Source of the DNA: Escherichia phage megetsur
Direction: 5' to 3' (one strand)
Length of the DNA stretch: 42,132 nt
Sequence record: MN850608.1
In this document: piece after piece, positions 1 to 42,132 of the stretch
Layout of the letters: each line of letters starts with the position of its first letter
Numbering within the stretch: position 1 is the stretch's first letter
The notes under the pieces: generated by a model
Databases searched by the model: none
What the model was told of the DNA's origin: nothing
Seen by the model: only the letters and a program-made list of their open reading frames with translations
Program-made: the position numbers and the translations under genes

Positions 1-20
1 ACACTCGCGCTGAATCCTTC

Positions 21-380
21 GTGAATCAGCTCGGTCAGGGTGTCCGTGGCAAGGCGCTGGTAGACTGGTTCGTCAAGTTCGGCGGCCTGATTATCGGTGA
101 GAACGGCGGTAAACAGGGCTTCATCGGCTGGCAGGGCGCTGAGTATATCAAGGCGAACATCGACACGGCCAAAGCCACTATGTGGTGGAGCATGAAGCCT
201 GAGCAGGCGTTCGAAGGCTTCGACCTGCAAGATGCGCTCGAAAAGCTGATTGCCAAAGCTGAGAAGGCGCTGAACAAGGCCAATGAGCTGCGTCACGAAG
301 GCAAGGACGAAGACGCGAACAAGGTCGTAGTGCCTCAGAACGTGCTCGACCTGCTGCGCAAGGCTAAACAAGCTGCGTGA
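21..380 (+). CDS. hypothetical early protein, Lys/Ala-rich C-terminus; GTG at 21 but the frame is open to the window edge, so the 5' end may lie upstream
   Basis: ORF of 119 codons on the coding strand, followed by a 7-bp stem-loop at 388-410; no recognisable motif. Confidence 0.4.
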   Translation: MNQLGQGVRGKALVDWFVKFGGLIIGENGGKQGFIGWQGAEYIKANIDTAKATMWWSMKPEQAFEGFDLQDALEKLIAKAEKALNKANELRHEGKDEDANKVVVPQNVLDLLRKAKQAA

Positions 381-439
381 TTACTGACAGGCCATTCACT
401 GAGTGGCCTGAATTGTAACCACACAACTGGAGTGTAAAC

Positions 440-634
440 ATGCAAGAGTTCGACGCAATCCTCGTTACCTACAGCAGCATCACAAAAGGGCGCTGCCTTG
501 AAGGTAAGATTTACAATGACCGTGGCAGCCGCTTCTGTAACGGCACGCCTGTCACAACCTCACCTGTCGTATCGTTCGAGGGTGACGTGGCGATAACTGA
601 GAGTGGTACACGCTACCTCATTTGCGAGGCGTAG
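440..634 (+). CDS. hypothetical early protein (64 aa)
   Basis: ATG at 440 preceded by GGAG at 429-432 (7-nt spacer). Confidence 0.45.
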   Translation: MQEFDAILVTYSSITKGRCLEGKIYNDRGSRFCNGTPVTTSPVVSFEGDVAITESGTRYLICEA

Positions 635-675
635 GCCGGGATTGACTCAAGCCAGTGTCAAGGCGCTGGCTTTAT

Positions 676-712
676 GGCAATTCTGCCCCAACCATTTAGG
701 AGCTTCACCATG
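676..712 (+). promoter_or_regulatory. conserved GGCAAT-box translation-initiation region, copy 1
   Basis: GGCAATTCTGCC...AGGAG...ATG; one of four near-identical 37-nt boxes, each ending in the start codon of a paralogous small acidic gene and each preceded by a GC-rich hairpin (here 651-670). Confidence 0.5.
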
Positions 713-991
713 TCTACCAAAACTGTAACTGCTTTCATCACCAAACGTGACGGCGAACTGTATGGCTTCGCTGTATCTCTGAACGAGGGCCAGTACCTGC
801 ACCACGTCCGTGAAGACGGCGAGCCGACCGATAACGCAGGCATCCTTGAAACGCTGGCTGGTATCCCGCTGCCGCATGAGTTCATCATCATGCTCGCTGA
901 GCAGGACGAAGACGAGCTGAAAGCGCGTCACGGTAGCGGCCTGACGCTGGAAGAAATCGGCACCTTCGAAGCCGAGGTTGACGACGAGTAA
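710..991 (+). CDS. small acidic early protein, paralog family member 1 (93 aa)
   Basis: ATG 710 with AGGAG 7 nt upstream; strongly acidic, C-terminal TFEAEVDDE; the longer ORF-track start at 674 lacks an RBS. Confidence 0.6.
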   Translation: MSTKTVTAFITKRDGELYGFAVSLNEGQYLHHVREDGEPTDNAGILETLAGIPLPHEFIIMLAEQDEDELKARHGSGLTLEEIGTFEAEVDDE

Positions 992-1028
992 GCGTTGTCC
1001 TGCTGCGCCTTCAACGAGGGCGCAGCGT

Positions 1029-1065
1029 GGCAATAATGCCTTACTCAATCGAGGGTTTTACTATG
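1029..1065 (+). promoter_or_regulatory. conserved GGCAAT-box translation-initiation region, copy 2
   Basis: GGCAATAATGCCTTACTCAATCGAGGGTTTTACTATG; preceded by hairpin 1003-1025 (CTGCGCC / GGCGCAG). Confidence 0.5.
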
Positions 1066-1404
1066 ACTATCAAACTGGTTCTGCTGTCCAACATTGCTGC
1101 CTCTGCTTTCGGCGCAGGCGTTCCGGCTGACGCTATCACCAGCGAGTGGGTTGGCTTCACTCAGGACGACGAGCGTTACCTGATTGCAGGCCGCAACCGC
1201 GATGGCGATTCGCCTGACGAAATCGTGGCGCACTTCGATAACGACACCAGCTTCGCAGAGTTCCGCGAGTCTGGCTTCCCGCTGGAACTGTTCGCTCTCA
1301 TGGGCGGCCACTCCTACATCGACACCGAAACACTGGGTGAAGGCGTGGTTATCAACGTGCTCAAAGAGTACGACGCGGAAGACGATATCGACTTCGACGC
1401 GTGA
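1063..1404 (+). CDS. small acidic early protein, paralog family member 2 (113 aa)
   Basis: ATG 1063 with GAGGG 7 nt upstream; acidic, C-terminus AEDDIDFDA. Confidence 0.6.
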   Translation: MTIKLVLLSNIAASAFGAGVPADAITSEWVGFTQDDERYLIAGRNRDGDSPDEIVAHFDNDTSFAEFRESGFPLELFALMGGHSYIDTETLGEGVVINVLKEYDAEDDIDFDA

Positions 1405-1436
1405 TGCCTTGTTGCCTCCTTGCGAGGGGGCAATGC

Positions 1437-1472
1437 GGCAATCATGCCTTAACCTATCGAGGATTTATTATG
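1437..1472 (+). promoter_or_regulatory. conserved GGCAAT-box translation-initiation region, copy 3
   Basis: GGCAATCATGCCTTAACCTATCGAGGATTTATTATG; preceded by hairpin 1412-1433. Confidence 0.5.
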
Positions 1473-1745
1473 TCCACTATCAATGTGTTTGCACTGAACA
1501 ACGGCGGTCTGGCTTTCATCGTAGGCGAGACCAAAGATAACGCACCGTCGCTGGGCGTGCAGATGAAGCCGGACGCAAGCCACGATGAAGTAATCAGTGA
1601 AGTGCGCGAGGCGCTGGAAGACCTCGGCGGTATGCTGATTGCCATTCAGGGTGGTAAGCTGTCCGTCGAGAAGCTGAACGCACTGGAGCCGCGCTTCATC
1701 ACCAGCTTCGAAGCCGACAACGTAGACGCGGCTGACTTCGAGTAA
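1470..1745 (+). CDS. small acidic early protein, paralog family member 3 (91 aa)
   Basis: ATG 1470 with GAGG upstream; C-terminus SFEADNVDAADFE resembles member 1. Confidence 0.6.
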   Translation: MSTINVFALNNGGLAFIVGETKDNAPSLGVQMKPDASHDEVISEVREALEDLGGMLIAIQGGKLSVEKLNALEPRFITSFEADNVDAADFE

Positions 1746-1773
1746 CCCACAACCAACAACAGGAGTACAAAGC

Positions 1774-2004
1774 ATGGCTAAGTTTGAACTGGTACGCTTC
1801 ATCAACCCGAACGATGGCGAAGTAACCTTCGCACAATTCAACGCCGAGCGCACGGAGGTGGCTGTGTATACCAGCGAGCGCTACGCTCGTTCTCAACTGG
1901 GCAACGAAGAACACTTCGATGATATCGAAGAAGCGCTGGCTACTACGGGCTATGCTGCGGCTGTTCGGGCAGCACTGCAAGGCGAAGTCGTAGCGACTGC
2001 GTGA
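1774..2004 (+). CDS. hypothetical small acidic early protein (76 aa)
   Basis: ATG 1774 with AGGAG 8 nt upstream; no GGCAAT box. Confidence 0.55.
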   Translation: MAKFELVRFINPNDGEVTFAQFNAERTEVAVYTSERYARSQLGNEEHFDDIEEALATTGYAAAVRAALQGEVVATA

Positions 2005-2038
2005 TTTCTGTCAGCCCATCCATAGCGGTGGGCTGTAG

Positions 2039-2074
2039 GGCAATCATGCCACAACTAACTGAGGGTTTATCATG
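2039..2074 (+). promoter_or_regulatory. conserved GGCAAT-box translation-initiation region, copy 4
   Basis: GGCAATCATGCCACAACTAACTGAGGGTTTATCATG; preceded by hairpin 2012-2035 (CAGCCCA / TGGGCTG). Confidence 0.5.
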
Positions 2075-2356
2075 GCTAAAGTAACTGCTTACTACTCCGC
2101 TTCTGAAAAAGATATCGTTGCAATCGTGGGCGATGGCTTCGAAGAAGGCAACATGGCGCTGTGTATCTCCGGCTGCAAAGACGTACCGGAACTGAACACG
2201 GTTGAAGATGCGAAGGCTGCGCTGCCGTCGCTGGAATCTGACATCAGCCGCATGGGTGAGCTGGCGTTCCTGCTGAACGGCGGCACCTTGAATGAGGGCG
2301 CGGCTGTGAACATGCCTGCCAAGGGCTACGAAGCGATTGGTAGCTTCGAGGTCTAA
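2072..2356 (+). CDS. small acidic early protein, paralog family member 4 (94 aa)
   Basis: ATG 2072 with GAGGG upstream; acidic. Confidence 0.6.
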   Translation: MAKVTAYYSASEKDIVAIVGDGFEEGNMALCISGCKDVPELNTVEDAKAALPSLESDISRMGELAFLLNGGTLNEGAAVNMPAKGYEAIGSFEV

Positions 2357-2358
2357 GC

Positions 2359-2694
2359 ATGGCGCTGCATCCGGTCAAGGTATTCCGTGGGCCTGACATT
2401 ACGGATGGGCAAGACGTGGCGGTACTGCTGTACCGCCTGCCCGATGGTCAGGAAGGGCTGGTCGTTATCGACCAGATTGAAATCTTAGGTCAGCAGATGC
2501 TGACGAGCGAGGCGACCGACGAGCAAATCATCGACCGCTTCAAAGCGTACGCCGGACGCAGGCCATTCATCATTGACCTGCTGAACGAGCAACATCATAG
2601 CGCCGCGCCGCTGGCTGTCCAGACGTGGCTCAAGGTACTGACTCCCATCTATGAAGGGCAGATGTATCTCTTTGGTATTGACAACGAGGACTAA
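2359..2694 (+). CDS. hypothetical early protein (111 aa)
   Basis: ATG 2359 directly after the upstream stop, GAGG upstream. Confidence 0.55.
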   Translation: MALHPVKVFRGPDITDGQDVAVLLYRLPDGQEGLVVIDQIEILGQQMLTSEATDEQIIDRFKAYAGRRPFIIDLLNEQHHSAAPLAVQTWLKVLTPIYEGQMYLFGIDNED

Positions 2695-2698
2695 TTAT

Positions 2699-2944
2699 AT
2701 GGCACGTTCAATTCTGATTCGCATCATCGGTCACACTTCCCTGCCTGAGCATTTCTCTGGCGCAGTACGTGACACCACCATCGGCAAAGAGTACGACGCA
2801 GTGCTGGTTGAGGATGGTGAAGAACTTCCTGACGGCAGCTACACAACTGACGAGCAGGGTATCTTCTTCGTTGATGATGTGGGTGACGAGTGCTTCGCAT
2901 TCACTGCCGCACACGTTGGCCACACCATTGAAATCGTGGAGTAA
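2699..2944 (+). CDS. hypothetical acidic early protein (81 aa)
   Basis: ATG 2699 with GAGGA 8 nt upstream; the ORF-track start at 2651 overlaps the upstream gene and lacks an RBS. Confidence 0.5.
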   Translation: MARSILIRIIGHTSLPEHFSGAVRDTTIGKEYDAVLVEDGEELPDGSYTTDEQGIFFVDDVGDECFAFTAAHVGHTIEIVE

Positions 2945-2947
2945 CCC

Positions 2948-3178
2948 ATGGCTAAAGAAGTAACCGTTCGCTACACTGGCGTGCATACGTCAGCGCATAG
3001 CAAGTTCTGTGCCCGTGACTGTACCATCGGTGAGCTGTATGCAGCACGTCTTCCTGAGCTGGGTGAGGTTGACCCGGATGGTCTGGAAGTCTGCCTGCCC
3101 AACGAGCTGTGGGTAGATGACGATGCAGGCGACACCGTTGTAACCCAGCTTGGCGATGGCTTCGAGCTGGTCGAGTGA
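2948..3178 (+). CDS. hypothetical acidic early protein (76 aa)
   Basis: ATG 2948 with GGAG upstream. Confidence 0.5.
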   Translation: MAKEVTVRYTGVHTSAHSKFCARDCTIGELYAARLPELGEVDPDGLEVCLPNELWVDDDAGDTVVTQLGDGFELVE

Positions 3179-3234
3179 TAAGCTACAGCCTCTGCTTGCG
3201 GGGGCTGTGTCATTATCAAACGAGCGAGGTCACT

Positions 3235-3387
3235 ATGAGTGGGAGCACATACAATGCCCACGCCAACCAGATATCATACGCTGGTTACTGTGCGCTGGGC
3301 GGGGCGAGCAACCCTAACCTAATGAGCCGGGCGGTATACCTCGGCGGTCACTACATGCACCATGAATATTATTTAATCCGGGGGTAG
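3235..3387 (+). CDS. hypothetical small protein (50 aa), weak call
   Basis: ATG 3235 with GAGG 5 nt upstream; hairpin 3186-3207 upstream. Confidence 0.3.
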   Translation: MSGSTYNAHANQISYAGYCALGGASNPNLMSRAVYLGGHYMHHEYYLIRG

Positions 3388-3389
3388 TT

Positions 3390-3674
3390 ATGGTACTGGC
3401 ATCTGAATCAATCATCGAACAAGCTGGCGCAATTCGTGAAGCTGAGCATCTGCGTGGGGTAGCCGCAACGCTCGGTCACTGTGCTGGTAACGGCGGCCTG
3501 CGTGGGCACTCGGTCGGCGGCGTATTCCCCTGCGTAATCTTCTCGCGGGGCAACCCACATGAACACCTCGACTGGTGCTTCCTCGCACCGAACGGCGACG
3601 AGTTCGACGGCTTCATCAGTTATGAAGATGCGTATGCAGCCGCGCAACAATGGCTGGAAGAAAGAGAGGTGTGA
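3390..3674 (+). CDS. hypothetical early protein (94 aa)
   Basis: ATG 3390 with GGGGG upstream. Confidence 0.5.
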   Translation: MVLASESIIEQAGAIREAEHLRGVAATLGHCAGNGGLRGHSVGGVFPCVIFSRGNPHEHLDWCFLAPNGDEFDGFISYEDAYAAAQQWLEEREV

Positions 3675-3676
3675 CT

Positions 3677-3976
3677 ATGAGTAAGTGGAGTGAGAACGTA
3701 GCCAAGCTACAGCGCTGGTTGGTGGATGCCTTTGGCGCACCGCCAGCACCTGTGCATGACGACTCGCCGTTTCAATACGTCGAGAAGAAAACGCAGGAGC
3801 TTAAGCTGGGCGACTACGTGGTAGCATACGGCGGGTACATCCAGCGCATCGGTGCCGAGGAATATGACGGCAGCCGACTGGTTGTTACCAAACTGGGGCA
3901 TGGCCCTGAACGTGAGTGGCAGGCGTACGAGGACGACGAGTTCACCGTGCGCATTTTAAAAGGTGATAACAAATGA
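3677..3976 (+). CDS. hypothetical early protein (99 aa)
   Basis: ATG 3677 with GAGAGG upstream. Confidence 0.5.
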   Translation: MSKWSENVAKLQRWLVDAFGAPPAPVHDDSPFQYVEKKTQELKLGDYVVAYGGYIQRIGAEEYDGSRLVVTKLGHGPEREWQAYEDDEFTVRILKGDNK

Positions 3977-4485
3977 TTGACTTCAAAACATTTAACCCTC
4001 AGCAGTTGGCTGTGATTAAAATGCTGGCCGACCACATCGACAGCGAGCCGATGCTCAGTGAAATCATTGAGTACAAAGGCGGGTACATGCCGAAGCAAAG
4101 CTACATCGGCGCGGTGCGTGCTGGTAAAGAGGCGGCGCTGGATATTATTCCGGCCACTCGTACTGGTGCGCTGCTGGCTCGCAACGTCAGCGTCATCATC
4201 GGCATGAATATGCGGGTGGCGCAGGCTGCTGGCGACGAAGAAGCACAGGTCGAGCTGCGTCTGGCTGGCAAGCTGGCGGCGCAGGCCATGTCGAGCAAGG
4301 ATATTGCTGAGCAGTATCACGACTGGTACATGGCGTGCGCCAACGTGCCGAAGGATATCAGCGAGACTGCGCTGGGTCTGCTGTTCGTGGGTGAGTTCAT
4401 TGACGCAACGATTCGTACCCTCAAGGGTAACGTTGAAGAAATGATTCGTGCAATGCTGGAGTCGAAGAATGCAACGCGACACTAA
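3973..4485 (+). CDS. hypothetical early protein (170 aa)
   Basis: ATGA start/stop overlap with the upstream gene; protein-like composition, unlike the overlapping minus-strand ORF 3814-4509. Confidence 0.55.
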   Translation: MIDFKTFNPQQLAVIKMLADHIDSEPMLSEIIEYKGGYMPKQSYIGAVRAGKEAALDIIPATRTGALLARNVSVIIGMNMRVAQAAGDEEAQVELRLAGKLAAQAMSSKDIAEQYHDWYMACANVPKDISETALGLLFVGEFIDATIRTLKGNVEEMIRAMLESKNATRH

Positions 4486-4639
4486 GCTGGCCGTAATCAA
4501 ATCACCCACCGGATTATTCTGGTGGGTTGTTAATAAACTCCAGCCGAATAAACCTTTGGCTGTACGTGATACAAAGTGGGAGGCCGAGAGTAAACTCGAA
4601 GACCTGCAACGTATAGTGCGTAATGTTATTCCGGCGTAG
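4469..4639 (+). CDS. hypothetical small basic protein (56 aa)
   Basis: ATG 4469 with GGAG 7 nt upstream. Confidence 0.35.
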   Translation: MQRDTKLAVIKSPTGLFWWVVNKLQPNKPLAVRDTKWEAESKLEDLQRIVRNVIPA

Positions 4640-4675
4640 TCATCTACTCATGCCTGTTATTATTTAGCAGGCATT

Positions 4676-4696
4676 ATGAAGGTGTCTATATTGGCC
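4676..4696 (+). promoter_or_regulatory. copy A of a conserved ATGAArGTGTCTATA element; candidate phage-RNAP promoter at the early/middle boundary
   Basis: ATGAAGGTGTCTATATTGG shares 15 of 16 positions with the element at 18857; sits directly after hairpin 4650-4676 and before the first middle gene. Confidence 0.35.
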
Positions 4697-4711
4697 AACG
4701 TGAGGTGAACT

Positions 4712-4915
4712 ATGTTCAAAGTAATATTGTTGTTCCTGCTTCTGGTTATTATTTGGGGAGCATTGTGGGTAGGTCTTGCATCACTGGTGCTTATCCCTGC
4801 TGTCGGTGGGTCAGCCACTTCAACACTGGGCACGCTGCTCGGTATGCTGGTGGGCTGGGGTCTGATGCAGTTGAGCCTGAGTGTAGGCCAGAGCCGGAGG
4901 TGGATTAAATGGTGA
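4712..4915 (+). CDS. small hydrophobic membrane protein (67 aa), holin-like topology
   Basis: ATG 4712 with GAGGTG upstream; two hydrophobic segments and a basic C-terminus RRWIKW. Confidence 0.5.
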   Translation: MFKVILLFLLLVIIWGALWVGLASLVLIPAVGGSATSTLGTLLGMLVGWGLMQLSLSVGQSRRWIKW

Positions 4916-5349
4916 AGCCAAAGTATAAAGTCGGGGATGAAATCGTAGGCGACGATGGCACTGGCACCCGGTCGGGTAAGCTGGGTATCATCGCGTGGGT
5001 TAACCCTGACCGCCGAGCGTGGGAACGTAGCGGGGAGACTCGTTACATCGTGAGCTGGATTGGTGAGCGCCTCAATGCGCAGCCGGATATCAGCCACTAC
5101 AAATCTGATTGGCTGGAGGACAACACCAGTCTGGTCAGCACGCCAGCAGAGAAGCGTGGTCGGTTCATGTGCTTGGTCGAAGGCAGTAATGCGCCGCCGA
5201 AGGTTGAGCACATCACTGAGCGCGAGGCGCGTGACGAAGCTGAACGTTTGGCAGAGCGGAACGGAGGTACTGTCCGTGTGCTGCAAGTTGTAGCCAGCGT
5301 GAAGATGAAGAAGAAGATTCAGTACATACCGGACTGGGATAACGAATGA
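4909..5349 (+). CDS. hypothetical protein (146 aa)
   Basis: ATG 4909 with GGAGG upstream. Confidence 0.5.
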   Translation: MVKPKYKVGDEIVGDDGTGTRSGKLGIIAWVNPDRRAWERSGETRYIVSWIGERLNAQPDISHYKSDWLEDNTSLVSTPAEKRGRFMCLVEGSNAPPKVEHITEREARDEAERLAERNGGTVRVLQVVASVKMKKKIQYIPDWDNE

Positions 5350-6056
5350 TGAAATCAGTGAGCAACGACGAGTGGCCGGAGCTGGCGAAGCGTCTGCCTG
5401 TAGGACAAAAGCGAAGGACGTTTCACAGTTGCTCGCGGTCATTCAACAAGACCAACTTCGAGTACGGTCGTGCACCGGATTACATCTGGTGCAAGTGCCA
5501 CCGCTGCGGGTACAGCCGCAAGCATGACTTAACCCATGCTGTGTACGTGCCGCCAGCGGAGGTGCAAGTGAAGGTGCCAACGGATGTGGTGCCTATCACT
5601 GAGGTGATTGCCAAGCAGCCGCGCTTGCTGCTGCCAGTGCTGGAGCGGGAGAACCTGATGCCGCACCTGTCTATCCTGACTGCAAGCCCAACGTATGGCA
5701 GGCTGTATCTGCCGGACGACACGGGCAGCTACTGTGGTCTGGACTACACGGGCAGGCAGTTCATCCCGTGGCGCTCGCCGCACAAGCACAGCTTGGCAAT
5801 GAAGGTCAGCCCTCGCGGTAATGCTGAGACCAACTGCCTCTGGATTTATGGTGAGGTGGACGAGTATCTCCAGCAGGTACGCGACGGCGGCAACTGCGCG
5901 TTCGTTCCCAACGTGGACGACTCAACGTTGCAGGCGCTGGTCAGTGTGACGCTGGCGTATGGATACAACCTCGTGGTTATCTGCCACCACCCAAGTGCTC
6001 AGCGCATACGCCGGGAGCTGCGTGTCGTTGGGCGTGTGCAAATCGTAGGAGAGTGA
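5346..6056 (+). CDS. putative DNA primase-like zinc-binding protein
   Basis: Cys/His cluster (HSCSRSF...CKCHRCG) and position immediately upstream of the helicase, as in phiKMV-like genomes; no TOPRIM motif verified. Confidence 0.35.
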   Translation: MMKSVSNDEWPELAKRLPVGQKRRTFHSCSRSFNKTNFEYGRAPDYIWCKCHRCGYSRKHDLTHAVYVPPAEVQVKVPTDVVPITEVIAKQPRLLLPVLERENLMPHLSILTASPTYGRLYLPDDTGSYCGLDYTGRQFIPWRSPHKHSLAMKVSPRGNAETNCLWIYGEVDEYLQQVRDGGNCAFVPNVDDSTLQALVSVTLAYGYNLVVICHHPSAQRIRRELRVVGRVQIVGE

Positions 6057-6057
6057 T

Positions 6058-7323
6058 GTGCTTGACAAGCTGTTGTTAACGGTGATGCGCGAGCGCGGGA
6101 AGTATAACTCCCTGCGACACGCCATCCCGGAAGATACCATGAGCCAGACCACGGGCTATATGCTGCGTGCTTACGGCTCATACTTTGACGCGTTCCCGGA
6201 CAGTGACTTCATTGACATTGAGACACTGGGTACGCACGTTCGTTTAAAGACAGGCAGCACGCCTGAACAGATGGCGGCCTTTGATTCCCTGTGTGCTCAG
6301 CTCAAAGAGTATCAGCCCACGAAGGAACAGAAGGAAGGCATCCTTGACCAGCTCGTAGAGTTGGACACCGCTGGCCGTGCGAACCTGCTGATGCAGAGGT
6401 ACGACAATGGTGAAGAACTGGATATTATCTATGAGCTTGGCCGTCTGGCTGAGGGCGCACGCCGCAGTCGGGGCCAATCATCAGTTACCGATTACGTCGA
6501 TGACGATGTGGTTGACATTATTAATCGCACTGATGATGACCAAGGTTTTAAGTTCGGTCTCATGTGTCTGCAAGATAGCGTACGCGTACTGCTTCCCGGC
6601 GACTCCGTTGCAATCGCTGCCCGACCTGACAGTGGGAAGACCAGCTTCATCGCGTTTAACCTTACGCGAATGGCGGCGACAGCGGCGAAGCTGTATCCGG
6701 GCAGACCAATCCTGTGGTTCAACAACGAAGGGCAGGGCATCAACATCATCCCGCGCATCTATCAGGCGGCGCTCAACTGTACGCTCCCGGAACTGAAAGA
6801 GCTGGGTGAGGACAGGAGCAAGCTGCACGCTGCGTATGCCAAGGCACTGGGTGCGCCAGCCAATGTGATTCGTGTGAAGGATATGCACGGCGCGACGCTG
6901 GCAAAAGCTGAGCAGGTTATCGAAGCGATGAACCCGTGCATCGTGGTGTGGGATATGCTTGCCAACTTCAAGCTGTCTGTGTCTGACCCGTCGAGCAACA
7001 AGGCGAGTCAGGTTGAGCAGCTATGGCAGGAGGTACGTGAGCTGGCAGTGCGACACAACTTCGTGTCACTGGCTACGGTTCAGGTATCAGCCGATGGTGC
7101 CGACGATATGTTCCCGGCGCTTGACGCATTGAAGGATTCCAAGACTGGTATCCAAGGGGCGACTGATGTTATCGTGATGCTCGGCAGCGTGGATGACCCA
7201 TCGCTGGCGGCGCGGCGCGGTGTCAGTACGCCGAAGAACAAACGCCAGATTGCTGGGCGTCCAAGCAACGTGCGGTCACAGGTACACTTCTTTGCTGACC
7301 GCTGCCAATATGAGGATATGTAA
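6058..7323 (+). CDS. replicative DNA helicase (DnaB / T7 gp4 helicase-domain family)
   Basis: Walker A AARPDSGKTSF; 421 aa; GTG start with AGGAGAG upstream. Confidence 0.8.
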   Translation: MLDKLLLTVMRERGKYNSLRHAIPEDTMSQTTGYMLRAYGSYFDAFPDSDFIDIETLGTHVRLKTGSTPEQMAAFDSLCAQLKEYQPTKEQKEGILDQLVELDTAGRANLLMQRYDNGEELDIIYELGRLAEGARRSRGQSSVTDYVDDDVVDIINRTDDDQGFKFGLMCLQDSVRVLLPGDSVAIAARPDSGKTSFIAFNLTRMAATAAKLYPGRPILWFNNEGQGINIIPRIYQAALNCTLPELKELGEDRSKLHAAYAKALGAPANVIRVKDMHGATLAKAEQVIEAMNPCIVVWDMLANFKLSVSDPSSNKASQVEQLWQEVRELAVRHNFVSLATVQVSADGADDMFPALDALKDSKTGIQGATDVIVMLGSVDDPSLAARRGVSTPKNKRQIAGRPSNVRSQVHFFADRCQYEDM

Positions 7324-7664
7324 TGAGCAGACTGAAAGTAGGCGACCGCGTAGTAAACGTAGATAAGGGCAGTGTGCATTATGGTGCGACTGGCACCATC
7401 GTAGATGTGAGCGACCGCTACATCAGCATCGACCGTGATGATGGTGCGCGAGGTTCCGGTGTCGGCGGCTCATGGACTGCGCGGCCCAAGTCTTGGCAGC
7501 TCGCAGAGGTAGCTGAGCCAGTACAACCTGTCGAGGACTGGAGCTATGCAGAAGCTGAACGACTGTATCAGGCAGCGTGTGATGCCATGTCGGTATACAA
7601 TCAGTACGTCGAGCGCAAGCCTACGACCAACTACCTTCCCGGTTCCACGCCGAGTAAGTGGTGA
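7323..7664 (+). CDS. hypothetical protein (113 aa)
   Basis: ATGA overlap with the helicase stop. Confidence 0.5.
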   Translation: MSRLKVGDRVVNVDKGSVHYGATGTIVDVSDRYISIDRDDGARGSGVGGSWTARPKSWQLAEVAEPVQPVEDWSYAEAERLYQAACDAMSVYNQYVERKPTTNYLPGSTPSKW

Positions 7665-7828
7665 AGGGGCGCAGCTATCGCCGTTGCTCTTGCGGCGGCA
7701 GCCTGCTGACTGAGCAGGTAAAGGGCAAGGCCACTGGCAAAGTGCTGGTGATTTATGAATGTGAAAAGTGTGGAGTAAAGCAGTATGGAAGAACGCACGT
7801 ATCGAGCGGCACCCTTAAACCAACGTGA
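7661..7828 (+). CDS. candidate small zinc-ribbon protein (55 aa), not in the ORF track
   Basis: GTG start overlapping the upstream stop (GTGA); translation VKGRSYRRCSCGGSLL...YECEKCGVKQYGRTH carries CxC...CxxC. Confidence 0.3.
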   Translation: MKGRSYRRCSCGGSLLTEQVKGKATGKVLVIYECEKCGVKQYGRTHVSSGTLKPT

Positions 7829-7976
7829 GCAGGCTACCATCCGGGCGCAGTACCGGAAGGGTGATGCGTTCCGTGGTGCTGAGGCGCTGGCTGAGCGATT
7901 CAATGTGCCGCCTGCTGATGTGGTGGCAGTAGTGAACTTCACTTATCGTAAGGGGAAACAGAAGCATGACAAGTAA
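7785..7976 (+). CDS. hypothetical small basic protein (63 aa)
   Basis: ATG 7785 with GGAG 9 nt upstream. Confidence 0.35.
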   Translation: MEERTYRAAPLNQREQATIRAQYRKGDAFRGAEALAERFNVPPADVVAVVNFTYRKGKQKHDK

Positions 7977-8649
7977 TGCCGAAGTCAAGCGCGTGTGGGC
8001 AGAAGATATCTGCCGTCTGCTGCAATCCGAAGAACTGAACTTCGTGGTTGCCGGGGGAGGGGCAAGGGATACCGCGCTGGGTGTTGAGCCGAAGGACTAT
8101 GACATTGTGGTCTTCGGTTGGGGTAGCGACATAAGCCGTGTGGTTGGCCGACTGGACTGGCTGGACTCCAGACTGGAGGACTATGCCAAGCAGCACAACC
8201 TGCCGTACGAGTTCATGCCGAGCTACCACGACGCGAGCGAAGGCGGCGACTTCGGTTCCCGTCTGTATGGTGTGTTCAAGTTAGGCCCGGTCGATATCAT
8301 CGTGAGCAAGTGTGGCTGTTGGTCACAGGTACTGGGTGAGTTCGACTTCAACCTGAACCAGTTCTACTTCCCGTCCAGTATCCCGCGATACTCCGGGCAG
8401 TACAGCCGAGACCCCGGCGAGTTCATGGCTTACCCGTATGAGCCGAAGCTGACCGCCGACGATGTGCAGTGGTATCCGGCGCTGGCCAGTCTGGTTGGAA
8501 GCTATGACGACCTGCTGACGCTCCGTGTCTGCCGACCGGATGCCAGCCTGAGTCGCATGGCCTACATGCTGGAGAAGCATGAGAAGCTGCTGCCGTCTAT
8601 TCAGGAGTACGTGAACAATAAGCCTGACCACTTAGGTGGCCAAGCGTAG
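7966..8649 (+). CDS. Pol-beta superfamily nucleotidyltransferase, CCA-adding enzyme / poly(A) polymerase head-domain-like
   Basis: VVAGGGARDTALGVEPKDYDIVVFG matches the GGxxRD...DxD signature at the N-terminus of E. coli CCA-adding enzyme; 227 aa, head domain only. Confidence 0.6.
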   Translation: MTSNAEVKRVWAEDICRLLQSEELNFVVAGGGARDTALGVEPKDYDIVVFGWGSDISRVVGRLDWLDSRLEDYAKQHNLPYEFMPSYHDASEGGDFGSRLYGVFKLGPVDIIVSKCGCWSQVLGEFDFNLNQFYFPSSIPRYSGQYSRDPGEFMAYPYEPKLTADDVQWYPALASLVGSYDDLLTLRVCRPDASLSRMAYMLEKHEKLLPSIQEYVNNKPDHLGGQA

Positions 8650-8659
8650 CGGAGGACTG

Positions 8660-11125
8660 ATGGCAATTAGAGCACAGGTGATTGACGTTGAGACCGAGAA
8701 CCACGAGTGGTATGGGGAGCTGGCATCGCCGCGCTGCCCGGATAACTACGTGGTGATGCAGGGCCAGCGTGACTGTGTGCTGACCAAGGATGGCTGGGTG
8801 TTCTACGAGCGCGAGGAATATCGGTACAGTTCGAGAGAGGATTGGTTGCAGAACAAGAGCCTGCACCTGCATCCCGACACGAACATTCTGGTAGCCCACA
8901 ACGCGCCGTATGAATTGAGTTGGTGGTTCGAGCATTACGGTGACGAGTTCATCGCCTTCCTCAAACGAGGTGGCCGTGTATTCTGTACGGCGTATGCTGA
9001 GTATCTGCTGACGCACCAACAATCCCAGTACCCATCCTTGAACGAGACAGCACCGAAGTATGGTGGTACTCACAAGGTGGATGCAGTCAAGGCAATGTGG
9101 GAGTCGGGATACCTGACCAGCCAGATTGACCCTGAGCTGCTGAGCGAATATCTGTCCGGGCCGTCCGGCGATATTGAGAACACGACCAAGCTGTTCGTTG
9201 GTCAGTGGGCTGAGCTGACGAAGCAGGGCATGTTGCCAATGGCACTGACCCGGTTCGAAGGTATGCTCATGTGGGCGTACATGATGCACGCTGGTCTGCA
9301 CGTTGACCGCGAGGTTGCCGAGCGCAACCGCCGTGAGTTGCAAGATGCAATCAGTGGGCTGACTGATACGCTGCTGAGTTACCTGCCAGCCGACATGCCA
9401 CAGGAAGCGCGTGACCAGTTCAAGTTCACGTCAGCTTACCACATGAGTGCGTTCGTGTTCGGCGGCGTGATGAAGTACAAGGCGCGAGTCGAGCGCCGGG
9501 ATGGGGATGGCAATCTCATTTACGTCAAGGTGGATGCACCACTGTTCAAGCGTGGCAAGGACAAGTGGGTCAAGCATACCAACGAGTGCGAGTGGGATGC
9601 CGAGACCGGGCTATGGTATGACCCGGTTGAGAAGGTACACCAGACCATCTACACCAGTGGGAAGAACAAGGGTGCGCCCAAGTTCGAGAAGCTGGCAACG
9701 GATGAAGTGGATACCAAGTGGGGTGAGGTGCTGTTCCGAATGCCGGGCCTCCTGCGTGTGCAGGACAAACGGGCGAAGGAGATTGCAGATAACCTCGAAT
9801 GGGAAGACCCGAAGCGACCGGGCGAATACCTACGGCGCACGGGTGACTGGGTTGGTAAGCGCAGGCTTGCCGATGGCAGTCCGGTATTCAGTACGGCGGG
9901 TGAGGTGCTGGACATTCTGGCAGCGCGTAAGATTCCCGGCGTGGTGGAGATTGCCGACCGAGCCAAGGCACAGAAAGACCTCGGCACTTACTACCTGAGC
10001 GAGACGTTCGATGAAGATGGGAACGTGACTGGCCAGTCGGGGATGATGCAGTTCATCCAGCCGGACGGTATCGTACACCACACCATCAACATGACCGCGA
10101 CGGAGACGACGCGCCTATCATCGGCGCGACCTAACAGTCAGAACTTGCCACGTAAAGGCACGAGTAAAGTTAAGCAGATGTTCACCTCCCGCTTTGGTGA
10201 AGGTGGCCGCATCGTTGAGGCTGACTACTCGGCACTGGAAGTGGTGGGGCTGGCCGGGTTCAGCAAGGATAAGAACCTGATTCGTGCATTGCTCGACGGT
10301 ATCGACATGCACTGTATGCGTCTGTCAGCTCAGCTCAACGAGCCATACGAGGACGTGCTTAAGAAGTGCAAGGATGAATCCCATCCTGACCATGCACGAT
10401 ATAGTCAGATGCGTACTGACATTAAGCCGAAGGCGTTCTCATATCAGTATGGTGCAACAGCGCGAGGCATTGCGTACTCGACTGGTTGCTCTGAGGAAGA
10501 AGCTCAAGCGTTCATCGACAACGAGAAGGGTCTGTTCCCGGAAGTTGAAGAATGGTTCGACTCGGTTATCTTCCCAGCCGTAGAGAAAAGTGGACAGAGC
10601 AATGTGTTCAAGGAGCAGGACGAGAACGGAAGATGGCAGGTGTATCGCCGTGGTCACTTCCGGTCGCCGGGTGGAACTTGTTATTCATTCCGTCAGTACG
10701 AGAAATGGAACAAGGCGGCGCGTGCTCACCTGATGGAATACAAACCAACTCAGATGCGTAACTATCCGATTCAGGGTGAGACCGCATTTTGGGTACAGGG
10801 AATCGGTGGCCTGCTGTTCCGCTGGCTGCTATCGAACGACTTCTTTGGTGGGCGTGTGGTTCCCATCAACCAAGTGCATGACGCATTCTATTTCGACATT
10901 GCACCTGACTGCCCTCACGAGTTCTTCGTTGGACTCAAGGCAATCATGGAGAGCATCCCGGAATACTATAACCACGTATGGCCAGAGTATAACCTGACAG
11001 TGCCGTTCCCGGCAGAGGTGGAAGCAGGGCCAAGCATGTACGAGAAGCACCACGTAGAGACGACAGCCGATGAAGTGCTGGAGTTTAAGAGACAATTCCT
11101 GACGAGTAAGGGTATCGCATTATGA
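8660..11125 (+). CDS. DNA polymerase, family A (T7 gp5-like)
   Basis: Motif A DYSALEV, motif B RTDIKPKAFSYQYG, motif C VHDA; alternative GTG start at 8636. Confidence 0.93.
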   Translation: MAIRAQVIDVETENHEWYGELASPRCPDNYVVMQGQRDCVLTKDGWVFYEREEYRYSSREDWLQNKSLHLHPDTNILVAHNAPYELSWWFEHYGDEFIAFLKRGGRVFCTAYAEYLLTHQQSQYPSLNETAPKYGGTHKVDAVKAMWESGYLTSQIDPELLSEYLSGPSGDIENTTKLFVGQWAELTKQGMLPMALTRFEGMLMWAYMMHAGLHVDREVAERNRRELQDAISGLTDTLLSYLPADMPQEARDQFKFTSAYHMSAFVFGGVMKYKARVERRDGDGNLIYVKVDAPLFKRGKDKWVKHTNECEWDAETGLWYDPVEKVHQTIYTSGKNKGAPKFEKLATDEVDTKWGEVLFRMPGLLRVQDKRAKEIADNLEWEDPKRPGEYLRRTGDWVGKRRLADGSPVFSTAGEVLDILAARKIPGVVEIADRAKAQKDLGTYYLSETFDEDGNVTGQSGMMQFIQPDGIVHHTINMTATETTRLSSARPNSQNLPRKGTSKVKQMFTSRFGEGGRIVEADYSALEVVGLAGFSKDKNLIRALLDGIDMHCMRLSAQLNEPYEDVLKKCKDESHPDHARYSQMRTDIKPKAFSYQYGATARGIAYSTGCSEEEAQAFIDNEKGLFPEVEEWFDSVIFPAVEKSGQSNVFKEQDENGRWQVYRRGHFRSPGGTCYSFRQYEKWNKAARAHLMEYKPTQMRNYPIQGETAFWVQGIGGLLFRWLLSNDFFGGRVVPINQVHDAFYFDIAPDCPHEFFVGLKAIMESIPEYYNHVWPEYNLTVPFPAEVEAGPSMYEKHHVETTADEVLEFKRQFLTSKGIAL

Positions 11126-12021
11126 CCGCATCTGTATTGAACCGCATGAACTCCATCGTCGAACAGTATGTTGACGAGGAAGAACTTGACTTTAACGAAG
11201 CCACGTCCGGTGGTGGTAAGCTGCTGCCGGAAGGTAAGGCACTGGCGCGACTGGTTGGCTACATTGAAGTGGGGCCGAGCGTGACCAAGCAGGCACCGGA
11301 CAAACCGCCTGTCAATAAGTTCTTCCTCCAGTTCGCCCTGTGGGGCAAGGCCAAGAACGGCGAGACTTACCATGAAGTTGTCAATGGTAAGATGGTGCCG
11401 GGCAAGGTGCGCACGCAGTTCATCGCTGTGAAGAAAGACCTGAACAGCAAGTCCGGCGCTTACAAACTGTTCAAGCGTATGAACCCGGATAAGACTGCGA
11501 AGCACTTCGCGCAGCTTCTGAACCACACCTTCATCGTTCCGATTATCCACAACGAATCGGGCGAGGGTGAGAACAAGAAGGTGTACGCCAACATCGACCT
11601 TGAGAACATCATGCTCGCGGTTGACCCGGTGACTGACCAGCCGTACCCGGTGCCGGAGGTTGAGGACGAGACGCTGTTCAAGCTGTTCCTGTGGAACCGT
11701 CCGACCAAGGAAGACTGGGAATCCCTGTACATCGAAGGCAAGAACGACGATGGCAAATCCAAGAACTGGATTCAGGACAAGCTGCTGGAATCTCCTGAGT
11801 TCCCCGGCTCTCCGCTTGACCTGCTGCTGAACGGCGCTGGTGCTGGCTCGGCAATCGCTGAGCTGCCGGAGCTGGGCGACGTGGGCCAGCCGGAGGAAGT
11901 GGCTGAGGTTAAGCAGGAAGTGCAGGAGCTGGCAACGGCTGGCGCGGCTGACAAGTCGGCAGCATCCAAGCCTGAGCCGGACGTGACTGGCGATGCTGAC
12001 TTCGGCCTGCCGAGTCTGTAA
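11122..12021 (+). CDS. hypothetical protein with acidic C-terminal tail
   Basis: 299 aa; C-terminus ...DADFGLPSL loosely recalls acidic-tail ssDNA-binding proteins (speculative). Confidence 0.5.
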   Translation: MTASVLNRMNSIVEQYVDEEELDFNEATSGGGKLLPEGKALARLVGYIEVGPSVTKQAPDKPPVNKFFLQFALWGKAKNGETYHEVVNGKMVPGKVRTQFIAVKKDLNSKSGAYKLFKRMNPDKTAKHFAQLLNHTFIVPIIHNESGEGENKKVYANIDLENIMLAVDPVTDQPYPVPEVEDETLFKLFLWNRPTKEDWESLYIEGKNDDGKSKNWIQDKLLESPEFPGSPLDLLLNGAGAGSAIAELPELGDVGQPEEVAEVKQEVQELATAGAADKSAASKPEPDVTGDADFGLPSL

Positions 12022-12056
12022 CTGACAATGGCACAGGGATGTGCCGTGGAGGATAC

Positions 12057-12254
12057 ATGCGAGAGTTAGAGCCGGGCGAGGTTATCGTTTACGACGAGCC
12101 TCGCGACATGTGCATGGTAATCAAAAGCCGCAGCGAGAAAGTTGAAATGAGCTACGACATGTTCTTCACTTTGAAGAAGATGATTGAGAACATGCTGATG
12201 GAGAGAGTGAATGAGCAGATTGAAACGCTTGCTTCACAATGCCGAGGAACTTGA
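12057..12254 (+). CDS. hypothetical small protein (65 aa)
   Basis: ATG 12057 after GGAGG; hairpin 12029-12044 upstream. Confidence 0.35.
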   Translation: MRELEPGEVIVYDEPRDMCMVIKSRSEKVEMSYDMFFTLKKMIENMLMERVNEQIETLASQCRGT

Positions 12255-13185
12255 TGACCAGTTTGATGGTTACGTGTCTGGTCGTATTCTGCTGTGTGAT
12301 GCTGACTCGACAGTCTACGTCGCGGCAGCAACCACGAAGAACATCGAGACGGCGAAGACACGATTCTGTTCCGGGGTACTGACTGCCAAGTTCCTCGCCA
12401 ATGCTCAGTCAGTTCGTATCGAGTTGACCGCTGCGGAGTGTACGAAAGCTGGACGGTACAAGCTGCGCGGGGCCAAGCTGTACCAAGGCAACCGAGACAA
12501 AGACCGCAAGCCCGGTCTGGTCGAGCCGTTGCGTAAAGCAATTGGCCGGAACATGTTCAACGTTCCTGATGGTGAGGACTGGTACGTTCACCTGAACTTT
12601 GAGTTCGAGGCTGACGACACCTTAATCATGGACGCATGGACGATTGGCATTAACGATGCAGTAATCTACAGCGCGGATAAAGACCTACGCTGCTGGCCGG
12701 GCAGGTTCCTCGACCCGTACGACAACAAGGTACTGGAGCCGTGCAAAGGTGTTGGCCGTCTGTGGTGGCACGAGACCAAGAGTGACAAGTCGCTGATTGG
12801 TCATGGGCCTATCTTCTTTTGGGCGCAGATGCTGATGGGTGACAGCGCCGACAACATCGCTGGTGTCAAGAAGATTGGTAAGCAGACAGCTTACGATATG
12901 CTGGTCGATTATCAGGAGACTGATGACGAGTCGGCTGTGGCTGAGTTCGTGCTCCGTGAGTACATGGTGCGCGACCAGAACCCATGGCCAGAAGCAGTGG
13001 CGTTGTGGCTGTACCGCACGCCGACCTACTCATTCGCAGCCCACCTCAATACGCTGACCTTGAGCAAGGAGCTGCGTGTCTGGCTGCATAAGAAATTGAA
13101 TGAGGAATGGTATGCGGAAAGTGACTGGCGCGACCTTGTTGCAGATGCGGAAGAATGCGATGGGCTGTCCTTGCCCACTCTGTAA
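12211..13185 (+). CDS. 5'-3' exonuclease (T7 gene 6 / FEN family)
   Basis: ILLCDADS, QGNRDKDRKP, EADDTLIMD, YSADKDLRCWP, GDSADNIAGV align with conserved blocks of T7 gp6. Confidence 0.85.
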   Translation: MSRLKRLLHNAEELDDQFDGYVSGRILLCDADSTVYVAAATTKNIETAKTRFCSGVLTAKFLANAQSVRIELTAAECTKAGRYKLRGAKLYQGNRDKDRKPGLVEPLRKAIGRNMFNVPDGEDWYVHLNFEFEADDTLIMDAWTIGINDAVIYSADKDLRCWPGRFLDPYDNKVLEPCKGVGRLWWHETKSDKSLIGHGPIFFWAQMLMGDSADNIAGVKKIGKQTAYDMLVDYQETDDESAVAEFVLREYMVRDQNPWPEAVALWLYRTPTYSFAAHLNTLTLSKELRVWLHKKLNEEWYAESDWRDLVADAEECDGLSLPTL

Positions 13186-13492
13186 CGAGCCGATGGTAGA
13201 CCTCAAGCTCATGGTGGTTGACCACGACCATGTGAGTGGGGAGATTCGCGGTGTCATCTGCCGCTGGTGTAATGCTCAGCTCGGCAAGGTAGAGAACTCT
13301 GCCAACCGAGCGAAGCGCCAGCGCACAGTTGATGACTGGCTGGACAGCGCCATCGAGTGGCGACGTAAGCAACACACTGGTCTGATGTACCCAACGCACA
13401 AGACCGAGGCAGAGAAGAAAGCGGCGACAGCCGAGAGACGTAAGAAGGCGGCAGCCGCGAAAGCGCGAGCCTTAATCACTAAGGGGAAATGA
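13160..13492 (+). CDS. recombination endonuclease VII-like (His-Me finger) Holliday-junction resolvase
   Basis: CPCPLC...DHDH...CRWCN; start 13160 chosen for GGAAG upstream; alternative starts at 13100, 13112 and 13145. Confidence 0.7.
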   Translation: MGCPCPLCNEPMVDLKLMVVDHDHVSGEIRGVICRWCNAQLGKVENSANRAKRQRTVDDWLDSAIEWRRKQHTGLMYPTHKTEAEKKAATAERRKKAAAAKARALITKGK

Positions 13493-14616
13493 TGACCAAG
13501 TTAACTAATCACCAACTCAAAGAAGACATTGCCGAAGGGCTTGGCACCAAGGCCATTGCTGAGAAGCATGACATGACCGAGAGCGCCATTCGATACCGGA
13601 AGCGCCAGCTTGCCAAGAGCGGCTGGAGTCCTGAGCACGACATGACGAAGGAAGTGCCGGAGCCGTATGCGGTGAAGGGTACGTCCACGCTGTACGATAA
13701 GGACGGCAACGTTGTCATGCAGTGGGTGAAGACGGCACTCGACCGTGAGCAGGAGCTGGCGCTGCTGCAAGAAGCTGTCGATGCAATTAGCGAGAGCATC
13801 ACCCCGGAAGCTGCCCGACCGTACGCCGGGGGCGCGGCACCTGCTGAGCTGCTGAACCTGTTCGTGCTGACTGACTACCACCTCGGTATGCTGGCGTGGG
13901 CAGAGGAAACTGGTGACGACTGGGATATGAAGATTGCGGAAGACCTGCTGGTCAAGTGGTTCTCGGCAGCGATTGCCAGTGCGCCGCCAGCACAGGTTGC
14001 CATCTTCGGCCAGCTCGGTGACTTCCTGCACTGGGATGGGTTGGATGCAGTAACGCCATCGAGTGGGCATGTGCTTGATGCTGACACGCGATTCCAGAAA
14101 CTGGTGCGTGTGGCTATCCGGGCGCAGCGCCGCATCATTGGTATGCTGCTGGAGAAGTTCCCGCAGGTTCACGTAGTGTGTGCCGAGGGCAACCACGACA
14201 TGGCCAGCTCAATCTGGATGCGTGAGCTGCTGCATGTACTGTACGCCGACGAGCCGCGTGTCACTGTTGACCGCAGCCCTGACCCGTACTACTGCTATGA
14301 GCATGGCGAGACGGCGCTGTTCTTCCACCATGGTCACAAGCGTAAGGCAGAACAACTGGAGACTGTACTGGTCGCCAAGTTCCGCGAAGTGTATGGCCGA
14401 ACCAAACATGCGTATGCACACGTTGGCCACCTGCATCACAAGAAGGTGCTGGAGTCTGGTGTCATGATTGTCGAGCAGCACCGTACGCTGGCGGCGAAGG
14501 ATGCCTATGCCTCTCGTGGTGGCTGGCTGAGTGAGCGCAGCGCGAGCGTGATTACTTATCATGCCCGGTACGGTGAGGTCGCACGATTCACCATTAGCCC
14601 GGAGATGTTGGAGTGA
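13489..14616 (+). CDS. calcineurin-like metallophosphoesterase with N-terminal HTH-like segment
   Basis: GDFLHWDG, GNHD and GHLHH motifs; N-terminal KAIAEKHDMTESAIRYRKRQL. Confidence 0.6.
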   Translation: MMTKLTNHQLKEDIAEGLGTKAIAEKHDMTESAIRYRKRQLAKSGWSPEHDMTKEVPEPYAVKGTSTLYDKDGNVVMQWVKTALDREQELALLQEAVDAISESITPEAARPYAGGAAPAELLNLFVLTDYHLGMLAWAEETGDDWDMKIAEDLLVKWFSAAIASAPPAQVAIFGQLGDFLHWDGLDAVTPSSGHVLDADTRFQKLVRVAIRAQRRIIGMLLEKFPQVHVVCAEGNHDMASSIWMRELLHVLYADEPRVTVDRSPDPYYCYEHGETALFFHHGHKRKAEQLETVLVAKFREVYGRTKHAYAHVGHLHHKKVLESGVMIVEQHRTLAAKDAYASRGGWLSERSASVITYHARYGEVARFTISPEMLE

Positions 14617-14837
14617 CAAGAACACTGTACCAAGAAGATGTGGTGCAGCTCAAAGAGGATGGCCTTTCCATTGAGTGGGAGGCCAACACTCAGGTCGAGC
14701 TGTATAAAGATGGCACCGTCTGCATTTCGCAGGACGGTGAGGAAGTCTGGTTGCCTTGGGCATATGTCCGGGATATTATTTTCGCTCTTGAGGAAGCACA
14801 CGATGCACATGAAAGACACCGTAGTAGTAGACCTTGA
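14613..14837 (+). CDS. hypothetical acidic protein (74 aa)
   Basis: GTG start overlapping the upstream stop. Confidence 0.4.
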   Translation: MTRTLYQEDVVQLKEDGLSIEWEANTQVELYKDGTVCISQDGEEVWLPWAYVRDIIFALEEAHDAHERHRSSRP

Positions 14838-15330
14838 CGGCACGCTGGCCGATGGCCGTTGGCGTTTACACCTGCTGCCTCCACCGGAGCGTCGGCACCT
14901 TGATGAAGCGTGGGCCGAGTTCAACTTGGCTGGCGCTGACGACCCTGCGTTTCAGGACACGATTGATATTGTGAACGCTCTGGCCCTCACGTATCGCATT
15001 ATCATCCTGACCGGACGCGGAGCCGTGGCCCGTGAAGTAACCGAGCAGTGGCTCGACGAAGCTGGTGTGGTTTACGACAAACTAATCATGAGAGAGATTG
15101 GCGACTGCCGTAAAGACACAGAGATGAAGCTGGCGGCGCTGGAGGACATTGGCATTGAGAACATCGTGTGTGCTTTCGACGACCTGCCGCACATCGTTGA
15201 CTTCATGCGTGGCCTCGGCATCACGGTCTATGAAGTGACTCGCTATGAGGATAACCATGAGTATGTTCATGCCAATGCTAAATACGATGGCGCTGATTCT
15301 AAGGTCGATGGAGGTAAGGCGAATGGGTAA
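14803..15330 (+). CDS. HAD-superfamily phosphatase (polynucleotide 3'-phosphatase-like)
   Basis: DLDGTLAD motif near the N-terminus; ATG 14803 with GAGG 9 nt upstream. Confidence 0.55.
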   Translation: MHMKDTVVVDLDGTLADGRWRLHLLPPPERRHLDEAWAEFNLAGADDPAFQDTIDIVNALALTYRIIILTGRGAVAREVTEQWLDEAGVVYDKLIMREIGDCRKDTEMKLAALEDIGIENIVCAFDDLPHIVDFMRGLGITVYEVTRYEDNHEYVHANAKYDGADSKVDGGKANG

Positions 15331-15901
15331 GAAAGGTCAGAAGTTTATCTTAGACCCGGCACGCAACTGGGGTACTGGCACGCTGCTGAGCGACATTGCT
15401 GAGCAAGGTATCATCCTGACGTACGACGAACCGTACGATGTGCCGAATGACAGCCGCGATTACTACACCTGCGTGAAGGATGGCAAGACCCACACTCTGG
15501 TACTGGAGCCATTCGAGGTGAAAGAAGTTGAGACTGCATTCATCCCGGTTGACCCGTACGACCCGGCCAGTGATGTTGAGGTGGCCGTGGCCAAGAGTGC
15601 CGGGCCGGGAGGTATGAAGTTCGACGGCGGCAAGCCCCGCATGTCACTGCTGTTCGATGGCTGCCCGAATGCACTGGAGGCTGTAGCCAGCGTGCTCACC
15701 TTCGGCGCTGAGAAGTATGCAGCCCACTCGTGGCAGACTGTGCCGGAAGGTGAGGAACGCTACAAGTCAGCACTGCTCCGTCACCTGACGGCGGTGGGTA
15801 AGGGTGAGGAACTGGATAGCGAATCCAACCTGCACCATCTGGCGCACGCTGCGTGCAATGCGCTGTTCATTCTGGAACTCGAATTAAGGAAACGCAAATG
15901 A
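15323..15901 (+). CDS. hypothetical protein; C-terminal all-alpha domain possibly nucleotide pyrophosphohydrolase-like
   Basis: ATG 15323 with GGAGG 7 nt upstream; the domain assignment is from memory and tentative. Confidence 0.4.
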   Translation: MGKKGQKFILDPARNWGTGTLLSDIAEQGIILTYDEPYDVPNDSRDYYTCVKDGKTHTLVLEPFEVKEVETAFIPVDPYDPASDVEVAVAKSAGPGGMKFDGGKPRMSLLFDGCPNALEAVASVLTFGAEKYAAHSWQTVPEGEERYKSALLRHLTAVGKGEELDSESNLHHLAHAACNALFILELELRKRK

Positions 15902-16104
15902 GTGTTTTACTTTGGATTGTAGCTGTGGTATGGTTTGCCCTGTTCTCTGTTGTCTGGCTGCGTGTGACCAGTACAACAAGACACACGTTGACAGGTCTGG
16001 TGCAGCAGGATTTATCCTGTGGGTATTCTTGGCTGTCATCCCTGCTATTCTGTTTGCCTGTCTTGCGTAGGAGATTGTATGAGTCGTTATCAAAGAGCCA
16101 TTGA
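15898..16104 (+). CDS. small membrane protein (68 aa), two hydrophobic segments
   Basis: ATG 15898 with AAGGA upstream; hydrophobic LLWIVAVVWFALFSVVWL and SWLSSLLFCLPVL, then RRRL. Confidence 0.4.
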   Translation: MSVLLWIVAVVWFALFSVVWLRVTSTTRHTLTGLVQQDLSCGYSWLSSLLFCLPVLRRRLYESLSKSH

Positions 16105-16393
16105 CGACACGGTGGTTGACCATAAAGTGTGTGGTGCCTGCATGGGTAGCGGCACCTACCGTGGCATGTTGATTGGTGGGCAGGTAGTCCTGATGGATTG
16201 CGAAGCCTGCGGCGGTACGGGTACGAATGACCCGACACTGCAACATTCTGTACTGAGTGACTTAGGCCAGCGCAAACAAGCGCAGCCGGGATATGACGAG
16301 CCGGGCAAGCCATCATACGGCGTAGGTCTCGTTGAGCAGTACGCCGAAGACGGCAAGCTGATTGAGCACCTGAGCAAACAAGTTAAGGAGTAG
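16079..16393 (+). CDS. DnaJ-type zinc-finger protein (CxxCxGxG repeats)
   Basis: CGACMGSG and CEACGGTG; ATG 16079 with AGGAG upstream. Confidence 0.5.
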   Translation: MSRYQRAIDDTVVDHKVCGACMGSGTYRGMLIGGQVVLMDCEACGGTGTNDPTLQHSVLSDLGQRKQAQPGYDEPGKPSYGVGLVEQYAEDGKLIEHLSKQVKE

Positions 16394-16395
16394 TC

Positions 16396-18828
16396 GTGGA
16401 TTTACTTGCAGAGCAGATTCGACTTGAAGAAGAAGCGCGAGCCAGACACCGCGAGGGCTGGCTGGATAATATCAAAGAGGCGATGGCCAGTGGCCGCGCC
16501 GGGTCGGTGCCGTTGCTCCAGCGTATGATGGTTGAGGCTTATCCTCTGGTCGAAGCTGCGATGCAAGAAACCCTGAGCGAAACGACCCGTGGATATGGTG
16601 CGCAGTACCGGACGTACATGCGTGAGATTGGCACCAAAGCGTGTGCCTCTCTCGCACTGAGCATGGCGGTGTCCGGTGCTGCGTCGGAGCAGGCGGTACT
16701 GAGTCTGCTCAAGAGCATGGGCAAGGCACTGATGGCTGAGGTGGTGTATCTCCGGGCGAAGCAGACCGGGCCACAGCAGGCGGCGTACATGGAGCGCGTT
16801 AAGCAGGACGTGAAGAAGTCTCGCTCGAAGTCAGCGAACCACGTCTACAACAAAGCGCGTGCGTCGGCGGCGAACGTTGGGGTAGAGATTGATGTGCTGC
16901 CGCAGCGTGCGCTGATTACCATTGGCAAGCTGATGATGAAGTGCGTCGAGCCAACTGGTCTGGTGTCCACGATTCGCGTCGGCGGCAACCAGCGCCAGCG
17001 CGGTACGGCACACTTCGCACTGCACGAAGATGTGCTGGCTACGATGAACGACTGGCTGGACATGCCGCGTGCTGATGGCATGTGCTGCCCACCGCTGATT
17101 ATCCCACCGAAGCAGATTGCCCCGAACGGTCGCAGCGGTATGTGGCATTCCGATGGGCAGGCAGCGATGTACCGGGTCATGAGTCGCATGAACCACAAAG
17201 GGTATCGTGCATTGAACGTTGACCCGACCCCCGTTATAGAGCCGTGTATGATGCTCAGCAGCGTTCCGTACCGAGTTAACCCAATGGTACTGGAGTTCCT
17301 GCGAACGAACCGTACAGGCGTTATGGGGCTGCCTGTGCCACCCCGTGAGCCTACACTTCCGTTCACCATCCCCGCTGGTGTGAGCTTTGCACAGTACATC
17401 AGCAAGTTCCCACCAGAGATGCAGCAGCAGATGGATGCCGAAGCTCACGAGTACAAGGTGAAGACTCGCTTGTATTACAATGAGTTGCGTAAGTTCACGT
17501 CGCAGATGCTGGCGTTGAATGGTGCAGTCAAAGAGGCAGACAGGTATGCGCAGTACGATAGGATTTATCTCCCGACTTACGCCGATACGCGGGGCCGAAT
17601 TTATTATTCTTCGACCCTTAACCCTCAGTCTATCGACGCGGTGCGAGCGCTGCTTGAGCTTGCGGAACCAGTGGCTCTCGGAACTGAGGGGCTGTTCTGG
17701 CTCAAGGTTCATGTTGCGAATTGTTTCGGATATGACGCAACAGACTTCGACGACCGGGCGGCGTGGACGGACAAGACACTCCCCCGACTACGTGAGGCGT
17801 GCCGTCTTCCAGAGGCATTTGATTCGTTCTGGTCAGAAGCCGATAGCCCTATCAGCGCGTGGGCTGCCTCTGTTGAACTCATTCGCGCTATCGACTCAGG
17901 AAGTCCTGAGACTTATCCCTGCCGAGTGGTTACGCAATGGGACGCTACCTGTTCAGGATTACAGCACCTCAGTGCGATGCTACGAGATGAAGTTGGCGGT
18001 GCTGCTGTCAATCTTATCAATAGCGTGGGAAGAAAAGCAGACATATATCTCAAGACGGCAGCAGCGGCGATGCAGGCTCTTGAAGATAGTGAGGCGCAGT
18101 CACCGACGCAGATGGGTACGTGGCTTGTTTCAATCGGCATTGTCCGGGCGATGGCTAAGAAGCCAGTGATGACCTACGTGTACGGGGCAACCCGGCACGG
18201 TATGGTGGACTACTACTGCCTGTATCTGCGAGAGAACCGGGTCAAGCTGCCGGACGGCAAGAGCCTGCTGGAGTGTGCGCAGTTCATCGCAGAGTTCATG
18301 TGGAATGCAATCCCTCGCGTTGTGCCGAAGGCGGCAGAGCTGATGGCATGGTTGCAGGCTATCGCGGTTGAGGCGGCAGCCAACGGCGAGTACGTGGAAA
18401 TCATTGCACCATCAGGGTTGCGGGTGGTTAACCTGTATCAAGCCAGCAAGGAGACGATGCTCAACAACATCAACCTCATGGGTATCCACAGCATTAAGCT
18501 GCGCGAGTATCTGGACAAGCCGGACGGTAGGAAGTGTGCCGCTGCGATTGCTCCGAATTTCGTACACGCCATGGATGCCAGCCACATGATGAAGGTGTTG
18601 TGGGAGATGTGGAATAACGGGGTGTACATGGTGTCCATCCACGACTCGTTCGGGGTGGCGGCTGCACATGCCGGGTTACTCCACAAGGTCATTCGTGAAA
18701 AGTTCGTACAGATGTATGAGCAACATGACCCAATTCAACAACTTGCTGTACGATACAATGCTGTTGCACCTGAACGGGGCAATCTGGATATCCAGCTTGT
18801 GAAACAATCAAGCAAGTTTTTCTGCTGA
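16396..18828 (+). CDS. single-subunit DNA-dependent RNA polymerase (T7-type)
   Basis: DATCSGLQHLSAMLRDEVGGAAVNL and HDSFGV match T7 RNAP catalytic motifs; GTG start with AAGGAG upstream. Confidence 0.95.
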   Translation: MDLLAEQIRLEEEARARHREGWLDNIKEAMASGRAGSVPLLQRMMVEAYPLVEAAMQETLSETTRGYGAQYRTYMREIGTKACASLALSMAVSGAASEQAVLSLLKSMGKALMAEVVYLRAKQTGPQQAAYMERVKQDVKKSRSKSANHVYNKARASAANVGVEIDVLPQRALITIGKLMMKCVEPTGLVSTIRVGGNQRQRGTAHFALHEDVLATMNDWLDMPRADGMCCPPLIIPPKQIAPNGRSGMWHSDGQAAMYRVMSRMNHKGYRALNVDPTPVIEPCMMLSSVPYRVNPMVLEFLRTNRTGVMGLPVPPREPTLPFTIPAGVSFAQYISKFPPEMQQQMDAEAHEYKVKTRLYYNELRKFTSQMLALNGAVKEADRYAQYDRIYLPTYADTRGRIYYSSTLNPQSIDAVRALLELAEPVALGTEGLFWLKVHVANCFGYDATDFDDRAAWTDKTLPRLREACRLPEAFDSFWSEADSPISAWAASVELIRAIDSGSPETYPCRVVTQWDATCSGLQHLSAMLRDEVGGAAVNLINSVGRKADIYLKTAAAAMQALEDSEAQSPTQMGTWLVSIGIVRAMAKKPVMTYVYGATRHGMVDYYCLYLRENRVKLPDGKSLLECAQFIAEFMWNAIPRVVPKAAELMAWLQAIAVEAAANGEYVEIIAPSGLRVVNLYQASKETMLNNINLMGIHSIKLREYLDKPDGRKCAAAIAPNFVHAMDASHMMKVLWEMWNNGVYMVSIHDSFGVAAAHAGLLHKVIREKFVQMYEQHDPIQQLAVRYNAVAPERGNLDIQLVKQSSKFFC

Positions 18829-18854
18829 TAAATAGTGATATGTATCATTGACTT

Positions 18855-18877
18855 AAATGAAAGTGTCTATAGTGATA
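18855..18877 (+). promoter_or_regulatory. copy B of the conserved element ATGAAAGTGTCTATAGTGATA; candidate phage-RNAP promoter ahead of the late genes
   Basis: Exact 21-mer also present inverted at 40536-40556; contains CTATAG; followed by palindrome GTGATA-GA-TATCAC (18872-18885). Confidence 0.4.
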
Positions 18878-18938
18878 GATATCACGCTACCGGTAGCCCC
18901 GTCAGTGGCGGGGGTTGCTGCCACTAAGAGAGGATTGT

Positions 18939-19124
18939 ATGGGTAAAGAATCTCCACTTGAAAGAGTTCAGTTCACTAAAGCACAGTTAGCTCTACTGGA
19001 GAAGCACTTCGGTACATGGTCTCAGGTAGGTAAGACAGTCACTCCCGACACTAACCTACCTCTGATTAACAGAGAGGCTGGTAAGCAAGACGTTCTGGAT
19101 TTCATCAGAGAAAGAGTGATTTGA
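18939..19124 (+). CDS. hypothetical protein (61 aa)
   Basis: ATG 18939 with AGAGAGGA upstream. Confidence 0.45.
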   Translation: MGKESPLERVQFTKAQLALLEKHFGTWSQVGKTVTPDTNLPLINREAGKQDVLDFIRERVI

Positions 19125-19125
19125 A

Positions 19126-19545
19126 ATGAAAGTGTCTACTATGGGAAATACATCACACACGACGATGCCACTCGACATTCGCCGTGCTGTGGCCGAAGGC
19201 ATTCAAGCTGAGCGGCCATGGTCAGACCTATCTCCCGATGTGATTGTTGACAGCATGTATGAGGCCACCGCCTCCGGTTGCGTTGACGTTTACATCACTG
19301 ACGATGACGGCAGCCTAATGGCTGTTGCTCACATCGGCAGGTTATTCGATATTCATGTGGGCGAGATGGTGGTCGTTATGGCCTCATACGTCTGGCCCCA
19401 GTACAGAAACCGTGGAGTGATGCGTGCCATCCTCCGTGTACTCAAAGACGTGGCCCGTTCAGCGGGTGTGCGTTGGTGCGGTTACTCCCATATGGTGCGG
19501 CCTTACGTTCAGGAGTACCGCTTCATTGATTTGGAGAAACCGTAA
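19126..19545 (+). CDS. hypothetical protein, possibly GNAT-like acetyltransferase
   Basis: Degenerate acetyl-CoA-binding-like motif WPQYRNRGVMRAIL; its first 15 nt repeat the promoter-like element. Confidence 0.35.
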   Translation: MKVSTMGNTSHTTMPLDIRRAVAEGIQAERPWSDLSPDVIVDSMYEATASGCVDVYITDDDGSLMAVAHIGRLFDIHVGEMVVVMASYVWPQYRNRGVMRAILRVLKDVARSAGVRWCGYSHMVRPYVQEYRFIDLEKP

Positions 19546-19805
19546 TGGGTAGCGTAGGCAAAGTATTCAAGGGCATTGGCTCCGTCTTCGGACTGGGTAG
19601 CCAAAAGCCGCAGTACACTATCAAGACTGACCCGGCGCAGGTCAAGGCAGAAACCATGCAGGCTAACCTTGCAGCCGACCTCGCTGGTGAGAACACCCCA
19701 ACCATTCAGGCAGGTGGCCAAGTAAGCTCGGCCTCTGATACGCTGGGTGGTCGCCGCCGTCGCACCGGAACTGGTGTGGCAAGTAACCTCGGCATTGGGA
19801 GCTAA
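19545..19805 (+). CDS. hypothetical small Gly-rich protein (86 aa)
   Basis: ATG 19545 with GGAG upstream; sits just upstream of the portal gene. Confidence 0.45.
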   Translation: MGSVGKVFKGIGSVFGLGSQKPQYTIKTDPAQVKAETMQANLAADLAGENTPTIQAGGQVSSASDTLGGRRRRTGTGVASNLGIGS

Positions 19806-19807
19806 GC

Positions 19808-21373
19808 ATGACTCAAGACGCGCAGAACGTCAGCTATGAGTCTCTGTGGCAGAAGTACCGGGATAGCAACGTTGTCACGAAAGCGCGGGAGTACAGCCGC
19901 TACACACTGGCTAAGCTGGTGAGCGAGTACGACCGCAGTGACGTGGACGACATGAACCGCCAGCAGATTACTCGTGATTACCAGTCTGTCGGCGCTCTGC
20001 TCGTCAACAACCTGACCGCTCGGTTGGGTGAGTTCCTGTTCCCGGCTTCCGCACGATTCGTGAAGCTGAAATTAAACAAGGTGTCTGACCAACAGCGGCA
20101 GTCTATGTCGCAAGTGAATCAGGCGCTTATCACTATTGAGAAGGCCATCGTAGACAAAGCCAAAGAGAATGGCGGCTACGCTGACCTGCTCCAGTGCATT
20201 GCCCAACAAGCTGTGACCGGAAACGCCGCGCTGTACCGCGATATGGAAACTGGTTCGTACCGAGTGTACGGATTGGAATCCTTCGTGGTGCAGCGCGACG
20301 GTCGTGGCGTTGTGGTGGATGCTATTATCAAGGAGCGCATCCAGTGGGATTCTCTGCCGAAGGACTTTCAGAATGAGCTGAACTCCAAAGGCTTCCGCTG
20401 TGGTGGGAACAAACGCGTGTGGCTGTACACCCGCGTCCTTCGCGTTCAGAAGGACAGTGGCAATTACGGCTATGAAGTAACGCAGCAGATTGGCAACTAC
20501 CAAGGCTGCGTCTATACCCCCGGTAAAGATTACTACCCTGAAAAAGTCTGCCCATGGTTATTCCCAGTGTGGTCTTTGAAGTCTGGCGAGCATTACGGTC
20601 GCGGGATTGTCGAAGACCACGCTGGGGATTTCGCACGTCTGTCGCTCCTGTCTGAGCATTCTGCTCTGTACATGCAGGAAGCGCTGCGCGTGCTGTGGAT
20701 GCTCACTGGCTCTGGCGGCAACGTCGATGACATTGAGAGCGCAGAGACTGGGCAGGTCATTCCACTCCAGAACGGCACCACGTTGTCGGGGCTGGAGGTC
20801 GGGGATTACCAGAAAGTTCAACAGGCCCGTGACGAAATCAACCAGATTGTGCAGCGACTGGCGCAAGCCTTCATGTACACTGGTGAGTTCCGTGACTCCG
20901 AACGTACCACCGCCACCGAAGTGCAGCAGGTAGCAACCAGCGCCGAGCGTGGGCTGGGTGGGCCGTACTCAATGCAGGCTAAGACCCTCCAGATTCCTCT
21001 GGCGTATGTCCTGCTCGCGGAGATTGACGAGTCCACCGTACCAGATATCGTCGGCAACATCCTGTCGCTTCAAGTCGAAGCTGGCTTGGATGCCCTCGGT
21101 CGAAGCATTGAAGCTGAGACGCTTATCAGAGCGCTCTCCGACTCGCAGGCAGCAATGGTTGCTGTCCAGAATATTAATGGCGTTGCTAACACCATCGACC
21201 CTCAGAAAGTCCTTGAGGTTATCTTTGCCTCCAATGGTGTTGCGCTGGACGACTATCGTAAGTCGCCACAAGACTTGGCCCAAGAAGGTCAGGCCATCGA
21301 CAATGCAGCCGCTGCCGCCGCTGGCGTACAGCCGGGCGCAGTTGATGTAGCGCCTAACATCGCACAGATTTAA
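19808..21373 (+). CDS. head-tail connector (portal) protein
   Basis: 521 aa, first large gene of the structural module, followed by scaffold and capsid as in T7 gp8-gp9-gp10. Confidence 0.75.
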   Translation: MTQDAQNVSYESLWQKYRDSNVVTKAREYSRYTLAKLVSEYDRSDVDDMNRQQITRDYQSVGALLVNNLTARLGEFLFPASARFVKLKLNKVSDQQRQSMSQVNQALITIEKAIVDKAKENGGYADLLQCIAQQAVTGNAALYRDMETGSYRVYGLESFVVQRDGRGVVVDAIIKERIQWDSLPKDFQNELNSKGFRCGGNKRVWLYTRVLRVQKDSGNYGYEVTQQIGNYQGCVYTPGKDYYPEKVCPWLFPVWSLKSGEHYGRGIVEDHAGDFARLSLLSEHSALYMQEALRVLWMLTGSGGNVDDIESAETGQVIPLQNGTTLSGLEVGDYQKVQQARDEINQIVQRLAQAFMYTGEFRDSERTTATEVQQVATSAERGLGGPYSMQAKTLQIPLAYVLLAEIDESTVPDIVGNILSLQVEAGLDALGRSIEAETLIRALSDSQAAMVAVQNINGVANTIDPQKVLEVIFASNGVALDDYRKSPQDLAQEGQAIDNAAAAAAGVQPGAVDVAPNIAQI

Positions 21374-21383
21374 TGGAGAATAC

Positions 21384-22616
21384 ATGTTTGGTGAATCCCA
21401 ACCTACTGCCGCACCCGCTCCCCAAAACGTACCCGCTGGCCCGACCTATACTCCCTCTGGTCACGGCGGTAATGATTATGGTGGAAGCCCACAGGTGGTA
21501 CAGAACCCAGCGCTAGGCCGACTGGGTACGCCTATCGAGTTACCTCGTGGTGGCGCTACCCCGCAGCCAGTGCAGCCGTTCGGACAGCAGCCGGGCCTGA
21601 TTCCTGCACAGGAGCACAACCCGTATGCACAGCCCCAACAGGGAAACCCAAGTCCTTACGCACCCGTACCTCAGCAGAACCCGTATGGTACTCCGCAGCA
21701 GACCTCTCCGTTTGCGGCACCACCAATTCCGGTTAATGGGTATCAGAATCCGGGCGCAACGCCTCCGGGCCAAGCGGCTCCGGCACAGCAGTTCCAGAAC
21801 CCTGTAGCTCCGCAGCCTTATGCTTTCGACCCGTACGGTCGTCAGCCGGGCCAGCCGCAGGCACCGCAGCCTCAGCAGCAGCAGCCGCAACCTTTCCAAC
21901 AGTTGCAGCCGCAGCAGCCGGGTCAACCGCCTCAGCAGTTCCAGAATCCCAACCTCACGGCTGAGAAACTGGCGACTCAGGAAGGTGGCCTGACCGCAGA
22001 GCAGGTTGCTCAGATTTTCCCGGACGATACCAGTCGCGCCGTATTCCAAGGCATGGACACCATTGCCCGTGGCCAGAACATCGACCTGCTCGCAGCGTTC
22101 GGTTCTGCTTACGAGCGTCGTGACCCGTCTCTGGTGAACGACCGCTATCTGGCTCAGTTCGACCCACAGACTGTATCAATCCTCAAAGGTCAATTCGGCG
22201 CACTGGTTGCGGCTGGTCAGCAGCGCGACGCTGCAATCGAGCAGCAGGTTTACCAGATGGCTGGCGGCGAGGAACGATGGGGTCTGGCTGTACAGGCATT
22301 CAATACTGCTGCTGACAAGGGCACTATTGATGCTGTTGTCGCGGCTGTTAACTCCGGCGACCCTAATCAGGTACGTCTGGCAGTGAACACCATTCTCCAG
22401 TTCGCTGGTTCCGCAGGGAACTTGATTCAGCGCTCTGGACAAACTTTGACGCCTAATGGTGGCGGTCAAGCACCTCGTGAGGTTATGACCAACGAGGCAT
22501 TCCGTCAGCATCTTGGCTGGCTTGAGCAGGCGCATCCTGTTGGTTCCCCGGAATACAACAAGCATTACGCCGTACTGGTAGAGCAGCGCCGTCAGGCTAA
22601 AGCTCAAGGTTACTAA
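21384..22616 (+). CDS. scaffolding protein with Pro/Gln-rich low-complexity N-terminal half
   Basis: Position between portal and capsid; residues 1-180 dominated by P, Q and G. Confidence 0.65.
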   Translation: MFGESQPTAAPAPQNVPAGPTYTPSGHGGNDYGGSPQVVQNPALGRLGTPIELPRGGATPQPVQPFGQQPGLIPAQEHNPYAQPQQGNPSPYAPVPQQNPYGTPQQTSPFAAPPIPVNGYQNPGATPPGQAAPAQQFQNPVAPQPYAFDPYGRQPGQPQAPQPQQQQPQPFQQLQPQQPGQPPQQFQNPNLTAEKLATQEGGLTAEQVAQIFPDDTSRAVFQGMDTIARGQNIDLLAAFGSAYERRDPSLVNDRYLAQFDPQTVSILKGQFGALVAAGQQRDAAIEQQVYQMAGGEERWGLAVQAFNTAADKGTIDAVVAAVNSGDPNQVRLAVNTILQFAGSAGNLIQRSGQTLTPNGGGQAPREVMTNEAFRQHLGWLEQAHPVGSPEYNKHYAVLVEQRRQAKAQGY

Positions 22617-22636
22617 TTTCTTCGTAAGGATTTCTC

Positions 22637-23629
22637 ATGGCTGATAACGCTTATACCCCGAACCAGTTCCGTCCACACTGGGGTGGCGCGAACTCTGACA
22701 ACGACATTCACCTTGAGGTGTATGACCGTGACGTGCAGACCCAGTTCATTTACAACTCCATCTTCCGTTCCGGTCTGACCAACTTCAAGTCTGTGGCTAA
22801 CCAGTCCAACACTTGGCGTGGCGACCGTCTCGGCTCTGTGACCGTTAAAGGTCGTCGCTCTGGCGAGGCGCTGGACAACCAGCCTGTTCGCTCTGAGAAA
22901 CTGATTGTCACTGTGGATACCGTGTCTTACATCCGTATCCCGATTGACTATCAGGACGACTGGACTGCGCCGGACTTCCGTGCCGAGCTGACCCGTAACA
23001 TGGGTACTGCTCAGGCTAAGGCGTTCGACCAAGCGCACGTCATCCAGCTCCAGAAGTCTGCTGACTTCGTGCCTCCGGCTTCTCTGGCTGGCGCGTTCAA
23101 CGCAGGTATCAAGGAGCAGGTCACTCTGACTGGCACCGTGGCATCTGAGGAAGATGACGCGTCTGCGCTGGTACATGGCCACAAGAAAGCTATCGAGGCG
23201 TTCATTCGCCGCGACGCTGACCTTGGCCGTCTGGTTACGCTGATTGACCCGGCGTGGTTCAGCATTCTGCTGGAGCACAAGAAACTGATGAACGTTGAGT
23301 TCACTGGTGGCCGTGGTGTCAACGACTTCGCAATGCGCCGTGTGGCTTACGTGAACGGTATCCGTATCATCGAGAGCAACGCGTTCCCGCAGGCGGCAAT
23401 CACTGACCACATCCTCGGCCCTGACTTCAACGTCACCGCCGACGAGATTCAGCGCAAGATGATTATCTTCGACCCGTCTCTGGCTCTGGTCACTGTCGAA
23501 GCCCAGCCGCTGTTCAACCGCGTATGGGATGACGAACGTGAACTGACCAACGTTCTGGACAGCTTCCACATGTACACCGTGGGTCAGCGTCGTCCAGACG
23601 TAGTGGCAGTCGTCACTACCGAGACCTAA
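22637..23629 (+). CDS. major capsid protein
   Basis: 330 aa, position and size as T7 gp10 and phiKMV capsid; followed by a strong hairpin. Confidence 0.8.
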   Translation: MADNAYTPNQFRPHWGGANSDNDIHLEVYDRDVQTQFIYNSIFRSGLTNFKSVANQSNTWRGDRLGSVTVKGRRSGEALDNQPVRSEKLIVTVDTVSYIRIPIDYQDDWTAPDFRAELTRNMGTAQAKAFDQAHVIQLQKSADFVPPASLAGAFNAGIKEQVTLTGTVASEEDDASALVHGHKKAIEAFIRRDADLGRLVTLIDPAWFSILLEHKKLMNVEFTGGRGVNDFAMRRVAYVNGIRIIESNAFPQAAITDHILGPDFNVTADEIQRKMIIFDPSLALVTVEAQPLFNRVWDDERELTNVLDSFHMYTVGQRRPDVVAVVTTET

Positions 23630-23639
23630 TGGTAAACTC

Positions 23640-23668
23640 GAAGCCCTTCTCTGAGGGGCTTCTATGAT
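23640..23668 (+). terminator. stem-loop after the capsid gene (T7 T-phi-like position)
   Basis: GAAGCCCT / GGGGCTTC stem with a 7-8 nt loop, followed by TATGATTAT. Confidence 0.5.
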
Positions 23669-23685
23669 TATCACTGGGAGGTTTT

Positions 23686-24234
23686 ATGACTCTACTCGAA
23701 GCAGTAAACATTGTTCTTCGAGCACTGTCCGAACACACCGTATCTTCAACTGAGATTCGAAACCCGTCCGTTACCCTTGCACTCGACAAGATTGGTATCG
23801 CTCAGGAAGAAGTTCTCACTGATGGTTGGTGGTTCAACAATATTCGAATCACCATCCCCCGCGAAACGGATGGTAGGGTTAAATATCCCGCCGACGCTCT
23901 TAGCTTCATCCCTGATGGGTTTGAGTGCATTGTGCGTGGCGGGTATCTTTACAACGCGCAATCCCAAACCTTTGTTTTTACAGAAGATGTTCCGGGATTG
24001 GTGACTTATGATTTAGGCTGGGAAGACCTGCCAAGTCCGGTGCAAAGACTCGTTGCTTATCAAGCAGCTATCTCTGCATACGCCGACGACATGGGAGACA
24101 ACCCACCTGCCAGCGTGACGGGCGGTTACGCTATGGCGCTCCAGCAGTGCCAGACCATTCATACCCGTCAGCGTCGATTCAATGCTCGCCAGCGTAAGAG
24201 CTGGTGGCGCTATGAGAGTGCTCGGAGAGGATAA
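23686..24234 (+). CDS. tail tubular protein A
   Basis: 182 aa; synteny with T7 gp11. Confidence 0.7.
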   Translation: MTLLEAVNIVLRALSEHTVSSTEIRNPSVTLALDKIGIAQEEVLTDGWWFNNIRITIPRETDGRVKYPADALSFIPDGFECIVRGGYLYNAQSQTFVFTEDVPGLVTYDLGWEDLPSPVQRLVAYQAAISAYADDMGDNPPASVTGGYAMALQQCQTIHTRQRRFNARQRKSWWRYESARRG

Positions 24235-26678
24235 TGCCAGTATACCAAGGCGCTTATAAATCCATCCTCGGCGGCGTGAGCCAGCAGGTCTATACCGACC
24301 GACAGCTATCGCAGGTTGAGGAACAGGTCAACATGACCTCTGATACTGTTCGTGGCCTGCGGAAACGCCCCGGCACCCGACTGCACCGCACTGTGGATTC
24401 CACTAACGCGAACGTCTGGAGCCTTGGTAACTTCGGCCACTTACGCTTCTATACCACTAACCTCGGATGGGGCATCACCACGTTTATCGTCAACACGAAG
24501 ACTGGTTACGTCACGTCCATCGTCGAGACCGAGACTGTCCAGTTCATGGGCCAGTCCAGCTATCTCGTCACGAACAACCCCGACGACATTGTATTCGCCA
24601 CCGTGGGCAACACCATGTATGTTGCCAACTGCTCCAAGCTGCCCGTGCTTCTGGAGAATGAAACGCGTATGAATCCGGGTCGCCGGGGTTACTACTTTGT
24701 GCTGGCAGGGGCGTACGGTAAGCAGTACACCGTGCGTGTCGAGACCAGCGGGGGCGCTGTGTCCGCTTCGTACACCACCCCTAACTCAGACGAGACTGGC
24801 GCGTCTGCAAAGGCTGTGCCTGAGTACATCATTGGCCAGTTGAAATCTCAGCTCGACGCTGCCATCGGCGGCGCGACCGGGCTTGAGGTTGTGCAGGTTG
24901 ACGGGGCATACATGTACCTCCAGACCACTGCTGCGTACACTGACCTGAACGTGTCCACCAACACTGGCTCCAGCTATGCGATTGCCTCGAACACGCACCG
25001 CGTCGATTTAACCACCAAGCTCCCGGCACGTCTGCCGACTCAGGCTGGTGGCTTCATCATGACCGTTGGCGACGACAGCTTCGCCCAGTATTTCCAGTGG
25101 GACTACGCGAACTCGCGCTGGGTGGAGAAGGGTGCCTACGGCTCCCCAACCGGGATTAACCCCAGCACCATGCCGCTGATTTTCAGCACGACCTCGACTA
25201 CGAACCAGCACACCTTTGCGCAGGGTACGTGGCCGGGCCGACTGGCAGGTGATGATAAGACCAACTCCATCCCAGCATTCACTGATGCTGACGGCGTGGG
25301 TATTACTGGACTGGCTTCCTTCCAAGGCCGCCTGATTGTGTTCTCCGGGCCGTACATTACCATGGGTTCCAGCAACAAGGAAGACCGCAACAACTTCTTC
25401 CGTACGACTGTGACGCAGGTACTGGATGACGACCGTATCGAGTTCACTGCATCCAGCTTCGCCGGAGCATCGTTCCGGTACGGTATCCCGTTCAACTCTG
25501 ACCTGATTCTGGCCAGTGAAGAACACCAAGCTGTCATCCCCGGACGTAACCAAATCCTCACGCCGAACAACGCCACCGCTGTGTTGACCTCGACGTACCA
25601 GATGGACACTGGCGTAGCGCCTACCACTTCTGGCCGCAGCCTGTATTACGCGTACCCGCGCTCGAACAGCTCGTTCTCCATCAAGGAGATGCTGCCGTCC
25701 GGCTACACGGATTTGCAGTACGTGAGTCAGGATGTGACTGACCACCTGCCGACTTATCTGGAAGGGGCCAACTCGTACATCTCTGCCAGCACCACGAACA
25801 ACATCGTCGTGTTCGGCTCGACGACTGAGAAGTCCACGCTGTACGTGAACGAGTATCTCTGGTCTGGTGACGAGAAGGTTCTGTCCTCGTGGCACCGCTG
25901 GGAAATCTATGGCACCGTGCAGGCTGCATGGTTCGTACGTGAGGTTCTGGTTGTGCTGGTTGAGCAGCAGGGCCATATGAACTTGCTCACGTTATCCATG
26001 CGAGACTCCCCTGACCCGACTGACCCGGCGCGATTCCTCCCGGCCATCGACTACGCCCAGTTAATGACTGTGACGAACCCGGCCACGGACAGCTCGTACA
26101 TCCAGTTCGCCGCGACAGGCGAGCAGAAGGCGCTGTGGGATATCATCCAGTACCGCTACCAGACTGAGGGCAACTGGGATTTCATGACGAACGTAGTGCC
26201 GTCCGGCAACTACATCGGGGCTGAGGTGGGTATCAAATCCATCGACACCACGAACCGCCGTGTCTATCTCCAGCCTTCGTACGGCAGCACCTCACTGTAT
26301 GTGGGCCTGCGATTCAAAGCAGTGTTCAGCCCTACGCCGCCGCGAGTGTTCAATCAGGACGGCTCGTACATGGATGTGAACAAGATGGTCATCATGCACT
26401 ACAACTTCACGTTGCGGTACACGAGCCTGTTCAACATCACTGCGAGCGACCGGGGCGCGTACTCCGCGCTGAACATTATCAGCAGCCCTATCCGGTACAC
26501 CAGTCAGGAGTTAGGTCTGGAGTCAGCGACGCTGGCTAAGCGTGCGCACTTGAAAGTTCGCATGGGTCTTGAGGTGGAATCCAGCAGCATGGTCGTGGAC
26601 TCGTCTACGGCTGGCGACCTGAACATTCAGGGGCTGGGCTACTACATCAAGTTCTACAACAAAGTTCGGAGAATCTAA
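24234..26678 (+). CDS. tail tubular protein B
   Basis: 814 aa; synteny and size as T7 gp12. Confidence 0.75.
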   Translation: MPVYQGAYKSILGGVSQQVYTDRQLSQVEEQVNMTSDTVRGLRKRPGTRLHRTVDSTNANVWSLGNFGHLRFYTTNLGWGITTFIVNTKTGYVTSIVETETVQFMGQSSYLVTNNPDDIVFATVGNTMYVANCSKLPVLLENETRMNPGRRGYYFVLAGAYGKQYTVRVETSGGAVSASYTTPNSDETGASAKAVPEYIIGQLKSQLDAAIGGATGLEVVQVDGAYMYLQTTAAYTDLNVSTNTGSSYAIASNTHRVDLTTKLPARLPTQAGGFIMTVGDDSFAQYFQWDYANSRWVEKGAYGSPTGINPSTMPLIFSTTSTTNQHTFAQGTWPGRLAGDDKTNSIPAFTDADGVGITGLASFQGRLIVFSGPYITMGSSNKEDRNNFFRTTVTQVLDDDRIEFTASSFAGASFRYGIPFNSDLILASEEHQAVIPGRNQILTPNNATAVLTSTYQMDTGVAPTTSGRSLYYAYPRSNSSFSIKEMLPSGYTDLQYVSQDVTDHLPTYLEGANSYISASTTNNIVVFGSTTEKSTLYVNEYLWSGDEKVLSSWHRWEIYGTVQAAWFVREVLVVLVEQQGHMNLLTLSMRDSPDPTDPARFLPAIDYAQLMTVTNPATDSSYIQFAATGEQKALWDIIQYRYQTEGNWDFMTNVVPSGNYIGAEVGIKSIDTTNRRVYLQPSYGSTSLYVGLRFKAVFSPTPPRVFNQDGSYMDVNKMVIMHYNFTLRYTSLFNITASDRGAYSALNIISSPIRYTSQELGLESATLAKRAHLKVRMGLEVESSSMVVDSSTAGDLNIQGLGYYIKFYNKVRRI

Positions 26679-26679
26679 T

Positions 26680-27420
26680 ATGGGTTGGGCAGCTTTTGCT
26701 AAAGCTGGTGCCGACGCTACGAACTCCTTCATCACCACCTACGCTCAAGGACGAGCGGAACGTGCGCAGATGAAGGCTGTGCAGGCAGAGAACGAACGCC
26801 TGAACAAGCAAACGTGGCAGGCAATGGGCCAGCGCATCAACACCGTGAATCTCCAGCGTGGCCTGCTCCGGCAGCAGACTGGCACCGACCTGTACAATAT
26901 CAACAAGGAAGCTAACCGGGCATCCGGCGCGAGCATTAACAACGCCGCCGCTGCCGGGATTGAAGGTGCCTCTGTGGACGAGGCGGTCACGGATATCAGC
27001 CGTCAGAATCAGGAAAGCCAAGCGCAGACCCGGTTCAACGAGCAGATTCAGGAGATGAACCTCGACACCAGCATCAACGATATCATCGACACAGCAGTCG
27101 CAGCTCAGCGTTATTCGCAGAAGCCAGCGAGCAACAGCATGATTGTGGGCCGCGCCATTGGCGTATCCGCTATGCAGTTCGCTTCAAGCCTCGCGCAGAC
27201 CAGCTTCGACTACATGCCGACCGAAGGTGCGAAAGGTACTGGCACGCAGAGTGGCAGTGCAGGCGCTACAGCGTCAACGTTCAGTAACCTCGGCTCTACT
27301 ACAGCGAGTTATGGAACAACTAACTGGATGCAAAAGGCTGGGGAATTTAACCCGGTTCCGGCGCAGTATGATTCAAATCGTTACATGGGCTACGGCTCAG
27401 GTTCAATCTTTGGGGGCTAA
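26680..27420 (+). CDS. internal virion protein (ejection/core protein A)
   Basis: 246 aa; position after the tail tubular genes. Confidence 0.55.
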   Translation: MGWAAFAKAGADATNSFITTYAQGRAERAQMKAVQAENERLNKQTWQAMGQRINTVNLQRGLLRQQTGTDLYNINKEANRASGASINNAAAAGIEGASVDEAVTDISRQNQESQAQTRFNEQIQEMNLDTSINDIIDTAVAAQRYSQKPASNSMIVGRAIGVSAMQFASSLAQTSFDYMPTEGAKGTGTQSGSAGATASTFSNLGSTTASYGTTNWMQKAGEFNPVPAQYDSNRYMGYGSGSIFGG

Positions 27421-27422
27421 TC

Positions 27423-30119
27423 ATGGCTACTTTGCGTGACCAGCGTGGCGCTAACCTTAATGCTGCGCAGCAGGGATTACCAAGTGTGCAGCAGGCGCAG
27501 ACTCCGTTTAGTCTCGCAGGCCGCGATACTCGCATCGACACGTTTCCTACCGAGTCCATTCAGCGCGTACTGAACATGGCCAGCCAGTTGGCTGGTCGTG
27601 TCACTGAGCGTGCGAACGAGGAAGAATACCTCAAGGGTGCTAACGCCGCCGCGAGCGGTAAGGCTGTTGAGGATTTGGACTCGAACTGGCTCACCGCCCA
27701 GTTCCAGAAAGCTGGTTACAACGACCAGTACAAGCGTATGCAGATGGCGAACGTCGCATCTGAAATCTCGGCTAACATGCCGCAGTACGCGAAAATGAGT
27801 CCTGACGAGTTCTTGAAGGTGGTGGACGAGAAGACCACTGGCCTGTTTGAGAACACTGATGGCATGACGCTGAATGGCCGTAAGGCTCTGCTGGAGAACC
27901 AGCTCACGTTCAGCAACACCCTTATCCGTACGCAGGCTGCCCAGCATGGTAAGTATCTGGTTGAGCAGCGTGCGGCGATGTACAACTCGCAGGGTAACAC
28001 TCTCGTTACTCTGGCGGCTCAGGCCAAAGCAACTGGTGACGGCGGCGCGTACGCTAACGCTACGGCTGCGACCATGGCATGGGCCAAGTCCATTCTGGCA
28101 GACGACAAGCTGCCACTGGAAACTCGCCGGACTCAGGTAACGTCCATGATGGGGCTGATGCTCCAGCAGGATTTGCGTACTCCGGTCGAGACTGCTGTGA
28201 ACTCCGGGCTGTTCAACGAGCTGCCTGCGGAAGACTTGGCCAAGCTGCAAGGTCAGATTCGTGAATCCAAATCTCGTACCGAGGTTCAGGACAACATGGG
28301 TCTGCTGGCACAGAAAGGCCAGCTCGACGCACGCCAAGCAGTGTTCGGTGACGTTACGCCGGAGCAGTACACTCAGACGCTCCAGCAGATGGTGGACAAC
28401 AAACTGATTAGCGCTGGCGGTTTCAGCTCGGCTATCGAGTCCTTCTACAAGGACTACGCCAAGCAAGCCAAGGCCAGTCAGCTCGGTCAGGCTTACGCTA
28501 CCGGGAACCAGACGTACATGCTCCAGCAGGGCGCGAGCGAGCAGGATGGTGCTGACGCATTCATCAAGGCTCGCATGAAGCAACCGGGCGCGACGGCAAG
28601 CTCCGTGGCATTCGACCTGCTGCAAGTTGGCGCACAGACTGGTTTCCCTTCCGCGTACAAGTCTGCCGCGAAACTGATTGAACCATCCCTGTCGAACTTC
28701 GGCACCGTGGATGAAATGAACCCTGATGCAGCCGCTACCGTAACCGGGCTGATTGACCGCGTAACCGTGGCCGAGAATCAGGGTGACAAGACCGCGTGGA
28801 CTAAACTCCTGTCTGGTCTGTCTGAGGAAAACCAAGAGAAGATGGTGTACATGCGCGAGCAGATTAAGGCCGGGCGCACCATCGACCAAGCTGGTCAGGG
28901 TTACATCAAGCAGCAGCAGGACTATGCTGGCTTAACCCCGGCACAGAAATCTCAAATTCTCACGCAGCGTCAGTCAGACGTTAACAATGTGGTGAACTCC
29001 CTTGAGGCTCAGGGCTTCTTCTCTCGCACTTGGCAGGGGCTGGCTGGTCTGTTCTCAGACACTCAGCAGAACCTGTTCCAAGCTCGCGTCGCATCTGGTG
29101 ACATTACTGCCGCGCAGGAAATGTCGGAGGTGTCTGCCGCGTACCGCGAGGAACTGCAAGCTGTCGTCCTCAAGAACCCGAACGTGACCAAAGATGGTAT
29201 GGAAGCCCTCGCATCCGCGAAGCTGGCTAACCGTGTCCTCCGCGTCGGGGAAACCACATTCAGCCCCGGCTCTGTGCTTATCGCACCGAGAGGCCAAACT
29301 GTTCAGTCTATGCTCGGCTTGCCTGCTGACGTAGCCCCCGACCGCATCGGTCGCGCTATCGCCGCACTTGACCAGACCAAGGCACCAGAAGGCTTCGAGT
29401 CGTCCTACTCCTTTATGCCAGATGGCTCCCTGAACGTTCAGTTCTTCAACAAGCAAGGTGACGTTTCTCCGAACTCGGTACGCATTCTGCCGCAGGTCGT
29501 GCAAGAACGCATCCGTGAAGACGACCGTGCAGCGGCCACTGCCAATAACGAAGTCTATGGCGACGGGAAACTCTTTGTTGATAAGACCAGTAACGTGGGT
29601 ATCCGCGTGAACGGCGTGAATACTGCTGGGGTAGACGAGCAGCGTATGCTTGTTGCCCGTGGCAAACTGATTGACTTCGAAGGTATCCGCAGCACCACTT
29701 ACCGTGACAGCACTGGCGTGCAGGCGAACGGGGTTGGTATCTCTGACCGCAGCCCGTACTTTGCTGAGGGTCAGGCTTCCGGTATGAAAGGCGGTACTGA
29801 ATGGTCTCCGCGAACTATCCACGATACGTTCGTGGCACACACCAACATGGTAGCCCGGCAGATGCCCGGCACTGCTGCTGCACTGGGGTGGAGTCGTGAC
29901 AACGATGCCCAGTTCCAGTTCATGATGCAGATGGGTTATCAGGCAGGTTCAAGCTGGTATCGTACCGAGGGTGCGTACAGCAAACTGGCTGATGCAATCC
30001 GTGTTGGCGACCGAGAGAAAGCTGTTCAGGCTCTGGCTGCGACCCCGGCTTACAAGCTGTCGCAGGACGAGCGTAAGCAGTATTACGTCCAAACTCTACT
30101 CGCAGGTATGCAGGAATGA
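27423..30119 (+). CDS. internal virion protein B (core/ejection protein)
   Basis: 898 aa; synteny with T7 gp15 and the phiKMV internal virion protein. Confidence 0.6.
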   Translation: MATLRDQRGANLNAAQQGLPSVQQAQTPFSLAGRDTRIDTFPTESIQRVLNMASQLAGRVTERANEEEYLKGANAAASGKAVEDLDSNWLTAQFQKAGYNDQYKRMQMANVASEISANMPQYAKMSPDEFLKVVDEKTTGLFENTDGMTLNGRKALLENQLTFSNTLIRTQAAQHGKYLVEQRAAMYNSQGNTLVTLAAQAKATGDGGAYANATAATMAWAKSILADDKLPLETRRTQVTSMMGLMLQQDLRTPVETAVNSGLFNELPAEDLAKLQGQIRESKSRTEVQDNMGLLAQKGQLDARQAVFGDVTPEQYTQTLQQMVDNKLISAGGFSSAIESFYKDYAKQAKASQLGQAYATGNQTYMLQQGASEQDGADAFIKARMKQPGATASSVAFDLLQVGAQTGFPSAYKSAAKLIEPSLSNFGTVDEMNPDAAATVTGLIDRVTVAENQGDKTAWTKLLSGLSEENQEKMVYMREQIKAGRTIDQAGQGYIKQQQDYAGLTPAQKSQILTQRQSDVNNVVNSLEAQGFFSRTWQGLAGLFSDTQQNLFQARVASGDITAAQEMSEVSAAYREELQAVVLKNPNVTKDGMEALASAKLANRVLRVGETTFSPGSVLIAPRGQTVQSMLGLPADVAPDRIGRAIAALDQTKAPEGFESSYSFMPDGSLNVQFFNKQGDVSPNSVRILPQVVQERIREDDRAAATANNEVYGDGKLFVDKTSNVGIRVNGVNTAGVDEQRMLVARGKLIDFEGIRSTTYRDSTGVQANGVGISDRSPYFAEGQASGMKGGTEWSPRTIHDTFVAHTNMVARQMPGTAAALGWSRDNDAQFQFMMQMGYQAGSSWYRTEGAYSKLADAIRVGDREKAVQALAATPAYKLSQDERKQYYVQTLLAGMQE

Positions 30120-33100
30120 TTACACAAGAATCGCTCGACAAGTTCATGGCTCCCAAGCAGGGGGCCAATGCCCCTACGCTGGTGATTCCAGCTCCCGTAA
30201 AGACTGCTGACCTCAGCACTCCGCTGCAAGATGCCACTCGTCAGGGTGCTGTCGAGCAGTTCGATAAGATGCAGGAACTGGAAGCGACTCCGATGGCCAC
30301 GGCGTTGAGCGCTTCTGTGAAGAACTGGGATACCACTCAGCTCTTTGATGCCGCCTTCAACAAGCCTACCTTCCAAGCTGACCCGGACTTCAAGCCCAAC
30401 GAGGCTTTGCAGAACGTGCAGTTCCCGGTAGGTGAAGACGACAGAACCTTCCTGTTCAAATCCAAATCCATGGACGAGTTCAACTGGCGTACGCAGCAGC
30501 TCCAAGAGATGCGCGAACGTACCCAGTTGGCTCACACTGCCCCGGTGATGAACGCGGTTCTGCAATTCGCTGACCCGCTGTACCTCGCCACTGACCTGCT
30601 CTCGATGGGAGCAGGCACTGCCCTGAAATTAGGTCGCCTCGGAACCGCCGCTGTCGGTGCAGCTTCAACTGCTGCCACTATGACAGCGGTGGGTAACGAA
30701 GCACGCCCAGTGTCTCAGAACGAAATCATCTTTGCGGCTGCCCTGCACGGGGCGGCCACCACTGCATTCTATCGCCCGGCTCCGGTACAGCGCTCGCTGG
30801 CCGACCTGTCGCCAGAGGAATTTGCAGCAGAGATGCAGCGTCGTAATGGCATTGACCCGAACAACCCACCGCAGTTCGACCCGAACAATGCTATGTCGCC
30901 AATGGCCATGTCCTTGGGCTTTGGTGGTCGTGGCGCTACTGTGGTTGACGAGGTGCCGGAATCAATCCGGGCCACTGCGCAGCGCGGTCTCGACCTCGCT
31001 CGTCGCGGTGAGCAGACCAACCCTAAGCGTCCGTTCCTTGAATGGTCTCTGTTCAAGTCATTCAGTCAGCACTCCGATGAAGCCAGTGCGCTCGCCGGAC
31101 GACTGCTGGACGACCCACTGAACCCGAACATGACTTCCGCTGCATCAATCCAGCGTGAGACTCAGGCTCGGTTTGGCGTGCTGCTGAACCAGTACGAGGA
31201 CACTCTGCGTAATGCACTGAACACTGACGGCTGGACTAACATCCGTCGCTTCCGTGACCCCGTGGGCTATCGCCGGGCGCAGCAGGAGTTCGAAGCTGCT
31301 GTCCGTTTCGAGCTGGACAAGCGCATGATTGACAAAGAGTTCCGTGGTGCCAACGCTAACGTGGCCGCTGCCGCCGACCGACTGGGGGAATACTCCCGCG
31401 CCGTGGGCCGCGAGCTGGAAGCGAAGGGTATGGTGGAACCGGGCTTCGTAGACAAGAACCCGTACTACTACCCGCGCCGGATGAACGTGACCAAGATTGA
31501 GCAGGCTGAGCAGTTGCTCGGCAAGAAGCCATTCATGAAGCAGATGACGACCGCTGTGCAGCGCGGTATCGGTACTGACCGTCCGACTGCCAACGTCATT
31601 GCCCATGCCATGGTTGAGCGTGCTCGTCGTAAGGGCTACGGCATCGACAACTCCGGTATGATTATCAACAAGGAAGGTCGAGATGAATTGCTCGAAATCA
31701 TTGAGAACGCGAAAGGTCTCGACGAGGCTGCCAAGGCCCGTGCTTCCGCACTCCTTCGTGAGTCTGGCTCGGACGCTGGCCGACCGTCGATGCTCAAGAG
31801 CCGTATCAACATCGACATGATGCACCAGCTCGGCCCTAACTTGCAGGTGCGTGACCTGTTCGACGACAGCATCACCAGTATGATGGACAGCTATAACCGC
31901 CGCATTACCGGGCGACTGGCTCTGCATGAGGCTGGACTGGGTACTGACGCTGAACGCGCCGCCGCTCGCGAGGCTCTGGCCAAATCCATCCCGGATAGCA
32001 CGGCACGCCGTAAGGCTCTCGACCAATACGACAACATCATGGCTTACTACCAAGGTGCTCCTGTTGGTGAGGAAATGCCGGAGTTCATGCGCCAGCTTTC
32101 AGCACTGACTCAGGCGACTGGTCTGGCTGCATCTGGCCTGTGGCAGTTGGTAGAATACGGCACGATGATGCAACGTTTCGGGGCAGTCAATACGTTTCGC
32201 GCCATGATGCGTACAATTCCCGAAGCACGCGCACTATTTAAGCAAATGAGGGTGTCTACTAAGGAAGGTCGTCAATTGGCTCTGGATGCCGAGGAAGCGC
32301 TGACTGCGGCTGTAGCGAGTGATATTCGTATGCGCCCAATCATGCAGCACTATGACGACATGTTCTCTGCGGATAAGTCTCCGTGGGTCATGCGTATGGA
32401 ACACCTGCGCGATGCCACGATGTTCATCAACATGCAGAAGTACATCCACTTCCACCAGACTCGAACCAATGCTGCGCTCGTGATGCAGACGCTGCGTAAG
32501 GCAGCCGAAGGTGATGCCAAGGCTATTGCAGCCATGAAAACCTACGGTGCCAATGACGCGCTGCTGGCTGACATTCGCAAGCAGGTTGGTACTCATGGCA
32601 CCAAGCCTGATGCTTGGGATGAAGGGGTGTTCAATCGCTCTCGCATTGTCATGATGAATGCCATGGATGACGCTATTGTTCGCGCTCGCGTAGGTGAGCT
32701 GCCTGCATTTGCTGAGTTCAGTACGCTGGGTAAGTTCCTGTTTACGTTCCGTCGATTCGTCGCGGCAACGCACAACAAGACTCTGGTTGGTACTTGGAAT
32801 CGTGAGGGTGCCCGTGGGCTGGCTACGCTGATGGCGTACCAGTATCCGCTGGCGATGATGGCCACTGCTGCCAATAACGTGATTTCCGGTAAGGCATTCT
32901 CTGACCCGGATACCATGGCTCCGAACAAACTGGCTGGTCAGGCACTGAACTATCTCGGTGCTATCGGCTTTGCCTCTGAGTTCACTGGAGTTCTGACCGG
33001 GCAGCAGCGCAGCTTTGGTGCGCCGGGTCTGTTGTTCCTCGACCGCCTGTACGGTGTTGCTGGTGCCACCTCTGCTACGGCAGGTAGTCTGGCCACTGGT

Positions 33101-33220
33101 GATATTGACCAAGCCGGGCATAACGCTCGCAAGGCAGCCGGGAACATCATTCAGGCTCTCCCACTAATCTCCATTGTGCCGGGTGTCCGAGCACTCAACG
33201 AAGCAGTTAAGGGTGAATAA
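30116..33220 (+). CDS. internal virion protein C (largest core/ejection protein)
   Basis: 1034 aa; synteny with T7 gp16. Confidence 0.6.
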   Translation: MITQESLDKFMAPKQGANAPTLVIPAPVKTADLSTPLQDATRQGAVEQFDKMQELEATPMATALSASVKNWDTTQLFDAAFNKPTFQADPDFKPNEALQNVQFPVGEDDRTFLFKSKSMDEFNWRTQQLQEMRERTQLAHTAPVMNAVLQFADPLYLATDLLSMGAGTALKLGRLGTAAVGAASTAATMTAVGNEARPVSQNEIIFAAALHGAATTAFYRPAPVQRSLADLSPEEFAAEMQRRNGIDPNNPPQFDPNNAMSPMAMSLGFGGRGATVVDEVPESIRATAQRGLDLARRGEQTNPKRPFLEWSLFKSFSQHSDEASALAGRLLDDPLNPNMTSAASIQRETQARFGVLLNQYEDTLRNALNTDGWTNIRRFRDPVGYRRAQQEFEAAVRFELDKRMIDKEFRGANANVAAAADRLGEYSRAVGRELEAKGMVEPGFVDKNPYYYPRRMNVTKIEQAEQLLGKKPFMKQMTTAVQRGIGTDRPTANVIAHAMVERARRKGYGIDNSGMIINKEGRDELLEIIENAKGLDEAAKARASALLRESGSDAGRPSMLKSRINIDMMHQLGPNLQVRDLFDDSITSMMDSYNRRITGRLALHEAGLGTDAERAAAREALAKSIPDSTARRKALDQYDNIMAYYQGAPVGEEMPEFMRQLSALTQATGLAASGLWQLVEYGTMMQRFGAVNTFRAMMRTIPEARALFKQMRVSTKEGRQLALDAEEALTAAVASDIRMRPIMQHYDDMFSADKSPWVMRMEHLRDATMFINMQKYIHFHQTRTNAALVMQTLRKAAEGDAKAIAAMKTYGANDALLADIRKQVGTHGTKPDAWDEGVFNRSRIVMMNAMDDAIVRARVGELPAFAEFSTLGKFLFTFRRFVAATHNKTLVGTWNREGARGLATLMAYQYPLAMMATAANNVISGKAFSDPDTMAPNKLAGQALNYLGAIGFASEFTGVLTGQQRSFGAPGLLFLDRLYGVAGATSATAGSLATGDIDQAGHNARKAAGNIIQALPLISIVPGVRALNEAVKGE

Positions 33221-35592
33221 TGGCGAACAGCTATAATGCTTACGTGGCGAACGGTTCACAGACCGCATTCCTCGTCACGTTCGAGCAGCGTGTGTTCACT
33301 GAGATTCAGGTGTACCTCAACTCCGAACTCCAAACGGAAGGGTACACCTACAACTCTGTGACCAAACAGATTATCTTTGACACCGCCCCGCTCGCCGGGG
33401 TGATTGTCAGACTCCAACGCTACACCACTGAGGTTCTGCTGAACAAGTTCGGCCAAGATGCTGCCTTCACCGGGCAGAACCTTGACGAGAACTTTGAGCA
33501 GATTCTGTTCAAGGCTGAGGAAACTCAGGAAGCATGGCTCGCGCCACTTGACCGCGCCGTCCGTGTTCCGAACTCCGAGGTCTCTATCAACGCACTACCG
33601 AACGTCGCTGGCCGCCGCAACAAGGCACTGGGCTTTGACAGCAATGGCCAGCCGTTCATGATTCCTCTGGTTGATATCCCGGACTCCGCTCTGGCGATTG
33701 CTCTGGCAATGGCTGACGGCGGTAAGTGGATTGGTACTCTCGGCGGCGGCACGTTCCTCGACCGACAGGATACCGTCTGCCTGTCCGAGTTCACCAACAA
33801 CACGGGGTATGCCTCTGTCGCCGCTGCGGTACAGGCTTGCTTCGACTATGCGAAAGCCAACGGCAAGGTCGTTGACGCTCGCGGCTGGGAAGGTACGGTG
33901 GATTCCACTGTGCTGATGGACGGTATTGAGGTCGTCGGCGGTACGTGGCACGGCAAGGCTGACATTCGCCTGCTGAACTCCACCTTCCGCAACTTCGTGG
34001 CCTCTACTGTCCGTGTAGCCTACTGGGGCGGCGAGGTGCGTATTGCTGACTATGAGTTCACCAGCGCACCGAGCAACTCCAAGGTTACGTCTATCCTGTT
34101 CCAAGGCAACATCGCCGGGGGCAGCTACGTCATTGAGAACGGTATCCACCGCAATGGCAAGTTCGGTATTCTCCAACAGGGTACTGGCGAGGCTATCACC
34201 AACGGCGTTATCCGTGGCATCACCATGATGGATATGCAGGGTGATGGTATCGAGATGAACGTAATCAACAAGCACTATGATGGTGGCCTGCTGATTGAGA
34301 ACATCTTCCTTGAGAACATCGACGGCACCAACGCGCCTATTCCACTGTCCAACTGGGGCATTGGTATCGGTATCGCTGGTCAAGGCCCGTTCGGTTGGGA
34401 TGCTGCTGAGACGCAGTATGCGAAGAACGTCACTGTCCGTAACGTCCATGCTCCGCGTGGCGTGCGTCAGGTCGTCCACTTCGAGGTTACGCGTGACAGC
34501 ACCTGTGAGAACGTAGTGGCTAACCCTGACCTGTCCGTCTCCATTGGCACTGGCCTGACTGCCGCTGGTGTAATCACGTACGGCTGCAAGCGCATGACCA
34601 TTGACGGTGTAGTCGGTGAGCCTATGAACACCGGAGCAACCTCTCCGAACGATATTCGTATCGTGATGCTGGAGTGGGGTGCGAACCAAGCAGGCGCTGG
34701 CGGTACGCCGGGTGCGGCTTGTCCATCGTTCGACATGACCGTGCGTAATGTGCAGACCCGTACCGGGCGCTTCTATGCTGGTGTCGGCTCCGACGATGAC
34801 AACACCAACACATATCACCTTGAAAACATTCACTGTTACAAGATGACGCTGTTTGGTGTGGCAACTCTGCTGAACATGACCAACGTGACTGGTGTGGTGT
34901 TTGACGCTGTAGGCGATGATTCCAGCGGCGGTACGTCCTCCAACGGTCTGTACCCGCGTAAGAAGACTGTTCTCAACATGGTGAACGTGAACTTCTACGG
35001 GCCGGGCATGACCGAGGGTGCGCTGTACAGTAAGGCTCGCTACTCGGATATCAGCACGCTGAACTCCAACGTGCGTGCTATCCCGTACACCAACATCCAA
35101 GGTAACGTGGGTGTCATCCTGTCTCCGGTCAACCGCATGTACACGCTGCCGAACAACCTCGCTACCCTTGACGGTAATGAGTTCCCTACCGGGAAAGAGT
35201 TCTGCGAAGGTACTGTGCTGTTCAAGACCGATGGCTCAGGTGGCAATTTCATCGTGACCCGGTTCGGTGCGTATATCCCGGATGACGGCAACAACTTCAA
35301 GGTGCGTGCTGCTGCCGCTGGCCAGACGTATCTGGAGCAGAACCTGACTCCGGCTGGTACTCAGGCGTCCACCTCGTGGCTGTACCATAAGCCAATCTCT
35401 GCTGGTACTCGACTCAACATTCCGGGTGCCGGGCCGAGCGGCGGTACGCTCACTGTGACGGTGGTGCGTGCCCCGTATCAGGTGGACAACAACATCGGAA
35501 ACCCGGTACGCATCGACATTACACCACCCCTTGTGACGGCAATCCCTGCGGGAACGCAGCTCGCCGCTACCTACCCGGTGGCTTACATCTAA
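33220..35592 (+). CDS. tail fibre / tailspike with T7 gp17-like N-terminal anchor and beta-helix (depolymerase-like) body
   Basis: N-terminal ~120 aa resemble the T7 gp17 adaptor region; the rest is Gly/Asn/Thr/Val-rich with repeats typical of a right-handed beta-helix. Confidence 0.75.
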   Translation: MANSYNAYVANGSQTAFLVTFEQRVFTEIQVYLNSELQTEGYTYNSVTKQIIFDTAPLAGVIVRLQRYTTEVLLNKFGQDAAFTGQNLDENFEQILFKAEETQEAWLAPLDRAVRVPNSEVSINALPNVAGRRNKALGFDSNGQPFMIPLVDIPDSALAIALAMADGGKWIGTLGGGTFLDRQDTVCLSEFTNNTGYASVAAAVQACFDYAKANGKVVDARGWEGTVDSTVLMDGIEVVGGTWHGKADIRLLNSTFRNFVASTVRVAYWGGEVRIADYEFTSAPSNSKVTSILFQGNIAGGSYVIENGIHRNGKFGILQQGTGEAITNGVIRGITMMDMQGDGIEMNVINKHYDGGLLIENIFLENIDGTNAPIPLSNWGIGIGIAGQGPFGWDAAETQYAKNVTVRNVHAPRGVRQVVHFEVTRDSTCENVVANPDLSVSIGTGLTAAGVITYGCKRMTIDGVVGEPMNTGATSPNDIRIVMLEWGANQAGAGGTPGAACPSFDMTVRNVQTRTGRFYAGVGSDDDNTNTYHLENIHCYKMTLFGVATLLNMTNVTGVVFDAVGDDSSGGTSSNGLYPRKKTVLNMVNVNFYGPGMTEGALYSKARYSDISTLNSNVRAIPYTNIQGNVGVILSPVNRMYTLPNNLATLDGNEFPTGKEFCEGTVLFKTDGSGGNFIVTRFGAYIPDDGNNFKVRAAAAGQTYLEQNLTPAGTQASTSWLYHKPISAGTRLNIPGAGPSGGTLTVTVVRAPYQVDNNIGNPVRIDITPPLVTAIPAGTQLAATYPVAYI

Positions 35593-35603
35593 GGAGAAAC
35601 CAC

Positions 35604-35909
35604 ATGGCATCCGTGAATAAGCAGCTCGACGGGCTGCACCGGATGCTGGTGGAGTATCTGTCCGACCGCTTGGCCGACGCTCGTAGGAAAGATGAACACG
35701 GCAATATCATCGAACCTATGGCGGCGGCTGAGCTGTCCGTACTTCGCCAGTTCCTGAAAGATAACGGTATTCAGGCTGATAAAGACCACGCCGACGATTT
35801 ACTCGCGCTGCAAGAGCAGCTCAATAACGAGAAAACGGAAGCAGGTCGTAAAGATATCATGTCTGCTGCCATCAACTCAATCGCAGAAGATAGCGGGATG
35901 ATGCACTAA
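35604..35909 (+). CDS. terminase small subunit
   Basis: 101 aa directly upstream of the large terminase; AAGGAG RBS. Confidence 0.55.
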   Translation: MASVNKQLDGLHRMLVEYLSDRLADARRKDEHGNIIEPMAAAELSVLRQFLKDNGIQADKDHADDLLALQEQLNNEKTEAGRKDIMSAAINSIAEDSGMMH

Positions 35910-37669
35910 TGGATTTACAACGCCGCATGGTGATGGCAGGAATCGTTCGCGCTCACTACGAGAACAACTTCCCGCTATTCCTGCATGACTACTTCGCATG
36001 GCTGGGCTTTGACCTCACTGAAATGCAGCTCGACATTGGCCGCTACATGGCCGACAGGACGCTCAAGAACAAGTGCGTCATGGCGCAGCGTGGTGAGGCA
36101 AAGTCCACCATCGGTATTGCTCGCGCTCTGTACGAATTTGTGCAGATGCCGAACGCCACTGTCCTGCTTGTGTCCGGTTCCGACGACTATGCTGGTACGC
36201 TGTCGCACGCTATCGTGTCGGCTATCATGCAATGGGAACGTCTGGAATGGCTTAAGCCAGAGACTCGCGCTGGCGCACGTACGTCATTTACTGACGGCTT
36301 CGACGTGCATCACGCCTTCCGTATCCCTGACAAACAACCCTCTGTAAAAGCGGTCGGTATCTTCGGCCAGTTGCAGGGGAACCACGTATCGCTGTTGATT
36401 GCCGATGACGTGGAGACTACCAGTAACGGTAGCTCTCCTGCCAACCGCGCCCGTATCAACACCCTGACCAAAGAGTTCGCGGCTATCGCCAACGATGGTG
36501 CAGAGATTCTGTACCTCGGCACGCCACAGACTCAAGACTCCATCTACAACACGCTCCCACAGCGTGGCTTCGACGTTCGCATCTGGCCCGGTCGTTTCCC
36601 AACGGTTGAGGAAGAAGAACGCTACGGCGGCTGTCTGGCCCCGTGGATTAAGCAGAAGATGGAAGGCCACCCTGAGCTGCGTACCGGACACGGTATCCTT
36701 GGGAACCGTGGCGCACAGACTGACCCGCAACGCTACTCCGAAGAAAAGCAGTTGCAGAACGAACGAGACTACCAGCAGGCAGGCTTCCAGTTGCAGTTCA
36801 TGCTGGATACGTCGCTGTCGGATGCGCTCAAACAAACGTTACATCTCAAAGACTTAATCTTCTTCCACGGCTCAACGCAGTCTGCGCCGGAGGTTCTGCA
36901 TTGGTCGAACCACCCGCGCCATGCCGCCGAGCTGCCACTGGATTTCCCACTGGCTCGTGCTCAGCTATTCTTGGCTGCTGATTTCTCGGACACTTATGTA
37001 CCATTCGAAAATACCTCGGCGTTTCTTGACCCTGCTGGTGGTGGGTCGGACGAATCAGTTATCATTGCCACCGCTTCTGTCGGCCCGTTTATCCACGTCA
37101 TCGGTATGCACGTCTACCACGGCGGCCAGACGGAGGAAAACATCAAGGCGGCGGTAGAGTGGCTCGCTGAAACCGGGGTTAAACGGCTGGTCATTGAGGA
37201 TAACATGGGCCACGGCACCGTGACCAACATGTACCGAGGTGAGATTAAGCGCCAGAGCTTGACGATTGGCTGTGAAGGCGTGTATTCGTCCGGCCAGAAA
37301 GAGGTGCGTATCATCAACCGCCTTGGCCCAATCATGCAGCGCCACCGTGTAGTTGTACACTGGTGCGTTGTTGAAGAAGACCTGCGGCTGTGTCGCGGGA
37401 TGAACAACGGTGGTCGAGAGTTCAGCCTGTTCTGGCAGCTCCAGAACCTGACACAAGACCGTCAATCCATCCCACACGATGACCGTATCGAAACCCTATC
37501 TGCTGCCGTGTACCTGCACGCCGAGGTGCTACAGCAGGACGAACATGAAGAAGCTGCCAAGCGCGAGACGGCTGCCGCACGCGAGTTCCTTGCCAACCCT
37601 ATGGGTTACGATGACTCGAAGTGGCGTAGCCATAAACCTGTGCGCGGCACGCGACGGAGAATCAAATAA
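35909..37669 (+). CDS. terminase large subunit
   Basis: 586 aa, same length class as T7 gp19; P-loop-like RGEAKST near the N-terminus. Confidence 0.8.
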   Translation: MDLQRRMVMAGIVRAHYENNFPLFLHDYFAWLGFDLTEMQLDIGRYMADRTLKNKCVMAQRGEAKSTIGIARALYEFVQMPNATVLLVSGSDDYAGTLSHAIVSAIMQWERLEWLKPETRAGARTSFTDGFDVHHAFRIPDKQPSVKAVGIFGQLQGNHVSLLIADDVETTSNGSSPANRARINTLTKEFAAIANDGAEILYLGTPQTQDSIYNTLPQRGFDVRIWPGRFPTVEEEERYGGCLAPWIKQKMEGHPELRTGHGILGNRGAQTDPQRYSEEKQLQNERDYQQAGFQLQFMLDTSLSDALKQTLHLKDLIFFHGSTQSAPEVLHWSNHPRHAAELPLDFPLARAQLFLAADFSDTYVPFENTSAFLDPAGGGSDESVIIATASVGPFIHVIGMHVYHGGQTEENIKAAVEWLAETGVKRLVIEDNMGHGTVTNMYRGEIKRQSLTIGCEGVYSSGQKEVRIINRLGPIMQRHRVVVHWCVVEEDLRLCRGMNNGGREFSLFWQLQNLTQDRQSIPHDDRIETLSAAVYLHAEVLQQDEHEEAAKRETAAAREFLANPMGYDDSKWRSHKPVRGTRRRIK

Positions 37670-38349
37670 TGTCCATCATCACCATCACTGATGCACAGCG
37701 TTATGAGCTTGGCTATCGCTGCGGTATCGCAGCTAATGTGACTCAACGCTTTATCAATGATACCCGTATAGTGACGGCAGCTCAGGCTGCTGATATTGAA
37801 ACGGCTATCACCAATCTGGTGGCGGCACTTGAGGCGGCTGGCTATGCTGGTACGCCGGAAGGTTCCGCTCTGCTGGCTGACGGCGCTACTGTATCTGTGG
37901 TCAACTCCGCAGGTAACGATGCGCACAATGCCACAGCCAACGTTACTGGCACCACGCTGGATAACGTACAGCTCGTCCTGTCTACCGCAGCACTGGTAGA
38001 CCACACTGACTCAACTGAGATTCGTCGCTTCGACGGCTCTATCCTCGGCATCACCACTGCCACCGCCCGTGTAGCTGACGGCCTGCTGAGCAATGTGCGG
38101 CTCCCGGCTAACGCCGATGCAGTGCTTAACGGTTCGACTTACTCCATCCGTAACTCTGCTGGTGCTGACGCTCATAACGCCACTGCTCTCGTGGCAAGCA
38201 ACGGTGCCCTCACTGGCTTTAACCTCGCCGCTACTGTGGCCATGGTGGATAACGGTGATGCACTGGCTATCCCGGTAACTGGCACCTACGTGGATACTGT
38301 TACCTTCACTGTCGCTAGTGGTGTAATCACTGGCATCGCACTCTCTTAA
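37669..38349 (+). CDS. hypothetical Ser/Thr/Ala/Asn-rich protein with an internal ~50-aa tandem repeat
   Basis: Repeat units ...NSAGNDAHNATANVTG... and ...NSAGADAHNATALVAS...; TAATG overlap with the terminase stop. Confidence 0.5.
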   Translation: MSIITITDAQRYELGYRCGIAANVTQRFINDTRIVTAAQAADIETAITNLVAALEAAGYAGTPEGSALLADGATVSVVNSAGNDAHNATANVTGTTLDNVQLVLSTAALVDHTDSTEIRRFDGSILGITTATARVADGLLSNVRLPANADAVLNGSTYSIRNSAGADAHNATALVASNGALTGFNLAATVAMVDNGDALAIPVTGTYVDTVTFTVASGVITGIALS

Positions 38350-38360
38350 GGAGAATCTTT

Positions 38361-38555
38361 ATGGCACTTGTTGACTCTACCGCTGCTGAACGTGCGGAGT
38401 TCGTGGCAGCCTGCAATATGGCGGCCAAGTATCTGAACGTTTGGACGGAAGACTACTTCTTCGATACCACCAACACTGAGCTGGTGGTGTATTACCAAGA
38501 GTCCGTGACCCGTGTTCAAACGGCGCTCACTAACCTGACGAACGCCGCAGCGTAA
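38361..38555 (+). CDS. hypothetical protein (64 aa)
   Basis: ATG 38361 with AAGGAG upstream. Confidence 0.45.
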   Translation: MALVDSTAAERAEFVAACNMAAKYLNVWTEDYFFDTTNTELVVYYQESVTRVQTALTNLTNAAA

Positions 38556-38565
38556 GGGGTATCTC

Positions 38566-39054
38566 ATGAAACTGTCTCGGCTAATGGCCGGGGCAGTCCT
38601 ATCAGCGTCGCTGACTCTGACGGGCTGCTCCGCAACTAGCGCACTGTCTGCTGTAACTTCGGCTGTATCTCCCAATAAGCCGGAACTGACGGCTCAGGTA
38701 GGTGCAGAAAATACGAAGCAAGGTATCGGTGTGACTGCGAAACAGTCCGATGAAACCGAAGTCGGTGACGTATCTGGCAACGCGAAAGTGGATACCGCTA
38801 AGCAGGGTTCGAATGGCACATCCATCAAGGACGTATCAGGAGGCTCTGTAAACGCTTCTAAGCAGGGGTCGCAAATGACCCAAGGAAACGTACAGGCTCG
38901 CACGGTTATCGTCTCTCAGAGCGACCCACGCAGCCTCCTATGGGCTTTCGGCATGGGCCTTACGTGTATCCTTGGTTTAGTCATGTGGTTTGTACCATCT
39001 CCGTGGAAAAGGAAAGTGAAAGATGACGGAAGCAAAGAAGGAGCCATCTCCTAA
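38566..39054 (+). CDS. lipoprotein with C-terminal transmembrane anchor; candidate unimolecular spanin
   Basis: Signal peptide MKLSRLMAGAVLSASLTLTG|C with lipobox LTGC; C-terminal hydrophobic LLWAFGMGLTCILGLVMWFV followed by KRKVK. Confidence 0.5.
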   Translation: MKLSRLMAGAVLSASLTLTGCSATSALSAVTSAVSPNKPELTAQVGAENTKQGIGVTAKQSDETEVGDVSGNAKVDTAKQGSNGTSIKDVSGGSVNASKQGSQMTQGNVQARTVIVSQSDPRSLLWAFGMGLTCILGLVMWFVPSPWKRKVKDDGSKEGAIS

Positions 39055-39406
39055 CATCCACTCGCGTATGGGTGCAGTGGAGGCTCGTATGCAGACCGTA
39101 GAACTTCGACTTGACAAGCACGAGGTACAAATCGCCACTCTTGAAAAGGGCGATGCTGCAATGATTTCCAAGCTGGCTGAGAACGACCTCCGCTGGCAGA
39201 CGGTTCAACAGCAGCTCCTTGTGGTTGAGCAAATTCAGGACATTCAAAAGACTATGAGCCATATCGGTAAGTTGTTTACGGCGGCGGCTCACGCTGTCAA
39301 ATGGTGTCTCTTAACTGCATCCCTGTGTAGCGGTATCTACTTAGCAATCAAGGCTGGTGACTTAAGCTCACTGCAAGCCTTCATCACTACACTACTGGGG
39401 ATGTAA
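39023..39406 (+). CDS. coiled-coil protein with C-terminal hydrophobic segment; possible holin or lysis accessory protein
   Basis: 127 aa; C-terminal AVKWCLLTASLCSGIYLAI; sits between the lipoprotein and the endolysin. Confidence 0.4.
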   Translation: MTEAKKEPSPNIHSRMGAVEARMQTVELRLDKHEVQIATLEKGDAAMISKLAENDLRWQTVQQQLLVVEQIQDIQKTMSHIGKLFTAAAHAVKWCLLTASLCSGIYLAIKAGDLSSLQAFITTLLGM

Positions 39407-39942
39407 TGACTAACTTTGAAATCTGTATGCGGTTCACCGGGCTGGCAGAAGGTGGTTACACCAAGCTGCCCGGCGATACCGGAGGGGAAACGAATCATGG
39501 AATTAGCGACGCTCGTGATGGCAAACTGGATGGCAGAGCTTGTGGTGTCCCTACTGGGCTTGGCGGTACTATTTGCGTGCCTATCAAAGCCCTCACCAAA
39601 GCACAAGCCGAAGCAATCTATCGACGGGATTACTACGCCCCCATCCGAGGTGACGAGCTTCACCCTGCGATTGCATGTGCCGTGTTTGACTACGGTGTCA
39701 ACTCCGGTGTCTCCCGTGCGGCGAAAGCTCTACAGCGGGTATGCGGCGTTGCACAAGACGGGATTGTTGGCCCTGCTACCGTGGCAGCAGCCAAACGTCT
39801 GGAACCTCACTCCGCAGCAGCAGCCATCTGTGACCTTCGTATTGCGTTCCTAAAGGCTTCTACAGCCCCGACAGTGGTTCGCTATAGGGATGCCTTGGTT
39901 GCTCGTGCAAAACGCTGTAGCGCTTACTGTGCGACGCTGTAG
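39406..39942 (+). CDS. endolysin, glycoside hydrolase family 108-like catalytic domain with C-terminal peptidoglycan-binding domain
   Basis: LAEGGYTKLPGDTGGETNHGIS resembles the GH108 signature; C-terminal region resembles PG_binding_3; no N-terminal SAR/TM segment. Confidence 0.7.
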   Translation: MTNFEICMRFTGLAEGGYTKLPGDTGGETNHGISDARDGKLDGRACGVPTGLGGTICVPIKALTKAQAEAIYRRDYYAPIRGDELHPAIACAVFDYGVNSGVSRAAKALQRVCGVAQDGIVGPATVAAAKRLEPHSAAAAICDLRIAFLKASTAPTVVRYRDALVARAKRCSAYCATL

Positions 39943-40059
39943 GGGTATCCAAAAGCTGACGCAATGAACAGGCCGTGGGTGCAATACCCCGGCTTGAAAA
40001 TTGCACGTTTATGCTTGCCCCTCCCTCGACCCAAATGACCGCGCGTGCCCCCATAGCGT

Positions 40060-40530
40060 GTGCGCGGATTAGCCTCGCGACGTGCGCGATATTTGCTCGC
40101 GTGCGCTGCGCGGCGCGTCAAGAGGATTGCCTGCGTGCGGTATAGCTCGTGCGTGTCGCGTTTCATCGTCTGCCGTGTGGCGTGCTGTGCGCTGTCCTGC
40201 TGGCTGTGCTGTGCGGTGCTGTCCTATGGGGACGCTCTGCGCTGGCTGTGCGGTGCTGCGTGCTGCGCTCGGTCGGGCGGGTATCTGTCTCTTTTGCTCG
40301 CAAGCTCTGCGCCGTGGTGGTGCTGTGTGGTGGCGGTGGTGCTGCCGTGGTGCTGTCCTGTCTGCTGGCCTACTGTCTGCGCCGCCAGCTCTGCGCGTCA
40401 TGCTCTGCTACTGTGTCACCTGTCCTACTGCGTTCACTGGCTGCCGCCTGTCATCCTGTCGGATTCCATCCGTTGCCGTTCCGCGCTCGCTTGTTTCGGC
40501 TGCGCCGCGCTCGCTCTGCGTATCTAGCGA
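40060..40530 (+). repeat. strand-skewed G/T-rich low-complexity tract (A-poor on + strand)
   Basis: Reiterated GCTGTG, GTGGTG, CTGCGC units; three + frames and one - frame stay open, which is composition-driven and not coding. Confidence 0.7.
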
Positions 40531-40535
40531 TACTA

Positions 40536-40556
40536 TATCACTATAGACACTTTCAT
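40536..40556 (-). promoter_or_regulatory. copy D (inverted) of the 21-bp element ATGAAAGTGTCTATAGTGATA
   Basis: Exact reverse complement of 18857-18877; flank similarity extends to about 50 bp; the + strand here reads TCACTATAG, identical to T7 promoter positions -8 to +1. Confidence 0.4.
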
Positions 40557-40562
40557 AATTAT

Positions 40563-40583
40563 CTAATGATTACAGTAACTTAT
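40563..40583 (+). repeat. 21-bp direct repeat, copy 1 (CTAATGATTACAGTAACTTAT)
   Basis: Exact second copy at 40642-40662; contains palindromic core TTACAGTAA. Confidence 0.85.
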
Positions 40584-40641
40584 GACCTATCTGATAACGG
40601 TATTCTATCCAGTGTTGTGATTATCCAATCAAACTTTAATC

Positions 40642-40662
40642 CTAATGATTACAGTAACTTAT
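40642..40662 (+). repeat. 21-bp direct repeat, copy 2
   Basis: Identical to 40563-40583, 79 bp downstream. Confidence 0.85.
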
Positions 40663-40683
40663 CACTTTTCTTGAAAATAATAC

Positions 40684-40713
40684 TTGCAAACTGTTTTGGT
40701 TATGTGCTGTAAT
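40684..40713 (+). promoter_or_regulatory. sigma70-type promoter P0 (TTGCAA-N18-TGcTGTAAT)
   Basis: -35 TTGCAA at 40684-40689, extended -10 TGCTGTAAT at 40705-40713. Confidence 0.5.
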
Positions 40714-40785
40714 TCATCACGTCTAAAGGCACTAGCCCAGTAGACACAGACAGACGGTAGCATCGCTCTTTAACAATCTGGTGTG

Positions 40786-40814
40786 TTGACAAGGCAAGCT
40801 CACTATGCTGTAAT
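40786..40814 (+). promoter_or_regulatory. sigma70-type early promoter P1 (TTGACA-N17-TGcTGTAAT)
   Basis: Consensus -35 TTGACA, 17-nt spacer, extended -10 TGCTGTAAT. Confidence 0.6.
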
Positions 40815-40922
40815 GCTTCCAGTCAGCCAGACAAGCCAAATAGTGATGGATAAACACGTTAACACCCGCGTAGGCTAACTGGTACGGTTTAATTAACTCA
40901 GAACGGGCGCTGATTAAATCGG

Positions 40923-40951
40923 TTGACAGGATGAAACGAGTATGCTGTAAT
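40923..40951 (+). promoter_or_regulatory. sigma70-type early promoter P2 (TTGACA-N17-TGcTGTAAT)
   Basis: Same architecture as P1. Confidence 0.6.
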
Positions 40952-41002
40952 ACACACCAGATTGACAGGGCAGCAAGCCAGTCAGTCAGAAGTAAAAAGT
41001 AG

Positions 41003-41031
41003 TTGACACGCTGAATACGATGTGATGTAAT
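41003..41031 (+). promoter_or_regulatory. sigma70-type early promoter P3 (TTGACA-N17-TGaTGTAAT)
   Basis: Same architecture as P1 and P2. Confidence 0.6.
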
Positions 41032-41039
41032 CAGCACCG

Positions 41040-41463
41040 AGTTGAAAGGTTGCAAAACAACCTGCTCTGAGTGAACGTAAACAGGCCACGTAGTGTCTCG
41101 GCCTCATGGGTATCCGGCGCAGCTAGGAACTGGTGAGGGCACCGCCGAAAGGCAATAGGGGTAGCGCCCGGTGCGATGGGAACGGAGAAGCGCGATAGAC
41201 GCAGCGCAGTATCAGCACAATCCCGAACGTCTTATAAGGCGCGGAGTGAAGCGGGTAGGTAGGCAAGCTGGAAACGGTGAGCCGGACTGCTGGAGGACTC
41301 CTGAGAGTGGATGCAGACAATATCCACGGCGCGAAATGGGCGGGGCGATTTTTCAGGGTAGTGAATCCGACAAGCCAATCAATGCCAACGAGTGCAGACT
41401 GTACGGCGCGTCACAATGGGTTCACTATCCACCTGAAAATAGCCAACAACTGGAGAAATAACT
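41040..41463 (+). other. long purine-rich non-coding leader between the early promoters and the first early gene
   Basis: About 420 nt with no RBS-preceded ORF; G/A-rich on the + strand; small hairpin GGTTG-CAAAA-CAACC at 41043-41057. Confidence 0.5.
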
Positions 41464-41853
41464 ATGTACCGTATCTATGCAAGCGCATATCGTCCGAATA
41501 ACGCTGAATGTGTTAATCTGGCGCTTCATTGCAAGGCACTGCGAACGGTGCAGGATATGTTCGGAGTGATTCCGGTCACGCTGACAGGCAAGTTCGACAA
41601 TCAGTATGAGTTGAGCATGGTATTTCCTGTCGATGGAATCTACGAAATCAGGAAGGCGGTATCGCTTTTCTGTAAGGTTCTTGAACAGGACTGCATCATG
41701 GTAGTGACCAAAGATGATGATGCAATCTTCATGGATTCACCGTATCCGGGCAAGCCTGCTGGCAAGCTGGTCAGCAAAACAGGCGAGCAGATGGAAGCCG
41801 GGCAGCATACCGCTTGGACTTATGACGGTGAACTGTTTTGGGTAGTGGAGTAA
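41464..41853 (+). CDS. hypothetical early protein (129 aa), first gene after the promoter cluster
   Basis: ATG 41464 with GGAG 9 nt upstream. Confidence 0.55.
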   Translation: MYRIYASAYRPNNAECVNLALHCKALRTVQDMFGVIPVTLTGKFDNQYELSMVFPVDGIYEIRKAVSLFCKVLEQDCIMVVTKDDDAIFMDSPYPGKPAGKLVSKTGEQMEAGQHTAWTYDGELFWVVE

Positions 41854-42000
41854 GGGGAATGACTATGTTCACTGCACTGTGTGTTATAGCGGCGGCCTGC
41901 TGGGTCATTGACCAGCGCCTGAGCCGTCGCCGTGGCTGATAGCCTATAGCGTCTTGCGAGGCGCTATGTGAAATCAACCAACCTGACAAGGGGTAACATC

Positions 42001-42132
42001 ATGACTACTGCAATCAAATACACCAGCTTCAAAGACGCTGCCGCTCTGGACAAGGCTATTGAGTCTACCGTCAAGAAGGCGCACTCACTCCGTAACGAGA
42101 TTCAGAACGTTGCGGTCGGTATCATCCTGCAC
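42001..42132 (+). CDS. hypothetical early protein, 3'-truncated at the window edge
   Basis: ATG 42001 with AAGGGG upstream; frame open to the end of the window. Confidence 0.4.
   Translation, partial: MTTAIKYTSFKDAAALDKAIESTVKKAHSLRNEIQNVAVGIILH

What the first reader, a model, noticed from the sequence alone, without database searches (positions are those of the whole stretch)
640..2356. Tandem family of four small acidic early proteins, each behind an identical hairpin plus GGCAAT box
Genes starting at 710, 1063, 1470 and 2072 encode 91-113-aa strongly acidic proteins with similar termini. Each start codon lies 33-34 nt after a GGCAATnATGCC motif inside a near-identical 37-nt initiation region, and each box is preceded by a 7-8-bp GC-rich hairpin (651-670, 1003-1025, 1412-1433, 2012-2035). 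This looks like tandem duplication and diversification of a cassette including its regulatory region. Small acidic early proteins of T7-like phages are classic anti-restriction or anti-defence DNA mimics (Ocr-like), so this may be a diversified counter-defence array. The box could be an operator for translational control or an RNA processing site.
Basis: seen in the sequence. Interest (0 to 1): 0.7.

Follow-up and report, generated by a model that had tools for sequence, protein, structure and literature searches.

The report
T7-type RNase III sites with box
The "hairpin plus GGCAAT box" before four small early phage genes most likely marks T7-style RNase III cutting sites that split a long early transcript into single-gene messages; this is a familiar mechanism with one unusual feature, an invariant 12-base leader.

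Summary
The window is a nearly complete Bonnellvirus genome (a phiKMV-like coliphage), and 640-2356 lies in its early operon, transcribed by the host RNA polymerase. The genes, the box and the hairpins are real. The box GGCAAT[ACT][ACG]TGCC occurs 55 times in 223 kb of related phage DNA. Every copy is on the coding strand, 20-25 nt before an SD+ATG.

The hairpins are not identical. Only two of the four proteins (1470 and 2072) are demonstrable paralogs. All neighbouring early proteins are equally acidic, and the predicted fold (three strands, three helices, one strand) is not Ocr-like.

RNA folding shows each "hairpin" is the upper stem of a 50-60 nt two-tier hairpin. The box is the 3' strand of the lower stem. 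The 5' strand covers the upstream stop codon in cassettes 2-4.

Cassette 1 reads GACUCAAG-stem-CUUUAU|GGCAAU, the T7 RNase III site consensus. A covariance model built only from seven T7 sites finds cassette 1 (E 1e-4) and, weakly, cassette 4 (E 0.08), plus box-less sites. A reciprocal model recovers the known T7 sites.

By analogy, cleavage falls just 5' of the box. The freed box can then fold into a 4-bp hairpin at the new 5' end. Its role (stabiliser or operator) is inferred, not shown.

The parts
634..687 (+). Cassette 1: two-tier RNA hairpin. Lower-stem 5' strand 634-647, upper stem-loop 649-672, spacer UAU 673-675, box GGCAAUUCUGCC 676-687. It reads GACUCAAG-stem-CUUUAU|GG like T7 R0.3/R0.5/R1.1. 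Predicted RNase III cut between 675 and 676.
   Evidence: Fold. T7-only covariance model hit at 637-689: 28.8 bits, E 1.1e-4. Bonnellvirus model: 39.8 bits. T7 site sequences.
986..1046 (+). Cassette 2: 27-bp irregular hairpin. The 5' strand covers the last codon and TAA stop of gene 710. Upper stem-loop about 1002-1027, box GGCAAUAAUGCC 1029-1040, outermost stem GAGUAAG/CUUACUC.
   Evidence: Fold -37.7 kcal/mol, z -4.4. Compensatory GAGUAAG/CUUACUC to GAAUAAG/CUUAUUC in RZ4 and glasur. Not detected by the T7-derived models.
1399..1448 (+). Cassette 3: 21-bp hairpin. The 5' strand GCGUGAUGCC (Ala codon plus TGA stop of gene 1063) pairs with the box GGCAAUCAUGCC (1437-1448). Upper stem-loop 1410-1435.
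   Evidence: Fold z -4.0. Box/5'-strand duplex -15.0 kcal/mol, better than 99.9% of genome 16-mers. Box positions 7 and 8 covary with the 5' strand in L016. Not detected by the T7-derived models.
1999..2050 (+). Cassette 4: hairpin whose 5' strand GCGUGAUUUCU (Ala codon plus TGA stop of gene 1774) pairs with the box GGCAAUCAUGCC (2039-2050). Upper stem-loop 2012-2035.
   Evidence: Fold z -3.8. T7 model E 0.084. Bonnellvirus R-site model, not trained on this type: 35.7 bits, E 2.3e-6.
710..991 (+). Gene 710: 93-aa acidic protein of unknown function. AlphaFold model has three strands, three helices and one strand (pLDDT 82.5).
1063..1404 (+). Gene 1063: 113-aa acidic protein of unknown function. 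No detectable sequence similarity to the other three genes. Structure not modelled.
1470..1745 (+). Gene 1470: 91-aa acidic protein, paralog of gene 2072. AlphaFold model has three strands, three helices and one strand (pLDDT 93).
1774..2004 (+). Gene 1774: 76-aa acidic protein inside the array, with no hairpin or box here. In J8-65 its homolog sits behind the cassette-1 module and a box.
2072..2356 (+). Gene 2072: 94-aa acidic protein, paralog of gene 1470 (phrog_32287, unknown function).
377..427 (+). T7-type RNase III-like hairpin without a box, after the 175-aa gene and before gene 440. The same site is followed by a box in Lidtsur and J8-65.
   Evidence: searches (E 4.5e-5; 67.5 bits), alignment A7.
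3176..3224 (+). T7-type RNase III-like hairpin without a box, after gene 2948.
   Evidence: E 0.018; E 0.009.
41937..41976 (+). Two-tier hairpin without a box, AGCCUAUAGCGUC..GGCGCUAUGUGAA. This is the motif published as the KP34 'putative phage promoter'. It has the same design but is not detected by the T7-derived models.

Best explanation
The window is a Bonnellvirus, a phiKMV-like Autographiviridae phage. Region 640-2356 lies in its early operon, which host RNA polymerase transcribes from strong sigma70-type promoters at about 40690-41030.

Each 'hairpin plus box' is a single RNA element: a 50-60 nt two-tier hairpin of 20-27 bp. The GGCAAT box is the 3' strand of the lower stem. The 5' strand covers the stop codon of the upstream gene in cassettes 2-4, and lies just after the stop in cassette 1.

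These elements are the Bonnellvirus counterparts of the T7 early RNase III processing sites. By analogy with T7 (CCUUUAU|GAUU), host RNase III would cut three nucleotides after the upper stem, immediately 5' of box nucleotide G1. The upstream cistron would keep a protective 3' hairpin, and a monocistronic message would be released that starts with pGGCAAUNNUGCC about 33 nt before its AUG.

Once released from the lower stem, the box is self-complementary (GGCA-NNNN-UGCC, -3.5 kcal/mol) and is predicted to fold into a 4-bp hairpin at the new 5' end. I infer that this either shields the 5'-monophosphate end from RNase E or serves as a leader operator. Either role would explain why its sequence is invariant while its pairing partners vary.

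The downstream genes encode small acidic alpha+beta proteins of unknown function. 1470 and 2072 are paralogs, and 710 probably shares the fold.

Shown: the anatomy, its conservation, the covariation and the similarity to T7 sites. Inferred: cleavage itself, its exact position, and any function of the 5' hairpin.
For: Identity and context:
- The window matches Bonnellvirus genomes at 81-96% identity.
- Early promoters and a SAMase gene lie upstream.

Structure:
- All four intergenic regions fold into extended hairpins in which the box pairs with the sequence 5' of the upper stem. Energies are -28.7 to -37.7 kcal/mol, with z -3.8 to -4.4 for three of them and -1.8 for cassette 1.
- In seven contexts the 16 nt upstream of the upper stem pairs with the box better than 93-99.9% of genome 16-mers.
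- The two variable box positions covary with the 5' strand: G-C/U-A, U-A/U-A, G.U/G-C, G.U/U-A and U-A/C-G.
- The outer stem of cassette 2 shows a compensatory change.

Similarity to T7 sites:
- T7 sites share GUGAUAnACUCAAGG-stem-CCUUUAU|GA. Cassette 1 reads GGGAUUGACUCAAGCC-stem-GGCUUUAUGGCAAU.
- A covariance model built only from seven T7 sites hits six plus-strand sites in the window: 23628, 377, 637 (cassette 1, E 1.1e-4), 4638, 3176 and 2000 (cassette 4, E 0.084).
- The same model scores up to 51 bits in relatives.
- Those hits show 95% pairing, with 13 of 18 pairs changed on both sides and 0 of 500 shuffles reaching the observed values.
- A model built from the Bonnellvirus hits returns R1.1, R4.7, R0.5, R18.5, R0.3 and R1 as its only matches below E 1e-4 in T7. 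It detects cassette 4 at E 2e-6.

Geometry:
- Box start to ATG is 33-34 nt, against 25-35 nt from cleavage to ATG at four of the five T7 early sites.
- Upper stem-loops are 24-27 nt, against the 28-nt upper product of R1.1.

Established knowledge:
- T7 early RNA is cut co-transcriptionally at five RNase III sites.
- Internal loops or bulges limit cleavage to one strand and leave a protective 3' hairpin.
- 5' secondary structure stabilises mRNA because RNase E and RppH need single-stranded 5' ends.

The 5' hairpin:
- It is the predicted minimum-energy structure in 37 of 41 distinct processed leaders.
- Box variants, with their leaders, often travel with the downstream gene, as for the 1063 homologs in Lidtsur and J8-65.
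Against: - No experimental end-mapping exists for any Bonnellvirus, so cleavage is inferred.
- Cassettes 2 and 3 are not detected by either T7-derived model. They lack the ACUC/UAUGA internal loop and resemble T7 sites only in architecture.
- In several relatives a single substitution breaks a lower-stem pair (RZ4 and Kc261 cassette 2, J8-65 and Lidtsur cassette 1). The minimum-energy fold then switches to upper hairpin plus box mini-hairpin.
- In the J8-65 2576 / Lidtsur 1097 context the box lies after a complete two-tier hairpin. By the T7 analogy it would sit 9 nt from the cut, not flush with the 5' end. This weakens the '5'-terminal' stabiliser idea.
- In that context the box keeps its distance to the AUG rather than to the hairpin, which fits a role tied to translation initiation.
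- RNase III has no known need for a conserved 12-mer, so the processing model alone does not explain the invariance.
- The T7 cleavage coordinates were recalled from memory (Dunn and Studier 1983). The check is that R0.3, R0.5, R1.1, R4.7 and R18.5 fall at the same motif position, and R1 and R1.3 two to three nucleotides after the upper stem.
- Model R2 was built from hits selected with the T7 model, so the reciprocal test is not fully independent.
Confidence: 0.62

Rival explanations
1. The box is an operator for a sequence-specific RNA-binding protein, encoded by the phage or the host. It would control translation or timing of a subset of early cistrons, as T4 RegA does. The long hairpin would only sequester or present the box, or would be an unrelated RNase III site next to it.
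For: - Ten of the 12 box positions are invariant in 55 instances across phages that differ by 25-30% in nucleotide sequence (identities).
- The distance to the AUG is fixed at 20-25 nt in every context, including the one where the distance to the hairpin changes.
- The box is a clean 12-nt presence/absence module.
- Only a subset of early genes carry it.
- Loop positions 5-6 (AU) are invariant, although no structure requires this.
Against: - No candidate binding protein was identified. The early proteins have no Pfam domain.
- The variable box positions covary with the upstream strand. A free operator would not need that.
- The box begins exactly where the T7 analogy places the RNase III cut.
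Confidence: 0.17
2. The box has no function of its own. It is simply the 3' strand of the lower stem. It is kept similar because it pairs with a constrained coding sequence (Ala codon GCG plus TGA stop, then U), and because the cassettes descend from one duplicated RNase III site, perhaps homogenised by recombination.
For: - Cassettes 3 and 4, L016a and J8-65c all pair the box with GCGUGA(U/C), which is codon-constrained.
- T7 sites also start with GUGAU around a stop codon.
- 1470 and 2072 are true paralogs, so at least one cassette duplication occurred.
Against: - In cassette 1 the partner strand is intergenic and different (GGCCGGGAUUG). In cassette 2 it is GCGUUGU. The pairing registers differ between cassettes, yet the box is the same, so the partners adapt to the box and not the reverse.
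- In Lidtsur and J8-65 the box follows a hairpin that is already complete without it.
- Twelve nucleotides is very short for gene conversion.
- Box-less R-sites in the same genomes have freely varying 3' strands.
Confidence: 0.13
3. The box acts on DNA: as a promoter element for host or phage RNA polymerase, or as a binding site for a dimeric DNA-binding regulator (GGCA-N4-TGCC half-sites). The preceding hairpins would be terminators.
For: - The core GGCA/TGCC is palindromic.
- The hairpin, box and RBS order resembles terminator-promoter cassettes such as the T4 promoter-early stem-loops (recalled from memory; not retrieved here).
Against: - There is no sigma70-like hexamer pair at the boxes and no U-tract terminators.
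- The GG-to-GC spacing is 3 bp too short for sigma54 (sequence compared with the recalled TGGCAC-N5-TTGCA consensus).
- The candidate phage-polymerase promoter is a different, SP6-like motif at 18856, 19125, 4675 and 40539.
- The related KP34 hairpin motif is not used by KP34 RNA polymerase in vitro.
- Conservation is asymmetric: positions 5-6 are invariant while their mirror positions 7-8 vary and never read AT, unlike a dimer site.
- The variable positions covary with a sequence 30-40 nt upstream, which implies single-strand pairing.
Confidence: 0.05

Closest known systems
Bacteriophage T7 RNase III processing sites (R0.3, R0.5, R1, R1.1, R1.3 in the early operon; R4.7, R18.5 and others later)
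   Same: - Intercistronic position in a polycistronic early transcript made by host RNA polymerase.
- Two-tier hairpin of about two helical turns, with an internal loop or bulges.
- A 5' strand that starts around the upstream stop codon (GUGAU).
- Cassette 1 shares GACUCAAG...CUUUAUG.
- Similar distance from the predicted cut to the next AUG (33-34 nt here; 25-35 nt at four T7 early sites).
- Mutual detection by covariance models.
   Different: - In T7 the strand 3' of the cut varies from site to site. Here four sites per genome carry an invariant, self-complementary 12-mer.
- Cassettes 2 and 3 have nearly continuous helices with single-base bulges instead of the 4x5 internal loop, and are not found by the models.
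- Cleavage is untested here.
KP34-like (Drulisvirus) 'putative phage promoter' AGCCTATAGCGTCCTACGGGGCGCTATGTGAA (PMC4411677)
   Same: - The same motif is present in the window at 41941-41972. It folds into the same kind of two-tier intergenic hairpin in the early region.
   Different: - It carries no GGCAAT box.
- It was published as a promoter candidate, which in vitro transcription with KP34 RNA polymerase refuted.
- The reading proposed here is RNA processing.
5'-terminal stem-loops that stabilise E. coli mRNAs (ompA, papA; Emory, Bouvet and Belasco 1992, as reviewed in PMC3997798)
   Same: - A short hairpin at or very near the 5' end of a message. RNase E and RppH need single-stranded 5' ends.
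- The box hairpin would start at nucleotide 1 of the processed RNA in the four window cassettes.
   Different: - The box stem has only 4 bp (-3.5 kcal/mol).
- It would be generated by processing rather than by transcription initiation.
- In one context it would lie 9 nt from the end.
- No stability data exist.
Start-associated sequences (SAS/ESAS) of cluster K mycobacteriophages, and T4 promoter-early stem-loop cassettes. Both are recalled from memory and were not retrieved here.
   Same: - Short motifs repeated in front of a subset of phage genes at a fixed distance from the start codon, combined with nearby inverted repeats.
- The regulatory modules are shuffled relative to the genes they precede.
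   Different: - Different sequences, hosts and positions. SAS overlaps the SD, and the T4 cassettes contain a sigma70 promoter.
- No homology is implied.
T7 Ocr (gp0.3) and other acidic DNA-mimic anti-restriction proteins
   Same: - Small, strongly acidic early proteins encoded near the left end of a T7-supergroup genome.
   Different: - No sequence match.
- Acidity is shared by unrelated neighbouring genes.

Membership tests
T7-type RNase III processing site | Lies between cistrons of a polycistronic early transcript made by host RNA polymerase, between an upstream stop codon and the next ribosome-binding site | tested here: met
   Strong sigma70-type promoters lie at about 40690-41030 and all genes are on the + strand. 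The elements occupy 634-687, 986-1046, 1399-1448 and 1999-2050, between a stop codon and the SD.
T7-type RNase III processing site | Hairpin of about two helical turns (20 bp or more, coaxial), interrupted by an internal loop or bulges | tested here: met
   20-27 bp with bulges or internal loops in all four cassettes. Fold z -3.8 to -4.4 for three and -1.8 for cassette 1.
T7-type RNase III processing site | Similarity in sequence and structure to the mapped T7 sites, scored with a covariance model built only from T7 sites | tested here: inconclusive
   Cassette 1: 28.8 bits, E 1.1e-4. Cassette 4: 17.7 bits, E 0.084 (then 35.7 bits with the Bonnellvirus model). Cassettes 2 and 3 are not detected at E<10 with the T7 model or E<1 with the Bonnellvirus model. 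Box-less sites at 377, 3176, 4638 and 23628 are detected.
T7-type RNase III processing site | Base pairs maintained by compensatory change | tested here: met
   On 19 model hits from 12 Bonnellvirus sequence sources (the window and 11 related loci): 95% paired, 13 of 18 pairs changed on both sides, 0 of 500 shuffles as high, slid controls 34-45% paired. For the box cassettes, box positions 7 and 8 covary with the 5' strand, and the outer stem of cassette 2 changes on both sides. The alignment was fitted to the model, which favours the structure.
T7-type RNase III processing site | Cleaved by host RNase III in vivo or in vitro at a defined phosphodiester bond | not testable with these tools
   No transcript-end data exist for any Bonnellvirus. 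The library search found no paper linking RNase III to phiKMV-like phages.
Ocr-like / DNA-mimic anti-restriction protein | Sequence or fold relationship to Ocr or another known DNA mimic | tested here: not met
Ocr-like / DNA-mimic anti-restriction protein | Strongly acidic surface that patterns charge like DNA | tested here: inconclusive
   Net charge is -9 to -18, but 10 of the 12 early products computed are similarly acidic, pI 4.05-4.81. Charge patterning on the models was not analysed.
Tandem paralog family of the four proteins | Detectable homology among all four | tested here: inconclusive
Phage single-subunit RNA polymerase promoter | Motif recurs downstream of the RNA polymerase gene and before late genes | tested here: not met
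   The box occurs only at 676-2050. A different, SP6-like motif occupies the expected promoter positions at 18856 and 19125. The related KP34 hairpin motif is inactive with KP34 RNA polymerase.
Sigma70 promoter / intrinsic terminator pair | -35/-10 hexamers at the box; a U-tract after the hairpin | tested here: not met
   The consensus scan finds no promoter at boxes 1-3 and only a 9/12 match overlapping box 4 and its ATG. No terminator-like site lies at any of the four hairpins.

The most novel reading that the evidence does not exclude
The GGCAAU box is a bistable RNA element. In the precursor RNA it is locked into the lower stem, whose other strand contains the upstream stop codon in cassettes 2-4. 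RNase III cleavage, or a ribosome terminating on the upstream cistron, releases it. It then refolds into a 5'-proximal 4-bp hairpin with a conserved AU-containing loop. That hairpin would be a dedicated signal: either a shield against 5'-end-dependent RNase E decay, or the operator of an unidentified phage or host RNA-binding protein. Such a signal would set the stability or translation of a chosen subset of early messages. This would be a processing-coupled leader code not described for T7-like phages.
Probability: 0.25. Interest if true: 0.6.

Novelty: new variant of a known kind. Interest (0 to 1): 0.4.

Why it matters
RNase III processing of early transcripts is textbook for T7. It has not been annotated or discussed for phiKMV-like coliphages. 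The homologous hairpin in KP34-like phages was published as a putative promoter and later shown to be inactive as one.

Recognising these elements as processing sites has three uses:
- It corrects that annotation.
- It delimits the real transcription and processing units of Bonnellvirus early regions.
- It supplies a covariance model that finds such sites in related genomes.

The invariant 12-nt leader is the unusual part. If it acts as a 5' stabiliser or an operator, it would be a compact, portable element for controlling the expression of processed cistrons.

The proteins behind it are a genus-restricted set of small acidic alpha+beta proteins of unknown function. They are reasonable candidates for host takeover or anti-defence screens, but nothing here shows that role.

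Tried and rejected
1. Phage RNA polymerase promoter. Rejected: the box is absent outside 676-2050. The KP34 strong promoter is absent. A separate SP6-like motif sits at the expected promoter positions.
2. Sigma70 or sigma54 promoter, or intrinsic terminator. Rejected by the consensus scan and by spacing (GG to GC is 3 bp too short for sigma54).
3. Rfam: no family reaches its gathering score anywhere in the window.
4. Upstream mini-ORF starting at the AUG/CUG inside the box. Rejected: the frames and stops are not conserved between cassettes or phages.
5. Homology of the 175-aa protein to the 1470 family, suggested by clustering. Rejected: the link is a chimeric ROV85 gene made by a deletion.
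6. Box-mediated deletions or shuffling. The deletions in forsur, usur and ROV85 have breakpoints inside genes, not at boxes. Modules are shuffled relative to genes, with junctions that appear to lie near the start codons. I did not pursue this further.
7. Wider distribution:
   - The anchor-protein scan of viral contigs found boxes only in relatives with 65% or higher anchor identity. Loci at 45-50% identity have two-tier hairpins without a box.
9. PADLOC and NCBIfam were not searched.


Full report
**What the window is.** The first 6 kb match Bonnellvirus genomes (Autographiviridae; phiKMV-like gene order) at 81-96% identity. These include Enterobacter phage BHUENT7, Escherichia phages HHU8, aldrigsur, glasur, usur, J8-65 and Lidtsur, Cronobacter RZ4 and Kosakonia Kc261. 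The window is a circular permutation of an almost whole genome.
- The genome's left end lies near 40500.
- Four strong sigma70-type promoters (TTGACA/TTGCAA-N17-TGTAAT) sit at about 40690-41030.
- A gene annotated in relatives as an anti-restriction SAMase is at 41465-41854.
- A conserved 175-aa gene runs across the window ends.
- The small genes of the finding follow it.

The finding therefore lies in the early operon transcribed by host RNA polymerase.

**Checking the observation.**
- The four ORFs, their lengths (93, 113, 91 and 94 aa) and their acidity (pI 4.05-4.33) are as described.
- The box is at 676, 1029, 1437 and 2039. Three copies match GGCAATnATGCC exactly and one is GGCAATTCTGCC. 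There is no further copy with one mismatch or fewer in 42 kb.
- Box start to ATG is 33-34 nt.
- A GC-rich hairpin ends 3 nt before each box.
- In the window plus related loci (223 kb) the strict box GGCAAT-NN-TGCC occurs 55 times. Every copy is on the coding strand, 20-25 nt before an SD+ATG. Positions 1-6 and 9-12 are invariant; position 7 is T, A or C and position 8 is C, A or G.

Corrections to the observation:
- The hairpins are not identical.
- The surrounding 45 nt are only 60-73% identical.
- A fifth, box-less gene (1774-2004) lies inside the array.
- 10 of the 12 early products computed are about as acidic, pI 4.05-4.81.

**What the hairpin and box are.** Folding each intergenic region with its flanks gives a long two-tier hairpin, not a short hairpin followed by a free box. 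After a bulge or small internal loop, the box forms the 3' strand of a lower stem. The 5' strand of that lower stem is the sequence just upstream of the upper stem. In cassettes 2-4 it includes the last codon and stop codon of the preceding gene: GAGUAAG in cassette 2, GCGUGAUGCC in cassette 3, GCGUGAUUUCU in cassette 4. The helices total 20-27 bp.

Several results support this fold:
- Three of the four folds are much more stable than shuffled controls (z -3.8 to -4.4). Cassette 1 is weaker (z -1.8).
- In seven distinct contexts, the 16 nt upstream of the upper stem pair with the box better than 93-99.9% of all 16-mers in the genome.
- The two variable box positions covary with their partners: G-C/U-A (cassettes 3 and 4), U-A/U-A (cassette 2), G.U/G-C (cassette 1), G.U/U-A and U-A/C-G (two cassettes of the metagenomic relative L016).
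- The outer stem of cassette 2 changes GAGUAAG/CUUACUC to GAAUAAG/CUUAUUC in RZ4 and glasur.

Box-less hairpins of the same design lie at 377-427, 3176-3224 and 41937-41976.

**Comparison with T7.** I folded the T7 early intergenic regions around the RNase III cleavage coordinates. I recalled these from Dunn and Studier 1983: 890, 1468, 3138, 5887, 6450, 13892 and 36856. Five of them (890, 1468, 5887, 13892, 36856) fall at the same motif position, and 3138 and 6450 fall two to three nucleotides after the upper stem. This supports the recollection.

The T7 sites share GUGAUAnACUCAAGG, a 10-bp stem-loop, then CCUUUAU|GAUU followed by a variable strand. Cassette 1 reads GGGAUUGACUCAAGCC-stem-GGCUUUAU GGCAAUUCUGCC, which is the same frame with the box starting exactly at the T7 cleavage position.

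Covariance-model tests:
- A model built only from seven T7 sites was run on the whole window with filters off. It returned six plus-strand matches: 23628-23679 (E 3e-7, just after the capsid gene), 377-427 (4.5e-5), 637-689 (cassette 1, 1.1e-4), 4638-4691 (3e-4), 3176-3224 (0.018) and 2000-2052 (cassette 4, 0.084).
- The same model scores up to 51 bits in relatives. Lidtsur 3328-3379 reads ACUCAAGG...CCUUUAUGA.
- On those hits, 95% of cells pair and 13 of 18 pairs change on both sides. No shuffle out of 500 reaches the observed values, and slid controls pair at only 34-45%.
- A model rebuilt from the Bonnellvirus hits returns R1.1, R4.7, R0.5, R18.5, R0.3 and R1 as its only matches below E 1e-4 in the T7 genome. 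It detects cassette 4, on which it was not trained, at E 2e-6. This reciprocal test is partly circular, because its training set was chosen with the T7 model.
- Cassettes 2 and 3 are not found by either model. They share the architecture but not the ACUC/UAUGA internal loop.

**Mechanism proposed.** Three pieces of established knowledge apply:
- T7 early RNA is a polycistronic precursor cut co-transcriptionally by host RNase III at five sites.
- Substrates have about two helical turns. Internal loops or bulges restrict cutting to one strand and leave a 3' hairpin that protects the upstream RNA.
- The upper-stem product of R1.1 is 28 nt. The upper stem-loops here are 24-27 nt.

By analogy, RNase III would cut three nucleotides after the upper stem, immediately 5' of box G1. 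Each downstream message would then start pGGCAAUNNUGCC, 33-34 nt before its AUG. In T7, cleavage lies 25-35 nt before the AUG at four of the five early sites.

The box itself is self-complementary (GGCA-NNNN-UGCC, -3.5 to -3.7 kcal/mol). In RNAs that begin at G1, this hairpin is the minimum-energy structure in 37 of 41 distinct leaders, usually with pair probabilities above 0.9. Both RNase E and RppH need single-stranded 5' ends, and 5' structures stabilise mRNAs. A stabilising 5' hairpin is therefore a reasonable reading, but it is inference.

**What does not fit neatly.**
- RNase III needs no conserved 12-mer, so processing alone does not explain the invariance.
- In Lidtsur and J8-65, the site after the 175-aa gene is complete without the box. 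The box follows it as a clean 12-nt insertion relative to the window and aldrigsur. There the box would lie 9 nt from the predicted cut, yet it keeps its 22-23 nt distance to the AUG.
- Box variants also tend to travel with the downstream gene. 1063 homologs carry ...AATAATGCC or ...AATACTGCC, and 1470 and 2072 homologs carry ...AATCATGCC.
- This suggests the box belongs to the downstream leader and may act in translation or be bound by a protein. I keep that as the main rival.
- A few natural variants break one lower-stem pair and then fold as upper hairpin plus mini-hairpin. The two structures are close in energy, so a switch is conceivable.

**Other readings tested.**
- The box is not a phage-polymerase promoter. 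It is confined to 676-2050. A different SP6-like motif, AATGAAAGTGTCTATAGTG, lies after the RNA polymerase gene (18856, 19125), at the early/middle boundary (4675), and in antisense near the genome end (40539).
- The KP34-group 'putative phage promoter' hairpin (PMC4411677) is the same motif as window 41941-41972. KP34 RNA polymerase does not transcribe from it (PMC6834552).
- No sigma70 hexamers or U-tract terminators fit the elements.
- Rfam has no match.

**The proteins.**
- Pairwise BLAST finds nothing among the four genes. The same run finds the real paralogs 2699 and 2948 at 9e-10.
- Profile comparison links 1470 with 2072 (94%, E 9e-8, full length). A database search yields 24 clusters that grade between the two, all from roughly 42-kb Bonnellvirus-like contigs, with no Pfam domain and no informative name.
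- 710 and 1063 have few homologs and no significant profile match to the others.
- AlphaFold gives a confident model for 1470 (pLDDT 93) and a fair one for 710 (82.5). Both have the same order of elements: three strands, three helices, one strand.
- In BFVD the 1470 model matches a Lidtsur homolog, two LIMElight proteins with consecutive accessions (so probably adjacent genes), and another small Bonnellvirus early protein. This fits a recurrent small fold in these early regions.
- Nothing resembles Ocr or another known DNA mimic. Function remains unknown.

**Verdict.** The sequence features are real and strongly conserved. The best-supported reading is that they are T7-type RNase III processing sites of a phiKMV-like coliphage. 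The GGCAAT box is an unusually invariant first 12 nt of the downstream product, doubling as the lower-stem strand. This is a new variant of a known kind. Its practical value is a corrected annotation and a testable hypothesis about the leader. The counter-defence interpretation of the proteins is not supported by anything found here, but it is not excluded.

Noticed in passing
window 18856-18874 (+), 19125-19143 (+), 4675-4693 (+), 40539-40557 (-): An SP6-like motif AATGAAAGTGTCTATAGTG recurs four times, against 0.01 expected by chance. It is a candidate promoter for the phage RNA polymerase. Two copies lie just after the RNA polymerase gene and one overlaps the 3' side of an RNase III-like hairpin at the early/middle boundary. 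The fourth is antisense near the genome end, like the antisense promoter P001 reported for LUZ19 (PMC10914365).
   Followed up: partly
window 23628-23679 (+): This is the best match in the window to the T7 RNase III site model (38.7 bits, E 3e-7; 54.7 bits with the Bonnellvirus model). It lies immediately after the major capsid gene and reads AAACUCGAAGCC...GGCUUCUAUGAUUAUCAC.
   Followed up: partly
window 40680-41460: Four strong sigma70-type promoters (TTGACA or TTGCAA, 17 nt, TGTAAT) are followed by a roughly 430-nt GC-rich untranslated leader before the first gene. No Rfam family matches it.
   Followed up: no
window 42002-42132 and 1-380: The conserved 175-aa early gene is split by the window ends. 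About 19-20 nt (encoding ..AYHHGDY..) are missing between position 42132 and position 1, so the window is not a perfectly closed circle.
   Followed up: partly
L007 (Pantoea phage ROV85) 3656-4186: An in-frame chimeric gene joins the first ~118 residues of the 175-aa protein to the last ~75 residues of a 1470-family protein. It was created by a deletion at a shared KPEA microhomology that removed the genes in between.
   Followed up: partly
window 41941-41972: The hairpin motif published as the KP34-group 'putative phage promoter' (AGCCTATAGCG..CGCTATGTGAA) is conserved here. It folds as a two-tier intergenic hairpin of the same design as the other early hairpins.
   Followed up: partly
window 2699-2944 and 2948-3178: These two adjacent small acidic genes are clear paralogs (BLASTP 37% identity over the full length, E 9e-10; phrog_17459 and phrog_23195). 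They are a better-supported tandem duplication than the four genes of the finding.
   Followed up: no
L011 (forsur) 3275-3436; L006 (usur) 3483-3840: Relatives carry internal deletions that truncate gene 1063 (forsur: two boxes only 150 nt apart) or gene 1470 (usur: 32 codons left). At least these genes are therefore dispensable for plaque formation on E. coli K-12.
   Followed up: no
L017 7722-7790, 10409-10469; L018 3538-3607, 5833-5893: More distant relatives (45-50% anchor identity) lack the GGCAAT box. They have a different recurring two-tier intergenic hairpin, CGUUUGCCC-AAGGC..GCCUU-CAUCAAGCG, before small early genes.
   Followed up: no

Follow-up and report, generated by a model that had tools for sequence, protein, structure and literature searches.

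We examined a small membrane-protein gene at the boundary between the early and middle genes of Escherichia phage megetsur (sequence record MN850608.1; the whole analysed stretch of 42,132 nucleotides is referred to below as the window). The window is the circularly permuted genome of a T7-like coliphage of Bonnellvirus, the Autographiviridae genus of J8-65-like phages, and tested stretches of it are 97–99% identical to Escherichia phage mellemsur and its relatives. Every gene lies on the plus strand, and the gene order runs from the early genes through primase and helicase, and later RNA polymerase (16396–18828), to the structural genes, the terminase, and a lysis cassette (38566–39942).

The gene under study (4712–4915, ATG to TGA) encodes a 67-aa protein, MFKVILLFLLLVIIWGALWVGLASLVLIPAVGGSATSTLGTLLGMLVGWGLMQLSLSVGQSRRWIKW, which is predicted to form an inner-membrane hairpin of two transmembrane domains (TMDs). 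A Shine-Dalgarno sequence, GAGGTGA (4702–4708, plus strand), can be read in the sequence 3 nt 5' of the ATG, and a purine-rich GGAG/GAGG is kept 5' of the gene in all relatives; the ribosome-binding site is strong. The stop codon is overlapped by the ATG of the next gene (ATGGTGA), which encodes a 146-aa protein of phrog_28324, whose function is unknown (4909–5349), and this gene is followed by primase (5346–6056) and helicase (6058–7323). In the relative L021, the 146-aa gene is missing and the membrane-protein gene directly overlaps the primase gene.

The early/middle junction

The 72-nt gap 5' of the 67-aa gene is filled by a hairpin and a promoter motif. The hairpin (ATGCCTGTTA / TAGCAGGCAT; 4650–4674, plus strand) has 10 bp and a 5-nt loop, and it lies between the promoter motif and the last early gene, whose stop is at 4639. 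Pairing holds in 99% of cells across 12 relatives, and compensatory double changes occur in 6 of the 10 pairs, a level reached by none of 500 shuffles. The curated record of phage LIMEzero (Waewaevirus, the sister genus) places a "factor-independent terminator" at the equivalent position. No Rfam family matched the hairpin, and a 12-mer search of the window for further copies of its sequence was uninformative at three mismatches. The hairpin is probably an early-transcript terminator or a processing structure that closes the early region.

The promoter motif, ATGAAGGTGTCTATATTG, spans 18 nt (4676–4693, plus strand) and is a middle, class-II-like variant. Four matches to the motif occur in the window, compared with 0.04 expected by chance. 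A second copy, ATGAAAGTGTCTATAGTG (18857–18874, plus strand), lies after the RNA polymerase gene, which ends at 18828, and before the first late gene (18939). Two more are found, one across the start of gene 19126 and one on the minus strand at 40539–40556. At the presumed start base, the copy at 4676–4693 and the late-type copy differ. The copies alter together within a genome, all reading GTGACT in glasur and all GTAACTGT in smaasur, as would be expected from co-evolution with one recognition protein. We take the motif core, CTATAG, to resemble promoters of the T7/SP6 class. In the LIMEzero record, a "phage specific promoter" is annotated directly 5' of the primase gene, and the only other one lies directly 3' of the RNA polymerase gene. 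The element at 4676 is thus most probably a middle promoter for the phage RNA polymerase, and the promoter-like element that the initial annotation had seen here, at an early/middle boundary, gains support from the excess of matches, from their concerted change, and from the LIMEzero promoters. It is well supported that the middle (DNA-replication) transcription unit begins with the 67-aa gene, behind this phage-RNA-polymerase promoter motif.

Two other features of this gap were considered and rejected. A sigma-70 promoter at 4664–4692 (TTAGCA-17-TATATT, 9 of 12 positions) is one of 12 such matches in the region, where 10.7 are expected, so it does not rise above chance; its hexamers are not kept in the clade of J8-65, smaasur, and Lidtsur, and the phage-promoter motif was preferred as the conserved feature. 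The ATG at 4676, a potential dual start or upstream ORF, opens a 10-codon ORF that is closed by TGA in the window. Only J8-65 and P0009 have this ATG in frame with the gene; it is out of frame in the type-B genomes described below. The triplet is accounted for by the promoter motif, of which it forms the first three bases.

At its early/middle junction, LIMEzero has the same order of elements as the window, namely a 170-aa gene, a 53–56-aa gene, a hairpin, a phage promoter, primase, and helicase, and it likewise has a second phage promoter after the RNA polymerase gene. It differs from the window in that primase follows the promoter directly and both the 67-aa and 146-aa genes are absent. Genes upstream of primase in other Autographiviridae (Dev-CD-23823 and Arno160) were considered as positional analogues of the 67-aa gene and rejected, as they do not encode membrane proteins.

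The 67-aa protein, its family and its alleles

A 66–67-aa "hypothetical protein" is annotated at the same place in every bonnellvirus record examined (13 annotated relatives plus further contigs; the records include mellemsur, aldrigsur, smaasur, J8-65, HHU8, LF82-23, Kc261, usur, glasur, Lidtsur, ROV85, and RZ4). In the relatives examined, a gap of about 70 nt always lies 5' of the gene, and there is always a 7-nt overlap with the next gene. The dN/dS values of 0.13–0.5 (44 pairwise comparisons) are comparable to those of neighbouring genes and indicate purifying selection. The family is narrow: a word-indexed set of 5.8 billion proteins contains about 15 clusters of it, none from outside this phage lineage. 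When 1.84 billion representatives were searched exhaustively with a profile, four true matches came back, again from the phage's own lineage, the rest being low-complexity matches to long repetitive proteins. P0019, a 60-aa protein from a 42.7-kb contig on which its gene overlaps the primase start, is the most divergent member. IMG/VR contains one near-identical locus, and the metagenome and genome collections yielded no further relatives. Pfam gave no holin family at E ≤ 1 and no match to the Imm family, PHROGs gave nothing except phrog_25495 (unknown function; E = 0.018 over 20 residues), and no membership was found in NCBIfam or PADLOC. A Foldseek search of the protein model against viral structures returned its own family alone (the usur homologue). 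That 4712–4915 is a genuine, conserved, genus-restricted, accessory gene is well supported.

Hydropathy places TMD1 at about residues 4–28 (about nt 4721–4795, plus strand) and TMD2 at about residues 36–58 (about nt 4817–4885, plus strand), with a predicted periplasmic turn at P29–S37. TMD1 is very hydrophobic, with a Kyte-Doolittle 17-residue mean of up to 3.0 (VILLFLLLVIIW...), whereas TMD2 is less hydrophobic and rich in Gly, Ser, and Thr. The basic C-terminal tail, GQSRRWIKW, has nine residues and a net charge of +3, and it is Trp-rich and interfacial. An AlphaFold2 model from a 12-sequence alignment is a helical hairpin with helices at residues 2–31 and 33–61 and a mean pLDDT of 89.7. These features uphold the layout given in the initial annotation, that of a class II holin with two hydrophobic segments and a basic C-terminus. 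On the basis of K/R3 and the basic tail, the topology is predicted to be N-in/C-in. With both ends cytoplasmic, the turn (P29...G32-E33 in relatives) would face the periplasm; its residue 33 is glycine in the window and acidic in most relatives. Only three N-terminal residues, about nine C-terminal residues, and a turn of about five residues would lie outside the membrane.

Conservation along both helices has a periodicity of 90–100 degrees, which gives each helix one invariant face and leaves the other faces hypervariable. The invariant face of TMD1 is V4-F8-V12-W15/G16-W19-A23. That of TMD2 is the stripe T36-G40-G44-G48-M52, which contains the pattern GxxxGxxxG. On the simplest reading, packing of the hairpin or a homotypic interface depends on the invariant faces, and the outward faces diversify.

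The history of the gene differs from that of its surroundings. The nucleotide identity of smaasur to the window is 95% in the 67-aa gene and 52–67% in both flanks, and the reverse pattern occurs in glasur (57% compared with 85–93%) and LF82-23 (73% compared with 93–99%). For smaasur, a comparison of whole genes gives an identity of 93% for the 67-aa gene and 64% for primase. The dS of the gene is likewise discordant with that of neighbouring genes. By these sequence comparisons, the gene is a single-gene mosaic cassette, exchanged between genomes with gene-precise boundaries. These boundaries lie in conserved sequence, on the left in the promoter and ribosome-binding site and on the right in ...GWIKW-stop, which overlaps the next start. 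There are at least two deep allele types, type A, which is that of the window, and type B, found in usur, glasur, Lidtsur, ROV85, and RZ4. Among five whole genomes, the allele type co-varied with no other gene, including those of the ejectosome, the spanin, and the lysis-cassette protein discussed below. A weak trend of the alleles with the lysis genes is broken by HHU8.

A second, similar protein of 68 residues had been proposed at 15898–16104 (plus strand). The resemblance does not hold, as BLASTP gives no alignment between the two proteins and hhalign a probability of 0.2%, and the ORF itself is a frameshifted copy of an unrelated accessory gene for a small membrane or lipoprotein-like protein of 58–59 aa. 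Relative to mellemsur and aldrigsur, a 4-nt deletion puts it out of frame from about residue 20, the frame remaining open in the window. In the intact 58–59-aa protein, a hydrophobic segment at the N-terminus ends in L[AS]AC and a TMD lies at the C-terminus; the gene is absent from LF82-23 and J8-65. Judged by its sequence, the protein is another accessory small membrane protein and no paralogue of the 67-aa protein.

The lysis cassette and the holin slot

The first gene of the lysis cassette (38566–39054, plus strand) encodes a unimolecular spanin (u-spanin; phrog_1804 at 6.9e-36) with the lipobox LTGC and a C-terminal TMD. The u-spanins of J8-65 and LIMEzero have been placed in the T1 gp11 family (PMC6139136). 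The last gene (39406–39942, plus strand) encodes an endolysin with a GH108 domain (Pfam PF05838 at 1.2e-21; phrog_315) and a peptidoglycan-binding domain. Its N-terminus is hydrophilic with no signal-anchor, and it is not a SAR endolysin, in line with the description of J8-65 and LIMEzero as exceptions lacking the pinholin/SAR system (PMC6139136). An endolysin without an N-terminal signal-anchor needs a hole-forming holin, and no holin is annotated in any bonnellvirus genome looked at. An ORF within the endolysin gene (39416–39853) was considered as an o-spanin and rejected, since its lipobox Cys is not conserved and LIMEzero has an interrupted reading frame there.

Between the u-spanin and the endolysin lies a gene (39023–39406, plus strand) for a tail-anchored membrane protein, whose length is 127 aa as called and 105 aa if translation starts at M23. 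Its model shows one long N-terminal helix or coiled coil (residues 2–88), the end of which is a TMD, and then a short C-terminal helix. LIMEzero ORF54 is 54% identical to it. Similarity to XhlA is weak, with a Pfam E-value of 0.12 at 13 bits against a cut-off of 34.7, and an hhalign comparison with SPP1 gp24.1 gave E = 1e-3 at a probability of 21% over the same motif as the Pfam signal. Drulisviruses, whose u-spanins belong to the same family, have the cassette order spanin-holin-endolysin (PMC7291057), which puts the 39023–39406 gene in the holin slot. As judged from sequence and position, this protein is a better holin candidate than the 67-aa protein, and the primary one.

The 67-aa protein is probably not the principal holin of the phage. 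The initial annotation had offered it as the true holin or antiholin and had noted its distance from the lysis genes; the distance is confirmed, at about 34 kb upstream of 38566–39942, and the role of true holin has become less likely. The protein belongs to no holin family, the slot in the cassette is taken by 39023–39406, and the gene is the first of the middle operon and is coupled to replication genes. LIMEzero has a homologous u-spanin, ORF54, and endolysin, yet no 67-aa homologue, and no other small two-TMD protein was found in its genome. Furthermore, in forsur, an isolate that forms plaques, a single inserted T shifts the frame of the 67-aa gene and destroys TMD2, although this could be a sequencing error.

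A comparison with known holins is mixed. The protein shares with class II holins its small size, two TMDs, the predicted N-in/C-in topology, and a basic C-terminal tail. Class II holins have a hydrophilic, highly charged cytoplasmic domain at the C-terminus; the tail here is basic (+3) and Trp-rich, with just nine residues. The protein differs from class II holins in having no holin family membership and no conserved dual start, in not lying beside the endolysin, and in having a middle promoter in place of late expression. We take it to resemble also the pinholin of phage 21, S68, which presumably has about 65–70 aa, two TMDs, a basic tail, and a Gly zipper on one face of TMD2. In pinholins of the S21 type, TMD1 is a weak SAR domain, whereas in the 67-aa protein TMD1 is strong and TMD2 weak; such pinholins pair with a SAR endolysin, which that of the window is not. 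For a protein that must not act prematurely, a position at the head of a replication operon, with a stop/start overlap, would be unusual.

Possible functions within the inner membrane

An accessory intramembrane factor best fits the mid-infection expression, the burial in the membrane, the accessory distribution, the possible loss in one isolate, and the cassette exchange. On sequence grounds, a superinfection-exclusion factor or an anti-host membrane factor would fit the timing, accessory distribution, and mosaicism better than a true holin would. We tentatively favour an exclusion or membrane "gatekeeper" factor that works like T4 Imm, an assignment by analogy that we regard as possible and not as likely. 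The protein would accumulate in the inner membrane from mid-infection on, and it would act inside the bilayer because almost nothing of it is exposed outside. Its conserved helix faces may hold the hairpin together or form a homotypic interface. It could dock on the membrane-inserting parts of incoming phage ejection proteins, or on a host membrane protein, and the docking would keep the infected cell safe from takeover or damage from outside.

By attaching to the pore-forming ejection protein, the small membrane protein T4 Imm prevents genome translocation (bioRxiv 10.64898/2026.03.06.709160). The anatomy of the 67-aa protein permits intramembrane action of this kind. Like T4 Imm and HK97 gp15, the 67-aa protein is small and accessory, and by its predicted topology and the timing suggested by its promoter it would be membrane-embedded and made before the late functions. 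It differs from T4 Imm in that the two are not homologous and in that it is shorter, with a far smaller exposed loop. In a podovirus, moreover, the ejectosome replaces the tape-measure protein, and no co-variation with the ejectosome was seen among the five genomes, a comparison that says little on whether the protein blocks entry of superinfecting phage genomes. Pfam, PHROGs, PADLOC, and Foldseek revealed no sequence or fold similarity to known exclusion proteins. The tiny periplasmic turn also counts against exclusion, in that contact with incoming phage proteins would have to be intramembrane; the layout, in addition, is equally that of a class II holin, and mosaicism would suit a lysis gene too.

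The protein might instead be directed at the host, either as a small toxin or viroporin under which the inner membrane is partly depolarised or becomes permeable, or as an inhibitor that would help takeover during replication by binding a host membrane protein such as a transporter, a protease, or a division or envelope-stress protein. We consider this unlikely. Expression from mid-infection alongside the replication genes, as suggested by the promoter motif, is consistent with it, and so is an accessory distribution like that of many host-takeover genes. The almost wholly embedded protein also carries a glycine-zipper face, which is typical of channel-forming or tightly packing transmembrane helices. 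However, no homology to known toxins or inhibitors was found, and early depolarisation would cost the phage energy. A conserved target would not obviously explain gene-precise exchange and an allele divergence of 46–50% among phages isolated on the same E. coli K-12 host.

A part in lysis timing, in which the 67-aa protein is either the two-TMD half of a binary holin with 39023–39406 or an antiholin, appears doubtful to us. It would follow the example of SPP1 gp26/gp24.1, in which the two-TMD component is made early and is harmless alone, and the late partner times the hole that frees the endolysin. SPP1 and PBSX need a protein with a C-terminal TMD together with a two-TMD protein, and SPP1 gp26, the two-TMD component, is transcribed early (PMC6316719). 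The class II layout, the invariant GxxxGxxxG in a weakly hydrophobic TMD2, the lack of an annotated holin in the genus combined with an endolysin that has no signal-anchor, and the XhlA architecture and weak XhlA signals (Pfam and hhalign) of 39023–39406 all speak for this role. Against it, LIMEzero keeps the cassette protein without a 67-aa homologue or any other two-TMD small protein, and forsur forms plaques with a frameshifted gene. The hhalign probability of the 67-aa protein with SPP1 gp26/XhlB is 0.8%, and it matches no holin family. The gene also lies away from the lysis genes, is translationally coupled to replication genes, and lacks a conserved dual start, the upstream ATG being stopped in the window. 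Its alleles do not track with the cassette protein, as in HHU8, which is 97% identical in the 67-aa gene and 82% in 39023–39406.

The most specific form of this idea is an SPP1/PBSX-style binary holin of a Gram-negative phage, split between the middle (67-aa) and late (39023–39406) operons, and we judge it quite improbable. As in SPP1 (gp26/gp24.1) and PBSX (XhlB/XhlA), one phage encodes both a two-TMD protein and a protein with a coiled coil and a C-terminal TMD. Those systems belong to Bacillus phages, whereas here the genes are 34 kb apart, the host is Gram-negative, and the cassette contains a u-spanin; the 67-aa protein shows no similarity to gp26, the XhlA signals are sub-significant, and LIMEzero has no two-TMD partner.

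A membrane anchor for the replication machinery that tethers the primase-helicase or replicating DNA, in the manner of phi29 p16.7 or p1, is very improbable. Although the gene invariably heads the primase-helicase operon, is always coupled to the next gene, and in L021 directly overlaps the primase start, the protein has essentially no cytoplasmic domain with which DNA or a replisome protein could be bound. LIMEzero, whose primase is 57% identical, lacks the gene, and the alleles are exchanged independently of primase (93% vs 64% in smaasur).

The present work defines the probable phage-polymerase promoter of the genus, which co-evolves at every site. No holin is recognised in bonnellviruses or LIMEzero, although both carry a u-spanin and a cytoplasmic endolysin, and naming the protein that opens the inner membrane would complete their lysis pathway; a split binary holin, if true, would explain the absence of an annotated holin in bonnellviruses. 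With the 67-aa protein, a narrow new family joins a familiar kind, that of small accessory phage membrane proteins. Single-gene cassette swapping between otherwise divergent genomes suits genes of phage-phage or phage-host conflict, and should the 67-aa protein prove to exclude superinfecting phages, the T7 supergroup would have in it a very small, nearly pure intramembrane example of an exclusion factor.

Small membrane-protein and hypervariable genes

The 67-aa gene at 4712–4915, which encodes a membrane protein with two transmembrane domains (TMDs), has a disrupted counterpart in the related bonnellvirus forsur. The forsur copy (1501–1668 of sequence L011) carries one extra T, reading GCTGCTTGGGC as opposed to GCTGCTGGGC in relatives, and the frameshift truncates the product within the second TMD to give a 55-aa protein. 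The insertion is either a sequencing error or a sign that the gene was recently inactivated in a phage that remains viable. A second small accessory membrane-protein gene, at 15898–16104, is itself frameshifted in the window through a 4-nt deletion located inside a short repeat of the TGTC type. Intact forms of this protein, 58–59 aa long and combining a lipobox-like L[AS]AC motif with a C-terminal TMD, are encoded by mellemsur and aldrigsur; neither LF82-23 nor J8-65 has the gene.

In comparisons with LF82-23, smaasur, glasur, and Lidtsur, the 226-aa gene following the large terminase (37669–38349) reaches only approximately 50% identity; the neighboring genes show 93–100% identity. This gene is a second hypervariable cassette. 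Its product has a match to phrog_9732, and its C-terminus is like that of a virion protein.

Promoter-motif copies and early-region hairpins

Besides the copies at 4676–4693 and 18857–18874, the window carries two more copies of the phage-RNA-polymerase-type promoter motif. The first, at 19126–19143 (ATGAAAGTGTCTACTATG, three mismatches), lies at the start of a 139-aa gene (MKVSTM) and co-varies with the other copies, as seen in glasur and smaasur; it may be a promoter that overlaps the start codon of this gene. The second, at 40539–40556, is a perfect match to the late-type motif on the minus strand (ATGAAAGTGTCTATAGTG). It has counterparts at the equivalent position in LF82-23 (4917–4934) and glasur (4–21), and these vary in concert with the remaining motif copies. 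This copy falls in the non-coding interval that separates the endolysin gene from the early genes, and it is oriented back toward the lysis genes. No convincing minus-strand gene was found downstream of it within the window. This copy could conceivably serve in priming replication or in processing concatemers.

Each early-region intergenic gap contains one strong GC-rich hairpin (640–709, 992–1062, 1405–1469, 2005–2071, and 3179–3234), with energies of -17 to -30 kcal/mol, and most of the hairpins are followed by the short palindrome GGCAATNATGCC and then by a ribosome-binding site. This arrangement looks like a repeated processing, terminator, or promoter module for early transcripts, and it resembles part of an annotated phage promoter of the sister phage LIMEzero (AAAGGCAATCAC).

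Window ends and lysis cassette

An early gene homologous to that for the 175-aa protein of LF82-23 is split over both ends of the window (42001–42132 joined to 3–380). Therefore, the window is a circular permutation of the genome, and its boundaries are not the physical ends. The non-coding region after the endolysin (40060–40712) is unusually rich in GC and in Cys and Arg codons. Several of its reading frames hold long spurious ORFs, and it has short tandem repeats of 11–14 nt; it is probably part of the terminal-repeat and replication/packaging region.

An ORF embedded in the +2 frame of the endolysin gene (39416–39853) encodes a hydrophobic segment and LFAC, which together resemble an o-spanin signal, and its frame is open in five bonnellviruses. 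As an o-spanin gene it was rejected: the Cys varies (LFVY, LFVF), and LIMEzero has an interrupted frame. This ORF probably does not represent a gene.

The slot that separates the u-spanin from the endolysin is occupied by a conserved protein (39023–39406) that consists of a long helix or coiled coil, one TMD, and a short helix, in that order, the same architecture as XhlA of the Bacillus-phage binary holins. Its homologs form 34 clusters, none of them named and all from this phage lineage. This protein is likely the unannotated holin of Bonnellvirus and LIMEzero.

Follow-up and report, generated by a model that had tools for sequence, protein, structure and literature searches.

The replication gene cluster of Escherichia phage megetsur, a Bonnellvirus-type coliphage, contains a gene for a 227-aa protein that resembles the catalytic head of a CCA-adding enzyme or poly(A) polymerase. 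What might such a head do beside the genes for DNA replication? The window analyzed here is the whole 42,132-nucleotide stretch of sequence record MN850608.1. A preliminary description of this DNA had remarked that the protein coincides with the lack of an ATP-dependent ligase, and had proposed that it could form a split RNA-end healing pathway with two phosphatase-like proteins encoded downstream. The genes and signals that bear on the question are the following:

5346-6056, plus strand: DnaG-type primase, from the annotation of the 93%-identical relative LF82-23 and synteny
6058-7323, plus strand: DnaB-like helicase, from the annotation of LF82-23 and synteny
7785-7976, plus strand: 63-aa ORF of PHROG 31596 (function unknown), overlapping the start of the next gene by 11 nt
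7950-7956, plus strand: purine-rich, Shine-Dalgarno-like AAGGGGA, 9 nt 5' of the ATG of the next gene, read from the sequence
7966-8649, plus strand: nucleotidyltransferase (NTase) coding sequence, ATG to TAG, 227 aa, a stand-alone class II-type head of the PHROG 1614 family
8660-11125, plus strand: phiKMV-type family A DNA polymerase, directly 3' of the NTase gene, from the LF82-23 annotation and adjacency statistics
13489-14616, plus strand: calcineurin-type metallophosphoesterase, whose closest solved folds are Mre11 and which is also near PolD-DP1 DNA nucleases
14803-15330, plus strand: PNKP-type HAD phosphatase domain (PF25109, E=1.2e-14)

The ORF at 7966-8649 is a real gene. It belongs to a close-packed run of replication genes on one strand, with primase and helicase upstream, and its stop codon is followed after 10 nt by the probable start of the DNA polymerase gene (ATG at 8660), with a GGAGG at 8652-8656. 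Comparison with two relatives gave a dN/dS of about 0.15. The PHROG 31596 ORF at its 5' end is kept, according to the synteny comparison, only in Bonnellvirus and LIMEzero-type loci.

The protein had been taken for an unrecognized one, which it is not, since its family is already known from RefSeq annotation and from the literature (PMC7693777, PMC7291057, PMC8472413). It is 99.6% identical to proteins of deposited phages, and the PHROG 1614 profile, named "nucleotidyltransferase", matches it over residues 2-224 (E=3e-43). This full-length match goes together with a location in a primase/helicase-DNA polymerase cluster of a podophage genome of about 40-47 kb. Homologues are present in 192 phage records, and the 222 sequences of the family range from 145 to 292 aa, with a median of 189 aa. 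Known members are gp16 of LKD16 (phiKMV genus; hhalign to the family 98.3%), LIMEzero ORF22 (39% identical to the megetsur protein, Foldseek TM 0.74-0.83), fHe-Kpn01 Gp22 (hhalign 99.2%, E=2.5e-19) and the 'TRNT' of Pectobacterium phages (PP47 gp28 and Q19 gp24). The megetsur protein shares with these small NTases of the Autographivirales the family, the invariant residues and the position in the replication cluster; it differs from them in its length and a clade-specific insertion of 36 residues (about 150-185), in directly preceding the DNA polymerase gene, and in coming from a genome that has no ligase. The family is almost entirely restricted to phages: a motif-pattern scan of the genomes of 185,579 species confirmed four loci, three of them on Pseudomonas contigs, and two of these three duplicated T7-like loci of IMG/VR. 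One apparent fused member, P0169 (1455 aa), turned out to consist of canonical class II heads repeated in tandem and does not belong to the family. Pfam entry PF26128 is precomputed for several homologues; a local Pfam search of five homologues did not return it, and we found no literature on it. Nor did a literature search find a biochemical study of any PHROG 1614 member.

As the preliminary description had held, the first ~135 residues of the protein are a class II CCA-adding enzyme/poly(A) polymerase head. Aligned by hhalign with a class II profile, the family gave a probability of 95.5% (E=1.4e-8); the 113 aligned columns stretch from motif A to the end of motif B. [quoted passage not shown] The best PDB folds found by Foldseek for the AF2 model (pLDDT 87.8, pTM 0.86) were class II CCA-adding enzymes and E. 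coli poly(A) polymerase, with about 140 aligned columns, followed more weakly by MenT1, ANT(2'')-Ia and Tas1 (E about 1e-3 to 1e-2). The homology to class II enzymes is visible only at this profile-profile or fold level. Pfam profile PF01743, by which the preliminary description had suggested checking the assignment, scored 14.8 bits, below its gathering cut-off of 23, and covered residues 28-55 only, and NCBIfam returned only far sub-threshold matches to PcnB/CCA N-terminal models.

The elements of the protein map onto the DNA as follows:

8047-8106, plus strand: motif A, residues 28-47 (VAGGGARDTALGVEPKDYDI), with the NTP-binding turn GG-x-x-RD and the metal ligands D44-x-D46
8290-8301, plus strand: strand V109-D110-I-I, which supplies the third catalytic carboxylate (h[DE]h); 220 of 222 members have D110, and AF2 predicts a strand at 109-114
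8341-8364, plus strand: motif B-like F126-D-F-N-L-N-Q-F133, aligned by hhalign to class II RRDfTINA, the ribose-binding element, with both Arg absent
8413-8520, plus strand: the Bonnellvirus-clade insertion, with a column occupancy of 0.13-0.16 in the 222-sequence alignment; most members are without it
8521-8616, plus strand: C-terminal element L186..[RK]190-x-[DE]192-x-[ST]194-x-x-R197-x-x-[KYR]-M-x-x-K204, with a helix predicted at 195-217 (AF2)

The signature GGxxRD...DxD reported for this ORF is present, as G30-G31-A-R34-D35 (nt 8053-8070) and D44-Y-D46 (nt 8095-8103). Sequence, PDB-profile and hhalign comparisons all align this motif A with the class II GGxVRD...PKDxD, and VAGGGARDTALGVEPKDYD aligns to the class II consensus GGxVRDxxLG...DxD. 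D44, D46 and D110 form the two-metal site. The Pol-beta superfamily elements A29-G30-G31, D44-Y-D46-I and V109-D110-I are each found in 99-100% of the 222 members, and the predicted fold matches NTase heads. Ten positions, the three catalytic Asp among them, are identical in at least 98% of members: G30, G31, R34, D44, D46 and R197 in all 222, D35 in 99%, and D110, D127 and N131 in 98-99%. In the motif B-like FDFNLNQ, D127 is kept in 221 and N131 in 218 of the 222 sequences, and the Arg pair of RRDxxxNA has become x-F; since this pair is not conserved, ribose discrimination could differ from that of class II enzymes. The invariant residues and the low dN/dS suggest that the protein is most likely an active enzyme under selection.

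What follows the head is short. The class II alignment ends after motif B, and motifs C, D (EDxxR) and E were not detected by hhalign against the class II profile. The AF2 model consists of the head, a linker and one helix, with no neck, body/tail or HD domain; its pLDDT falls to 65-73 at residues 141-160, below most of the model. The reported lack of body and HD domains is thus borne out, the protein having 227 aa against the 412 aa of E. coli Cca. Judged by spacing, the C-terminal helix may be what is left of the helix of motif D. A firm assignment of this helix to motif D or E was rejected, as hhalign of the C-terminal part alone gave P=0.12 and picked motif E, whereas spacing favours motif D.

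Set beside class II CCA-adding enzymes (E. coli Cca, B. stearothermophilus 1miv, T. maritima 3h37, human TRNT1 1ou5), which with the body and tail that bind the acceptor/T-arm total about 350-450 aa, the phage protein is alike in its head fold, its motif A and the D-x-x-x-N core of motif B; it differs in being about half as long, in having a classical h-D-h strand for the third carboxylate, in having no RR in motif B and in lacking everything beyond the head that they carry. Bacterial poly(A) polymerase I, PcnB (3aqk/3aql), shares the class II head and gave the best single-sequence PDB and NCBIfam match (residues 12-50), but the phage protein is without the PcnB neck/body and its C-terminal RNA-binding region (PF12627). 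Because the templating motif D, motifs C and E and the tRNA-positioning body/tail are missing, the NTase by itself is unlikely to add CCA faithfully.

The genomic position of the family is well conserved. In 36 of 45 loci, a count inflated by the shared ancestry of the loci, the gene lies at most 300 bp upstream of a gp4 primase-helicase or DNA polymerase gene, in several genome architectures; in fHe-Kpn01 it is directly downstream of the polymerase, and in LKD16 directly between the helicase and the ligase gp17. The window itself lacks an ATP-dependent ligase, as had been reported: the best match that a profile of 31 Autographivirales ATP-dependent ligases reached against the six-frame translation had E=1, and every KxDG stands in an unrelated context. 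The annotation of LF82-23, of which 35.6 of 42.4 kb were examined, names no ligase of any type either. The supposed link between this lack and the NTase is not supported, because in 31 of 47 loci the family is accompanied by an ATP-dependent ligase, which it adjoins in LKD16, so that the NTase has its own conserved slot and is no stand-in for a ligase. We also rejected the protein as an unusual DNA ligase, since its Pol-beta fold is confirmed, KxDG is lacking, and the family coexists with true ligases.

A class II head in a phage-restricted family of the replication cluster leads us to favour, with slightly better than even confidence, a role in untemplated transfer of ribonucleotides to the 3'-OH of a nucleic acid, probably by an enzyme other than a faithful CCA-adding one. 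On this sequence-based reading, the NTase would add ribonucleotides without a template to 3'-OH ends during the replication phase of infection, and we would expect short untemplated tails on RNA 3' ends such as tRNA-like ends, short primers or host transcripts. A phage tRNA or structured RNA as substrate from within the window was rejected, with no tRNA genes found in the phage genome by ARAGORN and no Rfam family matched in the window. Unregulated 3'-tailing would explain the toxicity of fHe-Kpn01 Gp22 in E. coli (PMC7291057). Toxicity upon over-expression is non-specific evidence. PcnB is likewise toxic when over-produced.

The best placed of the alternatives, although we consider it unlikely, is that the NTase processes DNA ends or primers, extending DNA 3' ends, nicks or RNA primers by one or a few nucleotides, in a manner analogous to the ribonucleotide-adding polymerase module of LigD in bacterial NHEJ or to family X polymerases, with a phage or host ligase, the PNKP-type 3'-phosphatase and the Mre11-like nuclease as partners. 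Its recurrent place in the primase/helicase-polymerase cluster and its position directly 5' of the ligase gene in LKD16 agree with this, as do the genes downstream in the window, which encode a 5'-3' exonuclease, endonuclease VII, the Mre11-like metallophosphoesterase and the PNKP-type 3'-phosphatase. Furthermore, gp14-17/gp19 of PhiKMV have been analyzed as co-regulated replication genes, and its ligase gp17 has been implicated in mending Cas12a and EcoRI breaks with NHEJ-like scars, but that paper does not mention gp16 (bioRxiv 10.64898/2026.09.21.753257). In most T7-like carriers, moreover, the ligase is about 5 kb away and genes for a metallophosphoesterase or HAD protein are absent, and the megetsur window has no ligase of its own. 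To our knowledge, all characterized class II enzymes use NTPs on RNA 3' ends, which also counts against a DNA substrate. The persistent location of the gene next to those for DNA replication and repair, on the other hand, agrees with DNA ends or primers as substrate no less well than with a tRNA or mRNA.

A related and distinctly unlikely proposal is a replisome-coupled 3'-end transferase that needs no template; as a truncated CCA-enzyme head, the family would then make, lengthen or mend short 3' ends for phage DNA replication or break repair. Such an enzyme might act on oligoribonucleotide primers or tRNA-like ...CCA ends, or might add ribonucleotides at DNA breaks before ligation, in the NHEJ-like manner lately reported for the PhiKMV ligase locus. 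The T7 primers pppACCA and ACCC resemble the tRNA 3' end, and T7 DNA synthesis can be primed by tRNAs.

More doubtful still is the usual database label taken literally, namely that the protein is a genuine minimal tRNA CCA-adding or repair enzyme that restores 3' ends damaged in infection or by host toxins. CCA-adding enzymes are its closest relatives by sequence and fold, several genome papers call the family "tRNA nucleotidyltransferase" (PMC7693777, PMC8472413, PMC10142737), and the invariant R197 could, from its spacing, be a remnant of the EDxxR templating Arg. Against this stand the undetectable motifs C, D and E and the absence of a body and tail to grip the tRNA elbow, which make the faithful CCA repair suggested by the preliminary description doubtful, together with the lack of phage tRNA genes and the Cca already supplied by the host. 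Full-length phage tRNA nucleotidyltransferases of the canonical kind form a separate set; among the matches listed (40 of 474), the named complete phages have large genomes of 78-542 kb and none is T7- or phiKMV-like.

It is improbable that the NTase nucleotidylates a protein or small molecule, or makes or modifies a nucleotide signal, for counter-defence or host takeover, as MNT, ANT or MenT-like proteins might suggest. It has the size usual for minimal NTases, the weaker fold matches include MenT1, ANT(2'')-Ia and Tas1, and the homologue Gp22 is toxic. However, in motifs A and B the protein bears the signatures of the RNA-specific class II family rather than those of MNT, CD-NTase or DUF1814 proteins, and no HEPN or antitoxin partner was found adjoining the gene. 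PADLOC, with its CD-NTase, MNT/HEPN and MenT/AbiEii models, gave no match at E<=1 for the NTase and two relatives, so the protein is not a defence protein of the CD-NTase, MNT or MenT type; the first two memberships had been put forward for checking. The tRNA 3'-end-modifying minimal toxins MenT and AbiEii (DUF1814) resemble it in size, in a Pol-beta-type core with a weak fold match (E about 1e-3) and, through Gp22, in toxicity when expressed alone; they differ in family, as no PADLOC or DUF1814 profile matches, and the NTase has no antitoxin and belongs to the replication cluster of a lytic phage.

The split RNA-end healing pathway, in which the NTase, the metallophosphoesterase and the HAD phosphatase would mend cleaved tRNA, is highly improbable: the three genes do lie on one strand within about 7.4 kb of the replication cluster (7966-15330), and the PNKP-type 3'-phosphatase has as nearest solved relative Pnkp1 of the bacterial RNA-repair complex (4xrp, E=1.2e-7), but the two partners are found with the NTase in no more than 9 of 47 loci, and of the remaining 38 all of the roughly 30 T7-like ones are without either; the metallophosphoesterase most resembles DNA nucleases, and of a T4 Pnkp-Rnl or bacterial Pnkp-Hen1 type repair set the window yielded the phosphatase domain only, with no 5'-kinase domain, no match to the ligase profile (which was one of DNA ligases) and neither tRNA genes nor Rfam matches. 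Of the earlier reading, the truncated class II head is supported; the ligase link and the RNA-healing pathway are not.

The megetsur window thus brings nothing new in itself, since its gene is a member of a known family and the RNA-healing pathway is not supported. The T7-like and phiKMV-like phages that carry the gene number a few hundred, and many of them are candidates for therapy against Klebsiella, Pseudomonas, Acinetobacter and Pectobacterium. The label "tRNA nucleotidyltransferase", routinely given to the gene, is probably too specific for a family that has the head only and not the parts that confer CCA specificity. Because Gp22 kills E. coli, naming the substrate could reveal a mechanism of host takeover or an accessory to replication, and a replisome-coupled transferase, if true, would be a new accessory activity of the T7/phiKMV-type replication machinery.

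The sequence represents almost the whole genome of a Bonnellvirus-type coliphage (Autographivirales, phiKMV-like supergroup), with every gene on the + strand. The queried nucleotidyltransferase (NTase) shares 99.6% identity with proteins of Escherichia phage Ec1-ASingh and Enterobacter phages SS-2025 and BHUENT7, and 93% with a protein of the annotated phage LF82-23.

Genes of the region that carries the NTase gene
5346-6056, + strand, primase
6058-7323, + strand, DnaB-like helicase
between helicase and NTase, + strand, three small ORFs
7966-8649, + strand, NTase (227 aa)
from probable start ATG 8660, + strand, DNA polymerase, directly after the NTase gene
11122-12021, + strand, PHROG-862 protein (299 aa), immediately 3' of the DNA polymerase gene
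12211-13185, + strand, 5'-3' exonuclease
13100-13492 (mechanical ORF), + strand, endonuclease VII
13489-14616, + strand, metallophosphoesterase (375 aa, PHROG 704)
14803-15330, + strand, PNKP-type HAD phosphatase (PF25109)
15245-15901, + strand, dGTP/dATP-diphosphohydrolase-domain protein (PF18909, E=5.7e-33)
between diphosphohydrolase-domain protein and RNA polymerase, + strand, Q-like protein
16396-18828, + strand, single-subunit RNA polymerase

The mechanical ORF of the DNA polymerase opens with a GTG at 8636, within the NTase gene; the ATG at 8660, with GGAGG ahead of it (8652-8656), is likely the real start, in agreement with the LF82-23 annotation. The endonuclease VII ORF overlaps the exonuclease gene by 86 nt, and its true start probably lies further downstream, as the LF82-23 gene is annotated with 333 nt versus 393 nt here. 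The PHROG-862 protein, for which no Pfam or PDB sequence match was found, travels with DNA polymerase in phiKMV-like loci, and its acidic C-terminal tail (...DADFGLPSL) recalls SSB C-termini. The diphosphohydrolase-domain protein, with a possible nucleotide-pool function, was matched by position to LKD16 gp25, annotated as DUF5664 and located after the metallophosphoesterase-like gp24 and before the RNA polymerase.

The NTase ORF is preceded by a purine-rich ribosome-binding sequence, AAGGGGA, at 7950-7956, overlaps the previous ORF by 11 nt at its start, and stops 10 nt ahead of the probable polymerase ATG. Residues 30-35 read GG-A-RD and residues 44-46 D-Y-D, confirming the ORF and the GGxxRD...DxD signature of the preliminary description. 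A dN/dS of about 0.15, against relatives at 96% and 84% amino-acid identity, indicates purifying selection.

Searches with the single NTase sequence are weak, and those at the family level clear. Pfam PF01743 (PolyA_pol head) reached 14.8 bits where the cut-off is 23, and only over residues 28-55; the best PDB comparison, with E. coli poly(A) polymerase (PAP), had an E of about 1. PHROG 1614, "nucleotidyltransferase", covers the whole length at E=3e-43, and a 71-sequence family profile retrieved CCA-adding enzymes and PAP from the PDB at E=7e-7 to 1e-5. When the family was aligned by hhalign to a profile of these class II enzymes, built from E. coli Cca, PcnB and six phage tRNA nucleotidyltransferases, the match (probability 95.5%, E=1.4e-8, 113 columns) began at the N-terminal helix, passed motif A and reached FDFNLNQ, opposite RRDfTINA of motif B, where it ended. 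The best solved-structure matches of the AlphaFold model (pLDDT 87.8, pTM 0.86) were the class II CCA-adding enzymes 1ou5, 1vfg, 3h37, 5hc9 and 1miv, together with E. coli PAP 3aql; the lower-rmsd matches aligned over about 135-155 columns, corresponding to the head domain. MenT1, ANT(2'')-Ia and Tas1 were far weaker structural matches to the model. The fold originally proposed, a class II head, was therefore correct, and the end of the profile alignment after motif B bears out the missing body and HD domains. Of the profile checks suggested at that time, PF01743 stayed below threshold and the defence-type families found nothing: PADLOC defence models (including CD-NTase, MNT and MenT types) gave 0 matches to the NTase, and a defence NTase identity was rejected on this result.

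An exhaustive profile search at E<=1e-3 returned 394 representative clusters of the family, nearly all of them, among the matches listed, with proteins of 145-292 aa; the median in a 222-sequence alignment is 189 aa. In that alignment G30, G31, R34, D44, D46 and R197 are invariant (222/222), D35, D110, D127 and N131 are kept in 98-99%, and P42, F126, N129, Q132 and G144 in 91-95%. Since the two-metal catalytic centre D44/D46/D110 is intact, family members are most likely active enzymes. Residues ~150-185 of the NTase form an insertion particular to the Bonnellvirus clade. What follows motif B is reduced to a short linker plus a single helix, of pattern L186..[RK]-x-[DE]-x-[ST]-x-x-R197-x-x-[KYR]-M-x-x-K204. 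By inspection of its distance from motif B and from the hydrophobic "LL..V" strand that comes before it, the helix seems to resemble the class II motif D helix (LLRxV....EDPLRxLR), in which case R197 would replace the templating Arg and Ser/Thr the templating Asp. An hhalign comparison of the isolated C-terminal part was not significant (P=0.12) and picked motif E rather than motif D. Whichever reading of the helix holds, the NTase has no canonical EDxxR template, and motifs C and E, the body/tail and the HD domain are likewise absent. The 1455-aa P0169 of the representative library combines four canonical PolyA_pol head domains in tandem with three PolyA_pol RNA-binding domains; such a multi-copy class II nucleotidyltransferase is unusual, and P0169 is unrelated to this small phage family.

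The NTase is an already annotated member of a phage family described in the literature. RefSeq labels homologues of J8-65, Lidtsur, LIMEzero, PP99 and many more as "nucleotidyltransferase", and BFVD holds dozens of predicted family structures, including that of LKD16, from phages of Pantoea, Dickeya, Pectobacterium, Yersinia, Providencia, Proteus, Aeromonas, Vibrio, Acinetobacter, Ralstonia, Caulobacter and Pseudomonas. Evseev et al. 2020 (PMC7693777) devoted a whole section to the family as "tRNA-nucleotidyltransferase", counted 37 carriers among 46 Pectobacterium Autographiviridae phages and 60 among >500 others, and placed the root of its tree on LIMEzero; it is also treated in PMC8472413, PMC9145550 and PMC10142737. 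Spruit et al. 2020 (PMC7291057) found fHe-Kpn01 Gp22 (182 aa) to be toxic in E. coli and similar to CCA-adding enzymes by HHpred and Phyre2. Gp22 belongs to the family over its full length (hhalign 99.2%, E=2.5e-19), as does LKD16 gp16 (98.3%, E=1.7e-14). We found no biochemical characterisation of any member in the literature.

Window genes and T7-type genes were mapped onto 47 IMG/VR loci with family members (L-numbers), nearly all on contigs of 39-47 kb.

Gene order around the NTase gene in relatives (DNAP, DNA polymerase)
Bonnellvirus/LIMEzero type (window, L005-L011): helicase, small ORFs, NTase, DNAP
PP99 type (L012-L015): gp4-like primase-helicase, NTase, DNAP
T7-like Pseudomonas phages (about 26 loci): lysozyme, NTase, gp4
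T7-like variants (L045, L049): gp4, ..., NTase, DNAP
fHe-Yen3-01 type (L027): ligase, NTase, DNAP
phiKMV-like loci (L031, L037, L038, L047): NTase, primase, helicase, ligase, DNAP
Drulisvirus fHe-Kpn01: DNAP, NTase
LKD16 (phiKMV genus): helicase gp15, NTase gp16, ligase gp17

Of the 45 scorable loci, which are not phylogenetically independent, 36 have a primase-helicase or DNA polymerase gene within 300 bp downstream of the NTase gene (median gap 47 bp), and the association of the NTase gene with replication genes holds over differing partners and gene orders. The family is almost wholly confined to phages. A motif-pattern scan of genomes of 185,579 species gave only 4 confirmed loci (L060-L063), the sole matches in bacterial genomes: two Pseudomonas fildesensis contigs, one P. 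fontis contig and a Desulfobacteraceae metagenome-assembled genome. The P. fildesensis contigs are duplicates of T7-like IMG/VR loci (L016 and L026), and the four matches together suggest integrated or contaminating T7-like phages.

The head is intact (NTP-binding turn, two-metal site, motif B-like element), conserved and under selection, and the gene is fixed in the replication cluster. Such an enzyme would transfer (ribo)nucleotides onto a nucleic-acid 3'-OH without a template, and we favour, as somewhat probable, that it adds short untemplated tails to RNA 3' ends. The main rival, a DNA-end or primer-processing enzyme, is considerably less probable. Two published results bear on this rival. 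T7 is reportedly able to use the tRNA ACCA-3' end as a primer (Zhu et al. 2012, as cited in PMC11506809). A preprint (bioRxiv 10.64898/2026.09.21.753257) treated the gp14-17/gp19 replication genes of PhiKMV as one co-regulated locus and described repair of Cas12a/EcoRI breaks by ligase gp17 with NHEJ-like scars; gp16 is not mentioned. A true CCA-repair enzyme is rather improbable: motif D and the tRNA-measuring domains are missing, which makes exact CCA addition unlikely. The 474 records of canonical full-length phage tRNA nucleotidyltransferases make up a set of their own; among the 40 listed, the named complete phages have genomes of 78-542 kb and none is T7- or phiKMV-like. More doubtful still is a signalling or nucleotidylation enzyme.

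The preliminary description had also connected the NTase with a missing ligase and with a split RNA-end healing pathway involving the metallophosphoesterase and the HAD phosphatase. A ligase profile search confirmed that no ATP-dependent DNA ligase is encoded in the whole window, 1-42132 (best E of 1), and the phage presumably depends on host LigA for ligation. The proposed connection did not hold: a ligase gene adjoins the NTase gene in LKD16 and fHe-Yen3-01-type relatives, and the two occur together in 31 of the 47 loci and in LKD16, so that the NTase is neither a positional nor a functional ligase substitute. Both phosphatase-type genes accompany it in 9 of 47 loci, of the Bonnellvirus/LIMEzero and PP99 types only. 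The HAD protein is a stand-alone PNKP-type 3'-phosphatase domain (PF25109, E=1.2e-14) without a kinase domain, its nearest solved relatives being Pnkp1 of a bacterial RNA-repair complex (4xrp) and T4 PNK. The metallophosphoesterase, from a very large family (>4,900 matches), fuses an N-terminal helix-turn-helix to a calcineurin-type domain; it has no detectable PDB sequence relative, and its model (pLDDT 78.5) is nearest to Mre11 nucleases and the PolD DP1 exonuclease (E about 1e-7 to 1e-5), which fits the PHROG 704 label "DNA repair exonuclease". Neither tRNA genes nor Rfam matches were found in the phage, and the genes around the NTase are a DNA replication and DNA-end-processing set. Together, the ligase, phosphatase, RNA-substrate and canonical-enzyme results leave the split pathway without support, and we consider it highly improbable.

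Follow-up and report, generated by a model that had tools for sequence, protein, structure and literature searches.

What is the role of a small protein with two zinc-knuckle motifs whose gene stands immediately ahead of a phage RNA polymerase (RNAP) gene? The window, meaning the whole 42-kb stretch of DNA that we analyzed (42,132 nucleotides, MN850608.1), is the complete genome of Escherichia phage megetsur (Bonnellvirus, phiKMV-like). All of its genes are on the + strand, and they are packed tightly throughout the genome. A DNA-metabolism block (exonuclease, endonuclease VII, Mre11-like exonuclease, PNK-phosphatase, and dGTPase) ends at the gene in question, here called the zinc-ribbon gene, which lies among the middle genes and not in the early host-takeover block at 0 to 5 kb. 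The features needed to follow the argument are these.

15323 to 15901, + strand: dATP/dGTP diphosphohydrolase-like (dGTPase-like) gene (Pfam dGTP_diPhyd_N, E 5.7e-33; phiKMV gp25 by BLASTP, E 1e-11)
16069 to 16073, + strand: AGGAG, Shine-Dalgarno sequence of the zinc-ribbon gene, 5 nt before its ATG (from the sequence)
16079 to 16393, + strand: zinc-ribbon protein gene, megetsur_33, 104 aa (ATG at 16079, TAG at 16391 to 16393; conserved core, aa 1 to 76)
16130 to 16153, + strand: first zinc knuckle, CGACMGSG, aa 18 to 25
16199 to 16222, + strand: second zinc knuckle, CEACGGTG, aa 41 to 48
16232 to 16306, + strand: family-specific helix and QPGY motif, aa 52 to 76 (alignment of homologs)
16307 to 16390, + strand: variable C-terminal tail, aa 77 to 104 (alignments and AF2 model)
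16396 to 18828, + strand: single-subunit phage RNAP, 810 aa, GTG start (Pfam RNA_pol, E 6e-83)
19126 to 19545, + strand: GNAT acetyltransferase, homolog of Rac (gp28 of phiKMV/LUZ19; Pfam Acetyltransf_1; phiKMV gp28 by BLASTP, E 5e-9)

The longest ORF of the dGTPase-like gene begins at 15245, and the start annotated in relatives is the equivalent of 15323. With the Rac-like GNAT gene the syntenic block ends downstream, and the gene is listed as context for the zinc-ribbon locus; ORF36 of LIMEzero is the Rac homolog in PMC7552054.

The zinc-ribbon gene and its family

An initial annotation had described a 104-aa protein carrying CGACMGSG and CEACGGTG and had placed its gene right before the RNAP gene, and both descriptions held. 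In all six frames of the window, CxxCxGxG occurs at these two sites and at no others, against a chance level of 0.42 per window (mean over 200 shuffles). The four cysteines and their flanking glycines are invariant in an alignment of 16 homologs: C18, C21, G23, and G25 in the first knuckle and C41, C44, G45, G46, T47, and G48 in the second. The dN/dS ratio of the gene is low, at 0.12 to 0.44 in homolog pairs with unsaturated dS and 0.14 to 0.37 in the pairs that include megetsur. These values indicate that the 104-aa ORF is a genuine protein gene under selective maintenance. Two antisense ORFs (15867 to 16316 and 15884 to 16246) were dismissed because the genes are all on the + strand and dN/dS favors the + frames. 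The GTG of the RNAP gene at 16396 follows the zinc-ribbon stop codon by 2 nt, and its Shine-Dalgarno sequence (AAGGAG, 16385 to 16390) lies within the 3' end of the zinc-ribbon gene.

From the alignment, the core at aa 1 to 76 is predicted to open with a helix and to carry a single Cys4 zinc ribbon, another helix, which is conserved, and the motif R..QPGY, which does not vary. Within the family, L54, V58, L62, and G63 are nearly invariant and R65, P70, and Y72 are invariant, and the helix/QPGY surface (aa 52 to 76) is likely the partner-binding face. The tail, in which an amphipathic helix is predicted at aa 89 to 103, is exchanged in relatives with near-identical cores for a short end in PTE (77-aa forms) or for acidic tails. 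Every member of the family is acidic (pI 4.5 to 6.7), which suggests a protein-binding rather than a DNA-binding character.

The protein had been called unusual as a stand-alone phage protein, and this description was not supported. The family already exists as PHROG 6060 (E 4.6e-15; residues 1 to 63 against profile positions 1 to 61 of 61) and bears the label "anti-termination protein Q-like" in both PHROG 6060 and RefSeq. Moreover, the same module is found in the arm of lambda Q and, as a two-CxxCxGxG insert, in HMO-2011-type phage DNA polymerases (PMC9038755, PMC6918029). A profile search of 5.8 billion proteins gave 16 clusters, exhaustive phmmer against 1.84 billion representatives gave 6 relatives, and an IMG/VR scan gave 7 loci; none of the three linked the family to a characterized one. 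The family is restricted to Bonnellvirus/Waewaevirus-type (LIMEzero-type) podophages, and its gene is directly upstream of the phage RNAP gene in every locus examined. In the collection "phages," all 21 records with an RNAP identity of at least 70% have the zinc-ribbon gene, and the next RNAPs, at most 34% identical, all come from records that do not. The identity of the zinc-ribbon protein to that of megetsur stays flat at 60 to 67% while the RNAP identity of the relatives spans 70% to 91%. No functional study of the gene was found in the literature.

The neighboring membrane-protein gene

A translational link of the zinc-ribbon gene to a two-helix membrane protein had also been described. 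It applies to relatives, in which a two-transmembrane (two-TM) ORF of 58 to 62 aa is present, but in megetsur the gene is frameshifted, and in J8-65, LIMEzero, and LF82-23 it is absent.

15898 to 16104, + strand: small membrane ORF as read in megetsur, megetsur_32, QHR70522.1, 68 aa, overlapping the zinc-ribbon gene by 26 nt
about 15951 to 15956, no strand: site of a 4-bp deletion, where seven near-identical genomes have TGTCTGTC and megetsur has TGTC (alignments)
15955 to 16070, + strand: disconnected remnant of the conserved membrane frame, still open to the TAG at 16068 to 16070 and lacking a start codon

The ATG of this ORF overlaps the stop codon of the dGTPase-like gene (ATGA). Codons 1 to 19 of megetsur_32, encoding TM1, follow the conserved frame; from codon 20 to codon 68 the ORF is out of frame. 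In the near-identical genomes with the undeleted site, which include mellemsur, HHU8, Ec1-ASingh, SS-2025, BHUENT7, and one IMG/VR contig, the ORF is 58 aa long, encodes two strong TM helices, and stops at the equivalent of the TAG at 16068 to 16070. The AGGAG at 16069 to 16073 overlaps the position of this intact stop codon, an arrangement common to the relatives. The deletion reflects slippage on a tandem 4-mer, with the frame shifted after codon 19. Programmed frameshifting was rejected because the site is not slippery, the ORF is intact in the seven near-identical genomes, and the 4 bp were lost from a tandem repeat.

The frame-3 translation of the remnant reads ...LAACDQYNKTHVDRSGAAGFILWVFLAVIPAILFACLA up to the stop codon. 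In an alignment of nine intact homologs, the conserved frame is marked by the loop C.xYN..H....AG and by GF..W..LAV.P in TM2, and distant relatives have a two-TM ORF of 59 to 62 aa in this frame with a dN/dS of 0.19 to 0.48. In megetsur_32, the hydrophobicity of the second nonpolar stretch reaches a Kyte-Doolittle peak of 1.46 versus 2.85 for the true TM2, and clustering of about 15 billion proteins leaves the 68-aa sequence as a singleton. The small TM protein matched no Pfam, PHROG, or NCBIfam family, and its homologs occur in the same phage clade only. Where present, the TM gene lies between the dGTPase-like and zinc-ribbon genes; because it is missing from J8-65, LIMEzero, and LF82-23, the two small genes are no obligate pair. 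Thus, megetsur_32 is the frameshifted form of a two-TM gene that is conserved but dispensable, an accessory neighbor inactivated in megetsur by the slippage deletion.

Likeness to DnaJ, anti-TRAP, and lambda Q

The view of the two motifs as a DnaJ-type zinc signature was borne out. Pfam DnaJ_CXXCXGXG was matched by 16/16 family members, each scoring less than the gathering cutoff (best E, 4e-5); the match to the megetsur protein covered profile positions 15 to 52 of 65 at 19.5 to 20.3 bits against a cutoff of 32.7. Using hhalign, we aligned the family with DnaJ zinc center II (repeats 2 and 3) over 34 columns, with an identity of 38% and a probability of 92%; the target consisted of 67 residues from the central domain of E. 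coli DnaJ, and its fragments agree with the 1EXK alignment. A PDB sequence-profile search returned nothing significant (best E, 0.096); its top matches were DnaJ and Ydj1, and matches to the UvrA zinc module were weak (E 0.24 to 0.75). The predicted zinc ribbon is formed by the two CxxCxGxG knuckles, which a beta-hairpin would join into one zinc center. Structure prediction, which had been named as a check on the zinc finger, was of poor quality: AF2 placed strands at aa 26 to 32 and 35 to 41, between the knuckles, and both models contain the helix at aa 52 to 68, but the models have low confidence (pLDDT 54 and 62) and fold searches with them found no matches.

The protein shares with the DnaJ central domain (PF00684; 1EXK, 1NLT) the knuckle consensus C-x-x-C-H-G-S-G and a similar hairpin length. 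However, DnaJ has four repeats and two zinc centers, whereas the zinc-ribbon protein has exactly two repeats and one predicted center, without the J domain, G/F region, and C-terminal substrate-binding domains of DnaJ; its own flanking helices and QPGY motif have no counterpart there. No Pfam DnaJ match was found at an E value of ≤0.1 for the megetsur protein or ≤1 for the 16 members, its 104 aa contain no HPD, no Pfam match to the DnaJ_C substrate-binding domains was found, and NCBIfam DnaJ_bact scored 13.4 bits against a cutoff of 377. Apart from the one zinc center, none of the defining features of a DnaJ-type chaperone is present in its sequence. Anti-TRAP (RtpA) of Bacillus subtilis (PF15777) is likewise a stand-alone protein, of about 50 to 100 residues, with a single DnaJ-type zinc center, and it binds and blocks another protein; it differs in hairpin length, and its host and context are unrelated. 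Matches to the Anti-TRAP Pfam model were weak in 12/16 members (best E, 1.4e-3; megetsur protein, 13.1 to 13.8 bits against a cutoff of 32). Membership in that family is unsupported, as all matches were subthreshold and hhalign gave 27% with an anti-TRAP sequence. Among the 16 members, no Pfam match at an E value of ≤1 was found to the P2 Ogr/Delta or DksA/TraR-type families, which are likewise small zinc-finger proteins and regulate RNAP.

The likeness to lambda Q is confined to its arm. In hhalign, the family matched lambda Q at 82% (E 1e-5, 39 columns) over Q residues 113 to 154 only, and the PDB match to 7UBJ over the arm stretch had an E value of 0.62. The arm (residues 114 to 152; PDB 7UBJ to 7UBN) carries CRDCHGTG and CGRCKGVG in a two-knuckle ribbon like that predicted here. 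It touches the RNAP beta' zinc-binding domain and DNA, and the four-helix body with its helix-turn-helix (HTH) binds QBE, sigma region 4, and the flap-tip helix (PMC9388147). That body (four-helix bundle, HTH, and N- and C-terminal RNA-exit nozzle segments) has no counterpart in the zinc-ribbon protein, which is one third of the size of lambda Q and acidic. The only Q-family Pfam model matched at an E value of ≤1 was Antiterm (PF03589), by 1/16 members (E 0.18). Therefore, with the arm matched and the body absent, membership in the lambda Q family was rejected. The "Q-like" label was probably assigned because of the arm match; it reflects the zinc-ribbon motif alone and is not to be taken as function.

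Candidate functions and the phiKMV comparison

We tentatively propose that the zinc-ribbon protein may be a factor directed at host RNA polymerase in the switch to phage transcription. It would be produced in the middle phase from the gene string that contains the phage RNAP gene, and its zinc ribbon and helix/QPGY surface would contact a host protein, the multisubunit RNA polymerase being the likeliest one. This binding would help to pass transcription from the host RNAP to the phage RNAP. The flat identity of the zinc-ribbon protein against a varying RNAP identity suggests independence from the RNAP allele and was counted for this proposal.

The phage RNAP itself could instead be the partner, with the protein helping it to fold or assemble as a holdase, serving as its cofactor for specificity or processivity, or regulating it negatively like T7 lysozyme and with the stop-2-nt-start arrangement keeping the two coexpressed. 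The adjacency is invariant in all loci, even where dS is saturated, and the distribution of the family in the "phages" collection is exactly that of this RNAP lineage. DnaJ-type zinc fingers are also capable of holdase action, a role established for DnaJ zinc center I and for plant BSD2. However, T7-type single-subunit RNAPs are generally autonomous, the codistribution simply mirrors the phage clade, and tight packing is found across the whole genome, so that adjacency and coupling of the two genes are nothing special. The two proteins also diverge discordantly, with the forsur group 90.5% identical to megetsur in RNAP and 61% in zinc-ribbon protein and J8-65 76% and 67% identical, respectively, which argues against a tightly coadapted interface. 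We consider this partnership unlikely. A true Q-type antiterminator, acting on host RNAP for terminator read-through into the RNAP and late genes, is very improbable. It would fit the database label, the hhalign match to lambda Q, and the single weak Antiterm match, but that likeness stays within the 40-residue arm, the 76-residue core lacks the HTH-bearing body, the protein is acidic, and the phage RNAP presumably transcribes the late genes. Around the gene (13000 to 20000), 4 terminator-like sites were found versus 4.8 expected, and promoter-like sites were also not above the shuffle expectation.

The target might also lie outside transcription, and the protein would then serve host takeover or antidefense, either as a DnaK/DnaJ decoy or modulator mimicking zinc center II or as an anti-TRAP-like inhibitor of another host protein. 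A small, acidic, fast-evolving, clade-restricted protein with a variable tail is typical of host-targeting phage proteins, the zinc-ribbon protein is locally most similar to DnaJ zinc center II, which is needed for DnaK to lock onto substrates, and the weak Anti-TRAP matches agree. Nevertheless, no particular target has positive evidence, the Anti-TRAP profile comparison was nonsignificant, and the gene sits beside RNAP among the middle genes, outside the early block, leaving this explanation somewhat doubtful. There is only a slight chance that the protein is an accessory of the upstream DNA replication, repair, and nucleotide genes, comparable to the HMO-2011-type polymerase insert or the UvrA zinc module. 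Its gene ends the DNA-metabolism block, those polymerases carry the two-motif module, and UvrA appeared among the weak PDB matches; yet these similarities are all motif level and nonsignificant, the acidic pI speaks against DNA binding, and the TM gene, when present, separates the zinc-ribbon gene from the dGTPase-like gene and never from RNAP.

The proposal of a host RNAP target draws on phiKMV, in which the dGTPase-like gene (E 1e-11), RNAP, and the Rac-like GNAT gene (E 5e-9) are homologous to those of megetsur and in the same order. In phiKMV/LUZ19, the slot between the dGTPase-like and RNAP genes, held by the zinc-ribbon gene in megetsur, contains the gene for Gp25.1, an inhibitor of the Gp2 type whose binding target is beta' of host RNAP (PMC7552054). 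By analogy, this synteny favors a host-takeover role at host RNAP over an RNAP chaperone, and the zinc-ribbon protein would be an unrelated fold in the role of the Gp2-like Gp25.1. What ties the protein to host RNAP is synteny, together with one of the functions of a zinc module that is in wide use. In other phiKMV-like genera, the slot before RNAP holds a DNA methyltransferase (phiKDA1) or a helical 70-aa protein (RSB3); therefore, its position is a weak predictor of function. No Gp2-like gene was found among 751 ORFs of megetsur with a five-member Gp2 profile (best hmmsearch E, 0.39). The zinc-ribbon protein was rejected as a Gp2 homolog, given an hhalign probability of 0.06% and no match to the beta-beta-alpha-beta profile of Gp2 (...EA..LAE.E.G...GRV...).

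A bolder form of the proposal, which we regard as improbable, is that a new zinc-dependent class of host-RNAP effectors displaced the Gp2-type inhibitor, using its Q-arm-like ribbon to dock on a surface of RNAP, be it the beta' zinc-binding domain or another, and shutting off or reprogramming host transcription alongside the Rac-like acetyltransferase. If the guess from synteny were true, coliphages of the Bonnellvirus type would be a source of a small E. coli RNA polymerase inhibitor or modulator with a new structure, useful as a probe for RNAP and as an example of Gp2 replaced by a nonhomologous protein. Gp25.1, T7 Gp2, and the zinc-ribbon protein are all three small and acidic; Gp2 has no zinc site, unlike the predicted one here, and gp36 of LKA1 has a Cys-rich N-terminal extension, CLSCLRGPGCC. 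On the same condition, the zinc ribbon of the lambda Q arm and DnaJ would work as a free-standing RNAP-docking unit.

Gene order and a conserved zinc-ribbon gene

The window shares 98% identity with mellemsur and related Bonnellvirus genomes (Autographiviridae/Autoscriptoviridae, Stentvirinae). Its gene order is phiKMV-like, with every gene on the + strand, and runs from early genes through DNA metabolism and the single-subunit RNA polymerase (vRNAP) gene to the structural and lysis genes. Within the phage collection, 21 records have an RNAP at least 70% identical to that of the window, and the next reach no more than 34%; thus, a sharp gap separates the Bonnellvirus/Waewaevirus RNAP lineage from the rest of the Autographiviridae. 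The zinc-ribbon gene was detected by tblastn in 21 phage records and is present in 21/21 of those with RNAP identity of at least 70%.

Features of the window
15245-15901, +, dATP/dGTP diphosphohydrolase-like (dGTPase-like) gene, longest ORF
15898-16104, +, membrane ORF as read in the window (megetsur_32, QHR70522.1): ATG at 15898, 68 aa, end 26 nt inside the zinc-ribbon gene
16069-16073, +, AGGAG before the zinc-ribbon gene, from sequence
16079-16393, +, zinc-ribbon gene (megetsur_33, QHR70523.1): ATG at 16079, TAG ending at 16393
Protein residues 18-25, first knuckle, CGACMGSG
Protein residues 41-48, second knuckle, CEACGGTG
16396-18828, +, vRNAP gene
19126-19545, +, GNAT acetyltransferase, homologue of phiKMV gp28 (Rac; BLASTP E value, 5e-9)

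The zinc-ribbon ORF is real. The initial annotation correctly placed two CxxCxGxG repeats before the RNAP gene, and these are the only matches to the motif in all six frames (shuffled windows average 0.42). Across the 16-member alignment, M1, C18, A20, C21, G23, G25, C41, A43, C44, G45, G46, T47, G48, R65, P70, and Y72 are invariant and D10, E42, L54, V58, L62, and G63 nearly so, and pairwise dN/dS is 0.12 to 0.44 for pairs with unsaturated dS. Relatives are few (6 representatives among 1.84 billion proteins, 16 clusters among 5.8 billion, and 7 IMG/VR loci), and all come from 41- to 44-kb podophages of Escherichia, Enterobacter, Kosakonia, Cronobacter, and Pantoea. Residues 1 to 76 form the conserved unit, and the tail (77 to 104 in the window) is variable. 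Because cores more than 90% identical carry either of two C termini, a 77-aa form ending in QPGYDEPTE or the 104-aa form (proteins P0031, P0037, and P0039), the tail acts as a module that can be exchanged. An identical 104-aa sequence has also been deposited under Enterobacter bugandensis (WP_065365837.1), and Enterobacter was the isolation host of BHUENT7 and SS-2025, whose genomes share 98% identity with the window; this suggests either that bacterial assemblies contain phage contigs or that the host range spans genera.

A single zinc ribbon of the DnaJ/Q-arm type

The DnaJ-type reading of the motif was right: all 16 family members match Pfam DnaJ_CXXCXGXG, albeit below the gathering score (best E value, 4e-5; 19.5 to 20.3 bits for the window protein against a gathering score of 32.7) and only in the middle of the domain. 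By hhalign, residues 16 to 50 align to DnaJ repeats 2 and 3, zinc centre II (probability, 92%), and residues 13 to 51 align to lambda Q residues 113 to 154 (82%), which carry CRDCHGTG...CGRCKGVG. This Q segment is the "arm," a zinc ribbon touching DNA and the zinc-binding domain of RNAP beta' (PMC9388147). The protein also matches PHROG 6060 (E value, 4.6e-15), labelled "anti-termination protein Q-like," as are the RefSeq records of J8-65, Lidtsur, LIMEzero, and LF82-23; the resemblance to the Q arm is most likely the source of that label. Since it lacks the Q body and the DnaJ J domain, second zinc centre, and C-terminal domains, the protein is neither Q nor DnaJ, and the chaperone role first proposed finds no support in any defining DnaJ feature. 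It was also described as unusual for a stand-alone phage protein, which does not hold for a family already catalogued, probably under a misleading name. From its sequence, we read the protein as one free-standing zinc ribbon whose flanks are specific to the family, and it belongs with small phage zinc-ribbon proteins of the DnaJ/Q-arm type. Anti-TRAP, the classic free-standing example, is only weakly similar. AF2 predicted, at low confidence (pLDDT, 54 and 62), a helix at 3 to 11, a hairpin at 26 to 41, and a helix at 52 to 68, with a further low-confidence helix at 89 to 103 in the full-length model; fold searches returned nothing informative.

The accessory membrane gene

A two-helix membrane protein had been proposed upstream, which is true of the conserved gene in relatives but not of the window copy. 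Where the window has TGTC, mellemsur, HHU8, Ec1-ASingh, SS-2025, BHUENT7, and an IMG/VR contig have TGTCTGTC and encode a 58-aa protein, MSVLLWIVAVVWFALFSVVCLAACDQYNKTHVDRSGAAGFILWVFLAVIPAILFACLA, whose ORF stops at a TAG overlapping the Shine-Dalgarno sequence of the zinc-ribbon gene. Versions of 59 to 62 aa occur in altidsur, aldrigsur, forsur, RZ4, Kc261, and several metagenomic contigs, with invariant residues including Y27, H31, G36, G39, W43, A47, V48, and P50 and dN/dS of 0.19 to 0.48. Therefore, the conserved gene encodes a two-TM protein, and in the window copy a frameshift follows codon 19. The resulting 68-aa product, unique among approximately 15 billion proteins, retains TM1 without the true TM2 (hydropathy peak, 1.46 versus 2.85). 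The membrane protein matched no known family and has homologues in this phage clade only. Its gene is missing in J8-65, LIMEzero, and two IMG/VR relatives and is cleanly deleted in LF82-23 between two ATGAGT start contexts (locus L002, 3699-4013), thereby fusing the zinc-ribbon start to the ATGA overlap with the dGTPase-like gene. The membrane gene is thus a dispensable accessory and no obligate partner of the zinc-ribbon protein.

The slot before the RNAP gene

The zinc-ribbon gene lies directly 5' of vRNAP in every locus examined, with spacing that ranges between a short overlap and 9 nt, and the TM gene, where present, lies on its far side. That position would suit a vRNAP partner; however, the zinc-ribbon proteins of relatives remain 60 to 67% identical to that of the window while their RNAPs span 70 to 91%, so the two genes have not co-diverged, and we consider such a partnership unlikely. 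An unrelated host takeover or antidefence factor, including one interfering with DnaK/DnaJ, is slightly more plausible. The family is acidic throughout (pI 4.5 to 6.7), which is more in keeping with binding to protein than to DNA; a replication or repair accessory seems improbable. A genuine Q-type antiterminator, despite the label and the arm, is very improbable with the Q body absent.

We tentatively favor a protein that would target the host's transcription apparatus as phage transcription takes over, inferred from synteny, the lack of a Gp2-like ORF in the window, acidity, and the absence of co-divergence with RNAP. Interest in the family is modest and would be higher were this confirmed. 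phiKMV and the window share the block dGTPase-like, X, RNAP, small ORF, GNAT, virion protein, portal (E values of 1e-11 for the dGTPase-like gene and 5e-9 for GNAT). Gp25.1 occupies X in phiKMV; this 48-aa protein of the Gp2 type has a C-terminal domain that binds beta' of the host RNAP and turns host transcription off. The phiKMV GNAT is Rac, the trigger of RNAP alpha subunit cleavage, whose listed homologues include LIMEzero ORF36 (PMC7552054). Host shutoff of the Rac type may therefore operate in bonnellviruses as well. The zinc-ribbon protein has no homology to Gp2, and the slot argument is weak because unrelated genes fill the slot in other phiKMV-like genera.

Around this block, PHROGs 5033 and 2252, both matched by the dGTPase-like protein, bear the label "endolysin; inhibits RNA polymerase"; for this protein, the label seems to be a T7 gp3.5-type name carried over in error. 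The longest ORF of the dGTPase-like gene overlaps the PNK-phosphatase gene by 86 nt; the start annotated in relatives corresponds to 15323. The 86-nt gap 3' of the RNAP gene (18829-18914) contains inverted repeats GTGATATGTATCA ... TGATAGATATCAC and a CCCCG/CGGGG hairpin, and a putative phage-specific promoter is annotated at the matching position in LIMEzero; the first vRNAP promoter, or else a regulatory site, may lie here.

Slot proteins are modular, and some may bind metal. Pseudomonas phage LKA1 gp36, Gp2-like and upstream of the LKA1 RNAP (544-735 of locus L018), has a Cys-rich N-terminal extension, MSECLSCLRGPGCC..., and LUZ19 gp25.1 has an N-terminal domain of approximately 70 aa.

Follow-up and report, generated by a model that had tools for sequence, protein, structure and literature searches.

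The stretch of DNA analysed here (the window; 42,132 nucleotides in full) contains an exact 21-mer, ATGAAAGTGTCTATAGTGATA, on the forward strand at 18857-18877 and again on the reverse strand at 40536-40556. This raises the question of what the element does directly behind an RNA polymerase (RNAP) gene, and why a second copy lies far from it in the opposite orientation. The first-pass annotation had considered a phage RNAP promoter of ambiguous orientation, a duplicated gene start, or a recombination or regulatory site. Comparative sequence analysis indicated that the element is very probably the promoter of the phage's own T7-type single-subunit RNAP and that it is present in five copies (P1 to P5, Table 1).

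Copies of the element and their conservation

Both occurrences of the 21-mer reported earlier were recovered, and 100 dinucleotide shuffles gave no match to it even when three mismatches were allowed. The likeness between P1 and P3 spanned approximately 56 nt with a local alignment score of 60 (shuffle mean 21, maximum 34), which agrees with the flank similarity of about 50 bp noted before. The partial forward copies previously listed at 4676 (ATGAAGGTGTCTA) and 19126 (ATGAAAGTGTCTA) were also found, every forward copy opened with ATG AAR GTG TCT as had been described, and a 13-mer search with at most two mismatches returned 6 matches against 0.5 expected. The earlier inventory was right in the copies that it named but incomplete, as a PWM scan identified a fifth copy at 32246. 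This copy (P5) had a PWM score of 17 while the other four copies scored 29-35, and no further site scored above 12. P1, P2 and P3 are intergenic, P4 and P5 overlap coding sequence, and four of the five copies are in the sense direction. A weak match at 38566 (ATGAAACTGTCTC) was rejected as a sixth copy since it was identical in all genomes regardless of promoter class and is simply the start of the spanin gene.

Table 1. Position of the five copies of the element and of associated features in the window.
Feature	Position	Strand	Remarks
P1	40536-40558	-	Reversed copy; predicted +1 at G40539; predicted transcription leftward into the terminal repeat
P2	4674-4696	+	Early/middle boundary, before the replication module; TTATGAAGGTGTCTATATT followed by GGCC; predicted +1 at G4693
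Hairpin CATGCCTGTT..AGCAGGCATT	4650-4674	+	Adjoins P2; -14.1 kcal/mol, z = -6.1
P3	18855-18877	+	Directly behind the RNAP gene, before the late genes; AAATGAAAGTGTCTATAGT followed by GATA; predicted +1 at G18874
P4	19124-19146	+	Overlaps codons 1-6 (start codon included) of gene 19126-19545; predicted +1 at G19143
P5	32244-32266	+	Weaker; in internal-virion-protein gene 30116-33220; AAATGAGGGTGTCTACTAA followed by GGAA; predicted +1 at G32263
Single-subunit RNAP gene	16396-18828	+	810 aa; E = 1e-57 to T7 RNAP over residues 6-781
Specificity-loop codons	18448-18501	+	RNAP residues ~685-702 (SKETMLNNINLMGIHSIK), from T7 alignment
Direct terminal repeat equivalent	40027-40273	none	Boundaries inferred by alignment with the 259-bp repeat annotated in J8-65; single repeat copy in the permuted assembly
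GGGTATCTGTCTCTTTTG box (TATCTGTCTCTTTT)	40279-40296	+	Adjacent to the repeat on its right side; similar to the class II pause/termination signal of T7 RNAP

The hairpin adjoining P2 has a stem that is maintained by compensatory changes in other genomes, and it is probably the end point of early transcription by the host RNAP. P4 is located 269 bp downstream of P3 on a conserved gene encoding 139 aa (phrog_3986, function unknown), and with its +1 as predicted the P4 transcripts would be without the start codon of this gene. The ATG of P5 is in frame and forms codon 711 of the internal-virion-protein gene.

Alignment with related phages, which had been proposed as a check, showed that the element is conserved at the same five sites in 12 related genomes, with P5 degenerate in two of them (J8-65 and smaasur). 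P3 was syntenic in the 12 genomes with a core particular to each genome. In each Bonnellvirus genome, a loose pattern (ATGAARG-NNN-CTN) picked out an identical set of four syntenic sites, the only extras being two weaker matches in Lidtsur, and the inverted left-end copy was present in every Bonnellvirus genome examined and in LIMEzero. Each genome had one core common to all of its copies (GTGTC, GTGAC, GCTAC, GTAAC or GGCAAGCAC), and the core was uniform within a genome even where the codons under P4 and P5 are altered by it. Codons 3-4 of the gene at P4 varied with promoter class (VS, VT, AT or AS), and P5 varied with class in the window and altidsur, in glasur, ROV85 and RZ4, and in Kc261, Lidtsur and LIMEzero. 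Finally, IMG/VR was scanned with an unspecified core, which gave 15 DNA stretches, two of which were P1 and P3 of a single contig from a true relative; the remaining stretches were chance matches.

Orientation of the element and its match to the polymerase

The motif was written as ATGAARG-NNN-CTRYWNT followed by G, in which the ATG would occupy positions -17 to -15, the variable bases -10 to -8 and the G +1. Positions -17 to -14, -11, -7 and -6 were invariant, and the predicted +1 G, 15 nt after the ATG, was conserved in 52 of the 55 sites; two Lidtsur copies were without it. Initiation at P1 to P5 and the exact +1 are predictions from this motif, and by analogy with KP34 and LUZ19 (TWATG, 11 nt and G) the +1 could lie approximately 3 nt further upstream, at 18871-18872 for P3. 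Conservation among the copies was confined to the ATGAAAG-side half of the element. Residues of the T7 RNAP specificity loop contact promoter DNA in the region of -10 to -8. The conserved half, the class-specific bases at -10 to -8, the near-invariant G and the gene-directed sense of four of the five copies together fixed the orientation of the element as ATGAAAG->. The promoter part of the earlier proposal is thus strongly supported, and the ambiguity that it left in the orientation no longer stands.

The protein that reads the element would be the RNAP encoded at 16396-18828, which is 66-99% identical within the clade and at most 33% identical to its next relatives. Alignment to T7 RNAP showed that the loop is the equivalent of T7 residues R746, N748, Q754 and R756. 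Across 11 genomes, six promoter classes corresponded one to one with six loop haplotypes, a match that is in part shared ancestry since the promoter classes coincide with RNAP clades. The loops of RZ4 and usur were forecast beforehand from their promoters and then confirmed. Between the window and Kc261, 9 of the 15 loop columns differed, whereas over the whole RNAP 70 of 811 did (p = 5e-7), and no stretch of the protein was more divergent than the loop. As an example of paired changes within the clade, S699G together with TM to IA accompanied the change from T to A at -8. The flanks of P2 in usur were 98% and 93% identical to those of glasur compared to 93% and 76% for Kc261, and despite these glasur-like flanks both the P2 core and the RNAP (99.4% identical) were of the Kc261 class. 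Judged from this mosaic, which is mainly that of one genome (usur), the core variant goes with the polymerase allele even at sites whose flanks are of other ancestry.

Other readings of the element were weighed against this co-variation and the fixed orientation. It is extremely improbable that the opposite strand carries a T7-like promoter (TATCACTATAG followed by ACAC), by which the left-end copy would point rightward like phiOL of T7 and the copy at 18857 would be antisense into the RNAP gene. The TCACTATAG noted earlier on that strand is present and equals T7 promoter positions -8 to +1 exactly, and the left-end copy would have the direction of phiOL. However, the half shared by the five copies and the class bases would then fall downstream of +1 and be transcribed, the supposed -17 to -5 region is unlike between copies (TATCAC, GGCCAA and TCCCAT), CACTATAG is missing from P2, P4 and P5 and from P3 of J8-65, and four of the five promoters would be antisense with the late genes left without a phage promoter. 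The T7-like match was rejected as coincidental. A host sigma-70 promoter (TTGACT ... TATAGT, 18848-18873) would account for the two hexamers near P3, and an operator for a Q-like protein or for a binder of GTGATA-NN-TATCAC palindromes would account for the palindromes on both sides of P3 and for the gene of phrog 'anti-termination protein Q-like' at 16019-16393, just upstream of the RNAP gene. These are very unlikely: the spacing in TTGACT-N14-TATAGT is 14 nt where 16-18 bp are needed, P3 was not picked up by a consensus scan for sigma-70 sites, glasur, Kc261 and J8-65 lack both the -35-like hexamer and the upstream palindrome, and the core variation tracks specifically the specificity loop of the RNAP.

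There is likewise hardly any chance that the copies are duplicated gene starts (of a regulatory upstream ORF or a short MKVS peptide) or sites of recombination at which the intervening segment is inverted or exchanged. The part of the gene-start proposal that held is that ATG AAR GTN is present in every copy and that P4 and P5 cover genuine in-frame Met codons, with codons that track the promoter class. The 29-codon ORF from 18857, whose stop at 18944-18946 overlaps the ATG at 18939 of the next gene, was also confirmed, but it is not conserved: it ranges from 7 to 88 codons and its frame varies between close relatives, with a 1-nt deletion in glasur leaving 12 codons, which speaks against a functional upstream ORF. 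No Shine-Dalgarno sequence was found before the ATG of P1, P2 or P3, the ATG would be outside the transcripts from these promoters if the +1 is as predicted, and gene order was collinear in all 12 genomes with no inverted-segment variant seen. At the RNA level, an Rfam scan of the whole window returned no family at threshold, and the predicted leader RNAs of P3 and P1 folded no better than shuffles (z = -1.3 and +0.6, respectively). A +1 at 18874 truncates the GTGAT/ATCAC stem, so a stabilising 5' hairpin is not claimed.

Taking the element as the promoter of the phage RNAP, P2 would turn on the replication module, P3 and P4 in tandem behind the RNAP gene would drive the late genes, P5 would boost transcription within the structural region, and P1 would fire backward from just inside the left end into the terminal repeat.

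The inverted copy at the left end

The genome in the window belongs to Bonnellvirus (J8-65 and the '-sur' coliphages) and is circularly permuted; nucleotide 1 of J8-65 (TCGACCC) aligned to position 40027, which places the physical left end near this position. The inverted copy had been described as lying after the lysis genes, so that the pair appeared to enclose the block of structural, packaging and lysis genes. Since the window is permuted, P1 is instead at the virion left end just past the terminal repeat and functionally not post-lysis, and the apparent enclosure results from the point at which the window was opened; once the genome is set out in linear form, the early and middle genes, and not the late block, lie between P1 and P3. 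P1 is approximately 510 bp from the physical left end, 263 bp to the right of the terminal-repeat equivalent and 125 bp to the left of the first early host promoter, and it is divergent from and upstream of the early promoters. A 29%-GC island with 30-nt direct repeats adjoins P1.

The GGGTATCTGTCTCTTTTG box between the repeat and P1 was invariant in 7 genomes within DNA that is otherwise indel-rich. The T7 class II signal, with its consensus as given in bioRxiv 10.1101/2021.01.11.426313, is reported to tolerate no base change. The box is like the T7 signal in its T-tract and in its position immediately right of the repeat, as ATCTGTT of T7 (nt 161) starts at the first base after the repeat, but the core here is ATCTGTC or ATCTATC and not ATCTGTT, and the RNAP is very unlike that of T7. 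It would act on rightward read-through RNA moving toward P1.

The leading candidate for the role of P1, held at less than even confidence, is the insulation proposed for its experimentally mapped counterpart in LUZ19. By this analogy, it is tentatively suggested that on concatemeric or circularised DNA leftward RNA synthesis from P1 may oppose late rightward read-through and shield the early region of the next genome, probably with the assistance of the class II-like box between the repeat and P1. It is doubtful that P1, as a real leftward phage promoter, serves DNA replication or maturation in place of insulation. In that reading its RNA would prime leftward DNA synthesis through the repeat, as an origin or for duplication of the repeat, or P1 and the divergent early promoters would jointly unwind the AT-rich island and allow replication to initiate there. 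T7 phiOL is a secondary replication origin. P1 is placed as phiOL is, between the repeat and the host promoters, it adjoins the island with its direct repeats, its spacing of approximately 260 bp from the repeat is common to LUZ19 and the window clade, and it is the copy nearest in sequence to the late promoter P3. On the other hand, P1 aims away from the AT-rich island while phiOL is rightward, no mapped origin is known from a relative, the direct repeats near P1 showed no co-variation with promoter class, and the antisense transcripts at middle and late times, which are reported for LUZ19 alone, continue across the genome junction into the right-end genes without stopping in the repeat (PMC10914365). 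Whichever function P1 has, it would not be universal, since F19 (Drulisvirus), searched at the left end for the KP34-type strong promoter, had no inverted copy.

It is improbable that the left end acts, where concatemers join, as a conserved transcription gate that is selective for direction. Its cooperating parts would be the reversed late-class promoter, the class II-like pause box turned toward incoming late transcripts and a stretch of approximately 500 bp in which the top strand is almost A-free, and these three occur together in LUZ19, LIMEzero and Bonnellvirus and not in T7 or F19. LUZ19 is like the window in having an A-poor top strand (6-8% A) between its genome end and the reversed promoter, in contrast to the T7 left end, which has 30% A and is not A-depleted. 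Within the gate reading, A-depletion would leave the leftward RNA nearly U-free and thus termination-resistant, with the only U-tract on the rightward RNA. P1 RNA would then reach the lysis cassette antisense on concatemers but never on DNA of unit length, and the expression of lysis genes and early genes would be coupled to the replication state.

Counterparts in known phages and meaning of the promoter set

The layout of the promoters is already known experimentally from the related phage LUZ19 and the find was largely expected. In LUZ19, ONT-cappable-seq placed a promoter pair after the RNAP gene, a single promoter in the structural region and an antisense promoter at the left end (Putzeys et al. 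2024, PMC10914365); these sites were mapped by experiment, whereas those in the window are predictions. Both phages have few near-identical promoters of approximately 20 bp (P001, P007, P008 and P009 in LUZ19), a single-subunit RNAP gene that ends the replication module, a tandem pair behind it, one promoter in the structural region and a reversed promoter with the terminal repeat on one side and the early sigma-70 promoters on the other. The reversed promoter of LUZ19 (P001) has its motif at 732-748 on the reverse strand, 260 bp from the direct terminal repeat (DTR 1-472) and 165 bp from the first early promoter. Both motifs open with TWATG and are otherwise unrelated; the putative +1 G is 14 nt away from the ATG in the window clade compared to 11 nt in LUZ19, and the LUZ19 RNAP is at most 33% identical to that of the window. 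In addition, the window clade has the extra promoter P2 before the replication genes, and at least six specificity classes occur within a single genus whereas the motifs of Phikmvvirus have been reported as almost identical across 16 species.

LIMEzero (Waewaevirus, a sister genus) has an RNAP that is 70% identical, and its elements are built alike around another core (AAGGCAAKCACTAWG). Its GenBank record (NC_015585) carries a 'putative phage specific promoter' at 7294-7313, the positional homologue of P2 after an annotated terminator, and at 20330-20349, that of P3. The record leaves three of the five sites unannotated, namely the inverted left-end copy at ~636-656, the copy at 20741 on the start codon of ORF36 and the copy at ~33860 in the internal-virion-protein gene.

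In KP34 (Drulisvirus), the RNAP gene is followed at once by the promoter TRATGTTACAGGAGTA, verified in vitro, and the strong promoter is given as T(A/G)ATGTTACAGGAGTA (5' RACE and in vitro transcription; Lu et al. 2019, PMC6834552). It shares with the window the TAATG start, the position immediately behind the RNAP gene and initiation at G. A second strong promoter of the KP34 type is in the structural region like P5, and in F19 this second copy is inside the gene named 'internal virion protein with endolysin domain', whose product name is that of the gene around P5. KP34 differs in having two strong copies only and a promoter of 16 nt, shorter than that of the window. T7 also has a phage promoter, phiOL (nt 405), that follows the terminal repeat and precedes the early host promoters, but it points rightward and P1 leftward; the leftward promoter at the T7 left end is the E. 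coli promoter A0 (nt 224), which is host-type whereas that of the window would be phage-type.

The predicted sites give a complete and testable promoter map for Bonnellvirus and Waewaevirus, none having been published for Bonnellvirus. The reversed promoter of the LUZ19 type is common to a lineage whose RNAP is at most 33% identical, which argues for a conserved function. The clade also forms a natural series of at least six RNAP and promoter specificity pairs set apart by 1-3 bases at promoter positions -10 to -8 and by a few loop residues, and such pairs are the type of data used in designing orthogonal T7-type expression systems. Finally, the promoter overrides protein sequence at the P4 and P5 sites, where two genes have codons that change in step with the polymerase.

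Copies of the element in the window and its relatives

The window was closest to Bonnellvirus phages of Escherichia and Enterobacter (mellemsur, Ec1-ASingh, BHUENT7 and altidsur, 93-99% identical), with J8-65, Lidtsur and Pantoea phage LIMEzero as more distant kin. All genes of the window are on the + strand, and an ORF of 810 aa encodes a T7-type single-subunit RNA polymerase (RNAP; E = 1e-57 to T7 RNAP). The exact 21-mer ATGAAAGTGTCTATAGTGATA was found at 18857-18877 on the + strand and 40536-40556 on the - strand, as the first-pass annotation had described, and 100 dinucleotide-preserving shuffles gave 0 matches with up to three mismatches allowed. The two loci were alike over approximately 56 nt (local alignment score 60; shuffles mean 21, maximum 34). 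A 13-mer search with ≤2 mismatches produced 6 matches against 0.5 expected, which showed that the partial + strand copies noted earlier at 4676 and 19126 are real. In addition, a PWM scan of the window located a further site, P5.

Copies of the element (P1-P5) and associated features in the window
Feature	Coordinates (strand)	Predicted +1	Description
P1	40536-40558 (-)	40539 (-)	left end, inverted
P2	4674-4696 (+)	4693	early/middle boundary, directly after stable hairpin
P3	18855-18877 (+)	18874	immediately behind RNAP gene
P4	19124-19146 (+)	19143	over start codon of conserved 139-aa gene
P5	32244-32266 (+)	32263	within internal-virion-protein gene
RNAP gene	16396-18828 (+)		810 aa
139-aa gene	19126-19545 (+)		conserved
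Internal-virion-protein gene	30116-33220 (+)
Terminator-like hairpin	4505-4531		with T-tract, after gene 3973-4485
P2 hairpin	4650-4674 (+)		very stable, abuts P2; z = -6.1
Conserved box	40279-40296 (+)		about 10 bp right of repeat boundary
29%-GC island	40550-40700		between P1 and early promoters
30-nt direct repeats	40563-40592, 40642-40671		in 29%-GC island
Early promoter-like sites	about 40684-40715, 40785-40814, 40922-40951, 41003-41032 (+)		four, in tandem
Untranslated leader	41040-41463 (+)		about 400 nt, GC-rich, between early promoters and first gene
First gene	41464-41853 (+)		SAM hydrolase homologue

The window and eleven relatives (12 genomes) were compared by seeking the sequence behind each RNAP gene elsewhere in the same genome. 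P1, P2, P3 and P4 occupied the same four sites in every genome examined, so that the alignment with related genomes proposed as a check found the element conserved. The loose pattern ATGAARG-NNN-CTN matched precisely these four sites per Bonnellvirus genome and no others, except for two additional, weaker matches in Lidtsur. The core, a short run holding the variant bases, was uniform across all copies in each genome and defined the promoter classes: GTGTC in the window, BHUENT7 and altidsur, GTGAC in glasur, ROV85 and RZ4, GCTAC in Kc261 and usur, GTAAC with CTGT replacing CTAT in J8-65 and smaasur, a GTAAC/GTATC variant of its own kind in Lidtsur and GGCAAGCAC in LIMEzero. Both P4 and P5 overlap coding sequence, their ATG being in frame. 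The residues at codons 3-4 (139-aa gene) and 713-714 (internal virion protein) are VS, VT, AT or AS by promoter class. Since these codons change with the class, the DNA signal overrides the protein sequence. A weak match at 38566 was rejected as a further copy because it was identical in all genomes whatever their class, and it is merely the spanin gene start.

The stem of the hairpin abutting P2 was kept across genomes by compensatory changes. Together with the separate terminator-like hairpin, it probably ends early host-RNAP transcription just ahead of the phage promoter.

Orientation of the predicted promoters and coupling to the polymerase

Alignment of 55 sites from the 12 genomes on the ATG showed three essentially invariant elements, namely ATGA, a G seven bases along and the dinucleotide CT, with a variable triplet between the conserved G and CT. 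At 15 nt past the ATG, 52 of the 55 sites had G, the exceptions being two Lidtsur sites and one LIMEzero site, the latter aligned one base out of register. Downstream of that G the copies diverged (GATA, GGCC, GGGA and GGAA). With this G as +1, the ATG occupies -17 to -15, which gives a promoter of canonical T7 length, and the class-specific bases fall at -10 to -8. Structural work has established that T7 RNAP's specificity loop reads promoter positions -10 to -8. The tabulated starts are predictions on this register; with KP34 and LUZ19 (TWATG + 11 nt + G) as the guide, transcription could begin roughly 3 nt upstream of them.

The T7 specificity loop (R746, N748, Q754, R756 and Q758) aligned to residues about 690-703 of the window RNAP, and six loop haplotypes corresponded one-to-one with the six promoter classes. 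The classes of RZ4 (GTGAC) and usur (GCTAC) were called from their promoters before the polymerases were examined, and their loops were those of glasur and Kc261 respectively, as predicted. The window and Kc261 RNAPs were 91.5% identical overall and the loop was their most divergent stretch, with 9 of 15 columns differing compared to 70 of 811 overall (Fisher p = 5e-7). The promoter classes also coincided with RNAP clades, so shared ancestry contributes to the match between loop and promoter. The genome of usur was found to be a mosaic, in which the RNAP (99.4% identical) and all promoter cores were of the Kc261 class despite P2 flanks that were glasur-like (98.4% and 92.8% identical to glasur, 93.2% and 76.2% to Kc261). 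Judged from these genome comparisons, the core follows the polymerase and not the local DNA. The mosaic in usur implies that either the RNAP allele was exchanged and all promoters were then reset, or the individual sites underwent short-patch conversion.

Other readings of the element fitted less well. The first-pass annotation had pointed to a T7-like sequence on the opposite strand, TCACTATAG, but this likeness is coincidental, as that reading would put the conserved half inside the transcript and make the recognition region vary between copies; CACTATAG is also missing from P2, P4, P5 and the J8-65 P3, and four promoters out of five would run antisense. A sigma-70 promoter at P3 had no match in a consensus scan, and the TTGACT and TATAGT present there are 14 nt apart and not conserved. 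The 29-codon ORF opening at the element ATG, with its stop at 18944-18946, is present as described earlier. As an upstream ORF it was rejected, as its length ranged from 7 to 88 codons among genomes, with a frame shift in glasur and, in Kc261 and usur, fusion with the following gene. An Rfam search of the window found no known RNA family, and the predicted leaders folded no better than shuffled sequence. Overall, the comparisons show a five-member set of predicted phage-RNAP promoters, their orientation and the coupling of their specificity to the polymerase.

The left end and the predicted reversed promoter

J8-65 has annotated direct terminal repeats of 259 bp and its nt 1 (TCGACCC) aligned with window 40027, so the window is a circular permutation of the virion genome. 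By this alignment the distance from the physical left end inward to P1 is approximately 510 bp, and that from the repeat equivalent about 263 bp; P1 lies upstream of the host-type early promoters. The inverted copies had been taken to bracket the structural, packaging and lysis block; on the linear genome, it is the early and middle genes that they enclose.

The four early promoter-like sites (TTGACA/TTGCAA-N17-TGTAAT) were missed by a consensus scan because of a G at position 2 of the -10 hexamer. They are kept in J8-65, and their LIMEzero equivalents are annotated as putative Pantoea promoters. The leader was strongly conserved with J8-65 and had no Rfam family match. Minus-strand "hypothetical protein" CDSs are annotated in relatives (glasur_55, 41898-42374; ROV85_24, 24335-24700; altidsur_53 and altidsur_54); the first two are placed in left-end DNA that is non-coding, glasur_55 within the region of the terminal repeat and ROV85_24 amid the early promoters, and are probably spurious calls.

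The box GGGTATCTRTCTYTTTT / GGGTATCTGTCTCTTTTG showed no variation across seven genomes, in DNA otherwise rich in indels. It is similar to ATCTGTT, the class II pause/termination signal of T7 RNAP, which in T7 starts immediately past the repeat, at nt 161. Between the genome end and P1 (40027-40535) the top strand contained only 7.7% A, so leftward P1 RNA would be almost U-free, and the sole T-run of at least 4 bases on this strand of the stretch faces rightward transcripts. The equivalent stretch had 6.2-12% A in J8-65 (8.6%), Kc261 (6.9%), LIMEzero (12%) and LUZ19 (6.7%), compared to 30% in T7 and 19% in F19; the A-depleted left ends all carry an antisense left-end promoter, whereas T7 and F19 have neither. 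P1 sits at the border of a GC-rich stretch and the 29%-GC island, whose repeats (CTAATGATTACAGTAACTTAT...) are kept in J8-65, do not co-vary with promoter class and could be origin-like or a protein-binding site.

ONT-cappable-seq placed four phage-specific promoters on the LUZ19 genome: a pair immediately after the RNAP gene, another within the structural region and P001 reversed at the left end, a layout also found in 15 other Phikmvvirus species (PMC10914365). Antisense transcripts from P001 extend to the right-end genes, and the authors suggested that P001 keeps transcription on the circularised genome from elongating into early genes (PMC10914365). The P001 motif was located at 732-748 (-), with 260 bp between it and the 472-bp repeat and the first sigma-70 promoter following 165 bp later, and the geometry of P1 is almost identical. 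The KP34 promoter T(A/G)ATGTTACAGGAGTA, confirmed through 5' RACE and in vitro transcription, immediately follows the RNAP gene, and the structural region holds another copy of it (PMC6834552). The Drulisvirus F19 has two sense KP34-type copies and lacks the inverted left-end copy, and T7 carries in the same region the rightward phiOL promoter and the leftward host promoter A0. In the LIMEzero GenBank record, two sites, 7294-7313 and 20330-20349, carry the label "putative phage specific promoter" and are homologous to P2 and P3; the LIMEzero genome also has the inverted copy at the left end and both coding-region copies, which are unannotated.

Proposed working and significance

Once RNAP is made, P2 would switch on the replication genes. 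P3 and P4 would drive the late genes, with P4 transcripts starting past the start codon of the 139-aa gene. Transcription of the distal genes for structure, packaging and lysis would be reinforced by P5. P1 would fire leftward, crossing approximately 250 bp of unique DNA before reaching the terminal repeat, and on concatemers its transcription would run on into the lysis cassette as antisense RNA. By analogy to the LUZ19 proposal, we tentatively favour a role for P1 in insulating the early region of the next genome from late read-through. A role in replication or end maturation is ranked after it as a somewhat less likely reading.

Two Bonnellvirus papers examined contain no mention of promoters, and a 2025 genome-mining study of ssRNAP promoters named neither Bonnellvirus nor Waewaevirus, the sister genus of LIMEzero, with 741 genomes lacking a definite prediction (PMC11880802). 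The element set is that of the Bonnellvirus phage-RNAP promoters, including an antisense left-end promoter already known from LUZ19. It provides a complete predicted promoter map for an uncharacterised genus, evidence that a reversed left-end promoter is conserved across distant phiKMV-like lineages and a natural series of co-evolved polymerase/promoter specificity classes.

Follow-up and report, generated by a model that had tools for sequence, protein, structure and literature searches.

A Bonnellvirus lysis cassette with a candidate tail-anchored coiled-coil holin, a T1 gp11-family spanin and a soluble GH108 endolysin

The window analysed here, a stretch of 42,132 nucleotides that constitutes a whole Bonnellvirus genome of the J8-65/mellemsur type, carries a late lysis cassette in which, with a probability of roughly 55%, a 127-aa membrane protein serves as the holin, either alone or as an essential subunit, together with a GH108 endolysin and a unimolecular spanin (u-spanin). 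Holins, which set the time of phage lysis, vary enormously; that the 127-aa family adds a new topological class for Gram-negative hosts, tail-anchored, inserted post-translationally and forming by itself the holes through which soluble endolysins pass, with coiled-coil oligomerisation and possibly a 127/105-aa dual start setting the timing, is a more tentative proposition that falls somewhat short of even odds. New here are the features of the 127-aa protein and the linkage of its distant homologues to soluble endolysins; the identity of the u-spanin was already known from Kongari et al. 2018 (PMC6139136).

The cluster lies downstream of the gene for the large terminase subunit, and the four ORFs that a first-pass annotation had placed there are confirmed, all on the + strand: a 64-aa ORF (38361–38555), the u-spanin gene (162 aa; 38566–39054), the gene for the 127-aa tail-anchored coiled-coil membrane protein and candidate non-canonical holin (39023–39406), and the gene for the GH108 muramidase endolysin (178 aa; 39406–39942). 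The start of the 127-aa gene overlaps the end of the u-spanin gene by 32 nt, and its junction with the endolysin gene is a TAATG overlap. Since these features are conserved in ∼20 related phage records and, at 54–61% identity, in LIMEzero, they are not attributable to chance. The 64-aa ORF, though inside the cluster as first drawn, is probably not a lysis gene; it is without a membrane segment, has no match in Pfam, PHROG or NCBIfam, is paralogous to the N-terminal portion of the 226-aa ORF before it (37669–38349), and is related to the LIMEzero ORF51/ORF52 pair (E 1e-5 to 4e-5); PP90 and metagenomic relatives also have a homologue after the large terminase subunit.

In the proposed sequence of events, the 127-aa protein would be made in the cytoplasm, where its N-terminal coiled coil would give rise to oligomers, and its C-terminal helix would hold it in the inner membrane, with a cytoplasmic N-terminus and ∼17 residues on the periplasmic side. 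Once the protein reached a critical level, its small-residue-rich helices would assemble into lesions that release the endolysin, a shorter product from an internal start at Met23 possibly tuning the timing. The muramidase, putatively coupled in translation to the 127-aa gene via the TAATG overlap, would exit through these lesions and degrade the peptidoglycan; the u-spanin, predicted to be held by a lipid anchor in the outer membrane and a helix anchor in the inner membrane, would then be freed by loss of the wall to disrupt the outer membrane.

The u-spanin and the endolysin

The u-spanin topology proposed for the 162-aa protein in the first-pass annotation is borne out at both ends. A lipoprotein signal peptide (38566–38628) ends in an LTGC lipobox at aa 18–21 (Cys21 codon 38626–38628), retained in 8/8 aligned homologues including T1 gp11 (LSGC), and the non-Asp residue at position +2, a Ser, implies probable sorting to the outer membrane. 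A strong hydrophobic segment at aa 125–146 (38938–39003; Kyte–Doolittle (KD) 2.01), followed by PSPWKRKVKDDGSKEGAIS, aligns with the C-terminal transmembrane domain of T1 gp11 and precedes a basic, predicted cytoplasmic tail, while the periplasmic domain between lipobox and helix is free of Cys in all eight aligned sequences. With full-length similarity to T1 gp11 (34% identity, E 2e-16, BLASTP), a match to phrog_1804 ‘Rz-like spanin’ (6.9e-36) and tblastn matches in 633 phage records, KP34-like and T1-like phages among them, the protein is, judged by sequence, a unimolecular spanin of the T1 gp11 family. In 2018 the orthologues from J8-65 and LIMEzero were catalogued in this family as its sole members without a pinholin and SAR endolysin pairing, and a beta-strand-rich periplasmic domain pattern was reported for both; complementation of a lambda Rz/Rz1 defect has been shown for T1 gp11 itself only (Kongari et al., PMC6139136). 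As had been claimed, an Rz/Rz1 pair is absent: the helix of the 127-aa protein is C-terminal and its flanking charges favour an N-in orientation, unlike an i-spanin, and the 127-aa gene contains no further + strand ORF of 30 aa or more; only the u-spanin gene, with its 3′ end, reaches into its first 32 nt.

The 178-aa protein matches Glyco_hydro_108 (PF05838; 1.2e-21, 77.5 bits against a cut-off of 21.2), the endolysin family phrog_315 (4.6e-40) and GH108 structures (7dnp at 7e-24, also 2ikb and 2is5), together with PG_binding_3 (PF09374; 5e-5) at 23.8 bits, just under the cut-off of 24.6. Neither a signal peptide nor a SAR domain was found, the N-terminus being MTNFEICMRFTGLAEGGY and no segment anywhere in the protein reaching KD 1.5. 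The enzyme is thus predicted to be a soluble, canonical GH108 endolysin with a putative C-terminal peptidoglycan-binding domain, and, being soluble, would need a holin, in agreement with the first-pass annotation.

The 127-aa protein and its family

The sole hydrophobic segment of the 127-aa protein spans aa 91–110 (39293–39352), and is short and weakly hydrophobic, with KD 1.58 here and values below 1.45 in some homologues; it consists of 16 small-residue-rich positions flanked by two conserved Lys. AlphaFold predicts a single helix over residues 12–110 and a further helix over 114–125 (mean pLDDT 84.5). Of the earlier description of a single C-terminal hydrophobic segment after a coiled coil, the segment stands; a heptad pattern is present in residues 12–45, where it was matched by 2/5000 shuffles, and absent from residues 45–85 in the same test, so that ‘coiled coil’ holds for the N-terminal third only. 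After the helix come a family-invariant Gly-Asp and an amphipathic tail of ∼16–18 residues, here KAGDLSSLQAFITTLLGM with net charge 0; the charged hydrophilic cytoplasmic C-terminus typical of holins is absent. The Lys/Arg balance is net +1 to +2 in the N-terminal flank and 0 to −2 in the tail, and this excess on the N-terminal side favours an N-in orientation.

Met1 is the true start of the protein, its N-terminal extension being kept at the protein level in relatives, and the annotations of J8-65, LIMEzero and RZ4 begin too late. An internal GGAGG (39079–39083) lies 5 nt before the ATG of Met23 (39089) and is present in 11/11 genomes including LIMEzero, while nearby synonymous sites vary. 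Possibly it serves as a second ribosome-binding site, with a 105-aa product and hence a dual start, although this is only suggestive: GAG already accounts for 63% of Glu codons, so that codon bias could explain the conserved GGAGG, and Met23 is not kept in distant homologues.

The protein belongs to phrog_35530, of unknown function, and matches no holin model in Pfam, PHROGs or NCBIfam; one of the 11 family members weakly matches the PHROG holin family phrog_1296 (E 0.005). A Foldseek search of the AlphaFold model against viral structures returned nothing below E 1, a lone long helix being uninformative, and a PDB profile search gave non-significant coiled-coil matches only, mostly to trimeric coiled coils. 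No protein of the cluster matches any holin model, in line with the earlier statement that no typical holin lies there. Besides the spanin and the 127-aa protein, no + strand ORF of the cluster has a membrane segment, except a +1-frame ORF within the endolysin gene that was judged non-coding (discussed below), which leaves the 127-aa protein, as first noted, the only other membrane protein of the cluster. Spanin aside, it is also the only membrane protein common to Bonnellvirus and LIMEzero, both of which have a soluble GH108 enzyme.

Gene context bears on function. Among 1.84 billion representative proteins, a profile search recovered full-length homologues of like architecture at 21–30% identity, with E20, L65 and G112-D113 invariant across the family. 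Metagenomic contigs, mostly short and without early genes in view, were inspected for nine distant homologues, and in 8/8 with a readable downstream gene (P0035, P0036, P0037, P0039, P0040, P0092, P0094 and P0095) the homologue sits directly upstream of a PF00959 lysozyme, through a one-base overlap in five and a gap of 1–30 nt in three. The lysozyme is without an N-terminal hydrophobic segment in all seven loci where its gene is intact. The ninth contig (P0038), also with a one-base overlap, stops 23 codons into a downstream ORF that resembles PF00959 lysozyme N-termini. A T1-type u-spanin lies upstream in two of the distant loci as well, and six loci scanned for membrane ORFs hold no other credible one. 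With GH108 here and PF00959 lysozymes beside the distant homologues, the family thus accompanies soluble endolysins from two catalytic families unrelated to each other; because its distant homologues adjoin soluble endolysins of a different family, the 127-aa protein is taken to be a candidate holin or essential holin subunit. Searches of 50,697 phage genomes with two distant members (tblastn) found none beyond Bonnellvirus and LIMEzero, and searches of IMG/VR and JGI metagenome contigs found no further members.

Gene order points the same way. In PP90, which shares the u-spanin family, gp53 precedes gp54, a match to the phrog_20 holin family (2.4e-21), after which comes an endolysin whose N-terminus is hydrophobic, and KP34-like phages also have the order u-spanin, holin, endolysin (PMC4411677). 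The 127-aa gene occupies the exact holin slot of the order seen in these relatives.

Other candidates and competing readings

The genome's only other holin-shaped gene (4712–4915, + strand) encodes a 67-aa protein with two hydrophobic helices, the second Gly/Ser/Thr-rich, and a basic WIKW C-terminus. The first-pass annotation had named a canonical holin elsewhere as a finding that would refute it; this ORF, with the two-helix form of a class II holin, brings that condition partly into play, but matches no holin profile. It lies in the early region, ahead of the primase gene and ∼34 kb upstream of the cassette in window coordinates, and is found in 19/19 Bonnellvirus records at 38–98% identity, with no homologue outside the genus and none in LIMEzero at E ≤ 1. 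The 67-aa protein could be a rival or a partner of the 127-aa protein. Further hydrophobic ORFs at 15853–16104, 15912–16070 and 12239–12382 were set aside, not being conserved past the nearest relative, as was LIMEzero ORF35 (one helix, 53 aa), which has no Bonnellvirus counterpart. No holin is named for J8-65 or LIMEzero in the supplementary tables of Kongari et al. (PMC6139136), the Bonnellvirus papers contain no discussion of one, and a full-text literature search for tail-anchored holins returned nothing relevant. Counted against a holin role for the 127-aa protein were the lack of a holin profile match and of a charged tail, its short and weakly hydrophobic segment, the partner requirement of XhlA and gp24.1, the presence of the 67-aa gene in every Bonnellvirus, and LIMEzero ORF35.

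Were the 127-aa protein to act only with a separate two-helix protein, in Bonnellvirus the 67-aa product, the pair would parallel XhlA and XhlB of PBSX and gp24.1 and gp26 of SPP1; the partner, made early, would sit in the membrane until the 127-aa protein, made late, set the moment of lysis. Such a two-component holin is unlikely, yet deserves serious consideration. XhlA and gp24.1, which the 127-aa protein matches in architecture, are holin components with one C-terminal helix, gp24.1 also with a dual start; each requires a two-helix partner, neither protein disrupting the membrane without the other, and SPP1 transcribes the gene for its two-helix holin early and that for its XhlA-like protein late (PMC6316719). 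The 67-aa gene, with its two helices and basic C-terminus, is universal in the genus, and XhlA is the Pfam family that most 127-aa members weakly match (8/11, sub-threshold, best E 0.0019); the protein itself scores 13 bits against the XhlA model (PF10779), under the cut-off of 34.7, and three of the 11 members match phrog_1193 (best 2.5e-5). Even so, an hhalign comparison with an XhlA alignment built from Bacillus phages (probability 38% over 33 columns) did not establish homology, and LIMEzero has a 127-aa homologue and the same endolysin but lacks the 67-aa gene. Scans for membrane ORFs in six metagenomic loci showed no partner nearby, and sequence change has been far quicker in the 67-aa protein, with 46% identity in Lidtsur, than in the 127-aa protein, with 83%. 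It is improbable, too, that the 67-aa protein is a conventional class-II-type holin and the 127-aa protein an accessory, whether antiholin, timing regulator or membrane tether for the endolysin: size, shape, the composition of the second helix, the basic C-terminus and universality in Bonnellvirus would suit such a holin, and several typical holin features are missing from the 127-aa protein, but the gene stands far from the cassette among pre-primase genes, is confined to the genus and has no holin-profile match, and the linkage of the 127-aa family to soluble endolysin genes where no such partner is seen would go unexplained.

That the 127-aa protein is unrelated to lysis, serving for example in exclusion, assembly or DNA ejection while the endolysin leaves by an unrecognised route, is more improbable still. 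It matches no lysis family, and tail-anchored coiled-coil proteins serve many functions; however, its position immediately upstream of the endolysin gene, usually with a stop/start overlap, has survived divergence to 21–30% identity as well as a switch of endolysin family, and no other export route is evident for a signal-less endolysin without it. An out-of-frame holin within the endolysin gene (ORF 39416–39853, read from an internal Met as ‘MELATLVMANWMAELVVSLLGLAVLFACLSKPSPKHKPK...’) is scarcely credible. Staphylococcus phage 187 reportedly has a holin out of frame inside its endolysin gene, the +1 frame is open for ∼118 codons from the internal Met in all Bonnellviruses examined, and in the ORF a hydrophobic segment (KD 2.24) gives way to a basic stretch; but long open alternative frames are expected in a genome of 55% G+C, and the ORF was rejected as non-coding on the loss of the hydrophobic segment in LIMEzero and on third-position diversity. 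Each third-position change in the endolysin gene alters position 2 of the overlapping +1-frame codon, and diversity in the overlap is mostly undepressed (0.14–0.26 per 15-codon block against 0.10–0.24 outside), one block, codons 136–150, being low at 0.013.

If the 127-aa protein is the holin, a tail-anchored coiled-coil protein would be added to the known holin topologies, raising the question of how a post-translationally inserted protein could serve as a precise clock, and the missing-holin gap left for J8-65 and LIMEzero by Kongari et al. (PMC6139136) would be filled. If instead the 67-aa gene encodes the holin, the cluster becomes an ordinary cassette plus one accessory protein of unknown role. 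The system is readily testable, with an E. coli K-12 host, short genes and complementation assays for lambda S and Rz/Rz1 that are already standard.

Comparison with known lysis systems

The endolysin is an ordinary member of its group, showing no notable difference from other GH108 endolysins, with which it shares a GH108 domain with an E-G-G-Y motif and solubility, a putative PG_binding_3-type domain following the catalytic one. The u-spanin has the N-terminal lipobox, C-terminal membrane helix, Cys-free periplasmic domain and ‘TAQVGAENTKQG.GV’ core of the T1 gp11 family, but exceeds most members in length through repetition of a ‘DVSGNAKVDTAKQG’-type unit (∼1 copy in PP90, 2 here and 3 in LIMEzero), and its endolysin partner is a soluble enzyme, not a SAR endolysin accompanied by a pinholin.

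Like the canonical holins lambda S, phage 21 S68, T7 gp17.5 and T4 T, the 127-aa protein is a small membrane protein whose gene adjoins that of the endolysin, with a possible dual start and a small-residue-rich helix as in pinholins. It differs in that its bulk is a predicted cytoplasmic coiled coil, its single helix lies at the extreme C-terminus, with no charged C-terminal tail, and it is without sequence similarity to any holin family. With the helix so placed, insertion would be post-translational; to our knowledge, the holins characterised so far from phages of Gram-negative hosts have helices at or near the N-terminus. In architecture, the protein resembles XhlA of Bacillus prophage PBSX and SPP1 gp24.1 (PF10779), sharing an N-terminal coiled coil, a single C-terminal transmembrane helix, a gene directly beside endolysin or holin genes in a lysis cassette, and possibly a dual start. 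It departs from them in its Gram-negative host, its length (127 aa against 75–92 aa), the conserved Gly-Asp and amphipathic tail after the helix, and the absence of an adjacent two-helix partner of XhlB/gp26 type, for which no gene was found in the cluster or related loci and the only candidate is that at 4712–4915.

In layout, the cassette matches those of PP90 and the KP34-like phages, with large terminase, small ORF, u-spanin, a membrane protein gene overlapping the spanin 3′ end and endolysin in the same succession, and with homologous u-spanins (50–56% identity to those of Pectobacterium phages). Where those cassettes consist of u-spanin, pinholin and SAR endolysin (PMC4411677), the last two genes are swapped here as a pair: the 89-aa phrog_20 holin and the endolysin with a hydrophobic N-terminus in PP90 give way to the 127-aa coiled-coil protein and the soluble GH108 enzyme.

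The lysis cluster and its two familiar products

The window is a complete Autographiviridae genome with every gene on the + strand, and the ∼2.5 kb round the lysis cluster is 99.3% identical to that of Escherichia phage mellemsur and 84–98% to those of further phages in the genus Bonnellvirus (type phage J8-65). The ORFs described by the first-pass annotation at 38361-39942 are present: behind the large terminase subunit gene (35909-37669, +) and the 226-aa ORF that follows it (37669-38349, +) lie a 64-aa ORF (38361-38555, +); the 162-aa u-spanin (38566-39054, +); the 127-aa ORF (39023-39406, +), in a 32-nt overlap with the 162-aa gene; and the 178-aa endolysin (39406-39942, +), joined to the stop codon of the 127-aa gene by a TAATG overlap. 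When all + strand ORFs were scanned on the Kyte-Doolittle scale, the cluster proved to hold hydrophobic segments at just three sites: at the C-terminus of the 162-aa product (2.01), in the 127-aa product at residues 91-109 (1.58) and in an ORF that runs in the +1 frame within the endolysin gene.

At their N-termini the 64-aa and 226-aa ORFs are paralogues, and relatives of variable length (61-226 aa) come after the large terminase subunit gene in every related phage and contig; several end in 'TVTFTV..G.IT.IALS', no membrane segment was found in either ORF or their relatives, and one PHROG match in the group carries the label 'virion structural protein'. Beyond the endolysin gene, the AT skew over 40000-41000 is strongly negative (-0.19), and the ORFs there are all spurious and rich in Cys/Arg; this stretch, taken as non-coding, is the probable site of the genome ends and early promoters, which would make the window a circular permutation with respect to J8-65. 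Strongly hydrophobic peptides are encoded in two frames of a ∼200-nt stretch (15853-16104 and 15912-16070, +) directly before the last small gene that precedes the RNA polymerase gene; J8-65 lacks this stretch, which is shared only with mellemsur, where the annotation has a 58-aa gene.

Both the u-spanin and the endolysin belong, as ordinary members, to known families. The 162-aa protein matches phrog_1804 'Rz-like spanin' (6.9e-36), has relatives by tblastn in 633 phage records (KP34-like Klebsiella, T1-like and Pectobacterium phages included), frequently annotated as u-spanins, and aligns with T1 gp11 over its whole length in a direct BLASTP comparison (34% identity, E 2e-16). The lipobox and C-terminal membrane helix on which a T1 gp11-like topology had been proposed are conserved among eight aligned homologues, together with a non-Asp +2 residue and a 'TAQVGAENTKQG.GV' core; none of the eight has a cysteine in the periplasmic domain. 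The assignment is correct but already known, as J8-65 and the more distant phage LIMEzero have been placed in the T1 gp11 family, where they are the sole members without an associated pinholin and SAR endolysin and where their u-spanins are termed unusually long (Kongari et al. 2018, PMC6139136). A small addition to this picture is that the extra length arises because a unit of the periplasmic domain (aa 66-100), 'DVSG.(A/S)(K/V)V..(A/S)KQG' ('DVSGNAKVDTAKQG'-like), is repeated, with about one copy in phages PP90 and MA2, two in the window and Bonnellvirus, and three in LIMEzero (same alignment). The endolysin matches Glyco_hydro_108 (1.2e-21), PG_binding_3 just under threshold, and solved GH108 structures; the reported lack of a SAR or signal sequence held, the Kyte-Doolittle scan finding no hydrophobic N-terminus.

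Sequence and predicted structure of the 127-aa protein

The 127-aa protein is the interesting remainder of the cluster. Its sole family match is phrog_35530, a PHROG of unknown function, and its distribution among cultured phages is limited to Bonnellvirus and LIMEzero (21 records, each labelled 'hypothetical'). Annotated homologues in J8-65 (NC_025445 gp46), LIMEzero (ORF54) and an RZ4 ORF (loci L002, L004 and L013) start at internal methionines and comprise 105-112 aa, omitting an N-terminal extension that overlaps the spanin gene end ('MTE' and 'PNIHSRMGAVEARM' do not vary within Bonnellvirus; the LIMEzero counterpart is 'HNLQSRMGTQEARM'). As this upstream frame is conserved at the protein level, the true product is 127 aa long, and several database annotations are too short. 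A GGAGG in 39079-39089 (+), 5 bases before the in-frame Met23 ATG, is present in 11/11 genomes, LIMEzero included, and neighbouring synonymous sites vary; GAG accounts for 63% of Glu codons, and Met23 is not conserved among distant-clade homologues. As a lead only, the conserved GGAGG hints at a dual start, with products of 127 and 105 aa.

An AlphaFold2 model (11-sequence alignment, mean pLDDT 84.5) comprises one helix at residues 12-110 and a short helix at 114-125. The coiled coil proposed to precede the hydrophobic segment was borne out in part: residues 12-45 carry a clear heptad pattern, reached by 2/5000 shuffles, but none was found in the rest of the protein. The hydrophobic segment is indeed single and C-terminal, with 16 small-residue-rich positions flanked by two conserved lysines, after which come an invariant Gly-Asp pair and a ∼16-residue amphipathic tail. 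Flanking charges favour a cytoplasmic N-terminus, so that the protein would be tail-anchored.

Genomic context and other holin candidates

The main new evidence is the 127-aa family and its genomic context. Searching 1.84 billion representative proteins with a profile recovered a handful of full-length relatives of the same architecture at 21-30% identity, a second search added more, and metagenomic contigs were inspected for nine distant relatives. For eight of the nine the next gene downstream is a PF00959 (T4-lysozyme-type) gene, with a one-base overlap in five loci and a gap of 1-30 nt in three, and where the contig extends upstream the relative closely follows a T7-type large terminase subunit; the ninth contig (P0038) stops 23 codons into a downstream ORF, which shares the one-base overlap and resembles those lysozymes' N-termini. 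No N-terminal hydrophobic segment was found in the lysozyme in 7/7 loci with an intact gene (that of the eighth, L033, is split and was left out of the count), nor any other credible membrane ORF near the relatives in six loci scanned. In L017 and L018 a T1-type u-spanin stands immediately upstream, as in the window. A very basic 41-42-aa ORF (phrog_3684, function unknown) lies beside the lysozyme gene in metagenomic loci without a u-spanin near the cassette (L030 10869-10994, L032 3611-3736, L034 1430-1558).

The conserved adjacency to soluble endolysins of two unrelated families shows that the 127-aa family is inherited as a unit with them, in the holin's expected place. Pectobacterium phage PP90 shares its u-spanin with the window, but its endolysin N-terminus is hydrophobic and a conventional phrog_20 holin occupies the 127-aa slot; KP34-like phages also combine a homologous u-spanin with a conventional holin in that slot and a hydrophobic endolysin N-terminus (PMC4411677). 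From the conserved context, a role of the 127-aa protein in lysis is well supported (probability about 0.85), and a putative holin or holin subunit is the best reading, in line with the first-pass annotation, whose observation was confirmed. Within that reading, the 127-aa protein as sole holin seems slightly better than an even bet, and its part in a two-component holin adds a smaller share of probability.

The hydrophobic ORFs on the window's + strand were all compared with J8-65, mellemsur, Lidtsur and LIMEzero; the membrane proteins common to Bonnellvirus and LIMEzero are the u-spanin and the 127-aa protein alone. A canonical holin elsewhere in the genome, considered earlier as a competing account of lysis, has one candidate in a 67-aa ORF (4712-4915, +) among the genes preceding primase, just upstream of the primase region: its two hydrophobic helices and conserved basic WIKW C-terminus give it a class II holin shape, and it is present in 19/19 Bonnellvirus records, fast-diverging (38-98% identity), but it is absent from LIMEzero and no homologues were found outside the genus. 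Its product is a candidate holin, or partner of the 127-aa protein. The shape of the 67-aa ORF also fits a small exclusion or immunity protein.

The +1-frame ORF within the endolysin gene (39416-39853, +) is open throughout Bonnellvirus, with a hydrophobic segment and then a basic stretch conserved in the genus. It was rejected as a holin and judged a frame shadow, the segment being lost in LIMEzero; most of the overlap shows no sign of constraint on endolysin third codon positions, variation being low in only one 15-codon block.

Comparison with XhlA and gp24.1

In architecture the 127-aa protein comes closest to XhlA of PBSX and its SPP1 equivalent, gp24.1. These Bacillus phage proteins combine a coiled coil with a single helix at the C-terminus; their genes neighbour that of the endolysin, and each is described as one member of a cooperating holin pair, with late transcription and a dual start for gp24.1 (PMC6316719; PMC5589764). 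Weak matches to XhlA are commoner in the 127-aa family than those to any other Pfam family (8/11 members, best E 0.0019), and 3/11 members match phrog_1193 'hemolysin'. Against an XhlA alignment built from real homologues in Bacillus phages, hhalign gave a probability of only 38%, over 33 coiled-coil columns; what is claimed is therefore not membership but similarity of design with XhlA.
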